DNA from: an uncultured Nitrososphaerota archaeon
GTDB lineage: Archaea; Thermoproteota; Nitrososphaeria; Conexivisphaerales; DTJL01
Direction of reading: 5' to 3'
Assembly (NCBI GenBank): GCA_963842885.1
Contig: CAWJIE010000003.1
Span: 96,001 to 160,000 of the forward strand
Length of the DNA stretch: 64,000 nucleotides
Shown: positions 1 through 64,000 of the stretch, one piece after another
Numbering within the stretch: the first letter of the stretch is position 1
Layout: the number at the start of each line of letters is the position of its first letter
Made by a program: the position numbers and the translations under genes
Notes under the pieces: model-generated
Databases searched by the model: none
What the model saw: only the letters and a program-made list of their open reading frames with translations
Told to the model about the DNA's origin: nothing

Positions 1-248
1 GGAGAGACTGGTGGTCGGTGGCGATAGGTCTCGTCATCGTCGTGATAGCCACAGCTGCCATGTGGAGCTGGCTGGATGGGTCTTTCCCCTCTGGGGGTTT
101 CGGCAGTGGTATCGGTGCCGGCTGGCTGGTCGCCATCTCCGCAGCGGTCATTTTCTTGCTGGTGCTGATAACCAGGATGTCGTGCTCGAGACGTCGGCCT
201 CGCGAAATCTCCCAGCCTGTCCCTAGCAGTTACACTCCCTCTGTCTGA
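1..248 (+). CDS. small membrane protein, probably 5'-partial
   Basis: ORF 18..248 has two hydrophobic helices separated by a Gly-rich loop; the frame stays open to the window edge. Confidence 0.5.
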   Translation, partial: RDWWSVAIGLVIVVIATAAMWSWLDGSFPSGGFGSGIGAGWLVAISAAVIFLLVLITRMSCSRRRPREISQPVPSSYTPSV

Positions 249-293
249 GACATGTCAAAGCCGCGTCGGGTCAGATTGGAGGGCAGAGGGCAT

Positions 294-718
294 CTACGAG
301 CCGCCCTCTTCGCCTAGGACCTCCACGACGACCTTCCTCCCCGACCTGGGCCCGTCCAGCTCGACGAAGAAGACGCTCTGGAACTCGCCGAGAGAGAGCG
401 ACCCCCCTCTGACCGGGAGCACTACCGATGGTCCCAGGTACGTCCCAGCCAGATGCGAGTGGGCGTTGTCGTCCATCAGGTTGTGAAGCCAGGTCCCCCT
501 CCGAGGGAAGTCCTCAGCGATTTTGTTGGCGATGTCGCGCACCAGCCCCTCCTCGTTTTCGTTGACCACGATGGAGGCCGTGGTGTGAGTCGAGTAGACG
601 AGACACAGCCCCCCTTTCACCCCGCTGTCTCTCACCGCGGCCACCACGGCAGCCGTGACGTCGATGAGCTCTCTGTCCCGTGGCTGTCCAGCGACACCTC
701 CCTGAAGAACGTCTTCAA
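294..718 (-). CDS. yjbQ: YjbQ/UPF0047 family protein, one frameshift near 680
   Basis: HTTASIVVNENE, NAHSHL and FFVELDGPR motifs; the N-terminus TTG-KTFFREVSLDS lies in another frame starting at 718. Confidence 0.85.
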
Positions 719-722
719 GCTC

Positions 723-878
723 TCACCTGAAGCCCGCGGCGACGAATTCCTTCAGGATCTTCTCGGCGTTCCCGGGAAGGCCAGTGTCCACCAGTGTGAA
801 ACCCTCGCCACTGCCCACCAGGTACGAGTTGGCACCCCTAACTCCCTCTATCACATGAATGCCGTTCGCGATCTCCAT
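723..878 (-). pseudogene. N-terminal fragment of an MBL-fold metallo-hydrolase
   Basis: My translation MEIANGIHVIEGVRGANSYLVGSGEGFTLVDTGLPGNAEKIL has the NxYL..LVDTG motif but stops at 51 aa, before HxHxDH. Confidence 0.65.
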
Positions 879-1008
879 GGCTTCCTCGACCATCGCTTTG
901 TGGTCCGTAGTCTAATGAGGTTTGCTGGAGACATGTCAACGGGGATTACCCTTCCTTCGTCCATAGCACAACGCTGGCTCAGGGAGGTGGTCTTCCCTCG
1001 GCTTCTAC

Positions 1009-1284
1009 CTACATCGCCAAGATGATTTCTATGCTTGAGACGTTGCTCATCGTGTTGGTCTCGGCGTTCTTCAGCTGTTCGGTGTCGATCTTGATCTCCT
1101 TGATCTTGGCTTCGGTGGCGAACCGCTTCCTCGTAATTTCAGCCACGTCGACAGCCGTGCTGATGGACCTTCCTCTGGCCTTGATGTGTACCTCGTTGAC
1201 TCCGTTCTGGAACAGGGTGAGGCACGCGAGCACATAGTTCATCGCAGGCTTCTTTCCGATTAGTACGGTGTTTGGTGCAGACAT
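1009..1284 (-). CDS. albA: DNA/RNA-binding chromatin protein Alba
   Basis: [27 protein letters not shown] and VSSIEIIL; likely start is the ATG at 1284. Confidence 0.95.
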
Positions 1285-1431
1285 TTTGAGTCCTACTGGC
1301 ATTACTTTGCATGTTTTAAATGTGTTTCGATGGCATCCAGCCTGGCGACGCCCGCCAGGGAACGGGGACACGTCGAAATGAGAGACGGAAGTGCAAGCTG
1401 CTCGCACCGGATTCCCTCCATGCCGCTGAGC

Positions 1432-2205
1432 TCACAGCTTGCCCACCTCTCTCACCTTGTAGAAGACCTCCCTGTACGAGACGGCGCCCACGGCCAGCAA
1501 CAGCAGCGACGTGAGGACCAGGGAGCCCAGCGCCACCGCCGCTATGGGCTGGCCTCCGAACACCCACGACCTCAGCGCGTCCACTCCCTGGCTCAGGGGA
1601 TTGTATTCGATGGCGGTGGCCAGGGATGCCGGGAAGACCCCCCGTATCACGGAGAGCGGGTATGAGATGGTGCTCATCCCCAGCAGAGCCACCTGGAGCC
1701 CTTCGGCGAAGACCCAGTACCGCTCTCCCCTCTTCGAGAAGAGGTTCAACACGGCGGCGATCCCGGAGAGGCCCATCGACAGCACAAGCATGATGGGGAT
1801 CATCGCCAGCGCCGCCGTCCAGGACGGATGCGGCAGCAGGGCCAGCGCCACGGCGAGGAGTATCCCCGAGTAGATGGTCCCTCCCAGCCCTCCCGAAATG
1901 ATGTGCGCCCAGACGAGGCCGTCGGTGCTCACCGGGAGGCTGAGGTAGTACTGCGTGACGCCTTCGGTGAGCCCAAGGTAGACCCTCCTGCCCACGTCCA
2001 GCGCCGCGGCGAACATGCCCGCTATCACGACGCCCGGCACGAAGAAGGTGAAGTAGTCGATGCTCATCATGCCGTTGTACACCAGCCCGAGGACAAGCAT
2101 GTCGGAGAGGTTCAGCGCGATGAGGGTGGCGATGAGCCACTTGGTCCTGAAGAAGTATGAGACGTCGACGACGATTATCCTGAAGATCCTCTGGCGCTGC
2201 CTCAT
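1432..2205 (-). CDS. ABC-2 type transporter permease
   Basis: Multi-TM C-terminal part of the listed ORF, starting at MRQRQRIF; NPLSQGVDALR motif; overlaps the upstream permease. Confidence 0.85.
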   Translation of the reverse strand: MRQRQRIFRIIVVDVSYFFRTKWLIATLIALNLSDMLVLGLVYNGMMSIDYFTFFVPGVVIAGMFAAALDVGRRVYLGLTEGVTQYYLSLPVSTDGLVWAHIISGGLGGTIYSGILLAVALALLPHPSWTAALAMIPIMLVLSMGLSGIAAVLNLFSKRGERYWVFAEGLQVALLGMSTISYPLSVIRGVFPASLATAIEYNPLSQGVDALRSWVFGGQPIAAVALGSLVLTSLLLLAVGAVSYREVFYKVREVGKL

Positions 2206-2972
2206 GACGACTTCACCCCCTCCACCGCGTGAGATATCGTGAACATGCCCGCGAACAGGGCGCCCACGGCCAGCGTCATGACCACCACCGTCGCCAGGTA
2301 CGGGTCGACCAGCAGGGAGGGGGGGAATCCCAGAGCGTCCCTCAGCAGGTCCGTCCCGTACGTCAGGGGGTTGCCCTTCGAGACGGTCGCTATCCCCTGC
2401 GGCATGAACGCCAGCGGGTAGTACATCGTGCTGAAACGGATCAGCAGGGCGCTCAATCCGGCGACGACGGCGCTGTATATGTCGAAGGACCTGAACGCCA
2501 CGAAGGACAATGCCACCATGAGCCCGATGACGGCTATGCCCAGGAGCGTCAGGATGGCGAGTGTGGAGAGGAGGACCCCCGGAGACATGGTCCCGCTCAG
2601 CCACATGATCACCGCCAGGGGGGGCACCAGCCTCACCGTGTTGACGACCGCCCCCAGCATGATCTGCTCGAAGAACAGGTGGTTCCGGTCTATGGGAAGC
2701 GAAAGGAGGTACTTCAGCCTGCCTTCGTGGGCGCTCTCGACGAAGCTCCTCCCCGCCCACGAGGCCGTGTTGAAGAGTATGAGGACGAGGAGCCCGGTCC
2801 CGTAGTAGAAGATGTAGTTGTCGGGCTTGACCACCAGGGCGGAGATGAGCCTGCCGTACACGAAGTACTCGAACGCGAAGAATACCCAGTAGTAGGCCAC
2901 CCACGGGACGGAGTCGAAGGCCTCCCGGAGGTCAAAGGACAGAAGAGAGAAGGTCCTAGGCGTCGGCGCCAT
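2202..2972 (-). CDS. ABC-2 type transporter permease
   Basis: About six TM segments; EGRLKYLLSLP and NPLTYGTDLLR motifs. Confidence 0.85.
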   Translation of the reverse strand: MAPTPRTFSLLSFDLREAFDSVPWVAYYWVFFAFEYFVYGRLISALVVKPDNYIFYYGTGLLVLILFNTASWAGRSFVESAHEGRLKYLLSLPIDRNHLFFEQIMLGAVVNTVRLVPPLAVIMWLSGTMSPGVLLSTLAILTLLGIAVIGLMVALSFVAFRSFDIYSAVVAGLSALLIRFSTMYYPLAFMPQGIATVSKGNPLTYGTDLLRDALGFPPSLLVDPYLATVVVMTLAVGALFAGMFTISHAVEGVKSS

Positions 2973-3933
2973 TTTGAAGCGTCCCTCCGGTGTAATGCAG
3001 GAAGATGTCGTCCAAGGACGGCTCCGTAACCCTGACCGACGTGACCTTCAGCGACTGGGACGACGCGCTGGCCATCATGAGGGGTAGCCAGTCCTCCGAC
3101 CTGGTGACGTAGGCCCTGAGCCTGTTCTCGGACTCCTGAAGGACCCTGGCGGTCCCCTCCACCTTCTTGAGGGCCTCGACGACGTGGCCTCCCACGGACA
3201 CGGAGAACTCGATGTCCACGATGTCAGCGCCCCTGACGCTGTCCTTCAGGGTCCGCAACGTGTCCGTGACCACCTCCTTCCCCTCGCTCATGATGGTTAT
3301 CCTGTCCGCGAGGTACTCCGCCTCCCTGACCTCGTTGGTGGCCACCACCACGGTCGAGCCCTCTTCTCTTAGCTCCCTGATCTTATCCCAGATCATCCTC
3401 TTCCCAGCGAGGTCCACCATGCTGGTGGGCTCGTCGAAGATGGCCACCTGAGGCCTCTGGATGAACTGCTTGGCCACTTCGAGCCTCTTGGCCTGTCCCC
3501 CGGAGAGCTCCATGAACCTCTTGTCACGCGAGTCCCAGAGGTCGAACTCATGGAGGGCCCTCTCCACCGCCTCCTTCCTCCTCGCCCCCTCGAACCCGTA
3601 AATCGAGGCATGGAAGGAGAGGATGCCCCTGGGCTTGTGCCTCCAGAAGCCCCTGGGCTCCTGGAAGGAGATGCCCACCACCTCCCTGACCTGCAGTGGC
3701 TCCCTGACGATGTCGTAGCCCATGACCTTGGCCGTCCCTCCGCTGGGCTTGAGGACGGTCGAAAGGAGATGGAGGAGGGTCGTCTTCCCCGAGCCGTTGG
3801 GCCCCAAGATGACGAGTATCTCCCCCTTCCTTACGTTGAGGTTAAGGCCGAAGAGGGCCGTGAATTTCCCATAGCTCTTCGCCAAGTCCAACGTCTCCAC
3901 GGCGAACTCCAACCCTAGCTTCGACCCCTTCAT
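2956..3933 (-). CDS. ABC transporter ATP-binding protein (DrrA-like)
   Basis: Walker A GPNGSGKT, signature LSGGQ, Walker B IFDEP, C-terminal EPSLDDIFLHYTG. Confidence 0.92.
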   Translation of the reverse strand: MKGSKLGLEFAVETLDLAKSYGKFTALFGLNLNVRKGEILVILGPNGSGKTTLLHLLSTVLKPSGGTAKVMGYDIVREPLQVREVVGISFQEPRGFWRHKPRGILSFHASIYGFEGARRKEAVERALHEFDLWDSRDKRFMELSGGQAKRLEVAKQFIQRPQVAIFDEPTSMVDLAGKRMIWDKIRELREEGSTVVVATNEVREAEYLADRITIMSEGKEVVTDTLRTLKDSVRGADIVDIEFSVSVGGHVVEALKKVEGTARVLQESENRLRAYVTRSEDWLPLMMASASSQSLKVTSVRVTEPSLDDIFLHYTGGTLQNGADA

Positions 3934-4449
3934 CTCGCCGTCCCGGAGAAACGACTCTTTAAGACTTTTGACCGCGCAGCTCGAAGGGGCTGGGGTCGGC
4001 AGGTCCTAAACGGTGGCATCCCCCTCGAGGGACACCATATCATCTTGAACCTGGAGCTCCGTGCCCGGGTCCTCTGGCCTTTGGGTCTTGGCGTCCCTGG
4101 GGTCCTCCATTGGGGTCGCGACTCCAATTCGGAACAGGCTCCATCTCCGCTGACGGCCTGACCTTTGTCGCAAGAGCCCTCGTCTCCGCCGTCTTCCTCT
4201 TTCTGATCCCTCGGACTCTCGACTCGGCGTCCGCCGCCAGGGGACTCAATTCATCTTCAGCCCGTCCTCGCACCGAAGGACCACAAGTTGGTCCAATCTA
4301 CTCCGGCGTTCTCGCTGGATGTTGAGCGTGAGCTACGCCAAAGGCGGAAGCTCTGGTTGACCTTGAGAATCTGCCGGACATTCAAGGCCATCTGCCAATG
4401 GAGGCCTGGCGGCCCCCATTTTGAAGGGATTGAAGTCTGAAGTTACCCG

Positions 4450-4857
4450 TCACTGGAAGACTTCGACCCAGATGCCATTGGGGTCTTCGATGTAGGCCCA
4501 TCTGGAAGTCTTGGTCTTGATCTCCCTAATCACCCGGTATCCCATCTTCTTCGCCCTCCCAAGGGTCTCATCAAGGCTCTCAACTTGGAAGCAGAGGTGA
4601 TCCAAACCCTCCCCAACGGTGTAACGCTTGTCGTAAAGGCTCTTCTCCTCATAATAGTTTAGCTCCAGAGGGAATCCACCCTTCTCGCTGACAAGAGAAG
4701 CGACCTCGCCATGCGTAACATCGATCTTTGACCTGCCGACCAACTCCATCTTGAACAGCCGGGAGTAGAAGCCGATGGACTCGTCCAAGTCCTTGACCCT
4801 TATCCCAACATACGTGAACTTCGGTTTCACGAGTTCCTGGCACTCCCCCGTCGTCAT
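4450..4857 (-). CDS. VOC/glyoxalase family protein (start uncertain)
   Basis: IRVKDLDESIGFY, LELNY, DHLCFQV and YIEDPNGIWVE motifs. Confidence 0.88.
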   Translation of the reverse strand: MTTGECQELVKPKFTYVGIRVKDLDESIGFYSRLFKMELVGRSKIDVTHGEVASLVSEKGGFPLELNYYEEKSLYDKRYTVGEGLDHLCFQVESLDETLGRAKKMGYRVIREIKTKTSRWAYIEDPNGIWVEVFQ

Positions 4858-5058
4858 AAGCTTGTCGTCACTCGTTGGTCCTCGAGCGGGACCGCCCGTT
4901 TCCCCGGCATACGCGCTACGGTCGTATCCATTTGCGGGGCCCCTATGTTTAAACTTCATAGCCGCAAAGCTCTTATTATAAAAAGCAACTTTATCGGTCG
5001 ATGTCGTTCGAACCCCTTTCACGAGAAGGGGTGATCACATCAAGAGAATAAAAGAGAT

Positions 5059-5793
5059 ATGACAATCGAAGAAGACGATAACATCATAGGAAGAAATTCC
5101 AAGATGAAGAGACGTGACTTCCTTAAAGGTGTCGGAATAGGCGCTGTAGTCGCCGGAGTCGGTGTCGCAGGCGCGGCTGAGATAACGCTGCTCAACAAGA
5201 GCAGCCCTGGTGGCAGCTCTAGCAGTAGCTCCAGTAGCAGCTCTAGCAGTAGCTCCAGTAGCAGCTCTAGCAGCTCGTCCTCAGGCACTACCTCCACGAC
5301 GGCCGCCGGGCTTCCTACGCCGGTGCTCACCAAGGTCGTCACCCTCAGCGTGAACGGCGGGTCTCAGACCCTCCAAGTCCAGAGCAACTGGACCCTCCTC
5401 AGGGTCATCCGGGACCAGCTTCACCTGTTCGGGGCGAAGGAGGGTTGCGACCGAGGCGAGTGCGGTGCCTGCACCGTCATCATAGATGGGAATGCCGTCA
5501 ATTCATGCCAGATACTAGCTATCGAAGCTGAAGGGCATACCGTAACCACCATCGAAGGGATAGGCACCCCACAGAACCTCCATCCGCTACAGGCGGCTTG
5601 GATAGCGAACCAGGGCACCGAATGCGGCGCCTGCGCGCCGGGAATGATCATGCAGGCGAAGGCGCTTCTGGACGCCAACCCCAAGCCTACGGTAGACCAG
5701 ATTCGCCAGGCCCTCGCCGGGAACATCTGCGGATGCGGTCAGTACGCCGCCATCACGCGTTCCGTGATGGACGCTGCAGGGGTGAGCTCCTAG
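5059..5793 (+). CDS. Tat-signal (2Fe-2S)-binding subunit of a xanthine dehydrogenase-family oxidoreductase (PaoA/YagT-like)
   Basis: KRRDFLK twin-arginine motif plus hydrophobic stretch, poly-Ser linker, GCDRGECGACTV...NSC and CGAC...CGC clusters. Confidence 0.92.
   Translation: MTIEEDDNIIGRNSKMKRRDFLKGVGIGAVVAGVGVAGAAEITLLNKSSPGGSSSSSSSSSSSSSSSSSSSSSSSGTTSTTAAGLPTPVLTKVVTLSVNGGSQTLQVQSNWTLLRVIRDQLHLFGAKEGCDRGECGACTVIIDGNAVNSCQILAIEAEGHTVTTIEGIGTPQNLHPLQAAWIANQGTECGACAPGMIMQAKALLDANPKPTVDQIRQALAGNICGCGQYAAITRSVMDAAGVSS
5215..5283 (+). repeat. 24-nt tandem repeat encoding 23 consecutive Ser
   Basis: agctctagcagtagctccagtagc twice plus a degenerate third copy. Confidence 0.9.
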
Positions 5794-5794
5794 A

Positions 5795-8005
5795 ATGAGT
5801 TCATTCAATGTAGTGGGCACGGACCAGCACGACAACTTCGCCATGGAGAAGGTCTTGGGCAAGTGGCTCTATCCCAACGACCACGTCATCGACAATCTCC
5901 TATACATGAAGATCCTTTCCAGCCCATACGCCCATGCGAAGATAACCGCCATAGACGCCAGCGCCGCGTTGGCCCTTCCGGGCGTCAAGGCCGTCACGAC
6001 GTACGTGGACTGCCCCTTCTTCTCCCAGGAAGTGTTGTTCGTGGGACAGGAAGTGGCCGCCGTCGCCGCGACCGACCCTGACATCGCTGAAGAGGCCCTG
6101 GACCTTATCAACGTCACCTACTCGAAGCTCCCCTTCGTCCTGAACCCCCAAGACGCGATGGCGTCAGGAGCACCCAACGTGGGCTTCCTCTCCAGTGGCA
6201 ACGTAATCGGCGGCGCCCCCACCATCAGCAAGAAGGGCGACGTCGACTCAGGCTTCGCCTCCTCCGACGTGACCGTCGAAGACAGCTTCGGCCCCACTGC
6301 CACCTACCAGCACAGCCCGATCATACCGAGGTCGGCGCTCGCCATTTACTCGTACGACGCCGTTCCCAGTCTGACCGTCTACACCGTTGGGCAGTGGCCC
6401 TTCATGGGCCGCACGGTCGTGGCGGGCTTCATGGGGATGCCTCTCAATAGCGTGAGGATAATCAACCACGGCACCGGCGGCGGCTTCGGGGACTTGACGG
6501 GCTACGAATACGCTATACTGCCCTCGTACCTCTCCAAGAAGACGGGCCAGCCTGTCCTCAACTACCTCTCCAGGAAGGACAACTACCTCCACGCGACCCG
6601 CCAGTACCGCAGCTACATTGACGTCAAGGTGGGCGCGAAGAACGACGGCACGTTCCAGGCTATCCAGGCTACACTCGTCGGCGACATGGGAGGGAGCGCA
6701 GGATTCGGCGAGGGGGACGTCGTCTCTCCACTCCAGATCACGTACCGCTGGCCCAACTACCTGTTCACGGCATACGCCGTCACGACGAACCTGCCTCGCA
6801 CAGGCGCCTGGAGATGTGTAGGCGAGCCCGCCGGAACCTTCGCGATGGAGCAGGTCATCGACGAGCTGGCGTACAAGCTGAACATGGACCCCGTCCAGCT
6901 CAGATTGCAGAACGTCCTGACCTCCACCGAGACGGACGGCGCGACCGGGCTTCCGTTCAGCAGCGTCGCCGTGAAGGACGCCACGACGTCGGCGGCCAAC
7001 ACGATGCAGTGGACCACCAGGTGGCACCAACCCGGGATCAAGCAGCTATCAGACGGGACTTGGCACGGAATAGGCGTAGCTAACTTCATCTGCAACAAGG
7101 GCGCGGTGGCCGTCTTCGGCCAGGTGACCCCGTTCATCCTGAGCGCAGCGGACGGAACCTTCCTCCTTAACTTAGGCCAGTCCAACATCAACACTACAGC
7201 GCAGGAGATGCTAATGATCGCGGCCGAGACACTGGGCGTCACGATGGATAAAGTGGCCATCGGCGAGTTCGGAGATACCTCTGCCACTCAAGACTGCTTC
7301 CTGCAGGCTGGCAGCTCGAGGACCGGGCACACGGGCAACGCCGTCATCGCCGCCGCCACAGACATCAAGAACAGGGTCTTTGCGCTGGCTGCGGCGACAC
7401 TCAACACTACTGTGGACAACCTTACAGCGAAGAACAACGTGATCTCGGAAATCTCGGACTCCACCAAGAACACCACCTACGCAGCCGTCCTCGGCCAAGC
7501 GACGGGCATGGTCGGATGGGGCAACAATGCGCTCAACTACGGCATGACTACGCGCACAGCCTCTACGACCGTGGTCGAGGTGGCCGTCGACAAGGACACG
7601 GGCGACGTGGCCTTGCTGGACGGTTGCATCTGCGATGACAGCGGAACCGTCATCTTCCCCAGGGGCGCGCTCGGACAGGTGGAAGCCGGCTGGGTTCACG
7701 GAGGGGGCTTCGCAAGGACCTGGCATCAGGAGTACGACGCCAACAACGGCACCGTGATGAACCCCAACTTCAGGGACCACGGGTTCCCGACCATTCTGGA
7801 CTTTCCCACCCCCGACAAATTCACGGCGAGTTGGGTGCAGCCATACGACAAGTTGGGACCTTACGGAGCGAAGGGCATGGGCGAGCCTCCGGTCGGCGCG
7901 GTTTCGGCAGCCATCGCCAACGCTGTTTACAACGCCATCGGCGTCAGGTACAAGGACGAGACGACAATGCCTGCCAAGGTCTTGAAGGCCCTAGGGGTGG
8001 CCTAG
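5795..8005 (+). CDS. molybdopterin-binding large subunit, xanthine dehydrogenase family (PaoC/YagR-like)
   Basis: SPYAHAKI, GGGFG, GQVEAG and GAKGMGEPP (catalytic Glu) motifs; 736 aa. Confidence 0.93.
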   Translation: MSSFNVVGTDQHDNFAMEKVLGKWLYPNDHVIDNLLYMKILSSPYAHAKITAIDASAALALPGVKAVTTYVDCPFFSQEVLFVGQEVAAVAATDPDIAEEALDLINVTYSKLPFVLNPQDAMASGAPNVGFLSSGNVIGGAPTISKKGDVDSGFASSDVTVEDSFGPTATYQHSPIIPRSALAIYSYDAVPSLTVYTVGQWPFMGRTVVAGFMGMPLNSVRIINHGTGGGFGDLTGYEYAILPSYLSKKTGQPVLNYLSRKDNYLHATRQYRSYIDVKVGAKNDGTFQAIQATLVGDMGGSAGFGEGDVVSPLQITYRWPNYLFTAYAVTTNLPRTGAWRCVGEPAGTFAMEQVIDELAYKLNMDPVQLRLQNVLTSTETDGATGLPFSSVAVKDATTSAANTMQWTTRWHQPGIKQLSDGTWHGIGVANFICNKGAVAVFGQVTPFILSAADGTFLLNLGQSNINTTAQEMLMIAAETLGVTMDKVAIGEFGDTSATQDCFLQAGSSRTGHTGNAVIAAATDIKNRVFALAAATLNTTVDNLTAKNNVISEISDSTKNTTYAAVLGQATGMVGWGNNALNYGMTTRTASTTVVEVAVDKDTGDVALLDGCICDDSGTVIFPRGALGQVEAGWVHGGGFARTWHQEYDANNGTVMNPNFRDHGFPTILDFPTPDKFTASWVQPYDKLGPYGAKGMGEPPVGAVSAAIANAVYNAIGVRYKDETTMPAKVLKALGVA

Positions 8006-8006
8006 A

Positions 8007-8981
8007 ATGAAGAACTTCTATCACGTAGACGCGACTTCGTTGAATCAGGCCGTACAGCTCCTTGACAAGTACGGCACGAATGCGGTCGTCATCGCCGGCG
8101 GGACGGAGGAAATCACGACGATGAAGGAATCATCGCTCCCCACTAGCCAGCTCCCGACGTATATCATCAACCTGAAGACGATCTCCCCCGCGCTGAACAC
8201 CATCACGACCGACTCTGCGGGCCTCCACGTGGGACCCCTGGCGACGCTGGCCGATATCGCCGCAAGCGCGACGGTCAGCCAGAGCTGGCCCGCGTTGGCG
8301 CAGGCGGCCCTGTCCGTAGCCACGCCCAACATAAGGAACGTCGGGACCATCGGCGGCAACATCTCTCAGGACGTGTGGTGCTGGTACTACAGGTATGAAC
8401 ACAATCTGTTCAACTGTCTAAGGAAGGGAGGGTCTGTATGCTATGCGACCCTCGGGAACAACACGTACCACTCCATCTTCGGAGGGCCCAAGGGCTGCTA
8501 CTCGGTCCATCCCTCAGACACAGGCGTCGCCCTTCTGGCTCTTGGCGCATCGGTGGTCACCACGCAGCGGACCATCCCCATGAACCAGTTCTTCTACGCG
8601 TTCGCACCAGGGAACGTCCTCAACGCTGACGAGATCATCAAGGACATCGTCGTGCCGACTCCAACGACGGGCAACATGCAGGTCTACCTGAAGTACCGCG
8701 CAAGGAAGGGCTTCGACTTCGCCACTTCCAGCGTCGGGCTGCTGGTGGCACCCGCGACCGGTACGGTGAGCACCGCCAGCATCTGGCTCGGTGGCGTCGC
8801 ACCCGCACCAGTCGAGGCCACTGCCGCCGAGGCCGCGCTGAAGGGCAAGACGATAAGCGCTTCCGTGGCGGCTACGGCCGCTGCCGCCGCTGTCAACGAC
8901 GCCAGTCCGATGCCCCTGAACAACTACAAGATCGCCCTCACGTCTGGCTTAGTGAAGAAAGCAATCTTATCTCAGAGCTAG
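8007..8981 (+). CDS. FAD-binding subunit with [4Fe-4S] insert (PaoB/HcrB-type)
   Basis: IAGGTE and RNVGTIGGN motifs; CWYYR..CLRKGGSVC..C-x3-HPSD insert. Confidence 0.92.
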   Translation: MKNFYHVDATSLNQAVQLLDKYGTNAVVIAGGTEEITTMKESSLPTSQLPTYIINLKTISPALNTITTDSAGLHVGPLATLADIAASATVSQSWPALAQAALSVATPNIRNVGTIGGNISQDVWCWYYRYEHNLFNCLRKGGSVCYATLGNNTYHSIFGGPKGCYSVHPSDTGVALLALGASVVTTQRTIPMNQFFYAFAPGNVLNADEIIKDIVVPTPTTGNMQVYLKYRARKGFDFATSSVGLLVAPATGTVSTASIWLGGVAPAPVEATAAEAALKGKTISASVAATAAAAAVNDASPMPLNNYKIALTSGLVKKAILSQS

Positions 8982-8990
8982 CATCTGATG

Positions 8991-9005
8991 TTTTTTCTTT
9001 TTTTT
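8991..9005 (+). terminator. oligo-T archaeal terminator
   Basis: ttttttctttttttt about 10 nt after the stop of the FAD-subunit gene. Confidence 0.7.
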
Positions 9006-9035
9006 GGCGCCTACCGGGAGGATTAGATCGTTAAG

Positions 9036-9758
9036 ATGATCGGACATGCGACGATGGACGCAGGAGGCTGTGGGGGGGCACACGCGGGGCAAGAGCCTTG
9101 CGGGACGGAAAAGCCCTACGTCCACGGAATCCCCCTGCGACGATATGCGGCGCTGGCGACGCTGGCCATGCTCATCACCGCCTCGGTCGGCGGCACAGCC
9201 CTGGCCCAGCAGGTCGAGAGCCAGTGGCAAATCAGCCTCTCCTTCAATCAGCCCACCTTCGTCGTCGGTCAGCCGATCAGCCTCACCGGGAGCCTCTACC
9301 CGCCGCAGCAGGCTACGATCTTCCTCACAATCATCCTCCCCGATGCCAGCGTGAACACCTTCTACGTCGACACCGACACCTCGGGGAACTTCAACTTCAG
9401 CCACGAGTGGGGCGGCCTCGGATACTACGGCGCCTACGGGACCGTCTACCCCCCTCCCGCCGACGCCAACGTCACCACCGATGTAGCCCATTGCGAGCTC
9501 ACCTATGCTCAGACGACGCCGGGAAACACTACGAGCACAGCTTCCCAGGCGGGCACCACGACGCAGACAGTGACGACCACCAGCAGCTCTCAGCAGGAGG
9601 GCTCTGGGTCGTCGCCATCGACTCCGGAGGTGGCGGCCTATAACCTCCTCTACGCAGGGATCGCGATCGCTGCGTGTGCCGTCGTGATGGGCTCCGTCTT
9701 CGCGATCAGGCATAGGAGGTCTGGACGCCGGGCTCCTCTCTTGCCCAGGGAAGCCTGA
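9036..9758 (+). CDS. secreted, C-terminally anchored Ig-like protein with Ser/Thr linker
   Basis: Signal-like segment, beta-rich domain, T/S-rich linker, TM helix and basic tail; start uncertain. Confidence 0.7.
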   Translation: MIGHATMDAGGCGGAHAGQEPCGTEKPYVHGIPLRRYAALATLAMLITASVGGTALAQQVESQWQISLSFNQPTFVVGQPISLTGSLYPPQQATIFLTIILPDASVNTFYVDTDTSGNFNFSHEWGGLGYYGAYGTVYPPPADANVTTDVAHCELTYAQTTPGNTTSTASQAGTTTQTVTTTSSSQQEGSGSSPSTPEVAAYNLLYAGIAIAACAVVMGSVFAIRHRRSGRRAPLLPREA

Positions 9759-9813
9759 TCTGCTGCCGAAGGCCGATAGAACGGATTTTCTGCAGTGAGA
9801 TTAATATAACGGG

Positions 9814-10443
9814 ATGTCTCTCGTAGACACTGTCTTGAACAAAGGGGAACTGGCCAAGCTCGTCACCCTGCTCGCCATAGTGACCATCTTGACGGTCTTC
9901 TCCCAGTACAAGATCACCATGGCGGCTGTCCCGTCCGGCTTCGCCACTCTCCCGGCCGACGCCCAGAACAAAGTGAGCGTCACGTCCTTCGACGGGCAGG
10001 CGCAGACGGAGGAGACAAACATTGAGAGTTATGTCATGCCCGTTCCGGATACCGTTTCGACCTGGAATGCGACCACAGGGGTAACGATAGCGCACACGAA
10101 CGTGGCCTCTTCGGGCTGCCAGAGCGTCTTCACCGACAACATCGACGTGAACTTCACCGTCACCAACGATCTGACTGCTCCTGTCAGCGGCGCCATCAAC
10201 ATCACTGTCTACAACGACAAGTCCGGCGAACTTCTGGAGAGCAAAGTGCTGATGTTCACGTACACCCCCGGTCAACCCGCATTTGCTGCCGCCAAGTTCA
10301 GCCTCTCAACGCAGGAGATCCAGCCTGTTTTCCTGGTGAAGGTCACCTTCCCCACAGGTCAGGATGCGGCCTCGGTGACCAGCACGAAGCAAGTCAGCCT
10401 CCTCGAGTTCCTGCTCATGCGAGCGGGCCTGCTCGTCGGCTGA
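9814..10443 (+). CDS. hypothetical membrane-anchored beta-rich protein
   Basis: N-terminal TM helix, several NxT sequons, AT-rich element (ttaatataa) upstream. Confidence 0.7.
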   Translation: MSLVDTVLNKGELAKLVTLLAIVTILTVFSQYKITMAAVPSGFATLPADAQNKVSVTSFDGQAQTEETNIESYVMPVPDTVSTWNATTGVTIAHTNVASSGCQSVFTDNIDVNFTVTNDLTAPVSGAINITVYNDKSGELLESKVLMFTYTPGQPAFAAAKFSLSTQEIQPVFLVKVTFPTGQDAASVTSTKQVSLLEFLLMRAGLLVG

Positions 10444-10511
10444 TTGGTTGTCCTCCTCGGATAGCCTTAGTCTTTCCTCGCTCCCGTCTGGTCCCGTATG
10501 GGCAAGAGACT

Positions 10512-11687
10512 TTAACGTTGTCCAACGTCATGCCCAGCGGAAGTGCAGGATTGCTCATGAGGGACGGACGCCCCGGCCAGGAGCACGCCGACGATGGGCG
10601 CCACGGGCAGCATCATGGTCAGCCACAACCCTGACGAAGCGACGGCCCCTGCCAAGGCCGGCCCGACGAAAGAGCCGAACCCCAGAGACGATTCGAAGAG
10701 GCCCGCCGAACGCCCCCTCCCCTCTATAGGCCCGCTGAGCATGCTCACCAGGGTCGCGGAGTAGACGAAGCCGAAGGCGGCGCCGGTCACGAAAGAGGAG
10801 ATGACGAGGAGAGAGGCGCTCGGGTGCGGGGTCACGGAGTATAGGGGGAAGCATAGGGCAAGGAGGAGGAAGACGGTCCTGGTAGTCTTCATCCCCAGTG
10901 CCTGCATCACTCTTTCCGAGACTAGGAACGCCATGAGCCGCCCCGCGTAGATGGCGCTTAGAACTGTTCCCCAAAGCGTGACCTCGAAGTTCAAGCTCGC
11001 GGCGTACTTGGGGAAGAATGTCGAAAAGGTGGTCATCGTGAGGCCGTACACGAACGCGTAAGAGAGGAGGCCCGCCGTCGCCCCCGGATCTAGCCTGACC
11101 TTCGGCCTCTCCTGGGAGGCCGTGCGCGCCGAGGGCCTTCCTTCTATGCTGAGGCTCACGAGCAGGGCCGCCGCCATCATGGTCGCTGAAAGCAGGAAGG
11201 TCTCGCCCACCGAAGAGAAGCTCACGACAAGGCTACCCAGGATGGGCGCCGTGATGGCCCCCAGCCCCCAAGCTAGGTTGAACATCTTCATGTTTCTTCT
11301 TAGGTCGGTTCCTCTGAGACTGTAGAGTGCCTCCAAGGGAGGCCAAATCATCGCCCATCCTATCCCTTCCAGAAGCCTCAACCCCACGTAGATGACGGGG
11401 TTGGACACGAGCGTGTAGGAGAGGCAGAGCACCGTGATCAGAGAGGTCCCCAAGACCAAGAGCCGCCTGGGGCCAACTTTGTCGGAAAGCCTCCCCGTCA
11501 GGACCGGGGCGAACATGTACACGACCGACCCCGAGGCGCCCACCAGCCCCACGAGCCAGCTGTCGGCGCCCAGCTGAAACGCCCTGTAGGGGAGGTAGAT
11601 CGAAACCATTACGATGGTCACCTCAGAGATGAAGGAGATGACGGCCGGGAGCTGTTGTCTTTCCACGCGCCTCTGAACGGCGACCAT
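10512..11687 (-). CDS. MFS transporter
   Basis: About 12 TM segments; motif A GRLSDKVGPRR. Confidence 0.9.
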   Translation of the reverse strand: MVAVQRRVERQQLPAVISFISEVTIVMVSIYLPYRAFQLGADSWLVGLVGASGSVVYMFAPVLTGRLSDKVGPRRLLVLGTSLITVLCLSYTLVSNPVIYVGLRLLEGIGWAMIWPPLEALYSLRGTDLRRNMKMFNLAWGLGAITAPILGSLVVSFSSVGETFLLSATMMAAALLVSLSIEGRPSARTASQERPKVRLDPGATAGLLSYAFVYGLTMTTFSTFFPKYAASLNFEVTLWGTVLSAIYAGRLMAFLVSERVMQALGMKTTRTVFLLLALCFPLYSVTPHPSASLLVISSFVTGAAFGFVYSATLVSMLSGPIEGRGRSAGLFESSLGFGSFVGPALAGAVASSGLWLTMMLPVAPIVGVLLAGASVPHEQSCTSAGHDVGQR

Positions 11688-11890
11688 GCAAGCTCTTAAC
11701 GTTGCCGCGCTCAGTTCCCTCAGTCCAAGAGGGAAGTACGTAGCATGTCTATGTCAAAGGTAGATATCGCCTATGGTCTATGGTCAACCAAGATGACCTC
11801 CGGTACCTCTCGGACTCACTCTGCACGGGACATCCCTCGGATGAGTCGCCATCTTCGCCGCCGTTAGAATCATGTCGGCTTTATACCTCT

Positions 11891-12022
11891 ATGGGCGACC
11901 GCCGAGGCGTCTGGAAGAAGGAGCCCAACGCGGACGTTGGGGTCCACCTTCACGTCGACGCCTTCAAGGAGTACGTCATGAAAGGCCTCTCCCGGTACGG
12001 CACTTCAAAGAGCCTAGAGTAA
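11891..12022 (+). pseudogene. probable C-terminal remnant of a nucleoside hydrolase
   Basis: DRRGVWKKEPNADVGVHLHVDAFKEYVMKGL resembles the IU-NH C-terminus (PNA.V...D...F); no N-terminal domain present. Confidence 0.4.
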
Positions 12023-13081
12023 GGAGCCGCCCTTCACTATCAGGTCGTCGCCCGACTTCAGCGTGGCGGCGCGCAGGATACCCGCGAAGCTGCCTACCAG
12101 GCCCACCGAGCCCGACGGGAACCTGTCCTGCCCGAAGCCGAACTTCATGAGGGGGTTGATGCCCACCGTCACGCCGTATAGCACCCGCTGCTTCTCTGGG
12201 ATGGCCTCTCCCAGGGCGCGAAGCACCGCGGGGGACTTCCTCGAGCTCCACTTGACGATCGTCCCGCCTTCGAAGACCAGCGTGGCATCCTCGAGGAGGC
12301 CGAACCTCGTCAGAGTCGGCGACAGCTTCGCCTTCCCGGATATGGAGGAGGGATCGACCTCCTTGTATACGTACCCTGGCGGCACATAGCTTACGTTATT
12401 CCCCGATGACACGTCATCGTCGTCCGTCCTCCCGTCCTGGATCTCCAACTCCCCCTTCAGCTCGAAGGTTAAACTTGTGCCCTCTCCCTTGACCGTGACC
12501 TTCCTCCCGTCCACTAGGCTCTTGGCGACATCCCTCGCCTTCCTTCCCACATGGGCGAAGTCCACCAGCGCAGCCTGCAACTGGTGCCGGGTGATGGTCG
12601 CCGGGCTCTTTCCAAAGACGCCGGCGATATCCTCGCCGACATACCCGAACGTCAGCCTCGCTCCTCTCAGCTTCGCCTTCTCGGCGGCCTTGTACCATGA
12701 TTCGTTGTATTTCGTGGAGTCGATGAACTCCTGCCTGGTGATCTGTCTGCTGAAGCTGGCCAGAGGTGGGCCAGGCATGAAGACGTAGGCGTCAGACCCT
12801 GACAGGAGCGCGTATTCATGCTTCCCCATGACCCCCCGGGCGTCCTTCGGCGTGCTGCGGACTCCTTGGATGTAGGTTGCCTCGTCCTCGTAGATCATCA
12901 GGGGAACGGCGCCCATCTTCTTGGCCTCGAGAGAGACCGTGAGGGCGAAAGGCAGGGAGTTGCTCCACGCCTCGATGGTCAGAGATTCCCCTTTCTTCAG
13001 CCCGACGGTCTCTGACAGGACCTTGCGGGCGACCTTCAGATACAGAGGATCGGAAGCGGCCTTCGTTGGCTTCATATTCAA
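12014..13081 (-). CDS. aminopeptidase M29 (AmpS/AmpT)-like protein, metal ligands apparently missing
   Basis: LKKGESLTI, GTSLTF, VPPGYV and VGINP follow the M29 layout. Confidence 0.7.
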   Translation of the reverse strand: MNMKPTKAASDPLYLKVARKVLSETVGLKKGESLTIEAWSNSLPFALTVSLEAKKMGAVPLMIYEDEATYIQGVRSTPKDARGVMGKHEYALLSGSDAYVFMPGPPLASFSRQITRQEFIDSTKYNESWYKAAEKAKLRGARLTFGYVGEDIAGVFGKSPATITRHQLQAALVDFAHVGRKARDVAKSLVDGRKVTVKGEGTSLTFELKGELEIQDGRTDDDDVSSGNNVSYVPPGYVYKEVDPSSISGKAKLSPTLTRFGLLEDATLVFEGGTIVKWSSRKSPAVLRALGEAIPEKQRVLYGVTVGINPLMKFGFGQDRFPSGSVGLVGSFAGILRAATLKSGDDLIVKGGSLL

Positions 13082-13370
13082 CTTCTAGGCCGACCTCGCT
13101 GGTATATTTGGCTTGACTCGTAAGCTCAACCCCCATTGGCGTCCGCTTCACGCAGGCCCGAAAGGCTTTCGAGAGGGGTCAGGCTGTGCTGGCCATTCAT
13201 GCTCATAGCGGACGGCCTTATCACTGCTGGAGTATTGCGACGACGCATGACTCCCCCCCCCCACTGCCAGCTGCCCGGCCTTAGAGGGAGCCCATGACGT
13301 CCCCGCCCACCGAAAGTAGAAGAAACGGAGGGTTAAATACCGACGATGGCGCTAGGAGTGAACGATTGGA

Positions 13371-13559
13371 TTGAAAGCCTCGGATCAGATTTTCTACGCC
13401 GGCTTGCTGTGTTTTGTCATTACGCTGGTGGCTATGGGGATAGACCTCCTCCGGGGGACGGTGACGTTGGGGAGCGGCCACGCTGAGGCGGTGGCCCTCA
13501 TCATCATCGGCGTCGTATTCACCTGGATAGGGTTCTACGGGAAGAGCAAGGGCGCCTAG
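13371..13559 (+). CDS. small two-TM membrane protein
   Basis: 62 aa, two hydrophobic helices, TATA-like gttaaata upstream. Confidence 0.6.
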   Translation: MKASDQIFYAGLLCFVITLVAMGIDLLRGTVTLGSGHAEAVALIIIGVVFTWIGFYGKSKGA

Positions 13560-13791
13560 CAGGGAGTCCCTCTCCCGCCGCTCTAAGGCCTGCGCGGCCC
13601 TTCAGATTCGCCTTTGTGCCATGTGCTTCGGATGCCTTCATCGTCGGCAGAGCAGTTCCCAACGAGCTCCAGGTCGAATTCCCCCCCATGGTCACACCTT
13701 CCTCCGTGGTGACCCTGGCGACGCGCTGACCCAGCCACCAGATAGAGTATCATTTCATGCGGGCTCTGTAGTGGCAGGTTCCCTCAAGGGG

Positions 13792-14589
13792 TCATGGTCC
13801 CCGAGTGTCCCTCCGCCAGACACTCTGGCCGAATAGCAGGATCAAAGCCTCCACAGAGAGGGCTGCGCCCAATGACAGGACCGCGGCCAAAAGGATACCC
13901 AGGGCGACCACTGTCGAAGCGAATGTGAAGAAGAACGCCGCCGCGGCAAAGGCGGCCGCCACTACGCCGCGCAGGAAGGGGGCGCTGGCGTCAGCTCCTT
14001 CGTACCTCTGCATGAAAACAGCGAAAACGGTCGCGTAAATCGGATAAGGTGCCAGCAGGCCGCTCCAGCGCGATCCCAACAGGGAGGCTCCTCCGGTGAT
14101 CAGCAGCACCAGAGACGTGGCCGCGACCATACGGGCCGGCAGCTCCCACGAGGAGGGATACCTGGTCGGGATGGCATCCGAGCCCGAGGGCATGATCTTC
14201 AGGGACATGGCTATCCCGACGATGGCCGCTGCCAGGGCGAGGAAGGGGGTCACTCCTGTGAAGCTCAGGAGAGTCGCCACGAAGAAGTAGACTGTGGTGC
14301 TCGCGACGATCGTGACCTGCCAGCTCTCCCTGAAGCTGACCAGGCTGTAGGTCGCACAGTACGAGGCCAGCGGGAGCACGCCCAGTAGAGTCCCCACCGC
14401 TGCCGCCGACGCGAACCCTACGCCTTGCTCGAGCGCCAGGAAGACGAGGACAGGCCCGGAGGTCAGGGGGAGGCCTATGATGAAGCCGCCGACAGAAGGG
14501 CCCCACCTGCGCGCCGCCACGCTCACCGTTAGGATGAGCACAGGAACGGCCACCAGCTTGATTAAAAAGAGGAGGTCGGACTGCGTCAC
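13792..14589 (-). CDS. hypothetical multi-pass membrane protein
   Basis: Internally duplicated RRWGPSVGGFIIGLPLTSGP / LLGSRWSGLLAPYP halves; about 8 TM segments. Confidence 0.8.
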   Translation of the reverse strand: MTQSDLLFLIKLVAVPVLILTVSVAARRWGPSVGGFIIGLPLTSGPVLVFLALEQGVGFASAAAVGTLLGVLPLASYCATYSLVSFRESWQVTIVASTTVYFFVATLLSFTGVTPFLALAAAIVGIAMSLKIMPSGSDAIPTRYPSSWELPARMVAATSLVLLITGGASLLGSRWSGLLAPYPIYATVFAVFMQRYEGADASAPFLRGVVAAAFAAAAFFFTFASTVVALGILLAAVLSLGAALSVEALILLFGQSVWRRDTRGP

Positions 14590-14686
14590 GTCTTAATTCC
14601 GTAAATCAGGCCGGTAAATATGGATGACGTCAGGGGATCCCATTTTCTCGAGAATTCAGGAGACTAACGTCTCCTGCCACAAGCCC

Positions 14687-14884
14687 TTAACAGCTCAGGA
14701 GGCGTTCGAACTCCGAGGCGCTTAGCGACTGGTAGGCCGCCTGCTCGTAGCATTACCCCATTGGCATGGAAGCGTTCATTGCCTCTTTTGAGTCGGGGGG
14801 CATCTCCGTAAGCAGCGCCGCGCACTTCTCCGCGGCTTCGCTCCATTCGCAACTCTTCTCACGTTCAAGGGCTGATTGGAGAAT
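14687..14884 (-). pseudogene. degraded remnant of a helical/TPR-like protein N-terminus
   Basis: My translation ILQSALEREKSCEWSEAAEKC...MG*CYEQAAYQSLSASEF has an in-frame stop; resembles TPR-like archaeal N-termini. Confidence 0.3.
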
Positions 14885-15019
14885 GGATGGAGCTTGCGAA
14901 GGCCTTCTGATACTCTTTGGCTCCTCTGCACGGCGTCAATAAACGCTCTAAAGAAACTGTGTGACCGCTGCGGGATAATCCTTTAAACCACCCGAGCCGG
15001 GAGGACCGCGTAGCGCTCC

Positions 15020-15790
15020 ATGCCCTTGGAAGCCATCGTAGTGGACTCCGTTACCAAGACCTTCGGCAGGAAGGTGGCGGTGAACAACATCTCCCTGCGG
15101 GTCGAAGCAGGCGAGATCCTCGGCCTTCTCGGGCCCAACGGCTCCGGCAAGAGCACGACCATGAGGATGATCATGGGCATAATGAAGCCCGACTCTGGAA
15201 GAATCTCCCTCTGCGACATCGACGTCCTCAGGCAGCCGACCGACTCGAAGAAGCTTGTCGGCTACGTACCCGAATCCCCCTATCTCTACGAGTACCTCAC
15301 GGCTTCCGAATACCTGGACTTCGTGGGGACCGCGTATGGGATAGCTCCGAGCGATAGGCGGGAGCGCGTGGCGGAGCTCCTGGACGCGCTGCAGATGTCC
15401 GAGCATGTGAATGAAGTCATGAGCGGCTTCTCCCAGGGGATGAAGCAGAAGGTCGCCTTCACCGCGGCACTCCTACACAGGCCTCGCGTCCTGGTGCTCG
15501 ATGAATCCCTCAACGGGTTGGACCCCAGGTCCGCGAGGATTATCAAGGACATCCTCAACCGCCTGTCGAGGGAGGGCGTCGCCATCCTGTTCAGCACGCA
15601 TGTCCTCGAGATTGCAGAGGCCATATGCCACTCCATAGTCATAATGAACGAAGGAAGCGTGATCGCCGAAGGCACGGCCCAGGAGCTCAGGTCCAAGGCG
15701 GGCATGCCCGGATCGAGCCTCGAAGACACCTTCCTGAAGCTCACCGGAAGCGAAGACACTGCAAAAATTGTGGAGGCACTGAGCCTTTGA
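15020..15790 (+). CDS. ABC transporter ATP-binding protein
   Basis: GPNGSGKS, FSQGMKQK, LVLDES and STH motifs. Confidence 0.92.
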   Translation: MPLEAIVVDSVTKTFGRKVAVNNISLRVEAGEILGLLGPNGSGKSTTMRMIMGIMKPDSGRISLCDIDVLRQPTDSKKLVGYVPESPYLYEYLTASEYLDFVGTAYGIAPSDRRERVAELLDALQMSEHVNEVMSGFSQGMKQKVAFTAALLHRPRVLVLDESLNGLDPRSARIIKDILNRLSREGVAILFSTHVLEIAEAICHSIVIMNEGSVIAEGTAQELRSKAGMPGSSLEDTFLKLTGSEDTAKIVEALSL

Positions 15791-17427
15791 GGCGGGCCAC
15801 GGTCGCGAGCCTCGCGGCCGTCCTCTTCAAGTCGTACTTCAGGGCCAGCCGCGCGGGCCGCAGGAGCAACTTCTCCAACCCCAGCTCGATCTTCGCCATC
15901 GACGCGCTCCTGTTCGTCCCCCTCTTCGCCGCCGTCTGGTACCTGGTCCCCGTGGTTCCGTCAGACATCAGGGCTCTGCTGGTGCCCATCGCCGCGCAGG
16001 CCGTCGTAGGCTTCCCTGTGATTCTAACCTCGGCGGTCATCCTCGCGGGGATCCTCTTCGAGCTGGGCACTGCCAGCGGCCTCGCCTCGAGCGAAGCCGT
16101 GAACTGGCTTCCCGTCACTCCGCAGGAGTATGTCGTTGCGGCGTGCCTCTCGCTCGACTTCGCGTATTCACCCTTTCTGGCCTTGGGCCTCGGGCTCATC
16201 ATACCGTTGGCTGTGCAGCTGGGCTTCTCTTCTGTGATACCCTCAATGGTCGTTCTTTCCTTCGTCGCCTTCTTCATGGGAGCCGCGATTGTCGAGGCCA
16301 TCAGGTCCGTGATGAACCGCGTCTCGACCACGGTCTACAGGAAGAGCGGCAGGCTCGGAGCGATCTTCCGCATCGTCCTGGTGATCGTCCTCTTCGTCGC
16401 ATTTCAGCTGGCGTTCCAGCCGACCATTCTTTACCTGGCCCTGTCCGTGATTGTCAAGGGGGTCAGCCTCGTATGGTTCGTCCCTATGGTGTGGCCTTCG
16501 GTGGCCATTGAGGCTCAGCTGTCCTCCGACCTGGTCAGGGCCTCCGTCTTCTTTGCGCTCACCCTGGCCTTCGCATTCGGCCTGTTCGAAGCGTCCTCCT
16601 TCCTCAGGTCAAGGTATTGGTCCCCCGTCCCCGTCACAGTCAGCGTCGCCTCCTCCCCGGTCTACGTCCCTCAGGGGAGGTCCTTCCTCTGGTTGGACGC
16701 CGTCGCATTCTCCCTCGCGTTGAAGGATCTAAGGTCGCTGGTGAGAAGGAAGGAGATGATTAGATTCCTAGCCGTCCCGGTGATGCTCGTCGTCGTCTTC
16801 TTCCTCCCCACGGTCTACAACGGCTACGGCTCCAGCGGGGTGGCTTCTCCTGTCAGCCTCCTCCTGCTGGGCGAGGTCTCAACGATCCTTCCGATCATGC
16901 TATCTTCGATCAGCATTGGACAGGAAGGAGGTTCCATCGCCAACATCTACATGCTTCCCATATCTTCTTCGGAGCTCATTATGGGGAAGCTCTTCATCCC
17001 CTGGGTGATCTCCGGTGCCGCCTCCGCCGCTGTGGTTTCCCTCATTCAGCTCCTCTTTCCCTTCGCCTGGAGCCAGCTCGCCGTCATCCTGGTCGCCTTG
17101 GCCTTCATCGTGTTCATCCAGGGGTTCATCGGGTTGGGCGCGGGGGCGCGATACCCCAACTTCAGCCTGGGCCCCAGGGCCAGGTACGTAACGATGATGG
17201 GCTTCTTCATCGCCTTCCTTGCCGGGCTCTTCTCCACGGCGCTGATGTTCATTCCGTTCGCGGTCTACCTCGTCACGCCGCGCTTCGCATCGCTGGGATT
17301 GGGGGCTGGCGACACGATGCTCGTCGTCCTCGCCCTGACTGCCTCCACCGGCGTCGTCCTCCTGTCTCTTACGAGGGCTTACTGCGTCAGCGGAGTGAAG
17401 AAGTTCCTGTCCGATATGGCGTTCTGA
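15787..17427 (+). CDS. large putative ABC exporter permease
   Basis: More than 12 TM segments in two halves; TTG start overlaps the ATPase stop. Confidence 0.8.
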   Translation: MRRATVASLAAVLFKSYFRASRAGRRSNFSNPSSIFAIDALLFVPLFAAVWYLVPVVPSDIRALLVPIAAQAVVGFPVILTSAVILAGILFELGTASGLASSEAVNWLPVTPQEYVVAACLSLDFAYSPFLALGLGLIIPLAVQLGFSSVIPSMVVLSFVAFFMGAAIVEAIRSVMNRVSTTVYRKSGRLGAIFRIVLVIVLFVAFQLAFQPTILYLALSVIVKGVSLVWFVPMVWPSVAIEAQLSSDLVRASVFFALTLAFAFGLFEASSFLRSRYWSPVPVTVSVASSPVYVPQGRSFLWLDAVAFSLALKDLRSLVRRKEMIRFLAVPVMLVVVFFLPTVYNGYGSSGVASPVSLLLLGEVSTILPIMLSSISIGQEGGSIANIYMLPISSSELIMGKLFIPWVISGAASAAVVSLIQLLFPFAWSQLAVILVALAFIVFIQGFIGLGAGARYPNFSLGPRARYVTMMGFFIAFLAGLFSTALMFIPFAVYLVTPRFASLGLGAGDTMLVVLALTASTGVVLLSLTRAYCVSGVKKFLSDMAF

Positions 17428-17748
17428 AGGCCCGAAGGGGGGCCCGGCGGTCCTGACCAGCAAACGGGCTTCCTCCCATCTCCTTGATAAGCCGAGTGAG
17501 CTGGACCTCGGCTTTCCCGACCTATCCAGAGCCCGTCTCCACCTTATTGAAACCTCTGCTCCGGTAGAAAGCGAAGGCCCAGAAGTCCTCTGCCTCGGTC
17601 TTCACGGTGATTCGCCTTGCCCTCCTCCGCGTCGAGGCTCCTCGCCCAAAGCTGAGAGGTGGGCTCGCTCGACGCACATTTGAACATGTGACGCACCGCT
17701 CCGCCGATTCGAATTCTTATATCTCGGACTCCCCTGACGCCTTACGTT

Positions 17749-18582
17749 ATGTCGGCGGGCTACGGAGGAAGGGGCGGCGGCTCCTTCACGAGGAGGGGGT
17801 CTTCCTCTAAGAAGGTGAGGCACAGGAAGAAGGACTTCCATGAGCACAAGATCAGGCTGGCCGAAAGCGGAACCCCGCAAGATTTCCAGGCTCTTAGGGA
17901 GAGAACGCTCCAGTCCTTGGACAAGCTCGGCCATCAGATGTTGCCGCCGGACTCGAGCTACGGCATGCAGAACTGGATGAAGAGCCTGGGCGTCCTCCTC
18001 GACGACTTCGAAACCAGGGCCTCCTCCATGGTCACGCTGCCGGAGGGCTATGCCTCAGGGAAGGAGGGGGTCCTCTCGATGCTTTCGAAGGGATTCACCT
18101 TTCCAGAGATGGACTCCGCCATCGCCGTGGCGAGGGATGAGGTGGCCCGAATCTCCTCAAGCATAGGCAATCGGGACGCGGCATACTTCGGGTCCAGGCT
18201 AGGGGCGCTGAGGACGAAACGACAGCGACTGGTCACAGAGCTGGATGCCGAGCGGGCGTCGATCTCTCGAATCAAGGCCGAGCCACGGCCCGGCCGCCTC
18301 TTCCAGAGGATCCTTGGCGAGAGGCCTCCTTCGACCGCTGAAAACGAGGCTCATGCGGCCGCTCTGGAGAGGGAGATTAGCGAGTCGGACTCCCAGACGG
18401 CCGCGCTGCAAGAGGAGGAGCTTCGCTACAGGGAGGCCAAGAAGGAACTGGCGGTCGCTTCGGACAAGTTGGCAGGACTTGAGGCGAAGATGATGGAGAG
18501 GCTCCAGCTGGCCCCCGAAAGAGAGGAGGCCACCCGGAAGCTGGCGGAGGAGATTTCGAAGATCCTCCCTATGCAGCCCTGA
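17749..18582 (+). CDS. hypothetical coiled-coil protein with RGG/basic N-terminus
   Basis: GYGGRGGG..KKVRHRKK N-terminus, long heptad C-terminal half, TATA cttatat upstream. Confidence 0.75.
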   Translation: MSAGYGGRGGGSFTRRGSSSKKVRHRKKDFHEHKIRLAESGTPQDFQALRERTLQSLDKLGHQMLPPDSSYGMQNWMKSLGVLLDDFETRASSMVTLPEGYASGKEGVLSMLSKGFTFPEMDSAIAVARDEVARISSSIGNRDAAYFGSRLGALRTKRQRLVTELDAERASISRIKAEPRPGRLFQRILGERPPSTAENEAHAAALEREISESDSQTAALQEEELRYREAKKELAVASDKLAGLEAKMMERLQLAPEREEATRKLAEEISKILPMQP

Positions 18583-18687
18583 CTCAGTGTGCGCCTCGCT
18601 GGTTGCGAGCACGAATGCCGATGGGTTAAATACGCGGTCGCTTCGTCCTAATGCCGTTACTCTCGGTGATGAGCGCTGGCCAACTGG

Positions 18688-19515
18688 TTGCTCGGTGTCC
18701 TTCTGGGCATCGTCCAAGGGATAAGCGAATGGCTTCCCATAAGCAGCAAGACCCAGATCATCATCGTTTCGACCTACCTCTTCGGGCTGGACTTCCAGAG
18801 GGCCTACTCGTTCGGCCTCTTCCTTGAGGCGGGCACCTTCCTCGCGGCGGTCATCTACTTCCGAAAGGAGGTGGTCAAGGTCCTCCTCGCTCTCGTCGGG
18901 AGGGGGGATGGAGAGGGCAGGTCGCTCCTGAAGTTCCTCCTTGTCGTCACGGCGATCACGGGGGTCTTGGGCGTGGGCATCTACCTGTTGGTCTCCGACG
19001 TCACCAGCAGTCCCGTGATAGGCATCCCGATGATAATTCTGGGAGTCGTGCTGCTGGCCGACGCATCGCTCATCAGGTTCGCGAGGAACCGCCGTACCCC
19101 CACCAGAGGGATTCAAGGCCTCACCCTCAGGGACGACGTACTCATTGGGCTGGCGCAGGCCCTCTCAGCCTTTCCCGGCGTCAGCAGGTCGGGGACCACG
19201 GTGTCAGCGATGCTCCTCCTCGGCCTGAAACCAGAGGAATCATTCAGGTTGTCGTTCCTCGCGCTGATTCCCGCCTCCGTCGGGGCGGCGCTCGTCTCGG
19301 TGCTGTTCTCGCACGGCGCGATGAGCTCTGTGATCTCCACCGTGGGCTTGCCGACCATCGCCGTGGCCATAGTCACTGCCATGCTGGTCAGCCTGCTCCT
19401 GATCAGGGTGCTGCTCAGGTTCGCCGCCAGCAGCAGGATCACCGTCCTCATCCTCGCCCTTGGGCTCATCGCCATCTTCAGCGGCATTACTAGCCTCCTG
19501 TCGGGCTATGGTTGA
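18688..19515 (+). CDS. uppP: undecaprenyl-diphosphate phosphatase (BacA/UppP family)
   Basis: QGISEWLPISS, PGVSRSGTT and RLSFL motifs. Confidence 0.9.
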   Translation: MLGVLLGIVQGISEWLPISSKTQIIIVSTYLFGLDFQRAYSFGLFLEAGTFLAAVIYFRKEVVKVLLALVGRGDGEGRSLLKFLLVVTAITGVLGVGIYLLVSDVTSSPVIGIPMIILGVVLLADASLIRFARNRRTPTRGIQGLTLRDDVLIGLAQALSAFPGVSRSGTTVSAMLLLGLKPEESFRLSFLALIPASVGAALVSVLFSHGAMSSVISTVGLPTIAVAIVTAMLVSLLLIRVLLRFAASSRITVLILALGLIAIFSGITSLLSGYG

Positions 19516-19760
19516 GCGCACTCTTCCGTAGCCGACGAGTGGCGCTCAGGGCGGATGGAATTGGAAACAAGACGGCCATGCAATGCTCGAGATCGTCTGG
19601 AGCTCGCCGCAGCTGAGCGTCTCCTAGGCCACGACAGTGGCGCCATGGGCGCCCGCCCTCCTGGCTTCTGGGGAGACGGATGAGCGAGATCGCGGATACG
19701 GTCTCTTCTTCGTAAAGAGGGTTAACTTATATAGCCCAGTCCCGGCGCTCTTGTCCTGAG

Positions 19761-20709
19761 TTGTCCATTGCTACAATAGAGGCGGTCGGGCTTTCCAAGA
19801 ACTACGGGTCCTTCACCGCCCTCTCTAACTTGAACCTTAAGATAGAAGGTTCGAAATGCGTCGGGTTCCTGGGGCCCAACGGCGCCGGGAAGACAACCAC
19901 GCTCAAAATCTTCGCCGACCTGATATCGCCTAGCAGCGGCCGAGCGCTCATCAATGGAACAGACGTCCACCAGAACAAGCGGCTGGCGCTTTCCTCCTGT
20001 GGCACGCTGGTGGAGACACCCGAGATCTATCCCGCCCTTACGCCCAGAAAGGCCCTAATGATGATCGCCGAGCTCAGAGGCATCCCGAATGCGGACCGAA
20101 ACAGGAGAATCGAGGAGAGCCTGGCCGAGGTCAAGATGGAGGAATGGGCCGACAAGCGTGTCGGCAAGTTCTCCAAGGGAATGAAGCAAAGGATCAACGT
20201 CGCCTCGGCCATACTCAGCGACCCCGAAATCGTGATCCTCGACGAACCCACTATGGGCCTCGACCCGCGCGGCATGAGCGAAGTCAGGGACATCGTGAAA
20301 TCGCTCAAGAAGAAGGGCAAGCTAGTCTTCATGAGCTCCCATCTCCTCAGCGAGGCCACCGAGATATGCGACGAAGTAGCCATGATCGATCACGGCAAGC
20401 TACTGGTGTATGACACCCTGGCGAACGTCTCTTCGCGTTTCTCCTCCAGCGGAAACCTGGTGGACGTGACCCTGGCTCGCCGCGCTGACGTCGAGAAGCT
20501 GAAGGCCCAAATCTCGGCCCTGAAGGGTGTCGCCTCTGTAGAGAGCATCGACCCTCTGAACTTCAGGATCGGAATGGCGGGCGGCGTTGAGGCGCAGGAG
20601 CGACTCCTCAGCGATCTCGTCTCCCTAAAGATAGGGCGTCATCAGCTACAAGGATGCGTCCCTTGCCCTGGAGGACGCGTACCTTAACCTGATCAAGGAC
20701 ACAGTGTGA
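19761..20709 (+). CDS. ABC transporter ATP-binding protein, frameshift near 20635
   Basis: GPNGAGKT, FSKGMKQR, ILDEP; C-terminal LEDAYLNLIKDTV continues in a shifted frame. Confidence 0.9.
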
Positions 20710-20715
20710 TGATAG

Positions 20716-21566
20716 ATGGCACAATCAACCAAGGTCACCCCCCGTAGCCTTCCTTCGAGCGGTTCGCAGCTAATCACCGTCTCCAAGTACGAGTTCAGAA
20801 ACTACTTCGGGTCAAGGAGGTTCTACGTCCTCCTCGCCATCGCCCTCGCCGTAAGCGCGCTTGCTCACTTATGTAGTGGCCGCTCGAAGGCCCGTCTCCT
20901 TCCTCGACAACAGCTTGGACTTCTATTCCAGCTGGTGGGGGAGGATCGCAGGGCTGATGGTGATCCTGTCGGGGATCTTCTTCGGCGGCGACGCCATCTC
21001 CTCGGAGTTCCAAAACAGGACGGGGTACTTCCTGGTCCCCAACCCGATCAGGAGGTCCTCCATCTACATCGGCAAGTGGGTTTCAGCGTTCATGGCGGCC
21101 GTGATCATACTGGTCATCACACTCGCCATAACGATGGCGAACGCATTCTATTACTTCGGCCCCACTATTCCCACCGAGTTACTTGAATCGATAGCCTTCT
21201 CCCTGATCTACCTGGCCTCCGTGATGGGCCTCACCTTCATGTTCAGTTCCCTCTTCAAGAGCAGCTCCTACTCCATACTCGTGTCGGCCATGCTCTATCC
21301 TGTTCGTCTTCTCCCTCGTGGAGACCCTTGTCTCCACCATCGTGCAGATAGAGCCATGGTTCATACCGACCTACGGCGCGTCAATCATCGCCAACGTGAT
21401 GACGGTGCCCTTCCCTCTCCACGTGGTAACGACAACTTTCGGACGTGGCATAACCCTCACCACCTACAACGCTACCATCCCTGAGGGCCTCGCAATTCTG
21501 CTGGGCTACTGCGTGATAACCGCCATCCTCGGGCTGGTGCTCTTCGAGAGGAAGGACTTCACCTAG
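20716..21566 (+). CDS. ABC-2 transporter permease, frameshifts near 20860 and 21300
   Basis: Three overlapping ORFs join into one permease: KYEFR..., GDAISSEFQNRTG, LFERKDF. Confidence 0.85.
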
Positions 21567-21650
21567 GAGATCCACGCCGCGGCGGGCGCAGGGCTCGACA
21601 GCTTCGCGCCAACACTTATATCCGTTTTTGGTCAGGAAGTAGAGCCGACC

Positions 21651-22496
21651 TTGAAGATAGGCCTAGCAGCAAAGGGTGCCTCCGATCACCGGCTCTTGGA
21701 GAGGATGGCCGTCCGGGCGGACGAGCTGGGCTACGACTCGTTCCTGGTCACGGACCACTTCATGACCCCAGTGTCGAACAGGAACATCGATGCATGGACC
21801 TTCCTGCCGTATCTGGCCGCGAAGACCAAGAGGATCAGGCTGGGGACCTGCGTCACTCCCCTGCCGTTCAGGCACCCGGCGATGCTTGCCAAGATGGTGG
21901 CCACGGCTGACGTCCTTTCTGGAGGGAGAATTATCCTCGGCTCCGGCTTGGGCTGGAGCAGGCCAGAATTCGATGGGTTCTCGACATGGCGAGAGCTCCC
22001 CGACCGGGCCGCGATGTCTAAGGAATCGCTGGAGCTAATGACCCGTCTCTGGACGAGCGAATCACCCGTGGACTACAAGGGGAGGTTCGTCTCCGTCAGG
22101 GGCGCTGTCGTAGAACCCAAGCCCATTCAGAAGCCATACCCTGCCATCTGGTTCGGAGCCATGGCGCCCTTCCATTTGAGGCTCGCCGGCAGATACGGCC
22201 AGGGCTGGATCCCTGTGGGGCCTCGCTGGGCCTCTGCGGACGTCGTCTCCCCTCAGCGGTACGCCGAGATGAAGGAGGTCATAGCCGGCGAGCTGTCCAA
22301 GAGGGGGACCCAAGGAGATGGCTTCGTGTACTCCATCCTCCTAGGTCACGCCGACGTCGCGACCCTCCGCTCTGACGTCGAGAGATACGAGAAGGAGGGG
22401 ATGAATTATTTCATCGTGGGCCAGCCTCGGGATGCCGACGAGACCTTCCTCCAGAACCTGGAGGTCCTCGCGAAGGACTTGGCCTCCTCTCTGTAG
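21651..22496 (+). CDS. LLM class flavin-dependent oxidoreductase
   Basis: GYDSFLVTDH, RHPAMLAKMVATAD.LSGGR and PKPIQKP motifs. Confidence 0.92.
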   Translation: MKIGLAAKGASDHRLLERMAVRADELGYDSFLVTDHFMTPVSNRNIDAWTFLPYLAAKTKRIRLGTCVTPLPFRHPAMLAKMVATADVLSGGRIILGSGLGWSRPEFDGFSTWRELPDRAAMSKESLELMTRLWTSESPVDYKGRFVSVRGAVVEPKPIQKPYPAIWFGAMAPFHLRLAGRYGQGWIPVGPRWASADVVSPQRYAEMKEVIAGELSKRGTQGDGFVYSILLGHADVATLRSDVERYEKEGMNYFIVGQPRDADETFLQNLEVLAKDLASSL

Positions 22497-22575
22497 CATC
22501 GGTCGGGTTCGTCCACTTTCTTTGGCCCGGCCAATCGACCTCGCCATGCAGCGTAAATACGGGAGGGAAGCTGTG

Positions 22576-22932
22576 ATGGCCGCTTTGAGCATCCCACCGG
22601 GCGTTCTGAAGGCGATTCACGTGGTCTACGCCAACTGGTGCCCCCACTGCGTCCCCACGACCGTCGAACCCATGAAGAAGGCGGCCGGTGACCTGGGAAT
22701 CCCCTGCTTCCTCTACGACATAGACACCGTCAAGGTCTCTGAGGCGGACGACCTCGTTAAGAAGTATGGTGACTGGAGCGAGGACTACATCATCCCTCAG
22801 GTCTTCTTCGAGTACGCCGACGGCTCCATCAGGCACGTGATGACGGGCTACTCTGGAGGGGTGGCGCTCACGCGCAGGGCTGTCGAGAACGTCCTGAAAG
22901 GCCTGCAGCCGCACGTCGCGAAGGCATCATAG
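22576..22932 (+). CDS. thioredoxin-like protein (CPHC)
   Basis: YANWCPHC and cis-Pro motif IPQVFF. Confidence 0.8.
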   Translation: MAALSIPPGVLKAIHVVYANWCPHCVPTTVEPMKKAAGDLGIPCFLYDIDTVKVSEADDLVKKYGDWSEDYIIPQVFFEYADGSIRHVMTGYSGGVALTRRAVENVLKGLQPHVAKAS

Positions 22933-23081
22933 GGTAGTCCAGCCCATGGAAGATCCGAAAAAGCTCGTCGCGGAGAGGTTGGGCGGCTCGTCCCAGTGCC
23001 ACGGCCACAAATGCCTGATGGTTACAGAGGTTATCGTTCTGTTGCGGTCGAACTGGCTGGACGCAGAGATGGACCGGCGGC

Positions 23082-23666
23082 TCACTGGCTAAGCGTCTCT
23101 CTGAAGTAGAGCACCTGTCCGTCGAACCTGTAGATGATGGCGACGTTCTCGGGGCCGATGACCTTCGTGGTCACGAACCAATCCTTCATGGAGCCCGCAA
23201 GGCCCTGCGCCACCACCCTTCTCAGCTCTTCGGGCTTCCTCCTCGCTAGGAATTGGAAGACGTGCTCGACCCCCTCGGGCCTTTCGAAGACCACGTAGGC
23301 AGAGTCCCTCCTCTTCGGTCCCTCTAGGCGCCTGCGGAGGTGACGGAAATCGCCGTCTCTGGCATCGGTGGCGAAGGTCATCCTGTCCTGTATCCCCCTG
23401 AAGTCATGATACTGCGGAACGATACCATCATCCATTACGGAGTCCAGCTTCTCGCGTGTCGTCTCGTGCGACAGCAGCCATATCTCTTTGGATTGCTCTA
23501 CGACCGAGCCTGTCGCTTTCATTCCATCGTCGGCTTCCACGTTCAGCCACCAATGTCCTGGCCGGGGTCTTCCAGGGACAGCCGAGCTCCGTAAGTCCTC
23601 CAGTAGAGGACCGCGCCCGCGGAATCGCCTGCCGCAGTACATAGGGCGCCCTCCATATTTAATCAC
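23082..23666 (-). CDS. hypothetical protein, possible ADP-ribosyltransferase/Tpt1-like fold (start uncertain)
   Basis: LLSHETTREKLDSVMDDGIVP and WFVTTKVIGPENV segments. Confidence 0.55.
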   Translation of the reverse strand: MIKYGGRPMYCGRRFRGRGPLLEDLRSSAVPGRPRPGHWWLNVEADDGMKATGSVVEQSKEIWLLSHETTREKLDSVMDDGIVPQYHDFRGIQDRMTFATDARDGDFRHLRRRLEGPKRRDSAYVVFERPEGVEHVFQFLARRKPEELRRVVAQGLAGSMKDWFVTTKVIGPENVAIIYRFDGQVLYFRETLSQ

Positions 23667-23808
23667 AACTTCTCGTCGGTGGCCTTCCCCGACGCGGGGA
23701 CCTTTGCTCAGGTCCGGGCGTCCTGGTGGACGATGGCCTACTTGACCTAGACCATGCCTATCCTGGCCGTGACCAGCTGCGCGAGGCCCCGAAGGGGGGC
23801 GCGTCGCT

Positions 23809-24105
23809 GTGACATCACTAATAAGGAGGCCTGGTCATGAATGCCACGCGGAGATCCCCAGGATGAGGTTCGTGGTGGAAGCAAGTAGGAACCTTTCGAA
23901 CGCCGTCGTCGAAGCAATCAGAAAGTACTATCCCGCCACTTCTGAGGAGCCGGTCGAAGGCTATGGCAGGATTGTCGTCTTGGAACCGGGCAAGCCGCCT
24001 TTCACCCTCTGCAGCTTCCTCCTGGACATGGAGCCAGAGGACGTCCTCACTCTCTTCTGGGTGAAGATGAAAGAGTACTTCCCCAAGGCCGAACAGCCTG
24101 GGTGA
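23809..24105 (+). CDS. hypothetical protein
   Basis: Protein-like composition from MRFVVEAS onward; no motif recognised. Confidence 0.55.
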   Translation: MTSLIRRPGHECHAEIPRMRFVVEASRNLSNAVVEAIRKYYPATSEEPVEGYGRIVVLEPGKPPFTLCSFLLDMEPEDVLTLFWVKMKEYFPKAEQPG

Positions 24106-24111
24106 ATGCTT

Positions 24112-24942
24112 TTACCTCAGGGATCGCTTCTGCATGAAGGCGGGCCCGTACTTCTCGGCTATCAAGCTCAACAGCTCGCCGGCGTGCCTGTTCACGACAT
24201 GGTCGAGGAAGGCTGCAGCAACGTCGCCTCTGAACGCGCCGTCGGACTCGAAGGCCTGGTCGGCGAAGTCCATGCACGTCTCACATTCTGCGATGGTCGC
24301 TGTCCGGCCCAGCTCACGCAGAGCCTGAAGGTCTCTCTCCAGACGTTCGCTGACCCTCGCCAGCCTCTTCTTCGGGTCCAGTGTCTCCAGGAGCTCCAGC
24401 CTCTCTTCGTTGGTGAACATCGGTGAGCCCGCGCAGACGTCGGCCAACTTGCCCGGACTGTCGATGCCCTTGACGAAGGAGATCACCTCTTCGGGTACCA
24501 TGGGCATCAGCTTGGCGAATTCGTCCACCTGGCCATGGACCTTGTTGATGATGTCAGCCGCCTGCCCCGATCCGTCCTTGAAGTCCTCCGCCTTCTGGAA
24601 CTTGACCGACGGGCCCGCCCCCTCCTTGGTCACCTCCTTGACCCTGATCCTCCACAGACCCTTTAGCTGGACGCTTCCCTTGGCACTCTGCTTCCCGTCA
24701 TCCAGAAGGGCCAGTGTGCCGATGTCCCCCACCTGATAGCCTTTAGAGGGAATCATAGCAATCAGATGCTTGGAGCTCAGCGCTGAGACGATAGCAGAGA
24801 AGCCCGCGCTCTCCTTCAAGGAAATGGTGACCTCCATGTGGGGGAGAATGACCACGTCTTCAGAAAACACCGCCGGGACCTCGAAGTCGTCCTCCGCCAG
24901 AATATCACGTCCATAGAGCCACCTGTCTCGAAGGGAAACCAA
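24112..24942 (-). CDS. Lon substrate-binding (N-domain)-only protein with C-terminal CxxC..HxxxxH
   Basis: DVVILPHM, IGTLA, LKGLWRIRV, PGKLAD and ERLELLETLDPKKRL; no AAA+ or protease domain; TTG at 24942 lies about 27 nt from a TATA. Confidence 0.85.
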   Translation of the reverse strand: MVSLRDRWLYGRDILAEDDFEVPAVFSEDVVILPHMEVTISLKESAGFSAIVSALSSKHLIAMIPSKGYQVGDIGTLALLDDGKQSAKGSVQLKGLWRIRVKEVTKEGAGPSVKFQKAEDFKDGSGQAADIINKVHGQVDEFAKLMPMVPEEVISFVKGIDSPGKLADVCAGSPMFTNEERLELLETLDPKKRLARVSERLERDLQALRELGRTATIAECETCMDFADQAFESDGAFRGDVAAAFLDHVVNRHAGELLSLIAEKYGPAFMQKRSLR

Positions 24943-25413
24943 TACGACTAGGTGGACCGGAGTTTTCGATATAAACGCATCGCAGGTATCGTTCTTCCTC
25001 TTTCTAGGCATGCACTAAGAGGCTGCAAGTGCCAACCCTCTGGCGGATCATTCGCTCGAGGGGCGTCTGCAGAAGCCGGGGCGGATGCACGATACCTTCC
25101 TTTCATCGAGGAGCTTCGGCCAATCGATCACCGTGAAGACCACGGTGGCTGCGAAGCCCAGTATGTCGAGCATGGAAACCGAAAAGAGCTGGGCGCTGAA
25201 GAGGGCCGAGAACGGCCTCTCCGCGACAATAGAGAGCCCTATTAACACAGTAAAGGAAACGAACCTGCCAGTCGCAAATCCAGCGTACGCCTGAGCTGCG
25301 CCGCACTTCATCATCCCGATGAACAGGAAGCAAGCATTGCTGGGCGGCGGGCTCAGGGCCCTCTCAGGGATTCATCTTGAGACGAGTTTCGGTTGGGACA
25401 AGCCTATTTTCGG

Positions 25414-26058
25414 TCAGCCCCTCGGCGCCAGCCGATAGTAGGCCTCCCCGGCGCAGGCCACGCAGACGTACATCCCGTCTCTGCTGACGCCCCTTCCATC
25501 CAAGATATCTTCCCCGCATGCCGAGCATGGCGACCTGCGGGCTGACACACCCCGCCCGAACGCGGCCGCTTCCCTCAGGATGACCTCCTGCTGGTCGAAG
25601 ATCTCGTCCTCGGACAGCTTCATTAAGGCGTTCATCATCGTCTTCTTGCCCAGCTTCGATGGCAGGTCGACCTCCTCCCCCTTCTTCAGGATCCCGTCTT
25701 CCACAGCCAGCTTGACGGCCTCCGACGCAAGCTCAGGTCTCGCGAACACCCTCACAGCCCTGCCTGCGGCCCTGTCGTAGAAGGTCGCCGCGGACTTGCC
25801 ATATTCGTACACCTTTAGCCTCCTGCTGCCCATGCTGCATCCCGTAGCGACCTGAATTGCGTCGACCGCGCACCTGCTGTTCTCGACGAAGACGACCAGG
25901 TCGTCCCTGTGGGCGGGGTCCTCCATCCCCACAAGGCGCAAGCCCTTCCGAGCCATCTTGATCCCAAGAGGGAGGCCGAGGCAAAGGTGACCCCTCAGCG
26001 CAGCAGCCCTGGTCAGAAGCTGCTCGAAGTCATCGTCTCCAGGCCTATCAATCATCAC
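25414..26058 (-). CDS. FmdE family protein with C-terminal zinc finger
   Basis: GHLCLG, CAVDAIQVATGCSMG, YGKSAATF and C-terminal CSAC...CVAC. Confidence 0.88.
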   Translation of the reverse strand: MMIDRPGDDDFEQLLTRAAALRGHLCLGLPLGIKMARKGLRLVGMEDPAHRDDLVVFVENSRCAVDAIQVATGCSMGSRRLKVYEYGKSAATFYDRAAGRAVRVFARPELASEAVKLAVEDGILKKGEEVDLPSKLGKKTMMNALMKLSEDEIFDQQEVILREAAAFGRGVSARRSPCSACGEDILDGRGVSRDGMYVCVACAGEAYYRLAPRG

Positions 26059-26228
26059 TCCAGAGTCTCGCGGAAGTATCTTATCAGCTCGTCGCAGTTA
26101 GCCCGCTCCCCAAGCAGCGATTCCCTCTACTTCACCCGGGCTTCTGTAGGGCTTCGGCAAGGTCCGTTAAGGAGATTTTAGTCCCAGCTCCATCCTCGGA
26201 GCCTCTCCTCTCCCGAGTGCCGAGCGAC

Positions 26229-26822
26229 CTACTTTGACCTGAGGACGCAAAATAGGGCCTTCCTGTCCCCAGCACCGCCCCCTCTGAATAAGGCCTCTCT
26301 GATCTTGAGAATCATGAACGAAACCCCGAAGACATCACGTATCTCTTTGGGACTGAACCTGTGGGGGCCGGGAGCCCTTTCCGCCCTGCTGAAAACCTTC
26401 AGGAGGAGGAAACCCCCGGGTTCCAGGAGTCGATGGATGTTGCGCACATATGCAGACCTTTCAACCGGCTCCAGCGTGTGGAAACAGCCCCTGTCCACTA
26501 TTACACGATAGCGGCCGGTGAGCCTGGTGGAGACGATGTCGTCCACGAAGAACTCGACAGAGACGCCCTCGGCTGCGGCCCTTGCCTTAGCCTTTCCCAC
26601 TGCAACCTGGGAGACGTCCGTCGCCGTGACCTTCCAGCCGAGCCTGGCCAGTTCGATGGCTTGCGTTCCAGGGCCTTCACCAATCGTAAGAAGCCTGCCG
26701 ACATCTACCCCCAGCCCGGTGACGGCCGCAGAGACGTCTGCGTCGAGGCCCGCCGTGAACCAGGGAAGGTCCTCCACGGGCGCGGACCTGTAAACTTCAT
26801 CCCATCTTCTGCCTTCGGTCAA
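26229..26822 (-). CDS. class I SAM-dependent methyltransferase (TPMT/TehB-like)
   Basis: IGEGPG, VTATDVS, DRGCFH and LEPGG motifs. Confidence 0.88.
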   Translation of the reverse strand: MTEGRRWDEVYRSAPVEDLPWFTAGLDADVSAAVTGLGVDVGRLLTIGEGPGTQAIELARLGWKVTATDVSQVAVGKAKARAAAEGVSVEFFVDDIVSTRLTGRYRVIVDRGCFHTLEPVERSAYVRNIHRLLEPGGFLLLKVFSRAERAPGPHRFSPKEIRDVFGVSFMILKIREALFRGGGAGDRKALFCVLRSK

Positions 26823-26890
26823 CCAAAGAATGGCGGATCCGGGTGGATTATAACCTGGAGCTCATTTCCTTGAAAGACGTGAGGGTGCCC

Positions 26891-27271
26891 TTAGGCCATC
26901 TTGTAGAAGACACGTTTCATGCTGGGCTCTTCATCGGACAGCTTCATCCTGAGCAATTCGGGATTAGCCTGCGAGGGGTGAGGGACAAGGCCATCCACCT
27001 TCAGGGAGAGAGTCTCTAGGATAGCACCTTCTAGGACCTCCAGCTTCCTTGAGTCCTCGGCGGAGATCTGCTGAGGGAGCTTGCCGTAAGCCACGAGCCT
27101 TACTCCCAGCTCGCCGCCGTCCAGCAGGTGAACCACATCGACGTCCGTGAACCCCACGCGTTTGAGATATCGCTTGATTACATGTCTCATTCTGGACGAA
27201 ACCAATCCGCTGAGATGGAGATCGAGGAGCGGCGCCCGAACGGCCTCCGCTTTGACCTCTGTGAGGCTCAA
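26891..27271 (-). CDS. hypothetical protein
   Basis: 126-aa ORF with TTG start and a TATA-like element about 30 nt upstream. Confidence 0.6.
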   Translation of the reverse strand: MSLTEVKAEAVRAPLLDLHLSGLVSSRMRHVIKRYLKRVGFTDVDVVHLLDGGELGVRLVAYGKLPQQISAEDSRKLEVLEGAILETLSLKVDGLVPHPSQANPELLRMKLSDEEPSMKRVFYKMA

Positions 27272-27651
27272 CCTAGACCTGTCTCTTGTTGCGGTCCACG
27301 ACTATATAACCCTTGTAAATACTACAAAGTAATAAGTCATTTTTCATACATAGCCCACGTTTTCGCCGGGCAGGCACGCCAACATAAATCGAAGTCCTCC
27401 GTCGACTTCCTGAGCAAGAAGTTGATGCTTCTGTGGAGTTCCGCCTGCTTCGTGAGCCCGCTGACCGCAGTGCATGTCCGCGACCACAGTAGGTCCTCGT
27501 TGGTCACCTCCGGGCTCGACTGGGCCTCGACGGTCTTCACCTTCTTCGGCTCTTCGTTCTGGTCGGAGCTTAAGAAGATCGTTTCATTCAGCTACAGAAA
27601 GTCAGATATATCATCGATGCGGTACTCGTACTGTAGGAGAGCGTTGATAGT

Positions 27652-28287
27652 TTGAGCAGGGCCGATGAGATAACGAGTGAAGTGCGGAAGCTCGTTCTTA
27701 CATGCAAGGCGCTGGAGGCGCAGCTGCAGCAGTCCATACCTAAAAAGACCCACGAAGAGGAGGTCGCGAAGTTGCGCAGAGAGATAGACGACCTTCAGAG
27801 TCAGGTGAGCCTGACCAAGGGCGAGCTGGAGAAGACCATCAGCGTGGGAGCACGTCTAGGAGCGCTGGAGTCGAGGATAACCACCCTCTATGACGTCGTC
27901 GCCGCCCAAAACGAGGCGGTGAAGTCCCTGTCGGAGAAGCTCTCTGAGGGGACCGTCCCCTACCCACTTCATGCCCAGGACCTCACCCGGATTCAGCAGC
28001 TGGAGGAGCAGGTCTACACGATGGTCCCAGGGAGCGACGTCGAGGCGCTTAAGGGAGAGCTGGCGAATTCTGTCCCCAAAGCCAAGCTCGAAGAGGCGGA
28101 GAGGGCACTGGCTGACACCGTGCCGAAGGATCGCCTCGCGATGGCGGAGGCCAAGATCGCTGAGCTCGAAGCAGCGTTGGCCGACTCGGTCCCCCGTGGG
28201 ACGATGGAGGAGCTGAAGGAGAAGATCGCCTCACTGATGAAGGAAGCACCCGCCGTCGGAGAGGAGCCAGCCCCGCCACCGGCCTGA
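27652..28287 (+). CDS. coiled-coil protein with repeated (S/T)VP(K/R) motifs
   Basis: Heptad-rich; SIPK, TVPY, MVPG, SVPK, TVPK and SVPR repeats. Confidence 0.75.
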   Translation: MSRADEITSEVRKLVLTCKALEAQLQQSIPKKTHEEEVAKLRREIDDLQSQVSLTKGELEKTISVGARLGALESRITTLYDVVAAQNEAVKSLSEKLSEGTVPYPLHAQDLTRIQQLEEQVYTMVPGSDVEALKGELANSVPKAKLEEAERALADTVPKDRLAMAEAKIAELEAALADSVPRGTMEELKEKIASLMKEAPAVGEEPAPPPA

Positions 28288-28829
28288 TGGATTCGGCGAG
28301 CCCAGGCCACCACGGGCATTTGTTCAAAGAGCACCCGTTGCCTTTCGTTAGATGCCTAGGATAGCCCACTATGACCTGCCACGGTTCTACGCTTGGTAAG
28401 CCTCTTGAACCCCTCGCGCCAAGCTCGAATCGACGAGATATGCTCCGACGGAATGCCGAGAGAGGCATCTCATCGAGCGACGCGCGGTTGCGGTTCAGGA
28501 TTGCCTGCATCCTGAAACTGAGAGGGCACTGCTGGGGTTCCTCGCTCGCTGTTCTGGCCCCCTAGAGATCGCCCACGGTCCTGGGCACCCTCGGAACAGG
28601 CTGCACTTCGCCCAGCGCCCACTATCCAGCTCACCAGACGCTCGATCCCTGTTCTTGCATCAGACGAAGAGAGGAGCCTCACCTCTTTGACGAGCCTGAG
28701 AAGGGCCATGCAGTTCTGCCCTTTGACGCGGCCCCTCCACACCTTCGCTCGCAACCTGGCCAGCTCCCACTCGCGCTTCCCCGAAAGTAGGAACGATTTA
28801 AGAGGTAGAAGGAGGAAGCTCAAGTAGCC

Positions 28830-29642
28830 TTGTCATTCTGCAAGAGCTGCGGCAAGGAGCTTCCCAGTAACGCCAGGTTCTGCCCTTCATGCGGTTCCCC
28901 AGTGGCCGACATCTCGTCCACGCCGACCCAGAACCACAGGACATTCGATGTGACCGCAAAGCCGCGGGTGGTGTTGGCCAGCTACGTCCCGGGAAAAATC
29001 GGAGTAAAGGCGGCCGGGGACGGGAAGGTCGACGTGGACCTCGACCTGAGGCGGGCCGAGGACATGGATTGGAACGTCTACCAGCAGGGCGACCTGATAA
29101 GCGTGTCTTTCAGGAACAACTCCCGCACCTACTGGAGCTGGGCTTCACATCCTGACGGCGGTCCCCGAGCGGATATATCGCTCTCCGTCCCGAAGGACTG
29201 CGACCTCGACCTCGAGAACAGGCTGGACAGGGTGTTCGTCAGCGGCATCCAGGGCGTCATCGTGGTGAACTCCGCCGTCGCCAGCGTCGAAGCGACGAAC
29301 TGCAGCGGCAGCATAAAGGTCAAAACGAGGACCGGCTCTATTTCGCTCGAAAACGTCAATGGTGCTGTCTCCGCCGAGACCGCCACGGGCCATGTCAGGT
29401 ACTCTGGTTCCCTGTCCAACGCCGAGAACTGGTTCCGCACCAGCGTGGGCACCATAGATATCTCTCTGAAAGGAGAGCCAGACCTGACCGTGGATGCCCA
29501 TTCAGGAATCGGTCCGGTGACCTGTACCCTTCCCCTTGTGGACTCGCGCAGCCAGGGAGGGAGGGTGTATGGACGTCTAGGCGCGGGGACTGGGCGGCTG
29601 AGGGCAGAGACGAGCACCGGAAGCATAAGGTTGGGGCTATAG
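28830..29642 (+). CDS. zinc-ribbon plus DUF4097-like beta-strand repeat protein
   Basis: FCKSCG...FCPSCG; repeated T.TGSI beta motifs. Confidence 0.85.
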   Translation: MSFCKSCGKELPSNARFCPSCGSPVADISSTPTQNHRTFDVTAKPRVVLASYVPGKIGVKAAGDGKVDVDLDLRRAEDMDWNVYQQGDLISVSFRNNSRTYWSWASHPDGGPRADISLSVPKDCDLDLENRLDRVFVSGIQGVIVVNSAVASVEATNCSGSIKVKTRTGSISLENVNGAVSAETATGHVRYSGSLSNAENWFRTSVGTIDISLKGEPDLTVDAHSGIGPVTCTLPLVDSRSQGGRVYGRLGAGTGRLRAETSTGSIRLGL

Positions 29643-29726
29643 GGCCGCCTGACCACTAACGATGAAGGGACCCTTGCGCCCAACTACGTTTATATTTGCC
29701 TCCGACCACATTTGCATTGATTCGAC

Positions 29727-30152
29727 TTGAAGACATGGACAGCGATGTACGGGCTGATCTGGCTCTCTTTCATACAGATCCTATTCGGGTTCTGCTCCCC
29801 CTTCGGCAACGACGCGTTGACGGTGGCCGTTCATGCGCCCTTGGGCCTAGTGATATTCGCCCTCGCGTTCTACGTGAGCCGGAAGGTGTGGTCATCGACG
29901 TGCCCTGAGAGGATCAAGAGGATTACGAAGACCACCAGGAACCTTGCCCTCCTCCAGGGGATCATAGGCTTTGTCCTCGCAGGCGCGATTTCGATGAGCG
30001 CCGCGACGGTCTACCTCTGGGCCATCAGCTTCATCCATGTGGCGAACTCCCTGGCAATCATAACTCAGGCCTCATCCTCCGCCACCGCGTTCGACATGTG
30101 GGAAGAGAAGGAGTTCCAGGCGGCCACGATTCCCCCGACGCAGACCTCCTAG
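29727..30152 (+). CDS. hypothetical four-TM membrane protein
   Basis: Four hydrophobic helices with two intramembrane His; C-terminal FDMWEEKEF. Confidence 0.75.
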   Translation: MKTWTAMYGLIWLSFIQILFGFCSPFGNDALTVAVHAPLGLVIFALAFYVSRKVWSSTCPERIKRITKTTRNLALLQGIIGFVLAGAISMSAATVYLWAISFIHVANSLAIITQASSSATAFDMWEEKEFQAATIPPTQTS

Positions 30153-30155
30153 GGA

Positions 30156-30374
30156 TCACAGGTCATCTCTGAACATAATGTCGCTGTATCGACTTTCAAG
30201 ACGCCATAGCACGACAAGGAAGGGCATTCCAATCAGAGCGGCTCCGAAATAGGCCACCAGCAGGGGGAAGAGGAACGACAGCAGGAAGAGAGAGCCGAAT
30301 GTGGCGACGAGCGCGCTGGCTCCCGCCACGGCCACAAGTCTCTTGTATTTCTTCAGCTCCTTCTGCCTGTCCAA
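30156..30374 (-). CDS. small two-TM protein
   Basis: 72 aa hydrophobic ORF directly downstream of the M20 gene. Confidence 0.55.
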   Translation of the reverse strand: MDRQKELKKYKRLVAVAGASALVATFGSLFLLSFLFPLLVAYFGAALIGMPFLVVLWRLESRYSDIMFRDDL

Positions 30375-30405
30375 GGTAGATCGGACTGTCCCGGCTCCCT
30401 GGCCC

Positions 30406-31767
30406 CTACCCCTCGCCCGCGGACGCCAGCCGTTCGATGCCCCTAGCGAAGAATTGAATGGCCCTTCGGTAGTCCGCCTCCATTATGTGCTCGTTGGGGG
30501 CATGGTAACTCGAGCCCAGATATGAGACGCTGGGAGTCAGGACCGAAGGCACCTTGAGCTCGTTGATGAACAGAGAGATGGGTCCCGTGGCGGCCATGCT
30601 GGGCCACACGTTGGGGGTCATTCCGTACACCTGCTGGGCCGCGTCGACTAGCGGGGCCAGGAAGGGCGTGTTCAGCGGGGTCTTCCCGGGGAGCTCGCTG
30701 CTGTAGGACCGAAGCTGGACGTCAGTGCAGCCCAGACTATCTAGGTATCTCCTGACGGAGACGAAGATCTTGTCCGGGTCTTGGTTGGGGACCAGCCTGA
30801 AGTCGATCTTGACCATGACCTTTCGCGGCAGGACCGTCTTGGAGCCAGGCCCTCCGTATCCCGACACGAACCCAGCGATGTTGCAGGTAGGCGTGAAGAC
30901 GGTGTCGCGTGCCGTGCTCGAGCCGGGCGAAGGTCTGAGGAGGTCCTTTGCCCCCAGCGTCTTGCCGTAGGCTCCAGGGTCGAAGGCGTTGCGGTCCGTT
31001 CTTTCGAGCTCCTCCCCGGTGGGGGGGACTATATCATCGTAGAATCCGGGGATGAGGACCTTCCCGTTTTCGTCCTTGAAGTGGTTCAGGGCCCACACGA
31101 GCCTCCAGGCGGGGTTGGGCGCGACGGCAGCGTACATCGAGTGCAGGTCGAGCGAGGCCGTCTCGAGGGTCATCTCGATGTAGAGGAGACCCTTCGCGCC
31201 GAGGTAGAACTGCGGCCTTCCGTCGGCAGCCAAGTCGGACCCTTCCCATATGCATACGTCACCCTTCATCCTGTCGCCGAACCTCTTGACGAATTCATGG
31301 AGATGGGGGCTTCCTATCTCCTCTTCGCCCTCCGTCAAGAACTTCACGGAGACGGGGAGGCGCCCTCCCCTGGCGAGCAATACCTCGACGGCGTGAATCC
31401 GGGCCATCAGGTCTCCCTTATCGTCGGCGACGCCGCGGCCGAAGATTTTGCCGTCCTTGAGCTCGCCACCGAAAGGCTCCACCTTCCATTCGTCCAGTGG
31501 GTCCACGGGCTGCACGTCATAGTGATTGTAGAACACCAGCGTCCTTTCGCTGTTCCCCTTCAGGTCCGCTATAATCAGGGGCGGGGCGTCGGGGAGCATG
31601 AGCCGCTGCGTCCTAAATCCCAGGGAGTCCAGTTTTCTCGAGACGAAGTCCGCTGTCTCCGGTATGGCCTTCCCCTCCGCAGAGATGGTCGGAAAGGAGA
31701 TGAACTCCTTCAGCTCGCCGACGTAACCGTCGATCGACTTGGCTATCGCCCCCTTCAGTTCGTCCAT
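30406..31767 (-). CDS. M20/M25/M40 family metallo-hydrolase (dipeptidase-like)
   Basis: YNHYDVQP, RGVADDKG, EGEEEIGS and HAPNE motifs. Confidence 0.93.
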   Translation of the reverse strand: MDELKGAIAKSIDGYVGELKEFISFPTISAEGKAIPETADFVSRKLDSLGFRTQRLMLPDAPPLIIADLKGNSERTLVFYNHYDVQPVDPLDEWKVEPFGGELKDGKIFGRGVADDKGDLMARIHAVEVLLARGGRLPVSVKFLTEGEEEIGSPHLHEFVKRFGDRMKGDVCIWEGSDLAADGRPQFYLGAKGLLYIEMTLETASLDLHSMYAAVAPNPAWRLVWALNHFKDENGKVLIPGFYDDIVPPTGEELERTDRNAFDPGAYGKTLGAKDLLRPSPGSSTARDTVFTPTCNIAGFVSGYGGPGSKTVLPRKVMVKIDFRLVPNQDPDKIFVSVRRYLDSLGCTDVQLRSYSSELPGKTPLNTPFLAPLVDAAQQVYGMTPNVWPSMAATGPISLFINELKVPSVLTPSVSYLGSSYHAPNEHIMEADYRRAIQFFARGIERLASAGEG

Positions 31768-31883
31768 GCCCCTTCCGTCGACCGGACCTTTCCTTAACCC
31801 TTTCGCGGGAAGGATGCCCCTCGTTTTCGACGCAGGAATTCGAGACACAATACTTGCCGTCCACTTTCCTGTCACTCCCGAAC

Positions 31884-32220
31884 ATGGCTCCGAAGGCGGC
31901 CAGTCGCAACGCGGGCTTGGCCATGACGGTGCTGGCGAACCTCCTCTGGGGGACGGTCTTCGTAGCCTCCAGCGTAGGTCTGACCTACGCCGACCCCTAT
32001 CTTCTGGTCTTCCTCCGATTCGTCACCGTCACGATCGGCGTGATCCTGGTATCGGTGGCCCTAGGCTCGACGCGCGATGTCGCCCATGAGCTTAGCAGGA
32101 AGGTCATCTGGGCTCTGGGGACCATCTACGCGCTCGGCTTCCTCATCCAGTACGTCGGCCAGAACGTGACGAACGCCGCCGACGCCACCCTGTTGTCCAA
32201 CCTCGCCCCCGCGCTCATGA
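31884..32220 (+). pseudogene. truncated EamA/DMT transporter (first repeat only)
   Basis: LLWGTVF, LRF and ATLLSNLAP motifs; similarity ends abruptly near 32220. Confidence 0.75.
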
Positions 32221-32265
32221 TATTATTGGATGTCCATTGCTGCTGGAAAGGATTACGATGTCCTC

Positions 32266-32958
32266 CTAACTCGTCCGCAGAGGAAGCTTGTCGAAGGCCT
32301 TCATGATTATCATCAGACCTGCGAAAACGGTGTCGAACTTCCTGTCCATCTCGCTCTCCAGCCTATCGAACTTCATCTCCCAATAGATGAGCTGGAGGAC
32401 GGGGTTGAGCATGCCTGTGCGACTCTTGAGCTCCCACTTCCTCCTGATCACCAGCTCCACCAACTGCTTTCTCGCTTCGCTGAGGGGGCCAAAGACGAAG
32501 TTGTAAGCCCTTATCTCGTCGTCAGCGCTTGTGCACCTGTCGTTCAGCAAGTTGTTCATCTCCACCAGTTTCATCGCTTGGATGTCTGCGGGTGCCCCCT
32601 GCTCGAGGACCGGCCCGACTGGCCGAAGGGACTTTTCGGGTTTCTCCTTCCCCTCTTTCTGGGCTTTACTAATCTCGGCCAACGTTTTATCCATCGACCT
32701 TAGCTGGTCCTTCGAGGCCATGTTACCCTCCATCTCTTCCATTTGATCCGTCAGGTCCCTAAAGTCCTGAGCCAAAGCCATCCTTTGCTCAGTCACCTTC
32801 TCCTCCACGACAGCCTTATGCCCTCGCGGCACTCCTCTCAAGGTTGGAATCAGCGTGGTATAAGGGGCTTCGAGTATCTTCCCTATTTCGCGATACGTAT
32901 AGCCAGCCTTCCTCAGCGCTATTGCTCTCGCCTTCTGCTCCTTGGTTAGTCGGGGCAT
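32266..32958 (-). CDS. HTH DNA-binding protein with coiled-coil region
   Basis: MPRLTKEQKARAIALRKAGYTYREIGKIL N-terminal HTH; ATG at 32958. Confidence 0.8.
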   Translation of the reverse strand: MPRLTKEQKARAIALRKAGYTYREIGKILEAPYTTLIPTLRGVPRGHKAVVEEKVTEQRMALAQDFRDLTDQMEEMEGNMASKDQLRSMDKTLAEISKAQKEGKEKPEKSLRPVGPVLEQGAPADIQAMKLVEMNNLLNDRCTSADDEIRAYNFVFGPLSEARKQLVELVIRRKWELKSRTGMLNPVLQLIYWEMKFDRLESEMDRKFDTVFAGLMIIMKAFDKLPLRTS

Positions 32959-32959
32959 C

Positions 32960-32998
32960 TCCGTACTAATAGAGAGTACGGAATCGCTTCCTATAAAG
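32960..32998 (-). promoter_or_regulatory. inverted-repeat operator and TATA box of the HTH gene
   Basis: TCCGTACT-N7-AGTACGGA at 32960-32982; TATA (ctttatag on the minus strand) at 32991-32998. Confidence 0.6.
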
Positions 32999-33364
32999 CT
33001 ATTCCCGGTCCTGTGAGACAGAACCCTCCCGTATGGCAGCTGGGGATGATTCTTGGTACATATGTACGGCCAGAGCAGAGGCAACAGCTGTGAATATGAC
33101 ACCCCAGAACAACAGGATGGGAGGCTATCCGCTTGCAAGAGCTCGTAGGGACAAGCTCACCGGTCCTGGAATTCCGGTTCGCCGAAGACCCTCGCCTTCG
33201 AGACATTCGCGGGCACGAGCAACTTGACCGAGTCCCTCTGGGGCCCCTTTGTGCTGAGCCTGCGGGACGCATTCGTCGTCTCTTCAGTCATGATGGGACC
33301 CGCCGTCGTATTCTCTTGGATAAGAGACACGAAAAAGGTTGGGACGGCCCCCTCGCCCGACGAC

Positions 33365-34054
33365 CTAGGCCTGGCTGCCTTCGTCCACCAGTCGCCTTGC
33401 GGTCTCGAAGACGGCCAGCCACTGATCCCATTTCAGCTTGCCCGTCTGGGTATTCTGCCTGCTCGGATGATATGATGCAACGAGCACGGGCTTTCCGGGG
33501 CCCATGTCGTAGGCCGCTCCGTGACGAAACTTCAGCTTCCGATTGGGGCCATACAGTTTTAGGTAGTTCTGGAAGGCAAGCCTCCCCAGGGTGACCACCA
33601 CCGCTACGTCCTCCAGCAGTTTGAGCTCCTCGACGAGGAACCCGAGGCTTCCGTTGATCTCTGCGGGAGTGGGCTTGTTCTTCGGAGGGGCGCATCGGAC
33701 TAGCGCCGTCACGAACGCGCCCTTCAGCCTCAGGCCGTCGTCTCTGCTGACGCTGGTGGGCCTGTTGGCGAATCCGGTCAGGTGCAGCGCCTTTATGAGC
33801 CAGTCCCCGGACGAATCTCCCGTGAACATTCTCCCCGTCCTGTTCCCGCCGTGCAGTGCAGGTGCGAGGCCCACTATCAGCAGCCTTGCGTACGGGTCCC
33901 CGAATCCCGGCACGGGCTTCCCCCAGTATTCCTGGTCCCGGTAGCGCCTCACCTTCTTCTTTGAAGCTGCTTCGATGTAGGCGAGCAGTCTAGGGCAACA
34001 CTTCGATTCCACCACCCTCTTCTCGAGCGCCTCAATGTCGGCCTCTCGCGTCAA
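33365..34054 (-). CDS. uracil-DNA glycosylase family 5 (UdgB-like)
   Basis: GLAPALHGGNRTGRMFTGDSSG and YHPSRQN motifs. Confidence 0.92.
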   Translation of the reverse strand: MTREADIEALEKRVVESKCCPRLLAYIEAASKKKVRRYRDQEYWGKPVPGFGDPYARLLIVGLAPALHGGNRTGRMFTGDSSGDWLIKALHLTGFANRPTSVSRDDGLRLKGAFVTALVRCAPPKNKPTPAEINGSLGFLVEELKLLEDVAVVVTLGRLAFQNYLKLYGPNRKLKFRHGAAYDMGPGKPVLVASYHPSRQNTQTGKLKWDQWLAVFETARRLVDEGSQA

Positions 34055-34075
34055 TTTGAGCGCCCTCCCTGGGAC

Positions 34076-34867
34076 CTATTCCACAAGCCGGCGCGGCTCG
34101 ATCAACCTGGCCCAGAGATAGACTCCGATGACGAACGCCACCAGATAGACACCACTCAGCTCGAGGTTGAACGACAACGTGCTGGCGAAGTTGCCCGTGG
34201 CCGTGCCCAGCACGATGGCCACCAGAGGGACCAAGAGCACGCCCGCCATCTGCTGCGCTTCCTTGAAGCCCTTCGAGAGCGAAGAGATCCAGGAGATCAC
34301 CGCGACGCTGGCCAAGCTCAGGCACGGGACGACCAATACCAGCGCGGAGAACCAGGCGGCGTTGGGGAGGAGGTCCACACCCGCCTGGGCAGAGTAGGTC
34401 GATACCAACGCCCAGTAGATGGTGGCCGAAAGCCAAGTCGAGAGGATAGCCAGTGAGACGGGGGCCAGCGTCTTCCCGACGAATATCGTCTGCAGAGACA
34501 CGGGCTCGGAGACGAGGCCTTCCGCCGTCTTCCGCTCCTTCTCCCCCGCGAAACTGTCCGACGCCAGCACGATAACGCTGGCGGTGGGCATGAGCAGGAA
34601 GAGGGGGAGGGTCACAACGGTGAAGAGATACCAGTAGATACCCGACCTCGGCCCAAGGGCGGCGACGGCCTGACCGAGCACCGGGGGCATGAACCGCGTG
34701 TCCTGGATGACGAGGGAGGAGGGCACCGCGCCAAGGAAGAGCGAGACGAGCGAAGGGACGGCGACGGCCATCATGATGGGCAGGATGAACACGGTTAGAA
34801 TGAGGGTCCTGCTCGCGAAGTACTCCTTGATGTCCTTGGCGGCGATGGCGAGAGCCTGATTGAGCAA
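34076..34867 (-). CDS. ABC-2 transporter permease
   Basis: DSFAGEKERKTAEGL and FKEAQQ motifs; multi-TM. Confidence 0.88.
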   Translation of the reverse strand: MLNQALAIAAKDIKEYFASRTLILTVFILPIMMAVAVPSLVSLFLGAVPSSLVIQDTRFMPPVLGQAVAALGPRSGIYWYLFTVVTLPLFLLMPTASVIVLASDSFAGEKERKTAEGLVSEPVSLQTIFVGKTLAPVSLAILSTWLSATIYWALVSTYSAQAGVDLLPNAAWFSALVLVVPCLSLASVAVISWISSLSKGFKEAQQMAGVLLVPLVAIVLGTATGNFASTLSFNLELSGVYLVAFVIGVYLWARLIEPRRLVE

Positions 34868-35780
34868 CTACCTGCCGCCTCCCTCGTAGCTTATTTCACC
34901 GGGCTCCACCGAGACGGGCTGAAGCCCTCCTTCTATCATGGCCTCGATCATGGAGGGGATATCGGCCTTGCTCGAGACGCTGACCAGGAACTCGCCTACA
35001 GCCGCACTGCCATCTAGCCTAAGGTTGAATGTCGCCAGGGCAGATCTTATCGCGGAGGGCTGCGCGGGGGCCAGAAGCTTCACCCTCACGCTGTCGTAGG
35101 GTCGCAGGACATCGTCGAAGGCGCCGCTGGCCGCGATCCTCCCTCCCTTCATAAGCAGCACGGAATCAGAGATCCTTCGTGCCAGGTACGCGTTATGCGT
35201 GGTCATGATGACCGAGGCTCCCTCCTGAGCTGCTTCACGGATGGAGCGTATGACCAGCTCAGAGCCGTCAGGGTCGAGCCCTGAAGTTGGCTCGTCAAGG
35301 AGGAGGACGGGCGGCTTCCCGAACATCGTCCTCGCGAGCGCCAGCCTCTGCTTCATCCCCTTGGAGAACTTCTGTACTCCCATCTTCTCGAACCCCTCCA
35401 ACCCATACTTCTTCAGCAGCGTCATGGCCTCCTCCTTGAACGCGTCCCCCTGCATGCCACGCATCCTCGGCATGGAAGAGGATGTTGTCCAGCGCCGAAA
35501 GGCGCTCATAGAGGCCGGGCACCTCACCAAGATATCCGATCTTGCTCTTGGCCATGCTGCTCCCCGCAGGATGGTCCATCACGAACGCCTCCCCCTTACG
35601 CGGTCTAATCACTCCGACGAGCGTCCTCAGGAGCGTCGTCTTGCCGGCCCCGTTGGGACCAAGCACGACCGTCACGGTCGAGCCTGGGAAGATGTAACTC
35701 ATGTCCGAAAGGACATTGTTCGATCCCAGGGTGACGCTGAGATCACGAAGCACGACGGCCGCCGAAGAGTTCTCTGCCAT
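34868..35780 (-). CDS. ABC transporter ATP-binding protein, frameshift near 35470
   Basis: GPNGAGKT in ORF 35295..35780; FSKGMKQR and LLDEP in ORF 34868..35530. Confidence 0.88.
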
Positions 35781-35956
35781 GTGTTCGAATTCATTCTCGA
35801 CCTCCTCTCTCTATAAACGTTGACGGCGTTCACGCAGCGTCGCTCCTCGATGCGGCCAAAGATTGCTCAGAATGCAGGATCCCGCATGTCACGAATTTCT
35901 ATCCAGCGCGATCCCAGGGCAGGAGACCTCCACTTCGAGCCCGGAGGGATGGACCC

Positions 35957-36124
35957 TCATCTGTCCGCCGTCCGGTCCTCTTCCCAGAGCGCTAGGACGA
36001 TGCCGGCCACGGCCAGGAAGAAACCTACCATCGATATCTCCAGGGGAAGGGCGGGATTCGTTGCATGGATGACGATTAGGACGATGGCCAGAATCCAGAG
36101 CCACACGGGGCGGGGTATCTCCAT
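35957..36124 (-). CDS. small two-TM protein (55 aa, not in the ORF track)
   Basis: MEIPRPVWLWILAIVLIVIHATNPALPLEISMVGFFLAVAGIVLALWEEDRTADR; its ATG directly follows the upstream stop. Confidence 0.7.
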   Translation of the reverse strand: MEIPRPVWLWILAIVLIVIHATNPALPLEISMVGFFLAVAGIVLALWEEDRTADR

Positions 36125-36610
36125 CTAGGAAGCGCCTTCCAGCTCGTTCCCCCAGAGCTGAGTCTCCTGGCGGCTGATCTGCTGACGGATTAGTATCACG
36201 AAAAGTATTGAGACCGTACCCAAGATGACCAGGTCCGCCGGCGGGACGACGACATGAAAGATCAGACCTGCGAAACCGGAATACACGACACCAATGCTGA
36301 AGACGATGAGGAAAAGCAACGAGAAGTCCTTGAAGACGAGCAGAGATATGCTGTTCTGCCCCTTCTTCGTCAGCCTGAAGGCGGTCTTTTCGGATTTCAC
36401 CTGCTCCAGGACGTAGCCGTCGTCCATCAGTTCGTGGAGCATCCGGTTGACGGGGCTCGCGTCCTTGTACCCCAGCTGCCTGGCCAGCTCGGAGATGCTG
36501 CCGCTGAAGCCCGACCTCTTCCATAGGAAGTACATCAGCTTGACCTTCGGATGCAGTAGTTCCATCGATGGGGCTCTCTTCATAGGCAGGTCTTCGATAC
36601 GGAGGCGCAC
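36125..36610 (-). CDS. membrane-anchored winged-helix transcription regulator
   Basis: SISELARQLGY...VNRMLHELMDDGYV...FRLTKKG wHTH followed by two TM helices. Confidence 0.8.
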   Translation of the reverse strand: MRLRIEDLPMKRAPSMELLHPKVKLMYFLWKRSGFSGSISELARQLGYKDASPVNRMLHELMDDGYVLEQVKSEKTAFRLTKKGQNSISLLVFKDFSLLFLIVFSIGVVYSGFAGLIFHVVVPPADLVILGTVSILFVILIRQQISRQETQLWGNELEGAS

Positions 36611-36681
36611 TAAAGACCCTTACGCGAAAAAACGGATGACGTTCTTGTCTAAGACATTGCAGGCTGCGGCCGAGTCCTAGG

Positions 36682-37074
36682 TCAGATCCATATCGTGGGG
36701 GGCTTCCCGAGCTTCTTGAGCGCAGGGTCGTCAGTCACACACGTCGCGGCAAGCGCGATTGCCGTCGCCGCGATCATGGACTGCGGCCCCGAGAGCCCCT
36801 GGCTGGCCTGCAGAGAGGCGGCGATGGTGGCGACCTCGGCATCGACCGCCTTGACCTTGAAGTCCTGCTGCATGAGGGAGCTCCTCGAATCGGCCACCTG
36901 CTTGCCATCGGCCTCCGTAGAGATCTTGTGCACTTCGATCAAGGTGATGACGGAGATCCACTTCGGTGCCGAGCTCTGGGCCAGCCTCTTCAGGAGCCTC
37001 GTCCTGACGGCATCCTTGGAGTAGAAGAGCTGGACGAAATAGCTGGTGTCGAAGACTAGCGCTCTTCCGGTCAA
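36682..37074 (-). CDS. vapC: PIN-domain (VapC-like) toxin
   Basis: VFDTS, TLIEV and VTDD motifs; overlaps the AbrB-type gene. Confidence 0.85.
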   Translation of the reverse strand: MTGRALVFDTSYFVQLFYSKDAVRTRLLKRLAQSSAPKWISVITLIEVHKISTEADGKQVADSRSSLMQQDFKVKAVDAEVATIAASLQASQGLSGPQSMIAATAIALAATCVTDDPALKKLGKPPTIWI

Positions 37075-37289
37075 TCCTCGTCTCTGATCCTGTAGAGGAT
37101 CTTGAGCGCGTCTTCTAGAGAAGCGCGTCCGGTCCCCGCCAGGTCGAGGGTGGAGGTCTTCTTCTTCAACAGAATACCGTCCGCATAGGCAAGCGCCTCA
37201 AGCTTGGTACCTTCCTCTATCTTGAACTTCGTCCTCAGGTCTTTAGGTATGGTCGTCTGCCCCCGCCGGGTGACCACCACTTCTGTCAT
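37071..37289 (-). CDS. vapB: AbrB/MazE/SpoVT family antitoxin
   Basis: VTRRGQTTIPKDLRTKFKIEEG. Confidence 0.88.
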   Translation of the reverse strand: MTEVVVTRRGQTTIPKDLRTKFKIEEGTKLEALAYADGILLKKKTSTLDLAGTGRASLEDALKILYRIRDED

Positions 37290-37304
37290 GGTAGTATCCT
37301 CTGC

Positions 37305-37337
37305 AATTCCTACTTTTAAGAATTCCTACTCGTTAAG
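37305..37337 (-). promoter_or_regulatory. tandem direct repeats around the vapBC TATA box
   Basis: aattcctacttttaag followed by aattcctactcgttaag. Confidence 0.55.
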
Positions 37338-37426
37338 CATCGTACTCTACTCTAGTCCGTCTCCTTGTCAATACTATTAGCTTCCAGACGGAATAACCAG
37401 GAATAGGATGCAGGGCTCTGGGGCCA

Positions 37427-38815
37427 CTACACGGGGCTGTCGAAGAAATTGACGCCCTTGACGTTGGTGAACTCGCGTATGCCGAACTTGGATATCTCCC
37501 GTCCATATCCCGACTCCTTCACGCCGCCGAAAGGCATCCTCGGGTCCGACTTGACCAACCCGTTGACGAAGATTACCCCGGCGTCGAGCCTCGCCGCCAT
37601 CCGGGCGGCCCTTCCCGCATCCTTCGTCCAGACGGCTGCCCCCAGCCCGTAGGCCGTGCTGTTGGCCCACTCCGCCGCCTCCGAATCGTCCTTGACCCTG
37701 ACCAGTGGCGCGACGGGGCCGAACACCTCTTCGTAGAGCACCTTCATCTTAATGCTGAAGTTCTCGAGCACCGTGGGCTGGAAGAAGTATCCGCTTCCCG
37801 CCATGCGCTTCCCGCCGTAGGTGATCTTCGCCCCCTTGCGCACTGCGTCCCTGACCTGAGACTCCACGACCCTGAGCTGCGCCTCTCTTACGAGTGGTCC
37901 GACGTCCGTCATCGGATCCAGCGGGTCACCAACGATATATGAGGAGACCTCCCGGACGAAGAGGTCCCTGAACTCTTCGTAGACCGAGTCCATGATGATG
38001 AAACGTTTGGCGTTGATGCAGCTCTGGCCCGAGTTGATCAGCCTGGATTCCGCCCCGGCCTCGGCCGCCGCCTTAAGGTCGGCGTCGTCCAGCACGATGA
38101 AGGGATCGCTCCCTCCTAGCTCCATGACGCTCTTCTTCGTGTACCTCCCAGCCAGGGCTCCGATCGCGGAGCCTGCGGCGTTGCTGCCAGTGAAGGAGAC
38201 ACCCTTGACCAGGGGCGAAGCGATCACGTCCTGGATAACCTTGTGGCCGGTCAGGATGACCTTGAAGACCCCGTCCGGGAAGCCCGCCTCCTTGAACACT
38301 TCCTGGAGAAGCAGCGCGGACCCGGGGACGATGTTCGAATGCCTAAGCAGCACGGCGTTCCCGGCCATCACGGTCGGGATTGCGAACCTCAAGGCCTGCC
38401 ACGAAGGGAAGTTCCAAGGTTCCACGCCGAGGATGACCCCCAGGGGTTCGAAGCTGACCTGACTCCTGCGCGCATCGGTCTCCACGGCCTCCGCCTCGAG
38501 CCACCTTTCACCCTCCCTAGCCACGACTTCGGCCGTCCAGGCACACTTTTCGACCTCGGCCTGCGACTGTTTGATGGGTTTGCCCATCTCATGCGTCATA
38601 ATCCGGGCGAGCTTCTCCCGCTCCCTGCGGAGGGAACCCGCCAGGGACCTCAGAAGCTCGGCGCGATCCTCGAAACTTACCTCCTTCCAGGAGGCAAAGG
38701 CGTCCGAGGAGTCCCTCGCGTAGCGGAGACATGTCTGAGGCTCCATCAATATGTACGACTCGAGCCTTCCCCCGGTCGAGGGATTGAGAGTCCAGAACTC
38801 TTCGGAAAAGCTCAT
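37427..38815 (-). CDS. NAD(P)-dependent succinate-semialdehyde dehydrogenase-like aldehyde dehydrogenase
   Basis: PWNFP, FTGS, MELGGSDP, GQSCINAKR, EEVFGP and PFGGVKESG motifs. Confidence 0.93.
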   Translation of the reverse strand: MSFSEEFWTLNPSTGGRLESYILMEPQTCLRYARDSSDAFASWKEVSFEDRAELLRSLAGSLRREREKLARIMTHEMGKPIKQSQAEVEKCAWTAEVVAREGERWLEAEAVETDARRSQVSFEPLGVILGVEPWNFPSWQALRFAIPTVMAGNAVLLRHSNIVPGSALLLQEVFKEAGFPDGVFKVILTGHKVIQDVIASPLVKGVSFTGSNAAGSAIGALAGRYTKKSVMELGGSDPFIVLDDADLKAAAEAGAESRLINSGQSCINAKRFIIMDSVYEEFRDLFVREVSSYIVGDPLDPMTDVGPLVREAQLRVVESQVRDAVRKGAKITYGGKRMAGSGYFFQPTVLENFSIKMKVLYEEVFGPVAPLVRVKDDSEAAEWANSTAYGLGAAVWTKDAGRAARMAARLDAGVIFVNGLVKSDPRMPFGGVKESGYGREISKFGIREFTNVKGVNFFDSPV

Positions 38816-38875
38816 CTTAGTCTTGGTAGAGACGATGGCGATTTAAGCCTTGATGGCTTCGTCGCGCGCTTCCCT

Positions 38876-39430
38876 CTAGGAGGAGGACTCCGCGTCGGTG
38901 AGCAGCTCTTCCAGCACGTCGAAGGTCAGCTGCCTTCTGGACTCCTCCCTGAGGACATCGAGGTCGACTTCGGCGTTCCTCAGGACCGAGAGGACGTCCT
39001 GCCTGTCGAGGGACCTCCTGTCACCGTCCACCGTCACCTTGATCAGCCTGAGCTTCGACAGGAGAAGCCAGGTCGGGTCCTGAAGGAAGGCGTCCTCCCC
39101 CAAGACCTTGACGGGGCGTCGCGGCACCGGGTCCGCCGTCATCATGATGTCGAGGCGAAGACCGTCGCTGTCCTCGAAGGAGGCGATCCTGTATTTCGAG
39201 TCCCATGCCCGCTCCAGTGTCCCCTCCCTGACCTTCAACTTCGCCCTCCGCAGCACCTTCACCAAGCCGGGGAAGTCGGCGGGCGACGCGTGGATGATAA
39301 CGTCGACGTCAGAGGTCGTCCTCGGCCTTCCATAGTAGCTCACTGCAAGGGCGCCCGTGAGAGCGTATTCCAGCCCTCCCCTGTTGAGCTCCCTGATGAC
39401 ACGCTTCACAAAAGAATCGAACTTGACCAA
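38876..39430 (-). CDS. DUF6036/AbiEii-like nucleotidyltransferase
   Basis: YALTGALAVSYYGRPRTTSDVD Pol-beta motif; LLLSKL and DRQDV. Confidence 0.82.
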   Translation of the reverse strand: MVKFDSFVKRVIRELNRGGLEYALTGALAVSYYGRPRTTSDVDVIIHASPADFPGLVKVLRRAKLKVREGTLERAWDSKYRIASFEDSDGLRLDIMMTADPVPRRPVKVLGEDAFLQDPTWLLLSKLRLIKVTVDGDRRSLDRQDVLSVLRNAEVDLDVLREESRRQLTFDVLEELLTDAESSS

Positions 39431-39433
39431 GGC

Positions 39434-39619
39434 TCATTCATCTGCCATCTCGCGGTCCCCCAGCCTGCGCCTGAAGATGGCCAGAAGCTCTTCGCGAGGG
39501 CAGCCCGGGTTCTGCTGCACCACGGCCTCCCAGCAGATGGACAGGGCCACGGACGACATCTCGATGGCCAACGAAAGGTTCCTTTCCTTGGAATCCCTTC
39601 CGGCGTTCGAGAACGTCAT
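39434..39619 (-). CDS. small helical partner protein upstream of the nucleotidyltransferase
   Basis: ER.LSLAIEMS...NPG.PREEL...RRRL; ends 3 nt before the NTase start; TATA upstream. Confidence 0.65.
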   Translation of the reverse strand: MTFSNAGRDSKERNLSLAIEMSSVALSICWEAVVQQNPGCPREELLAIFRRRLGDREMADE

Positions 39620-39990
39620 CGTTCTTCGTTCGGCACACCGTTCCTTTAACCGTTGCTGGGGGCATCGATGAGAGGGCTAGGCGGCGGTAGCGCGTCGAGA
39701 AGGTCACCTCCACCCGTCAGTCCTTCCGCATGCCCAGTTCCTCTGCCCCAGCTTCCGGACTTCTTGAACCCGAACCCCTTCTACGGCTCGGAGGTGCCAT
39801 TTCACAGCAGGCTAGCCGGGGTCCCGAGGTCTTCCAGGTGGACTGAGAAAGCTCCTCGCTGACGAAGCACCGTCCTCCTTCTTCGATGGAGCGACCATTA
39901 CGTTCCCTGGGCCCTTCATCGCCTTAAGAATGGCGGGGCCTTGGGTAGGACAAGTTATTAATACGTGACCGCGTTTGTGACAGAAGCGAT

Positions 39991-42083
39991 TTGCCCAAGT
40001 CGTTCGAAGAGCTCAGGACGTCGATCGCGGGGATTCCGCTCAAGAACCCCTTCCTCCTGGGGAGCGCTCCCCCAACTTGGGACGACGAACACATCATTCG
40101 GGCCGCCAAGCTTGGCTGGGCCGGCGCCGTCCACAAGACCATCGCCATCAAGGAGACGGAGGACCCCAGCCCGCGCATGTTCGCGCGGAAGTTCCTGGAG
40201 GACGTCGTTTCGGTTCAGAACATCGAACTCATAACGACCTATCCCAAGGAGCAGTGGGCCAAGTGGAACAAGCACATCAAGGCCGAGGCCCCGTCTGACT
40301 TCGTCCTCATCTCCTCTCTGATGGGCACCGGCGACCCCAACACCTGGACCGAGCCGCTGCAGGTGGCCCAGGAGAGCGGCGTCGACATGGTGGAGCTGAA
40401 CATGTCGTGCCCCCATGGCAGCCCCGAGCATGACATGGGTGCCGCCATCGGCCAGCACGCCGGACCTGGTGGAGCCCCTCGTCCGCCACATCAAGACGAT
40501 TCGCCAAGGTCCCCGTCATCGTCAAGCTGACACCCAACGTGACCTCCATCGTGCCGGTGGCCAGGGCCGCCCTCGCCGGCGGAGCCGACGCCCTGACCTT
40601 GACCAACACGCACGGCCCCGTCATGTCGGCCGTCGACGTCGAGAGCATGGTCCCCGCCCCCAATGTCCTGGGGAAGGGCGCCTTCGGCGGGATGTCGGGG
40701 CCCGCAGTCAAGCCCAACACGCTGAGGATCGTGGCCGAGGTCGCCAAGGCCCTCCCCGAGGCTGAGATATTCGCCATAGGCGGAGTGGAAGGGTGGCGCG
40801 ACGCCATGGAGTACATGGAACTGGGCGCCAGGGCCATCCAGATCGTGACGGGCGCCATGTTGCACGGCTACGATCTGATCGACGACCTCACGGTCGGGAC
40901 CCGCCAGTTCCTCCTTGAAGGAGGCTACGGCAGCGTCCTGGACGTCGTGGGGAAGGCCCTCCCCAACCTGGTGGCCCACTCCGACCTCTCATTCCAGGAT
41001 TGGATGAGGACATGGGTCAACCCGGCCGAATGCATCCCCTGCACGCGCTGCGTCACGACCTGTTCCGTCGTGGGCAGGAGCGCGATGACCATAGACCCAG
41101 TCCAGCTGGTCGCCCGATCCGACCCAGACGACTGCAAGGGATGCGGCCTCTGCGTCGGCGTCTGCCCGACCGGCGCCATCAAGATGCTCCCGGAGAAGGA
41201 GGCCAGGGAGCGATATCAGACGGTCAAGGCCATCTACCCGAAGGCCAGCTACTACTACCCGGAAACCATAGACGAGACCATCGCCGCCCTCCGACGCCAC
41301 GGGGCCGTCCTGAAGGCGGGCGGAACCGACCTCCTGATAAGGATGAAGCAGGGCATGATCTCGCCCACCTACGTCGTGGACCTGAAGAGCGTCAAGGGCC
41401 TCTCCTACATCAAGTCGAAGGACAAGAGCGTAGCTATAGGCACATCCACGACCATGAAGGAGCTCGCGGAGTCGAGGGTGCTCAAGGAGAAGCTTTCCGC
41501 CCTCCCCGAGACCGCCCTCAAGATGTCGGTGCAGGAGCTCCGGGAGGTCTCGACCCTCGGAGGGAACCTGTGCAACGCGTCCCCCGCTGCCGACACCGCC
41601 CCCGTCCTCCTCGCCCTCGAGGCGACCGTGAAGGCGATCGGGCCCAAGGGGAGCAGATCCATTCCGCTGGACTCCTTCTTCGTAGGACCAGGGAGGACCT
41701 CTCTCGAAGACAGCGAGCTGATTACGGAAGTCGAGGTACCTCTCCCTCCGGAGGGCACCGGCTTCGCTTTCGTGAAGGCCGGCAGGACCTACACCGACAT
41801 CGCCCAGGTCAACGTCGCGGCGTTGGTGCGAACGAAGGGAGGTGTCGTGGACTATTGCCGGATCGCGCTGGGTTCGGTCGCGCCCACTCCCATTAGGGCC
41901 AGGGGGGCCGAAGCCCTGCTGCTCGGCAAGAAGCTGGACGCCGCATCCGTCAGGGAGACAGCCAAGGCGGTCGTGAACGAAATCAACCCCATCAGCGACT
42001 CAAGAGGCACGGCCAAACAACGCCGCGACACGGCAGAGCTCCTGACAAGAAGGGCTCTGCTCCAGGCAGGCGGGCTGCTCTAG
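39991..42083 (+). CDS. preA: dihydropyrimidine dehydrogenase PreA-like (FMN + 2x[4Fe-4S]) fused to a CoxM/XdhB-type FAD domain; frameshifts near 40458 and 40500
   Basis: NPFLLGSAPPT, NMSCPHG, KLTPN, GGMSGPAVKP, CIPCTRCVTTC and CKGCGLCVGVCP, then KAGGTDL, TLGGNLCNASPAAD and PISDSRG. Confidence 0.85.
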
Positions 42084-42215
42084 GCTCGCCCCTCCTTTTC
42101 TCTCACATGTAACCTAGCGGGAGCTTGGCACCCAGGCCCCGCCGGCCCTTCCTCCATGTGCAATAAGGTTAAAGCCGAGGGGGGTGTCCGCGTTGGCCAT
42201 CGGAGCCCAAGCCAG

Positions 42216-42618
42216 ATGCAGCCAATCGACGCTGATGCCAGCGAAACGACTCCTTCGGTCGCAAGCACTCTTTCCCCCGGAGATGTCCCCTCCACTGATG
42301 CCTCCCCGTTGGAGCTTTCTGACGACACCTTCGACAGCGCCGTGATCAACAATGGCCTGATGATGATCGATTTCTGGGCACCCTGGTGCAGCCCATGCCG
42401 CGCCATCGCCCCCGTCTTGGAAGAGGTAGTCAAGGAACGGGCGGGGAAGCTCGTCCTGGCCAAGCTCAACGTCCGACGAGAACCCTGCGACTCCCTCCCA
42501 CTTAGGCGTCCAGGGGATACCGACCGTCTTCATAACCAGGAGGGGCGAGATCCTCGACCACATCGTGGGGGCTGTGCCGAAGGTCGAAACCGTCCGGCGG
42601 ATTCAACCCTTCCTTTGA
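42216..42618 (+). CDS. trxA: thioredoxin, frameshift near 42473
   Basis: IDFWAPWCSPC and KLNVDE; GVQGIPT and IVGAVP lie in a shifted frame. Confidence 0.85.
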
Positions 42619-42623
42619 GCCCG

Positions 42624-42995
42624 TCACCTGACCCTCTCCGCGTGGTCGTCAAGGACCCCCCTGGCGAGGGCCTGCTGGACATCGTCAACGTAGAACAGGT
42701 CAGTAAGCACAATCCTCTTCCCTGACGCGACCATGGAGGTGTGGACGCCGCGGCTAGCCCACCCCGCCACGACCGCCTGGCAGTCTGGGACACACTCCAA
42801 GATCTCCTTGGCGAAGCTATCTTTATGCACCTTGTTTGCTCTTCGGTCAGCCTGGAGCACCAGACGAGGTTTGAGGCGCAGTTCGCGGCCCGAAGGCTTG
42901 GACCTCTCGATCGTAAGCACCACGAAGAACTTGGCTCTCTCAAGGTCCTGACTGATTCTCTTACCGTCATCCGTCGCGACAGCGACCTTGGCCAA
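42624..42995 (-). CDS. NifB/NifX family (FeMo-co binding domain) protein
   Basis: KVAVATDDGKRISQ..RAKFF and DCQAVVAG motifs. Confidence 0.8.
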   Translation of the reverse strand: MAKVAVATDDGKRISQDLERAKFFVVLTIERSKPSGRELRLKPRLVLQADRRANKVHKDSFAKEILECVPDCQAVVAGWASRGVHTSMVASGKRIVLTDLFYVDDVQQALARGVLDDHAERVR

Positions 42996-43241
42996 GGAAT
43001 CCCCGGGTCGCTCTCCACATCGCGGTGGCTCTTTTGCCTTTTCCGAAGTCAGAGTCCGTGATTCGGATTGGCGTCAATGGACGAGGCGGGAGCTGTTCAC
43101 GGAACCGAAGGTCTCCCGCAGGAAGCGGAGGATGGCGTCATCTGCCGGCAGTTCACAAGGGATGCCATCGGCTGCCAGGCGTGCCTTCCAAGGATGGCGG
43201 CTCAAGCTTATATTCAGCCTCGAGCCCTCGAATCGGCATCG

Positions 43242-43937
43242 ATGACCAAGAAGCTGTTCTGGGACGACGCCTATCAAAGGGATTTCACGGCGACCGTTCT
43301 GAAGGTTGAAGGCAACTCCGTCGTGCTGGACCAGACCTGTTTCAATCCTAGAGGCGGAGGCCTGGTGTCGGATCTTGGGACCGTCGAAGGGTTCCCTCTG
43401 TCCGAGGTCTCCAAGTCTGGGGACGAAATCGTCCACGTCTTCCCTTCTCCACCCGCATTGAGGGCCGGACAGGCTGTGAAAGGCGTCTTGGACTGGGACA
43501 GGAGGTACAGAATAATGAAGATGCACACCGCTACGCACATCCTCAGCAACGTCGTGAACAGGGAAACAGGGGCCCTCATCACTGGAAACTCGGTGGCGCC
43601 TGACGAATCGCGGGTCGATTTCAGCCTGGAGGACTTCGACAAAGGGAAGATGGAGTCCTACCTAGAAAGGGTGAACGAGGTCGTCCGCCAGGACCTCCCC
43701 GTGCGCACCTACTTCCTGAAACGGGAGGAGGCGCTTTCCGTGCCCGGCATGGTCAAGCTGGCCCAGGCTGCTCCTCCCGAGACGGCCGAGCTCCGAATCG
43801 TCGAGATTGGGGATTTCGACCGCCAGGCCGACGGTGGCGTCCACGTCTCCAGGACATCCGAAATCGGGAACGTCCGCTTTCTCAGGGCCGACAACAAGGG
43901 CAGGGCCAACAGGCGGGTCTATTTCACGCTCGATTAA
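43242..43937 (+). CDS. alaXM: alanyl-tRNA editing protein AlaX-M
   Basis: LFWDDAY, LDQTCFNPRGGG, HTATH and ADGGVHV motifs. Confidence 0.92.
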   Translation: MTKKLFWDDAYQRDFTATVLKVEGNSVVLDQTCFNPRGGGLVSDLGTVEGFPLSEVSKSGDEIVHVFPSPPALRAGQAVKGVLDWDRRYRIMKMHTATHILSNVVNRETGALITGNSVAPDESRVDFSLEDFDKGKMESYLERVNEVVRQDLPVRTYFLKREEALSVPGMVKLAQAAPPETAELRIVEIGDFDRQADGGVHVSRTSEIGNVRFLRADNKGRANRRVYFTLD

Positions 43938-44072
43938 GTCCTCCTACATTCCATGGTTCGCTCATATTCTTTGATTTCTTACATCCGAGGCGCGCATTCC
44001 TTACAAATCTTGCATGAAAACGGCAACGGCCCCCGCCATGCTTAAATATCACGCACGGGTGGGCAAGGAAGA

Positions 44073-45745
44073 ATGAAACGACTGCTTTCGTTAGAGAAGC
44101 GCAGAGCAATATCACGGATGGTAATCGTGGCCGCGGTGATAGTAATCCTAGTCATCGGAGGCGGGGCAGCGTACTACCTCGTCCTCAACAAACCTAGTAG
44201 TACGACCACCAACAAGACCACCATCACGGTGGGTACCACTGACACGGTCCAGACGACACTGGACCCCGCTGACGCCTACGACTACTTCGGGATCAACATC
44301 ATCGAGAACGTCGGAGACGGCCTGGTAGACTACGTCCCAGGGACAACCAACATCGTTCCGGCTCTTGCGACGAGCTGGACGACGAGCGCGGACGGTTTGA
44401 CCTGGACGTTCAACCTGAGGCAGGGCGTGAAGTTCCCCGACGGGACACCCTTCAACGCCTCTGTTGTGCAGTACTCCATGGATAGGCAGTTCACCATTGC
44501 GGAGCCGGAAGGCCCGTTCGAAGGAGTTGGATACGACGGCAACACCGGTGGGTTCATCAACAAGACGGTTGTGACCGGACCCTATCAGATACAATTCGTC
44601 CTGAACCAGCCCTTCTCGGCCTTCCTCGCGACGGTCGCCTTCATTCCACTCTACCCAGTCAACCCCAACATCGCCCCGATGCACGCCATAGTCAACTACA
44701 CCGCTGGAAACGCGGCCGCATCCAACCCCACCGGCCTAGGCCCATACCTGCTTTCGAATTGGGTAAGGTCTGCTGGCAAGGACGTTGAGATCGACCTGAC
44801 GGCCAACCCCAACTACTGGAACGCGTCCGCTGGCTGGCCGGCGACGAAGAACATCGTGATCAAGTTCTACTCGGACTCGACCTCGCTCCTACTGGCCCTC
44901 CAGACCGGCGACATCGACGTCGCCTACAGGCAGCTGGACGCCTCTACCATCAACTCGCTGAGCACTAACAGCAACTACAAGGTGTGGACGGGTCCCGGAA
45001 CCTTCATCCAGTACCTGGTCTTCAACACCGGGGCCGCACCGTTCAACAACGTGCTGGTTAGAGAGGCGCTCGCCGCCGCAATCAACAGGACATCCATCAC
45101 CCAGGGCGTCTTCCAGGGACAGGCTCAGCCGCTGTACGGCATGATTCCGGCTGGCATGTTCTCCCACACTGACGCCTTCCTGACCCAGTACGGCGAAGCC
45201 AACGTGACCGAGGCCCAGCAGCTGCTCCAGCAGGCAGGGTACAGCACGACCAACAAGCTCACCTTCACCCTGACCTACCCGACGGGCCATTACAGCGCGA
45301 CGGACGCCATCTCGGCGGCTCTGAAGCAAGCCTTCGAAGCCACGGGGATGGTCAGCGTCAACCTCGCATCACAGCCATGGGCCAACTACAAGGCCAGCAC
45401 GGCTTCGAACGCACTGCAAGCCTACATCTACGGATGGTACCCTGACTATGTCGACCCGTACGACTACACCTTTCCGTTCCTGCCTGCCGACGGCGTAGGC
45501 TTCCTGCACACGCAGTTCGTCGACTCGACCGATCAACAGCCTGCTCGCCCAGGTGGTAGGGACGACGTCCTCGTCAACACAACAGTCGCTCTACACTCAG
45601 CTTCAGACCAGCGCTCGCTCAGACCGTGCCGATGGCACCCCTCTTCCAGGGGACCGGCGTCGCAATCAGCACGCCCAAGGTCGGCGGCGTAGTGTTGGAC
45701 ACGACAACCATCTTCAGGTACTACCTGCTCTACGCGTCCCCATAA
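44073..45745 (+). CDS. peptide/nickel ABC transporter substrate-binding protein, frameshifts near 45530 and 45610
   Basis: LDPA, PALATSW, FNLRQGVKFPDGTPFNA and WYPDYVDP; RRAIS N-terminus. Confidence 0.9.
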
Positions 45746-45788
45746 CACAACGCTTAATTCACAGTAAAGGAAGGTTTTTTCTGTATAC

Positions 45789-46821
45789 ATGACCCTACGC
45801 ACGTACATACTGACGAGGATAGCTCTCACCCTGCCCATGTTGCTGTTCCTCCTTAGCCTTGTCTTCGTGGTAATGAGGATCCTGCCAGGTAACCCCGTGC
45901 TTCTCAGGTTCGAGAAGAACGCCAACCCTGCCTTGATAGCAGAGTACACGCACCGCCTCGGGCTGGACCTCCCCTGGTGGCAGCAGTACCTGAACTACCT
46001 CGACTGGGCTGCTCCATGGCAACCTGGGTCTGTCCATGGTTACGTTCGACCCCGTAGCGAATCAGATCCTCTCACGGTTCCCGGCCACCCTCGAGCTCAC
46101 CCTCGGCGCCTTCATAGTGGCCGCTGTGGTAGGCCTCGTCTTCGGGTCCACGGCCGCACGACGCCCAGGAGGCAAGACCGACGGCACCGTGAAGGTGTAC
46201 GGTATCCTGATCTACGCTTTCCCCATCTTCTTCCTCGGGATGATCCTGCAGCTGGTCTTCGGAGTATGGCTCCACTGGCTGCCGATAGAGGGGAGGATGC
46301 CGCAGGGGGTCATCCCGGCCGGGCTGAACTGGGGATCGATTCACATCCAGACCGGGCTCTACACGGTGGACAGCCTGCTGGCTGGCAACATCAGGGAGTT
46401 CTTCGAGGCGCTCGAATACCTCCTCCTTCCCTGCCTCACCCTCGGCCTCGTCATCTCCGGGGTGTTCGTCAGGATGACCCGCAGCAACATGCTCGAGACG
46501 ATGAAGATGGAGTTCGTCACTGCCGCTCGCGCCAGGGGGCTTAAGGAGGACACCGTGGTCTACGGATACGCCCTTAGGAACGCCCTCCTGCCCATCGTCA
46601 CCATCATGGGGCTCCAGTTCGCCCTGCTCCTGGGCGGCGCCATCCTCACTGAGACGGAGTTCAACATCCTGGGCGTCGGATCCTACCTCGTCGACCGCAT
46701 AACCTTCAGGGACTACACGGCCGTGCAGGGGACGGTGGTGTTCTTGGCGATCCTGATATCAATGGTCAGCCTGCTGGTGGACGTCATCTACGCCTACCTG
46801 GACCCGAGGATAAGGCTGTGA
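45789..46821 (+). CDS. DppB/OppB-like permease, frameshift near 46000
   Basis: LGLDLP..QQY, RFPATLEL, ARARGL EAA loop and RNALLP. Confidence 0.9.
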
Positions 46822-47707
46822 TCGAAGTGGCCAAGGATCAAGAGGAAGTGGAGACCTTCGGGTTCATGCCCCGGGCGATGCACGCCGTCGCTTCGGCCTT
46901 CGGCCCGGGCTCGGGGAGGTGGTTCATCGTGGCAGGGAGCTTCATAATCGGCTTCATCGTCGTGATGAGCCTCCTGGCCCCTTTCATCTCCCCCCACGAC
47001 CCCACCCTCCTGTTCGTCGGCCCCGACAACTCGCCCCCAGCGCCAAGTTTCCGCTGGGCACCGACCAGTACGGCAGGGACATGCTCAGCCGGATCATCTG
47101 GGGCGGTCGTTTCATGCTCACCGTCGCGGTCATAGCGGTCTTGCTCTGCCTGGCCATCGGCGTCCCCATCGGCCTGGCCTCGGCCTATCGCGGAGGCTCG
47201 GTCGACAAGGTGGTGTCCCTCCTGATGGACAGCATGTACGCGTTCCCCAGCCTCGTGCTGGCCATAGTCATCATCGGCGTCTTTGGCGTCAACGTCGTCA
47301 ACGAGGCCATAGCGATAGCAGTCGTCTACGTCCCTTCCTACTACCGGGTCATACGGAGCCAGGTCCTCACGATCAAGGAGCTCCCCTACGTCGAAGGCGC
47401 CAGGTCGATCGGCAGCAAGTCCCGACACATCCTGGGTAGCTACATACTCCCCAACATCCTCCCCTCTGTCGTCGTGGTGGCCACGATCAACTTCGCCGAT
47501 TCGATCCTTACGACGGCCGGCCTGGATTTCATCGGGCTGGGACGCCTCGACCTCCCCGATTGGGGCGTTGACCTCTTCTACGGAAGGGCGGCCCTGCCCA
47601 TCGGCGCGTGGTGGATCATCTTCTTCTCGGGCATGATGATCGTCCTTTCGGCGCTTGGCTTCGGGCTCATCAGCGAAGGCCTCGCCGAAAGGAGGGGGAG
47701 GGAGTGA
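46818..47707 (+). CDS. DppC/OppC-like permease, frameshift near 47038
   Basis: LGTDQYGRD, YVEGARSIG and PDWG motifs. Confidence 0.9.
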
Positions 47708-47713
47708 CGCCGG

Positions 47714-48673
47714 ATGGCTGAACTCCTCGAAGTCGAAGACCTGACCGTCGAATACCGGACGCGGAGGGCAACCATCAGGGCCGTGAACGCCGTCTCCTTC
47801 ACCCTGTCCAAGGGGTCCACCTTGGGCGTCGTCGGGGAGTCGGGGAGCGGGAAGTCCACGCTGGGTCACGCCCTTACAAGGCTGGTGGACCCGCCTGGCG
47901 TAGTGGCCGGCGGCCACATCTACTTCGATGGCACGGACCTGCTTTCGCTTGATGCCGAAGAGATGAGGAAGATCAGGGGGAAGAGGATCGCCATGGTCTT
48001 CCAGGACCCCATGTCCTCCCTGAGCCCCGTCAAGAAGGTGGGGGAGCACTTCGTGGAGTACATCCGGCAGCACGACCCGGCCGTGTCGGCGGGCGAAGCC
48101 CTCGACACCGCGAGGAGGATCTTCGAGGACCTCGGCATGGAGAAGTCCAGGGTGGACGACTACCCTCACCAGTTCAGCGGCGGCATGAGGCAGCGGGTGA
48201 TGATAGGCCTGGCCATCGCCCTCGAGCCGGAGCTCATCATAGCCGACGAGCCCACCACGGCCCTCGACGTGGTCGTCGAAGCCCAGATACTCGAGCTGCT
48301 CAGGGAGCTCAAGAAGAAGTACTCGGTCTCGATGATGCTCATCACGCACAACATGGGGGTGGTGGCGGAGACGGCGGACAGGATAGCCGTGATGTACGCA
48401 GGGAAGATCATGGAGCTGTCCACCGCCGACAGGCTGTACTCCCACCCCATGAATCCGTACACGGAGGCCCTACTGGGCTCCATCCCCAACATACTCGTCA
48501 ACGACCAGGTCCTGAAGTCGATACCTGGGAGTCCTCCTGACATGGCTGCCCTCCCTCCGGGGTGCCCGTTCAGCCCGAGGTGCCCGTTCGTCTTCGACAG
48601 GTGCAGGGTCGAGGACCCGCTTCTCAAGAAGGTGGAAGGGGACACGTATACGGCCTGCCACTTGCATGGGTGA
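47714..48673 (+). CDS. oligopeptide ABC ATP-binding protein OppD/DppD
   Basis: GESGSGKS, YPHQFSGGMRQR, DEPTTALD and CPFSPRC motifs. Confidence 0.93.
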   Translation: MAELLEVEDLTVEYRTRRATIRAVNAVSFTLSKGSTLGVVGESGSGKSTLGHALTRLVDPPGVVAGGHIYFDGTDLLSLDAEEMRKIRGKRIAMVFQDPMSSLSPVKKVGEHFVEYIRQHDPAVSAGEALDTARRIFEDLGMEKSRVDDYPHQFSGGMRQRVMIGLAIALEPELIIADEPTTALDVVVEAQILELLRELKKKYSVSMMLITHNMGVVAETADRIAVMYAGKIMELSTADRLYSHPMNPYTEALLGSIPNILVNDQVLKSIPGSPPDMAALPPGCPFSPRCPFVFDRCRVEDPLLKKVEGDTYTACHLHG

Positions 48674-49679
48674 ATGACAATGTCCTTCCTAGAAGTCAGC
48701 GACCTCAAGAAGTACTTCCCCGTCCAGCACGGGCTCCTGGAGCAGCTCACGACCAGGCATCCGAGCTTCGTCAGGGCCGTGGACGGCGTCAGCTTCTCTC
48801 TGGCCAAGGGAGACATCTTCGGGCTGGTGGGCGAGAGCGGCAGCGGCAAGACCACGACCGGCCGCCTGACCATCGGCCTGATAAAACCTACGTCGGGGAA
48901 GGTCGTCTTGGAAGGAATCGAGATTCAGAGCCTCGACGGCAAGGCCTTGCGCAAGATGCGGACTAGGATGCAGATTATCTTCCAGGACCCCACCGCTTCG
49001 CTGAGCCCCAGGATGAAGGTGGGCGATGCCGTGGCCGACGCGCTCAAGCAGTTGGAGGACGCGGACGACTCAGGAGGCGAAGAGGCGCGTCCTCGAGATG
49101 TTCGAGTATGTGGGCCTCTCCCCGGCTCGTGAGATCTATTCGCGGTACCCGAGCAACCTGAGCGGCGGCCAGAAGCAGCGCGTCATCATAGCCAGGGCCC
49201 TCGTGACCCGTCCTGAATACGTGGTGGCCGACGAGCCCGTCGCCATGGTGGACGTCTCAGTTAGGGCCCAGATCCTTGACGTCATGCGCGGGATGCACGA
49301 GAAGCTGGGCCTCACCTACCTCTTCATCACGCACGACCTGGCCGTGGCCAAGTACCTCTGCAACAGGGTGGGCATAATGTACCTCGGGAAGATCGTGGAG
49401 CAGGGCGACACCAGGGAGATCTTCAATCTCCCTCTCCATCCATATACCCAGGCACTCCTCGCCGCCGTCCCCGTCCCTGACCCGTCCTCCAAGAGGGACA
49501 AGAAGATTCCACGCGGAGAGATACCGGACGCCATCAACCCTCCGCCCGGCTGTCGTTTCAATCCGCGCTGCCCCTATGCCACCGAGATATGCAGGAAGGA
49601 GGAGCCCCCGCTGAGAGAGGTGGGTCCTTCGCACACCGGTCACCTCGTGGCCTGCCACTGGGCGGAGAAGTTCCTGTAG
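48674..49679 (+). CDS. oligopeptide ABC ATP-binding protein OppF/DppF, frameshift near 49050
   Basis: GESGSGKT, LSGGQKQR, GCRFNPRC and VACH motifs. Confidence 0.92.
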
Positions 49680-49747
49680 GGGCGTCGCACCAGGCGCATC
49701 TGCGCAAAGGCTTATGAGGCGTAACCACAATCAGCGGGAGACAAGCC

Positions 49748-50500
49748 ATGTCTCTGGACGACGGACGCGCGTGCGCAGGATAGCGCTGGACTTCGAGGCG
49801 CGCTATCCCACCGCCGGCGCCCGCGGGGCTCTCGCATACGAACAGAGGACGGTCATGGAGGCCCTGGGGCCCCTGCGCCCGGGGGTCCTCTTGGACGTGG
49901 GCACGGGCACAGGGAGGCTCATCAACTTCCCTCCGCCTCCCGAGGTCGTCGGGATGGACTTCTCCGAGGACGATCTGGAATGGGCCGTGGAGCGCTACTC
50001 TGGAGACCGGTCCAAGCACTTTGTGCTGGGCATCGGCGTCCAGCCTCCCGTTCAGGGACGACGCATTCGACGAAGTGCTCAGCATCAGGGTGATCAAGTT
50101 CCTGGAGGATCCCGAAGCGGCCGTTTCGGAGATGGCGGACGTTCTGAAGCCCGGCGGCAGGCTGGTCGTGGACATCAGCAACAAGTTCTCCCCTTCTGCG
50201 TTCATTCGGCGGCTGGGGTCGTGGATGAGGATACGTTCGCCCTCGAGGGCCTACTTCACGCACGGTGACGGTCTCAAGATGATGGCCTCCGTGGGCCTCA
50301 CACCTTTCACGTCGAGGCCCCTCTTCAAGGTGGACCCCTCCCTGTGGACGGCCCTGCGGCACGAGAGGTTAGTGAGGCTGGCGGAATCGCTGGAGCGTCT
50401 CCTCGACAGGAGGACGGGAGTATGGTTCCTGTCGCGATACGTAGTCATAGCCTGCGAGAAACCCTTCTCGAACTTGCCAGGTCCTCCGAGAGGGAAGTCT
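49748..50500 (+). CDS. class I SAM-dependent methyltransferase, frameshifted, boundaries approximate
   Basis: LLDVGTGTGR and GMDFS in one ORF; LPFRDDAFD and VLKPGG in the next. Confidence 0.75.
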
Positions 50501-50537
50501 TATACCTCAGGGGCCCTTGTTTCCCTCTTGATCGCGT

Positions 50538-50932
50538 TTGCCAGTCAAGATCCCAGCGGCAGGCAAGAGGTTGTTGGACGGGAAGAACTTCGCCAGCTTC
50601 GCCACTCTCATGAAGGACGGCTCCCCCCAGGTGAGCCCCGTCTGGATATCGAGAGACGGCGACGTCGTGCTGGTGAACACTAGCGTGGGCAGGGTCAAGG
50701 AGAGGAACGTGCTCCGCGACCCGAGGGTGGCCATCTGCGTCTTCGACATGGAGAACCCCTACAGGAAGATGTTGCTCCGGGGACGGGTGGTGGAGATTGT
50801 CAGCGAGAGGAGCAAGGGAGCACATCGACGCCCTTTCGATGAAGTACACGGGGACACAAGTACGCAGGGATGAAACCAAATGAGAAGCGCGTCATCTTCA
50901 GGATAGCGCCCGCGTCGGTGAGCGTGAGCTAG
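50538..50932 (+). CDS. PPOX class F420-dependent oxidoreductase, frameshifted
   Basis: ATLMKDGSPQVSPVW and RNVLRDPRVAI; EKRVIFRIAP at the C-terminus. Confidence 0.85.
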
Positions 50933-50987
50933 CGGACGCCGAGGTTCAACAACCGAAATAAGCGCCCCGCTCTCTACCCCTGACGCG

Positions 50988-51498
50988 TTGCCGGAAGAGA
51001 TCAGGTTCAGCCCGATAGGCGTGGCCCACACCTCCGCTTCAGACGAAGAAGTGCGAGACAAGGGGAAGGAGCTGGACTTCACCATCGACATCTTTCCCGA
51101 ATTCAAGGAGGCCCTTGAGGGCATCGACGGCTTCTCGCATCTGATCGTCATGTTCCACTTCAACAAGCTTCGCCCCGAGCAGAAGGGGGTCCTGAAGGTC
51201 AAGCCCAAGAAGTTCCTCCGAAGGGGGCTGACGCTCGAGCAGCTCCCCTGGCTGGGGGTCTTCGCTCTCGACTCCCCGTCCAGGCCCAACCCCATCGGAT
51301 TCTCCGTCGTCAGAGTTCCTCAGGCATGATGGCCTTCGGCTCGACGTGAGGGGGCTGGAGGCCTTCGACGGCACCCCCGTCCTCGACATCAAGCCCTACA
51401 CGCCGGAGAGGGTCATTGCCGGCATAAGGGTCCCTCGGTGGTACAGAGACTTGGACGTGCTGGCAGAAGATGAGAAGCTGAGGCGCGCGCACAGCTAG
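50988..51498 (+). CDS. trmO: tRNA m6t6A37 methyltransferase TrmO (TsaA), frameshift near 51325
   Basis: GFSHL and GVFALDSPSRPNPIG; LEAFDGTPVLDIKPY downstream. Confidence 0.9.
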
Positions 51499-51558
51499 CC
51501 TCGTGCCTAATCAACGCATTAATACCTGAAGTACGCAATAATGGACTGAAGCTATAAG

Positions 51559-53938
51559 ATGTCCGTCCTGCCCAGAGACAGCCAGCCGGCGCCCACGCCT
51601 CTGCTGGATGTCAGCGCGATGGTCTCCCACTATCTGGATACTGTCGCTTCTGTCATCCTGATACTCGACGTGCAGGGCAGGATTCTCTATCTGAACGCCT
51701 CAGCCGAGCGCCTAATCGGTTACACCCTGTCAGAGCTGGCCGGCAAGGACTGGGTGAGGCGAGTTCATCCCTCAGATGGACCTTGAGAGCACGCGCTCCA
51801 TCCTGGAACGGATGAAGGGTGGTGAGACTCCGACCCGACTCACGAACTCGGTGAAGACCCGTGGAGGCGGGATGAGGACCATCACGTGGAACAACACCCT
51901 CGTCCGCGACGACGCGGGCACCATCACCGCCATCGTCTGCACCGGCGAGGACATCACCGAAACCATCGCCCTCCAGGACGAGCTCGAACGCACCAGGGAG
52001 AAGATGGAGTCCGCCCTGGAGAGCGGAACCATACTCCTCATCACGGTTGATTCGCTCTGGCGCATAGACTTCATCAACAAGCGCACCGAGATGGTCACGG
52101 GCTACGACCGCGACTCCATCCTCGGGAAGGACATCTCCGTCCTCCTGCCGAGGCTGGCGGGAAGCGACGTGGAGGACCTCCGCAACACCGTGGCCGGCGG
52201 CGGGACATATGGGCCGGTCGACGTAAGCCTGAGGACGAAGCCCGGCGTCTTCCTGGAATATGAGGTGACCGTGGACCCGATCTTCATCCACGGCAGCGTC
52301 GTCGGAGCCGTCGTGACCGCTCGGGACCTCATAGGCAGGAGGGAGTCCGAGTCCAGGATCAGGCTGCAGGCGGCCATACTCGACCAGGTGGACAACGCCG
52401 TCGTCGCCTCCGACATGAGGGGCGGGATCGTATACTGGAACAAGGAGGCCGAGAAGCTCTTCGAGAAGAAGCGTTCGGAGGCCATGGGGATGCCTGTCTC
52501 GGACATCTGGGGGGATCTCGTTTCATCCAAGGGGATGGGGGAGATTATGGCCGCCGTATACGAAAAGGGGAGCTGGGAGGGCGTGCTGAGGGTCAAGAAG
52601 GATAGCAGCGAGGAGAGGATGACCGTCCTCACCATCTCGCTCGTTGAAGACATCCATGGGGCCCCCATCGCCATGGTGGGCGTGTCAACCGACATCACGG
52701 AGAGGCTCAAGATGGAGCAGGCCCTCAAGGAGAGCGAGGAGCGCTTCCGCAGGCTCGCCGAAAACGCCGTCGACGTCATCTTCAGGATATCTCCGGAGAA
52801 GGGCGTGGAATACGTCAACAGGTCGGTGGAGAAGGTCCTCGGCTACACGGTCGAAGAGATGTACGGCAACAGGGAGCTGGGCCTCCAGCTCATCTCGCCC
52901 GGCGACGTCTTCATGCAGAAGGAGATGCTGGACGAGCTCAGGGCCGGCGTGAACTTCAGCGGCGGGATACGCTCGAAGTGGGTCACGAAGGACGGAAGGA
53001 CCGTCCATCTGGACGTCTCCATCGTCCCCGTCGTCGACGCCGAAGGGAAGCTGATGGCCGTGGAAGGGATCGCCCGCGACGTCACGAAGACGGTGGAGCT
53101 GGAGGAGGAGCTCAAGAAGTACAGCCAGGAATTGGAGAAATTGGTCGAGAAACGCACCGGGCAATTGAAGGAGTCTCAGGAAAGGCTGGTCAAGGCTGAG
53201 AGACTGGCCGCCATAGGCGAGCTCGCCGCCCAGGTGGCCCATGACCTCAGGAACCCGCTGACGAGCATCAACACCTCGGTCTTCTTCCTCCGGGACGCCA
53301 TGGTCGAAGGCGAGAAGCCGGAGGTGGTGAAGACGATGACGCTCATCGAGAAGTCCGTCAAGCACGCTAACGCCATCGTCTCCGACCTCCTCGAGTATTC
53401 GAGGGCGGAGGTGGGAGAGAGGAAGGAGGTCTCGCTCGTCGGGCTTGTCAGTTCGGCCCTAGAGCGGTCTCCCCTGGGCCAGTACGTCAAGGTGGAGCTC
53501 AACCTGAAGCCTGAGATCGGAGTGTACGCCGACGAGCAGAAGCTCCTCAGGGTCTTCTGCAACCTCTTCAGGAACGCCGCCGACGCGATGCCCGGCGGAG
53601 GCACGTTGACGATAAACGCCGTCCAGGTCGAGGACACGGCGACCGTCGAGGTCAAGGACACGGGGGTCGGGATCAAGAAGGAGCACTTGGACAAGCTCTT
53701 TACGCCGTTCTTCACGACCAAGTCACAGGGGATGGGCCTGGGTCTGCCCATCTGCAAGAGGATAGTCGAGGGCCACGGCGGCACCATAGCCATCACTTCG
53801 GTGCCTAAGAAGGGCACGACCGTCACCCTGACGCTCCCCACCAAGGTCTCGGCTGCGAACGAGGGGTCGCTCGGGCCGCCGCCGCCGGGCTCCACCATTT
53901 CCCTTAAGAAGTGGACGGGGCCCTCCGTAGGCTCATAG
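51559..53938 (+). CDS. cytoplasmic multi-PAS sensor histidine kinase, frameshift near 51760
   Basis: Four PAS repeats; AHDLRNPL, NAADA, DTGVG, FTPFFTTK and GMGLGL boxes; no TM segment. Confidence 0.92.
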
Positions 53939-54064
53939 CCCGTTAGTCATTGTGGGCCAGCGGCTCATCCCCACCACGCCATGTCGTCCCGTCGCGCCGG
54001 CCTGCGCGGGGGTCATCAAAAGAGACCGTATACACAAAGGTTATAGTGCCGTCCGGCTTATGTC

Positions 54065-54544
54065 GTGGTAATGAAAGAAAAAGCAGCTTCTAAGGCGAGC
54101 ATTCTCGTCATCGACGACGACGAAGGAATCAGGACTTCTCTTGCGAACGTGCTTGACCTCAAGGGCTACTTGGTGGACACGGCGAAGGACGGGAAGGAAG
54201 GCCTCTCGAAGTACAAGAAGCATCACTATGACCTCGCTCTCATCGACATTGTCCTCCCTGACATGAAGGGAACCGAGCTCCTTACGAAGATGTCAGGTGG
54301 CGTTGTGGACATGGTAAAGGTGATCGTCACCGGTTACCCCGACCTGGACAACGCTATTAAGTCCGTCAACGAAGGCGCCGACGGCTACGTCATCAAGCCT
54401 TTCGACGTGAAGGAGCTACTTGACAAGGTCAGCGCGCTCCTCAAGAAGCAGGCGGAGAACAGGAAGTACTCCGAAGAGAAGGTCACCGAGTACATTAAGG
54501 AAAGGGCGAAAGAGCTCTCTGAAAAGAAGACCAAGGGCAGCTGA
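54065..54544 (+). CDS. response regulator (REC plus short helical tail)
   Basis: LVIDDD, LIDIVLPD, VTG and KPF motifs. Confidence 0.92.
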   Translation: MVMKEKAASKASILVIDDDEGIRTSLANVLDLKGYLVDTAKDGKEGLSKYKKHHYDLALIDIVLPDMKGTELLTKMSGGVVDMVKVIVTGYPDLDNAIKSVNEGADGYVIKPFDVKELLDKVSALLKKQAENRKYSEEKVTEYIKERAKELSEKKTKGS

Positions 54545-54567
54545 AGGGCCGCAAGAGGGGTTGCCTC

Positions 54568-54892
54568 CTGTCATCTGCGGACCGCACCGAAGCGCTTGAA
54601 GAGAAGAAGAGACGGCTGCTCCTGACGGTAGATTCTTCCCTGGAGGTGCTGGGCAGGGTGGCCTCCACTGCGCTGAGGCTGAGCTTCAAGAAGGTGCAGA
54701 AGTCGGAATGGAGCAGTCATAGTCGATGACCCCGAGCTTCTGGAGAAGCACATCAGGGCGGTATTCAGCGGCGGCTCGGTGGTCTTCATCGACATAGTCA
54801 ACAAGAACATCTGCAGAGAGTTCGGTCTTCCGTACGCGGAGGGGATGGGCCTGGCCGACTGCGTGAAGCGAGCCATCTCGTCCGGCCACTGA
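54568..54892 (+). CDS. DUF3227/NitrOD5-like small helical protein, frameshift near 54715 (absent from the ORF track; start uncertain)
   Basis: VDSSLEVLG...IVDDPELLEKHIRAVFSGGS..I...ICREFGL; parallels ORF 56890..57225. Confidence 0.6.
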
Positions 54893-54894
54893 AC

Positions 54895-55833
54895 TCAGAA
54901 ATAGGAAAGGCGCGTCTTCTCGGCTGCTGCCGCTATCCTTCGGATCTCCCCGGGCGTCAGCCTCCAGCCTGCCGCCCCAGCGTTCTGCTCAGCCTGCCCG
55001 GGGTTCTTCGCTCCCGGGATGGCGACGATCCCTCCCCTGCTCAGCAGCCAGTTCAAAGAGACCTGGGCCATGGTCTTGCCCCGCTCCGACGCCACCTCTC
55101 TCAGCGCCTGCAAGAGGCCCTCCGCCTCCTTCAGGTTGCGGGAGTTGAAGAGCTTCCCCTCCACCCTGGCCGGGTCCTTCGGCACCTTCCCCGCCGAGTA
55201 CTTCCCCGTCAGCACGCCCTTCGCCAGCGGGCTCCAAGCTATGACCGAGATCCCCTCCTTCACGCAGTAGGGAAGGACTTCGGCCTCGACCTCCCTCTGC
55301 AGCAGGTTGTACCTCACTTGGTCGGAGACGATATCCAGGCCGTCCAGGAGCTCGCGGGCCTCCTTGAGGTCCCTGACGGCGAAGTTGCTCACGCCCACAG
55401 AGGCCACCTTCCCGTCCCTGCTGAGCTTCTTCAACCCGCTCATCGTCTCGCGCAGCGGGACCTGCTCCCAAGGGTCCGTCCAATGCATCTGATAAAGGTC
55501 GATCTCCTCCACGCCCAGCCTCGCAAGGCTGGCGTCGCAAGCCTTCAGAAGGTCGCCGTAGTGGAGGTGTTCCCCGTGGAACTTGGTGGCGACGACGAAG
55601 TTTTCGCGGCCGAACTTCTTGAGTGCTTGCCCCACGACCTCCTCTGAATGGCCGTCTCCGTAGAGCTCCGCCGTGTCGATGAAGTTGACTCCCAGCTCAA
55701 GGGAGCGCCCGATAGCCTCGATGATGGAGGAGTCCGAGAAGTCCTTCCCCCATTCCTTCCCGCCAGCCTGCCAAGCGCCGAACCCTATCACCGACACCTT
55801 CGGTCCCGTCCTCCCCAGCCTGATGTATTCCAC
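54895..55833 (-). CDS. aldo/keto reductase
   Basis: IDTAELYG, VATK, DLYQMHW, GVSNF, WSPLAKG and IPGAK motifs. Confidence 0.93.
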   Translation of the reverse strand: MEYIRLGRTGPKVSVIGFGAWQAGGKEWGKDFSDSSIIEAIGRSLELGVNFIDTAELYGDGHSEEVVGQALKKFGRENFVVATKFHGEHLHYGDLLKACDASLARLGVEEIDLYQMHWTDPWEQVPLRETMSGLKKLSRDGKVASVGVSNFAVRDLKEARELLDGLDIVSDQVRYNLLQREVEAEVLPYCVKEGISVIAWSPLAKGVLTGKYSAGKVPKDPARVEGKLFNSRNLKEAEGLLQALREVASERGKTMAQVSLNWLLSRGGIVAIPGAKNPGQAEQNAGAAGWRLTPGEIRRIAAAAEKTRLSYF

Positions 55834-55931
55834 GTCGACCCGAAGGTTCCATGCCGTCGCCCATACATAGAGGTTGTCTCGTTGTTCCTGCTTCGTTCTT
55901 AAATAGCCGCGAAGAAGGGAAAGCGTACGCA

Positions 55932-56822
55932 ATGAAGTTCGGAGTCTGCATCCCCAACTTCGGAGAGAACCTCTCGCCTGACTCAGTGCGTGCCGTATGC
56001 GAAGCCGCCGAGCGGCTGGGATACGACAGCGTGTGGACCACTGACCACCTTGTCACGCCTGCCGGGGCATCGTCTCCCTACAAGAACATCCTGGAGAGCG
56101 TCGCGGTCCTGGCGTACGCCGCCGCCCTCACCAGACGAGTTGCCCTCGGGACCTCCATAATAGTCGTACCCCTCAGGGACCCGGTGCTTCTGGCCAAGCA
56201 GCTGGCTACCGTCGACCAGCTCTCAGGGGGACGCCTCATCGCGGGGCTGGCCGTGGGCTGGTGGGAGGAGGAGTTCAAGGCCCTTGGGAGCAACTTCCAC
56301 GACAGGGGGGTCCGCGCCGACGAGGAAATCGAGCTCCTGCGTTCGTTGTGGGCGCAGCCGGTCGTTGACTTCATGGCCAGACACTACAGGCTGAGAGACG
56401 TCACCTTCGACCCCAAACCTGAGCAGGGAGCCTCTCTCCCCATCTGGATCGGCGGGAACAGCAGCTCGGCCGTCAGACGCGCGGTCGCCCTCGGGAACGC
56501 CTGGCACGCGACCAGCATCCCCTTCGACGAGTTCCAGGCAAGGGCGAAGGAGCTGAGGAAGCTGGCGGGGAAGCGCCAAGTGCTCATCACGAGCCGGATG
56601 GCCATCGACCTAGAAGCAAAGGGACCGAGGCTCACGACCAACCCGGCGGGCGAAAGGAGGGTCGTCTGGGCAGGCCTGCCAGACGCACTGATCGCTTCTC
56701 TGGAAGAATACAAGGCGGCCGGCCTGGAGTATCTGGTGGCCTACTTCGGAGACAAGGAATCGGACAAGTACGTCTCCGACATGGGGGAGTTCGCCAGGGC
56801 CGTCTTCCCAAAGCACCGCTGA
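55932..56822 (+). CDS. LLM class (probable F420-dependent) oxidoreductase
   Basis: GYDSVWTTDH, LAKQLATVDQLSGGR and PIWIGG motifs. Confidence 0.92.
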   Translation: MKFGVCIPNFGENLSPDSVRAVCEAAERLGYDSVWTTDHLVTPAGASSPYKNILESVAVLAYAAALTRRVALGTSIIVVPLRDPVLLAKQLATVDQLSGGRLIAGLAVGWWEEEFKALGSNFHDRGVRADEEIELLRSLWAQPVVDFMARHYRLRDVTFDPKPEQGASLPIWIGGNSSSAVRRAVALGNAWHATSIPFDEFQARAKELRKLAGKRQVLITSRMAIDLEAKGPRLTTNPAGERRVVWAGLPDALIASLEEYKAAGLEYLVAYFGDKESDKYVSDMGEFARAVFPKHR

Positions 56823-56889
56823 AGGATGCCGCGTGACGGGTCTGCCTCAAGGTTAAGTTAAAATACCCTCAAGCGCATTTGGACTTGCG

Positions 56890-57225
56890 TTGAATGCGGA
56901 AGGCGGGCTTCGGAAGACCTCGGTCACCGAAGACCCAAAGCCATCAGCCGACACCGTCGCTCTGGTCCTGGATGGCTGCCTCTACGCGTTGCTGGGGGGC
57001 CCCGCCTCCAACGCCTTCCGGACGTACATCAAGAGTCAGAGCTCTGTCACAATCGCCGACCTCGTCGACGACCCGCAGAAACTCCACGAATGCCTTCAAG
57101 GCGTCTTCGGTGACTCCGCGCTTATCATCGAAGAATTCATGGTCAGGAGCCTCGTCCGGGAGTTCAGCCTTCCGGGCACGCTTTGCATCGACCTCGTCTC
57201 CACGCTCAGGGCCGCCAGGGTCTGA
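56890..57225 (+). CDS. DUF3227/NitrOD5-like small helical protein
   Basis: LD..L..LLG...LVDDPQKLHECLQGVFGDSALIIE pattern. Confidence 0.65.
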   Translation: MNAEGGLRKTSVTEDPKPSADTVALVLDGCLYALLGGPASNAFRTYIKSQSSVTIADLVDDPQKLHECLQGVFGDSALIIEEFMVRSLVREFSLPGTLCIDLVSTLRAARV

Positions 57226-57305
57226 CCGGCGAGTGACGGGCCCCTCTCGAGCTCACGTTTAAATCGCCTCCTCTCCAAGGTTCCCTTTGGGAGTGCTCCG
57301 GACCC

Positions 57306-59468
57306 TTGGCCCCTTCGTCGAACCTGTCTCATCTTTTCGACCCGCACAGCATCGCTGTCGTGGGTGCCTCGTCTGACCCGACGAAGATTGGCTTCGAGGT
57401 CTTCAACAGCATGGCGACTTCGAAGAAGGTGGGCTCCTATTCGGGAGACCTCTACCCGGTTAACCCCCGCTACTCAGAAATCGCCGGGATCCCCTGCTCC
57501 CCCAATGTCGCATCCATCAAGGGCGACGTCGACCTGGCCGTGGTCGTCGTGCCCTCCCAGAACACGCCGGCCGTGATGTCGGACCTGGCCGCGAAGGGCG
57601 TGCCGGCCGCCATCATCGTTTCAGGCGGCTTCGGCGAGGTGGGGAACAAGGGGTTGGAAGACGAAGTCATGAAGATCGCTTTCGAGAATGGGATCAGGGT
57701 GCTGGGGCCCAATACCCTGGGCATCCAGGACCCCTACACAGGCGTGGACACGTTCTTCCTCCCTGAATGGAAGACGACCACCAAGGGGCACGAAGCCATA
57801 TCATCGCCGAAGCCCAGGCCCGGCTCCATCGTGCTGGTCAGCCAGAGCGGCGGGGTCGGGGCTGCCCTCATCGACTACATCGTGGGCAGCGGTGCCGGCC
57901 TTCGGGCATTCGTCGGCCTCGGGAACCAGGCTGACGTCACCCTGGACGAAGTCATATCCTACTACGCCGACGACCCTAAGACGAAGGCGATCCTCCTCTA
58001 TATCGAAGGGGTCCGCAAGGGCAGGAATCTCATAGAAGCTTGCTCGACGGCGTCCAAGAAGAAGCCCATAGTGGCCCTCAAGGCCGGGAAGAGCGAGTCG
58101 GGAAGGAGGGCGGCGTTCACGCATACGGCCTCTATGGTCGGCCAGAAAGAAGTGTACAGCGCAGCCTTCCATCAGGGAGGCATCGTGGAGGTCTCCACAA
58201 TCGAGGACCTCTTCGACGCGGGGAAGGTGCTTTCGATGCTCGCTCCTCCCTCTGGCGACAGGGTCGTCATCGTGACCAACGGCGGAGGTGCCGGCGTCAT
58301 CGCGGCCGATTCATGCGAGGAGCTGGGGCTGGAGGTGCCAGCCCTCAGCGACCGTGCCGCGAAGAGCCTTGAAGACCTGAAGAACGCCGGGAAGATCCCC
58401 TCCATGATAACCCCCAACAACCCCCTCGACCTGACGGGCTCAGCTAGCAGCGAGACGTTCAGGCTCGCCAGCATCGCGCTAAAGGAAGGCTACACGTTTG
58501 ACGCTTGGCTTTACATCACCCTCCACCACGCCCCCGCTGTCTACGACGACGTGGTGGACGTGATATCATCGGTGCGCAAGGAGCACGGCCAGCCCGTCGT
58601 GGCCTGCGACGTGGGCGAAGCCGAGTGGGCCAGGATCATGAGGTCGAAGTTCGAATCTTACGGCATACCGTGCTACCCCACGCCCGACCGGGCTGCGAAG
58701 GCCATCCACTTCCTTTCCCGCTACGGCTTCATCAGGAACGACCCCGAGGTGTGGCAGGACACGCAAGCCCTAAGCGACAGGGCTGGCTGGCTGAGGTCAT
58801 TCGTCGGAGGAGGCGGGGAGCCCGTCCTTCTCGAACCCAACGCCAGCCGCCTCCTGGCGGAGTACTCCATTCCGCTCCTGCCATCCGCCGTGGTGGCGGA
58901 CGAGGATTCTGCTGTCAGGGCGGCCGACTCGATGGGATACCCGGTCGCCCTCAAGATCGTCGCGGCTGGCCTCAGCCACAAGATGGACGTAGGCGGAGTG
59001 GTCCTCAACGTCGGTGACAGCATTGGCGTAAGGGGCAATTTCGACGTCCTGAAACGTAAGGTGAGCGAACTGGGACTCTCGGACTCCTTCAGAGGCGTCT
59101 ATGTCCAGAAGATGGCCGAGCCGGGATTCGAGCTGCTCATCGGCGGACACAGGGACCGGTTCTTCGGCCCCGTGATCACGCTGGGAGCGGGGGGGACGTT
59201 CACCGAGCTCCTCAGGGACTTCACGCTGAGGGTTGCCCCATTCACCGTCGGCGAGGCGGAAGATATGGTGAACGAGCTGCGAATCTCTCCCATATTGAAG
59301 GGCTACCGAGGAAAGGCCTCATACGACGTGGAGTGCCTCAAGGACGTCATCGTCAAGCTCTCCAGGATAATGCTTGAGAACCCCTCCGTCAGCCAGATGG
59401 AGATCAACCCCTTCTCGGTCTTCTCTTCGGGAGGGGCGGTCGTCGACGCCAGGGTCCTCCTTGGCTGA
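57306..59468 (+). CDS. ADP-forming acetate/acyl-CoA ligase, fused alpha-beta
   Basis: IAVVGAS, GPNTLG, SQSGG, phospho-His HTAS, NPLDL and ATP-grasp GYPVALK/HKMDVGGV. Confidence 0.92.
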   Translation: MAPSSNLSHLFDPHSIAVVGASSDPTKIGFEVFNSMATSKKVGSYSGDLYPVNPRYSEIAGIPCSPNVASIKGDVDLAVVVVPSQNTPAVMSDLAAKGVPAAIIVSGGFGEVGNKGLEDEVMKIAFENGIRVLGPNTLGIQDPYTGVDTFFLPEWKTTTKGHEAISSPKPRPGSIVLVSQSGGVGAALIDYIVGSGAGLRAFVGLGNQADVTLDEVISYYADDPKTKAILLYIEGVRKGRNLIEACSTASKKKPIVALKAGKSESGRRAAFTHTASMVGQKEVYSAAFHQGGIVEVSTIEDLFDAGKVLSMLAPPSGDRVVIVTNGGGAGVIAADSCEELGLEVPALSDRAAKSLEDLKNAGKIPSMITPNNPLDLTGSASSETFRLASIALKEGYTFDAWLYITLHHAPAVYDDVVDVISSVRKEHGQPVVACDVGEAEWARIMRSKFESYGIPCYPTPDRAAKAIHFLSRYGFIRNDPEVWQDTQALSDRAGWLRSFVGGGGEPVLLEPNASRLLAEYSIPLLPSAVVADEDSAVRAADSMGYPVALKIVAAGLSHKMDVGGVVLNVGDSIGVRGNFDVLKRKVSELGLSDSFRGVYVQKMAEPGFELLIGGHRDRFFGPVITLGAGGTFTELLRDFTLRVAPFTVGEAEDMVNELRISPILKGYRGKASYDVECLKDVIVKLSRIMLENPSVSQMEINPFSVFSSGGAVVDARVLLG

Positions 59469-59568
59469 TGCCCGTGCTGGGGGACCGGCGGCGTCGCGGT
59501 CTTAGAGACTGCCTAGGAAGCCGCTAGTCGAGAATGAATAAAATACCAGTGAGCTCGTCCTCCTTGCT

Positions 59569-61006
59569 ATGACCGCCTTGGACAGAGATCTTGCGGAACG
59601 CGCCATCGAAGCCGCGACGAAGGCCGACGCCGAATACGCTGAGGCTCGCCTTCAAAGGAACGTCGAACAGATGGCGGTCCTGAAGAACGGCGAAGTCGAG
59701 GCACCGGGCTACGGCGACACCCTCGGTATCGGCGTGCGGGTGATGTATAAGGGTGCCCTAGCCTTCGGCTCCACCAACGTCCTCGACAGGTCCAGCGTCA
59801 CGGAGCTGGCCACCCGCCTCACCAAGCAGGCGAAGGCGTCCGCGCCATACTTCAAGGAGAAGGTCAAGATGAGCCGAGAGGACGTCCATCTCGCAAAGTG
59901 GGGAGCGGAAGAGAAGGAGAGCCTGGACGACATCACCTTGGAGAGCATCATCTCGTACCTGAAGGAGCTGGACGCGGTAGCCACTTCCGCTGGCGGCGAC
60001 GTCAAGCTGGCCAACAGGGTGCTCTATCTGCTTAGCGAAGTAGACGAGAAGTACTTCACGAACTCCGACGGCTCCAAGCTGGATAGCCGGGTCCCACGCC
60101 TCATGGTCTACGGCATCCTGACGGGAGTTAGCGGAGGGAGCGTCGTGCAGAGGATGGTTCAATACGGGGAGGTGGGCGGCTGGGAGGCGCTGAAACGCAT
60201 GAAGTATCCTGGAGAAGGTGGGCGAGGAATCCTCCATGGTGCTGAAGATCCTGAAGGACGCGGCCAAGTTCGTCCCCGGGGAGATGGATGTCCTAGTCGG
60301 TCATGAGGTCGCGGGCATCATGGCACATGAGTCGGTGGGCCACCCCGGAGAGGCCGACAGGATACTTGGCAGGGAGGCCGCGCAGGCGGGGGAGTCCTAC
60401 CTGTCTTCGGACGACGTGGGCCTACGGGTCGGGAGCAACGAAGCGAACATCAGCGACGACCCCACGCTTCCACATGCTTACGGCCACTATCTCTACGACG
60501 AAGAAGGGGTGAAGTCTCGCAAGAGGAGGCTCATCGCGGGGGGCGTGATCACAGAGCTGTTGCAGAACAGGGAGACCGCGCAGACATTCGGGGTCGACAG
60601 CAACGCCTCAGCCAGGGCAGTCCGCTACGACAGGGAGCCCATCATCCGGATGGCCAACACCTATGTGGAGCCCGGCGACTACACCTTCGAGGAACTCCTC
60701 AAGGAGATCAGCCACGGGGTCTACATCAAGAACTTCATGGAATGGAACATCGACGACAAGAGGCTGAACGGAAGGTACGTCGGGCACGAAGCATATCTCT
60801 TGGAGCACGGCGAGATCAAGGGTCTAGTCCGCAATCCCATCATCGAGATAAGCACCCCCAGGCTCTGGGGCGGCGTCCACGCCCGGGGGAGGGAGATGGA
60901 GTTCGGCGCCGCCACATGCGGGAAGGGCGACCCCTCGCAGGGCGCACCCGTGTGGCATGGCGGCCCCCAGTTCGTGGTGAAGGGTGTCAAGGTTGGAGCG
61001 AGGTGA
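59569..61006 (+). CDS. tldD: TldD metalloprotease, frameshift near 60210
   Basis: HESVGHPGE, YDEEG, RMANT and CGKG motifs. Confidence 0.9.
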
Positions 61007-61012
61007 GCCCGC

Positions 61013-62338
61013 TTGAGCAGTGAAGAGCCTATCATCTGGACGACCGCAAAATGCCGAGAGCTGGGCACAGACGACTTCAGCGTCCTCCTCTATCATAGCG
61101 ACGAAGGCCAGGCGCGCTTCGGCAACAACAGCCTGACCATCACCAACCGTCTCCTGAACAAGGAGATCGTCGTGTACATGACCAAGGGGAAGAAGCGGAT
61201 TTTCGGCGAGCTTTCGACGATAGATAGGGGCAGCGTCGAAAGGTTCGTCGAGCGGCTCTTCAAGTCGATGCTGGCCGCCGGCGGCGAGTCGGAGTTCCCC
61301 CACCTTCCCTCCGGACCGTTCAAATACAGCTTCAACGGCGATTTCGACCCTCGCGTCTCTGGATTCGACGTCGCGGGCCACGCTTCGAGGACGATTGAGG
61401 CGGCACTCGCGGCAGGGGCCCGGAGGGTCGCGGGCTCCCTTTCGACAGAGAGATATACCGTGACAATCTCCACGTCGAGCGGCGTCAGCGCCAGCGAGGA
61501 GCGCAGTCGGTTCCTTCTCAACGTAAGGTCCTTCACCGATAGGGAAGCCAGCGGCCAGGGGGTCGCCGTCTCCACCAACATGGACGACTTCGACATCGAA
61601 GCGGCCGGCCGCACATCGGGGGAGAACGCCAAGCTCAGCCGGAACCCCAAGTCGGTTGAGGTCGGAGACTACACGGTCATCATGGGACCCACTGTGGCGG
61701 CCGAGCTCATGCAGCACGTGGCCAACTCGACCTCGGCTTTCAACGTCGAGGCGGGCCTGTCGTTCTTTGCCGGATCCTTGGGCAAGGAAGTGGCTGCTGA
61801 AGCCTTCACCCTGGTCGACCACGGCCAAATCAGAAACGGCCTACGAAGCAGGTCCTTCGACGATGAGGGAGTCCCCACCAGGAGCAACTCCCTGATCGAG
61901 AAGGGCGTTCTGAAGACCTACATCCACAACAGCACCACCGCAGCCAAGCACAAGGCCGCGCTGACTGGGAATGCGGGGCTCCTGGAGCCTCATCCATGGA
62001 ACATCGAGGTCAAGGGCGGCAGCCACACCCTCGAAGAGATGATCCGGGAGACGAAGAGGGGCATCTACGTCACCAACAACTGGTACACACGATTCCAGAG
62101 CTACACCAAGGGCGAGTACTCCACCCTCCCCAGGGACGCTGCCTGGCTCATCGAGGACGGCGAGCTCAAGACCCCCGTCGCCGGCATCCGGCTGAGCGGA
62201 GAGATACCACGTCAGATCAAGGAGATGGACGCGATAGGGAAGGAGAGGCGGTGGGTCCAGTGGTGGGAGGTCGAGGTCCCCACACTCATCCCCGCGCTGC
62301 GGGTCCCCAACGTCAGGGTGACGAAGGCATCGGGCTGA
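61013..62338 (+). CDS. pmbA: PmbA/TldE family protein
   Basis: FDDEG, TGNAG and WYTRF motifs; no HExxxH; directly follows tldD. Confidence 0.88.
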   Translation: MSSEEPIIWTTAKCRELGTDDFSVLLYHSDEGQARFGNNSLTITNRLLNKEIVVYMTKGKKRIFGELSTIDRGSVERFVERLFKSMLAAGGESEFPHLPSGPFKYSFNGDFDPRVSGFDVAGHASRTIEAALAAGARRVAGSLSTERYTVTISTSSGVSASEERSRFLLNVRSFTDREASGQGVAVSTNMDDFDIEAAGRTSGENAKLSRNPKSVEVGDYTVIMGPTVAAELMQHVANSTSAFNVEAGLSFFAGSLGKEVAAEAFTLVDHGQIRNGLRSRSFDDEGVPTRSNSLIEKGVLKTYIHNSTTAAKHKAALTGNAGLLEPHPWNIEVKGGSHTLEEMIRETKRGIYVTNNWYTRFQSYTKGEYSTLPRDAAWLIEDGELKTPVAGIRLSGEIPRQIKEMDAIGKERRWVQWWEVEVPTLIPALRVPNVRVTKASG

Positions 62339-62450
62339 GTGGAGAACCCCCAACTGCAAGTCAAGTAATCAGAAAAACATATAAAGTGCTTCGTCAAGCT
62401 CTTGTTTCGCAGATTATAGCAGATTAGAGAAAAGGAGTGTTGATTGAGAC

Positions 62451-64000
62451 ATGTCTACAACCGCATATCCGGCCGTCACTTCGAGCGGACAACCCGTCCT
62501 TATCCTTAGGGAAGGCTCCAGCGAGGCCAAGGGGAGAGACGCCCAGCGCAACAACCTGGCGGCGGCTACCCTGGTCGCGGAGATCGTGAAGTCGAGCCTG
62601 GGCCCACGGGGGATGGACAAGATGCTCGTGGACACCTTGGGAGACGTCACCATCACCAACGACGGAGCCACCATCCTGAAGGAGATCGACATCCAGCATC
62701 CGGCCGCCAAGATGATGGTCGAGATCGCCAAGGCGACGGACGGCGAGGTCGGCGACGGCACCACCTCCACCGTGGTCTTCGCAGGGGCCCTTCTGGATAA
62801 GGCCCAGCTCCTCCTCGACAAGGAGGTCCATCCCACCATCGTAGTGGACGGATACAGGAAGGCCTGCACTCAATCCATGAAGATACTGGACGAGATAGCC
62901 ATCAAGGTCAAGGCGGGGGACCCGGAGTGGTTGCTGAAGATCGCCAAGACCACCATGGCGACGAAGATGGTTTCCAAGGACTCGGTGTACTTGGGCAAGC
63001 TGGTGGTCGACGCCCTCCTGCTCATAGCGGACAAGCATGACGACGGGACCTTCTCCGCCGACATAGACAACGTCAAGGTCGAGAAGAAGCCAGGCGGCTC
63101 CATCCTCGACACGACCCTCATCAGGGGCATCGTCGTGGACAAGGAGGTCGTACACGCGGGGATGCCGAAGCGGGTGGAGAAGGCGAAGATCGCCCTAATC
63201 AACTCGCCCCTTGAGATAGAGAAGACGGAGTTCGACGCGAAGATCAACATCACCGACCCGACCCAGATGAAGTCCTTCTTGGACGAGGAAACCGAGATGC
63301 TGAAGGCCATGGTGGAGAAGGTCAAGGCCGCCGGGGCCACCGTCGTCGTGTGCCAGAAGGGCATCGACGACATCTCCCAGCATTACCTTGCCAAGGCGGG
63401 TATACTCGCCGTGAGGCGGGTCAAGATGAGCGACATGGAGAAGCTGGCCAGGGCCACCGGCGGAAGGGTGGTGACCACTCTCGAAGACCTCACCGCTTCC
63501 GACCTGGGGAAGGCTGACCTGGTGGAAGAGCGGAAGGTCGAAGAGGACAAGTGGGTGTTCATAGAAGGCTGCAAGAACCCCAAGGCCGTCACGATATTGG
63601 TCAGGGGTGGAGGGCAGCGCATCGTTGACGAGGGGGAGAGGTCCCTCCACGACGCGATCATGACAGTCAAGGACGTGCTCGAAAAGCCCGCCGTCGTGGT
63701 GGGCGGAGGCGCACCGGAGGCGGAGGTGGCTTTCAGGCTACGTGAATGGGCGAGCACGCTGCCCGGCAGGGAGCAGCTGGCCGTGCAGAAGTTCGCCGAC
63801 GCCCTGGAGGTCATACCCCTGACGCTCGCCGAGAACGCGGGGATGGATATGCTCGACACTCAGGTCAAGCTGGCCGCGGCCCACGGCGAGAAGAAGGTCT
63901 GGTACGGCGTAGACGCCCTGAAGAACAAGGTGGGCGACATGTACGAGAGGGAAGTCTTCGAGCCCCTGAGCGTCAAGGTCCAGGTCATAAAGTCGGCCAC
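62451..64000 (+). CDS. ths: thermosome (group II chaperonin) subunit, 3'-partial; missing from the ORF track
   Basis: PVLILREG, SLGPRGMDKM, TNDGATIL, GDGTTS and GGGAPE; open to the window end. Confidence 0.96.
   Translation, partial: MSTTAYPAVTSSGQPVLILREGSSEAKGRDAQRNNLAAATLVAEIVKSSLGPRGMDKMLVDTLGDVTITNDGATILKEIDIQHPAAKMMVEIAKATDGEVGDGTTSTVVFAGALLDKAQLLLDKEVHPTIVVDGYRKACTQSMKILDEIAIKVKAGDPEWLLKIAKTTMATKMVSKDSVYLGKLVVDALLLIADKHDDGTFSADIDNVKVEKKPGGSILDTTLIRGIVVDKEVVHAGMPKRVEKAKIALINSPLEIEKTEFDAKINITDPTQMKSFLDEETEMLKAMVEKVKAAGATVVVCQKGIDDISQHYLAKAGILAVRRVKMSDMEKLARATGGRVVTTLEDLTASDLGKADLVEERKVEEDKWVFIEGCKNPKAVTILVRGGGQRIVDEGERSLHDAIMTVKDVLEKPAVVVGGGAPEAEVAFRLREWASTLPGREQLAVQKFADALEVIPLTLAENAGMDMLDTQVKLAAAHGEKKVWYGVDALKNKVGDMYEREVFEPLSVKVQVIKSA

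Follow-up and report, generated by a model that had tools for sequence, protein, structure and literature searches.

Domain organisation of the fused protein

Positions 39991–42083 on the forward strand of the window (the whole 64,000-nucleotide stretch of DNA that was analysed) encode a PreA-type core, composed of an FMN barrel with a dihydropyrimidine dehydrogenase (DPD)-type active site and two [4Fe-4S] motifs, which continues without a stop codon into a complete CoxM/CutM-type FAD domain. All parts of the gene listed in this paragraph lie on this strand. The N-terminal part of the PreA FMN barrel spans approximately residues 1–157 (39991–40460), begins at a TTG start in frame 1 and was identified from its translation and by NCBIfam, where 39991–40458 matches positions 2–152 of the 422-position PreA model with 132 bits. 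This piece is 95.5% identical to residues 1–156 of the corresponding protein of the related genome G012. It carries the pyrimidine-site motif NIELI (40219–40233), which aligns with N609–I613 of pig DPD (PDB 1gt8), and the catalytic loop NMSCPHG (40399–40419), whose cysteine aligns with C671 of the pig enzyme. The C-terminal part of the barrel (40497–40892, DHO_dh profile positions 155–284) is read in frame 3 and is followed by a two-[4Fe-4S] ferredoxin domain of the Fer4_21 type (41016–41186), a stop-free linker of ~19 residues (41187–41243) that has the same length in nine of nine fused homologues, a CoxM-type FAD-binding domain (FAD_binding_5, 41244–41744) and a CO_deh_flav_C domain that ends with the stop codon (41766–42083).

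Pfam analysis of the uninterrupted frame 40497–42080 returned four domains in the order DHO_dh (2.1e-21), Fer4_21 (4.1e-12), FAD_binding_5 (4.2e-45, profile positions 3–169 of 170) and CO_deh_flav_C (8.1e-25, profile positions 2–102 of 102). NCBIfam assigned the same frame to PreA positions 166–409 (221.1 bits) and then to full-length FAD subunits of the glyceraldehyde-DH beta/XdhB type. Both resources agree with the initial annotation, which had described a single protein running from the barrel through two [4Fe-4S] motifs into a CoxM/XdhB-like FAD domain. The flavin motifs AGGTDL and TLGGN..ASPAAD are found in the translated ORF, and the residues of AGGTD and T..GNLCNASPAAD are invariant in the nine fused proteins. 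Because the PreA/CoxM junction falls inside a single uninterrupted ORF of 514 residues, the fusion is independent of any frame correction, and the reported absence of a stop codon at the junction holds.

Frame breaks in the barrel region

The reading frame shifts from 1 to 2 near 40460 (40459–40463) and from 2 to 3 near 40495–40496 (40493–40497), which places at ~40460 and ~40495 the two single-base indels suspected earlier near 40458 and 40500. Each break corresponds to one extra base in comparison with the intact, 99%-identical protein P0001, which reads QHADL at the first site and HIKRFAK at the second. Short-read contigs from runs X1 and X2 (~98% identical) also lack both extra bases, omitting a single base at each of positions 40460 and 40495. 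These contigs differ from the window at ~50 of 2254 bases and represent a close strain that is not demonstrably the window's own population; runs X3 and X4 gave no coverage of 40439–40515. The intact relatives of 696 residues, P0001 among them, are likewise free of the extra bases. Around the gene the window shows approximately one frameshift per kb; of 13 G012 genes with matches of at least 60% identity at window positions 36–51 kb, seven switch frame in the window.

Because the extra bases are missing from the relatives and from the X1/X2 contigs and frameshifts are this frequent nearby, the two breaks most probably arose as mistakes in an assembly rich in indels and do not belong to the gene itself. 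It is quite improbable that the gene was truly inactivated in this strain by two 1-base insertions. The assembly does hold both insertions, neither of which lies at a long homopolymer, and the contigs without them stem from a strain ~2% different. However, the genes that switch frame in the same 15-kb stretch are all intact in G012, the pyrC, CoxM and CoxL genes elsewhere in the genome are also in pieces, and, indels aside, the gene matches an intact protein at 99% identity.

The catalytic half is of the PreA/DPD type

DPD is a textbook multi-cofactor enzyme. With 381.1 bits, the intact relative P0001 passed the 335-bit cut-off of NF006183, the NCBIfam equivalog model for PreA, whereas it failed the dihydroorotate dehydrogenase (DHODH) model PRK07259 (165.7 bits, cut-off 269) and two other PyrD models (160.1 against 270 and 134.6 against 330). 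The best solved match was pig DPD at 212 bits (DPD structures, 177–212), and class 1B DHODH structures reached 95–103 bits. The motifs NIELI, N-x-SCPHG and TNT align with pig DPD residues N609, N668, C671, N736 and T737, which we take to be the catalytic cysteine and the pyrimidine/uracil-contacting residues. At the corresponding positions the class 1B DHODH 5ue9 has N-P-G-L in place of NIELI and SCPN in place of SCPHG. The two-[4Fe-4S] C-terminal domain of PreA/DPD is also present, as judged from the Fer4_21 match and from eight cysteines (C347, C350, C353, C357, C381, C384, C387 and C391) that are invariant in the nine fused proteins.

The overall architecture nevertheless departs from each related system. 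PreT of the NAD-dependent E. coli DPD PreT-PreA (YeiT-YeiA) is a GltD-like NADH/FAD/2×[4Fe-4S] subunit. The fusion shares the FMN barrel and the C-terminal 2×[4Fe-4S] domain of the PreA half, but it has no adjacent PreT, its genome has no free GltD-like gene, PreT's two clusters are absent, and its C-terminus is formed by a non-homologous CoxM-type FAD domain. The active-site residues and the C-terminal cluster domain align with mammalian DPD (PDB 1gt8, 1h7w, 1gth). In the pig enzyme, the FAD/NADPH module has the GltD fold and is N-terminal together with an extra ferredoxin domain, whereas the FAD module of the fusion is C-terminal, has the fold of a molybdenum-hydroxylase FAD subunit and comes without extra clusters. 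Class 1B PyrD-PyrK (PDB 1ep3) similarly combines a homologous FMN barrel, an iron-sulfur centre and FAD in one complex; however, PyrK is a ferredoxin-reductase-type FAD/[2Fe-2S] protein, and the barrel motifs of the fusion are of the DPD and not the DHODH type.

The CoxM-type FAD domain

Among solved structures, the FAD domain is closest to the CutM/CoxM subunits of CO dehydrogenases, and it is 40–50% identical to stand-alone CoxM proteins. P0001 passed none of the NCBIfam equivalog cut-offs of this family, falling below those for glyceraldDH_beta (215.1 against 350) and XdhB (192.9 and 183.4 against 310 or 287). As in the CoxM/CutM/XdhB/CutB subunits (1ffv_C, 1n5w_C, 4zoh_B), FAD_binding_5 and CO_deh_flav_C are present at full length with conserved FAD motifs. 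Unlike these proteins, the fused domain does not form a subunit of its own and has no CoxL/CoxS genes beside it, and its presumed Fe-S neighbour is the 2×[4Fe-4S] ferredoxin domain and not a 2×[2Fe-2S] CoxS. To our knowledge, the CoxM-type FAD module has so far been encountered solely as a subunit of molybdenum hydroxylases, and we know of no use of NAD+ by the CutM/CoxM subunits of CO dehydrogenase. Since these subunits are its nearest solved relatives, use of NAD(P)H by the fused FAD domain is not supported.

Conservation and distribution of the fusion

Nine full-length fusions (696–702 residues, 56–99% identity) were found among the 120 homologues listed; a tenth listed homologue is a fragment covering the Fer4 and FAD domains. 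The nine correspond to nine protein clusters, and one full-length representative was found among 1.84 billion proteins. The fusion is conserved but rare, and the archaea that carry it, from soil and hot springs, are few. Conservation extends to all four segments, with 68% identity in the barrel and 50% in the FAD domain for the most distant pair. The in-frame recurrence in nine independent protein clusters and the constant linker length indicate that the fusion is not a chance event.

Relatives that encode the two halves separately and have a normal preT, which the initial annotation had named as evidence against its reading, were not found. No relative splits the fusion into adjacent PreA and CoxM genes, the halves are always fused where both are present, and none of the relatives has preT next to the gene. 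The nearest stand-alone archaeal PreA genes (50–52% identical) adjoin etfBA, not preT. Other PreA fusions in the database involve Pyr_redox_2/Fer4_20 or an extra N-terminal ferredoxin domain. We found no description of a PreA-CoxM fusion in the main texts of the open-access literature.

Redox partners and pathway context in the genome

The ~10 kb flanking the fusion on each side contain no gene for a molybdenum subunit, a 2Fe-2S subunit or a GltD/PreT-type protein, and over this range the earlier statement that none of these is adjacent stands. Further away, 31–35 kb upstream (5059–8978), CoxS, CoxL and CoxM genes form a complete set that includes its own CoxM. The genome (2.03 Mb, 87% complete) encodes 10 CoxL, 10 CoxS and 10 stand-alone CoxM proteins. 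Because these form 10 complete triplets, the fused domain is an eleventh FAD domain and no molybdenum/2Fe-2S pair is without its own FAD subunit. The single Fer4_20 (GltD-like) match in the genome adjoins a PyrK-like gene, an arrangement of the NfnAB/SudAB type, and the fusion protein itself contains no Fer4_20 or Pyr_redox_2 domain. The genome-wide search for preT and for orphan molybdenum/2Fe-2S subunits proposed in the initial annotation identified neither. There is also no CoxL or CoxS gene beside the fusion in the window or in G011, G012 or L021.

The gene neighbourhood yields no firm clue to function. An SSADH-like aldehyde dehydrogenase upstream and a thioredoxin downstream are syntenic in close relatives, but gene order is conserved across this region in general, and the L021 thioredoxin is matched more closely by another paralogue than by the one in the window. 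In L021, an NCS1 permease and a cytosine deaminase are encoded 6–9 kb downstream of the fusion; the window's genome has no counterpart near the fusion and gave zero codA matches.

There is no clear sign of a reductive pyrimidine pathway. The genome encodes a dihydropyrimidinase equivalog (515 bits, cut-off 393) on a different contig from the fusion. No beta-ureidopropionase was detected in the 87%-complete genome (zero TIGR01879 matches), and the sole CN_hydrolase resembles a Nit1-type amidase. We rejected dihydropyrimidinase co-occurrence as a functional clue: the gene is found in three of three fusion-bearing genomes but also in five genomes from the same family that lack the fusion.

A candidate PreT-independent DPD and its alternatives

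Described DPD enzymes receive electrons either from a GltD-like NAD(P)H/FAD module or, in clostridia, from free ferredoxin. We favour with moderate confidence the reading that the fusion is a PreT-independent DPD in which the CoxM-type FAD domain serves as electron entry or exit. The protein would be a 696-residue single-chain flavo-iron-sulfur enzyme whose PreA/DPD-type FMN barrel reduces or oxidises the 5,6 bond of a pyrimidine. Its FAD domain would replace PreT in electron supply, trading two electrons with an external carrier such as NAD(P)H, quinone or another compound, and the electrons would pass singly between FAD and FMN through the two [4Fe-4S] clusters, with direct FAD-to-cluster transfer. 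The ferredoxin domain is expected to sit against the FAD domain where CoxS meets CoxM in molybdenum hydroxylases. In this scheme we infer the loading of the cofactors, the pyrimidine substrate, the FAD-to-cluster step, the direction of the reaction and the external partner. The lack of an evident reductive pyrimidine pathway speaks against this scheme, and so does the number of clusters: the flavins of pig DPD have to be bridged by four, and the fusion protein contains two. An AlphaFold2 model of the full fusion, calculated from a 9-row alignment, had a mean pLDDT of 61.5 and a pTM of 0.47, with values below 50 in the ferredoxin domain and linker, and is therefore unusable for domain packing. 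Prediction of the PreA part as a complex with the FAD part, including FAD and two 4Fe-4S clusters, gave scores of 0.13 and 0.18, below the mark of 0.32 required for an answer, and speaks neither for nor against contact between them.

The initial annotation had offered two readings, a self-contained DPD with a different FAD module, which is the one favoured here, and a docking subunit, which we consider very unlikely. Under the latter, the fused FAD domain would still associate with CoxS and CoxL of a molybdenum hydroxylase encoded in the genome, so that pyrimidine reduction would be wired straight to the oxidation of an N-heterocycle, an aldehyde or CO. The FAD domain is indeed a full-length homologue of CoxM with the identity to stand-alone proteins given above, and 10 such enzyme sets are unusually many for a genome of this size. 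However, docking is made unlikely by the pairing of every molybdenum/2Fe-2S pair with its own adjacent CoxM and of the sole GltD-like gene with a PyrK-like gene, and the neighbourhoods of the fusion in the window, G011, G012 and L021 hold no molybdenum/2Fe-2S gene. In addition, the PreA ferredoxin domain, on its ~19-residue tether, would be expected to compete for the CoxS-binding face of CoxM. There is likewise only a slim chance that the CoxM-type module, acting as the stand-alone electron gate of a non-molybdenum enzyme, still swaps onto CoxS/CoxL pairs; if it does, pyrimidine reduction would be supplied directly with electrons that one of the ten molybdenum hydroxylases takes from CO, aldehydes or heterocycles.

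Two further alternatives concern the reaction itself. A PreA-like enzyme that acts outside pyrimidine catabolism or on another substrate, its FAD domain passing electrons to quinone or another non-nicotinamide carrier, is unlikely but less so than docking. It would fit the lack of a Pyd-type gene cluster and the CO-dehydrogenase flavoproteins as nearest solved relatives of the FAD domain, and E. coli PreAT is described as standing outside any Pyd pathway and as being of unknown function (PMC7332683). Against it, all uracil-contacting residues of pig DPD are conserved and the PreA equivalog cut-off is passed. Oxidation of dihydroorotate, with electrons flowing from FMN through the Fe-S clusters and FAD to an acceptor as in class 1B PyrD-PyrK and in replacement of a lost pyrD, appears scarcely probable. 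In its favour, G000 (the window's genome) and G011 have no DHO_dh-family match other than the fusion. A cassette of a pyrF-like gene, pyrD and a gene of unknown function in G012 is cleanly missing at the syntenic site of G000, where the flanking genes lie 85 bp apart. G013 and G014 have pyrD without the fusion, and this direction of flow would suit the normal role of CoxM as an electron exit. However, G012 carries both pyrD and the fusion, the comparison covered five related genomes only, and the motifs and the PyrD HMM scores far below cut-off argue against a DHODH. The missing cassette also includes the OMP-decarboxylase-like gene (zero PF00215 matches in G000), and loss of the whole pathway or a gap in the 87%-complete assembly therefore better explains the absence of pyrD.

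The favoured reading of a PreT-independent DPD has a partial precedent in clostridial PydAc, a DPD that is described as lacking the FAD/NADPH domains and running on ferredoxin (PMC7332683). The DPD core of PydAc works without a PreT-type FAD/NADPH module (PMC7332683), which shows the electron-input module to be exchangeable. The other PreA fusions and the archaeal PreA genes beside etfBA mentioned above are further precedents for such an exchange. PydAc resembles the fusion in having a DPD core without this module; it is devoid of any flavin domain for electron input and retains a ferredoxin domain at its N-terminus (PMC7332683), whereas the fusion lacks such an N-terminal domain and carries the CoxM-type FAD domain instead. 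The fusion probably represents a novel route by which electrons are wired to a known enzyme. If so, the natural and conserved joining of the DPD catalytic core to a non-homologous flavin domain would demonstrate that this core can be re-wired and that the CoxM fold can work outside molybdenum enzymes, and it would offer a compact single-chain system for studying electron transfer from flavin through [4Fe-4S] to flavin. In databases, the plain label "PreA" on the fused proteins hides the extra domain.

A PreA-type barrel runs into a CoxM-type FAD domain within one open frame

Translation of the fused gene begins at a TTG codon at 39991 (+) in frame 1, which encodes a PreA-type barrel up to ...GAAIGQH. 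The homologous reading carries on for ~11 codons in frame 2, and from 40497 frame 3 is a single open frame to the stop codon at 42081–42083, with its ATG/GTG-bounded part listed as a 514-aa ORF (40539–42083). Within 40497–42080 on the forward strand we identified, in this order, the Pfam domains DHO_dh (profile positions 155–284), Fer4_21, FAD_binding_5 (3–169 of 170, E 4.2e-45) and CO_deh_flav_C (2–102 of 102). In NCBIfam, the two frame pieces fall on PreA positions 2–152 and 166–409 of 422, and the C-terminal 280 residues match glyceraldehyde-DH-beta/XdhB-type FAD subunits over their full length. Because this layout places the PreA-to-CoxM junction inside an unbroken frame, the fusion itself requires no frame correction. 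The initial annotation, which described one protein passing from PreA into a CoxM-type FAD domain without a stop, was therefore correct on this point, and all the motifs it named are present in the window sequence.

The two single-base indels that it placed near 40458 and 40500 were also located. The closest database protein (P0001; 99% identity over the 528-residue query) is intact at 696 aa and reads ...GQHADLVEPLVRHIKRFAKVPV... across the region of both frame breaks; set against the window DNA, this reading indicates one surplus base at ~40459–40463 and another at ~40493–40497. Logan contigs from two peat metagenome runs of one study (X1 and X2) span the entire fused gene and are a single base shorter than the window at each of 40460 and 40495; these contigs represent a near relative rather than the window's own reads, as ~50 of 2254 bases differ. 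In two further runs (X3 and X4), the bin with the two indels was not covered. Thirteen genes of the related genome G012 match window 36–51 kb at 60% identity or more, and in the window seven of these change frame, three of them twice (~10 switches in total, all between 40 and 51 kb). The switching genes (40000–51300) are the fused gene, an SBP_bac_5 binding protein, two permeases, an ABC ATPase, a methyltransferase and a small gene; TldD (59569–61003) is likewise split. Elsewhere in the genome carrying the window (G000), pyrC is broken into three and several CoxM and CoxL genes into two. Given a window and genome full of such breaks, the indels in the fused gene are very probably assembly errors, and it is unlikely that they mark a pseudogene. 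Single-gene "frameshift" findings in this indel-rich assembly warrant suspicion.

The catalytic core is of dihydropyrimidine dehydrogenase type

P0001 passes the curated PreA equivalog (381.1 bits; cut-off 335) and fails all PyrD models (165.7 versus 269, 160.1 versus 270 and 134.6 versus 330 bits). The best solved-structure match to the core is pig dihydropyrimidine dehydrogenase (DPD), to which NIELI aligns at N609–I613, N-x-SCPHG at N668–H673 and TNT at N736–T737, residues that we take to serve uracil binding and proton donation. In contrast, a class 1B dihydroorotate dehydrogenase (5ue9) in the same structure search has N-P-G-L and SCPN where the fusion has the DPD-type NIELI and SCPHG.

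This DPD-type active site argues against the fusion being a replacement dihydroorotate dehydrogenase for pyrD, which we consider highly improbable. The fusion is indeed the only DHO_dh-family gene (PF01180) in G000 and in the related genome G011, and G000 cleanly lacks, at the syntenic site (C3:442266–442351, syntenic to L032 7817–11000), the pyrF-like/pyrD/unknown cassette that G012 carries. However, G012 contains both pyrD and the fusion, and an OMP-decarboxylase match (PF00215) is absent from G000 as well. The G012 cassette comprises a pyrF-like gene, a quinone-type pyrD and an unknown 306-aa gene; in the related genome G014 the same cassette adjoins pyrB-pyrC. G000 has pyrB and the fragmented pyrC; lacking the cassette, it is either auxotrophic for pyrimidines or incompletely assembled at this site.

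A dihydropyrimidinase equivalog is encoded in G000 on a different contig from the fusion, adjoining a CaiB-type CoA-transferase, and five family members that lack the fusion have one too. No beta-ureidopropionase was found in the 87%-complete G000.

The fusion is conserved and rare

In a homologue search that scored 8000 proteins (3614 passing E 0.001), nine of the 120 matches listed are full fusions with all four domain types (696–702 aa, 56–99% identity), a tenth is a contig fragment of 332 aa with Fer4 and FAD domains, and the remaining 110 are stand-alone CoxM-type proteins of 290–314 aa. Linker length is identical in all nine fusions, and the eight cluster cysteines, the catalytic loop, AGGTD and GNLCNASPAAD are invariant in those aligned. 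Conservation extends to all four segments; the most distant pair shares 68% identity in the barrel, 54% in the FeS domain and 50% in the FAD domain. When 1.84 billion 50%-identity representatives were scanned exhaustively with HMMER, exactly one of the matches listed covered residues 1–696 and the other 149 covered one half only.

The full fusion occurs in three of the 36 genomes searched from the window's order (G000, G011 and G012), all of one genus, and public MAG records bearing it are titled Conexivisphaerales archaeon. It is also present at five metagenome loci (L018–L022), one copy being 75% identical and on a 746-kb contig. G010, of the same order, encodes a stand-alone PreA (438 aa, 54% identical) with no adjoining CoxM or PreT gene. 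The initial annotation had allowed that relatives might encode the two halves separately; none of those examined has PreA beside a CoxM-like gene. The fusion is real and conserved. Databases annotate it as plain "PreA", and we found no description of the architecture in the literature.

Wang et al (2020; PMC7332683) describe single-chain mammalian DPD, a split PreA/PreT-type form and, from clostridia, PydAc, whose electrons come from ferredoxin and which has no FAD/NADPH domains. Among 14 longer PreA-containing matches scanned from the HMMER listing, five contain Pyr_redox_2 (two of them also Fer4_20), one has an additional N-terminal Fer4 domain and the rest show DHO_dh only, with or without a C-terminal Fer4; FAD_binding_5 is found in none of the 14. 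The stand-alone archaeal PreA proteins nearest to the fused core (439 aa, 50–52% identical) belong to a Fervidicoccaceae MAG and to a Thermoprotei MAG or its metagenome contig. Their genes (L017 8261–12036; L025 8239–12262; L026) are divergent from etfB-etfA and convergent with a nitroreductase gene, so that PreA might alternatively be partnered by ETF in electron transfer. These varied fusions and neighbours indicate that the catalytic core recurs with different electron modules, and the CoxM fusion is one further module, by far the rarest. L017 continues with a Fer4_22 protein, a PyrK-like protein and NiFe-hydrogenase subunits.

Redox partners and a proposed electron path

The initial annotation saw no PreT, Mo or 2Fe-2S gene adjacent to the fused gene, and genes of the GltD/PreT, Mo or 2Fe-2S type are indeed absent for ~10 kb around it. 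Across G000 (2.03 Mb, 11 contigs, 87% complete), the sole Fer4_20 match is a 462-aa GltD-like gene that passes the TIGR01316 cut-off ("NADPH-dependent glutamate synthase"). We rejected it as PreT, since it abuts a 283-aa PyrK-like gene ("sulfide/dihydroorotate dehydrogenase-like") in an NfnAB/SudAB arrangement. FAD_binding_5, MoCoBD_1 and Fer2_2 searches returned ten CoxM, ten CoxL and ten CoxS loci, which form ten triplets, each within ~3 kb; the fusion brings the number of such FAD domains to 11. The initial annotation had proposed either a self-contained enzyme or a docking subunit for a Mo enzyme. With 13% of the genome unseen, no Mo/2Fe-2S pair lacks its own flavoprotein, which favours the self-contained enzyme and counts against the docking subunit.

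One triplet is a complete CoxS-CoxL-CoxM operon in the window (5059–8978) with its own FAD subunit. Two others (C3:448457–451844 and C3:547862–551230) lie ~99 kb apart with CoxM scores of 127.5 bits each; either a large stretch was duplicated recently or the second copy is a product of the assembly.

The fusion is mechanistically suggestive, and its function is wholly inferred. The FAD of the C-terminal domain would exchange either a hydride or two electrons with a carrier outside the protein, and single electrons would travel on to FMN through the adjoining ferredoxin domain with its two [4Fe-4S] clusters. At the FMN, the uracil or thymine 5,6 bond would be reduced, the loop cysteine donating the proton, or the reaction would run in reverse. 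In Mo hydroxylases, the CoxM flavin is presented to the Fe-S domain, CoxS; by analogy, the tethered ferredoxin domain would take the place of CoxS against the CoxM-type domain, possibly across the dimer as in DPD. Among solved structures, the FAD domain is nearest to CODH CutM/CoxM and to a Sulfolobus oxidoreductase subunit, and NAD-using XDH scored lower than CutM/CoxM in the structure-database search. The AlphaFold2 model of the fusion was poor.

Gene neighbourhood

The 75%-identical relative is at L021, where genes for an NCS1 nucleobase permease and for a cytosine deaminase (500 bits; cut-off 483) follow 6–9 kb downstream of the fused gene (18238–21101); G000 has no cytosine deaminase match. 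In the window, a thioredoxin with a WCSPC motif (42156–42725) follows the fused gene by ~70 bp on the same strand. Its N-terminus carries an unusual extension, and its frame is probably faulty. In G012 and L021, too, the gene after the fusion encodes a thioredoxin, although other G000 paralogues are closer to the L021 protein than the window's is. Upstream, a VapBC-like pair of PIN-domain toxin and AbrB/MazE-type antitoxin (36685–37289) is kept in G011 and G012. Also upstream is an aldehyde dehydrogenase (37430–38815, −), divergent from the fused gene and syntenic in both genomes, whose best match is NADP-dependent succinate-semialdehyde dehydrogenase (502 bits, under the 730 cut-off).
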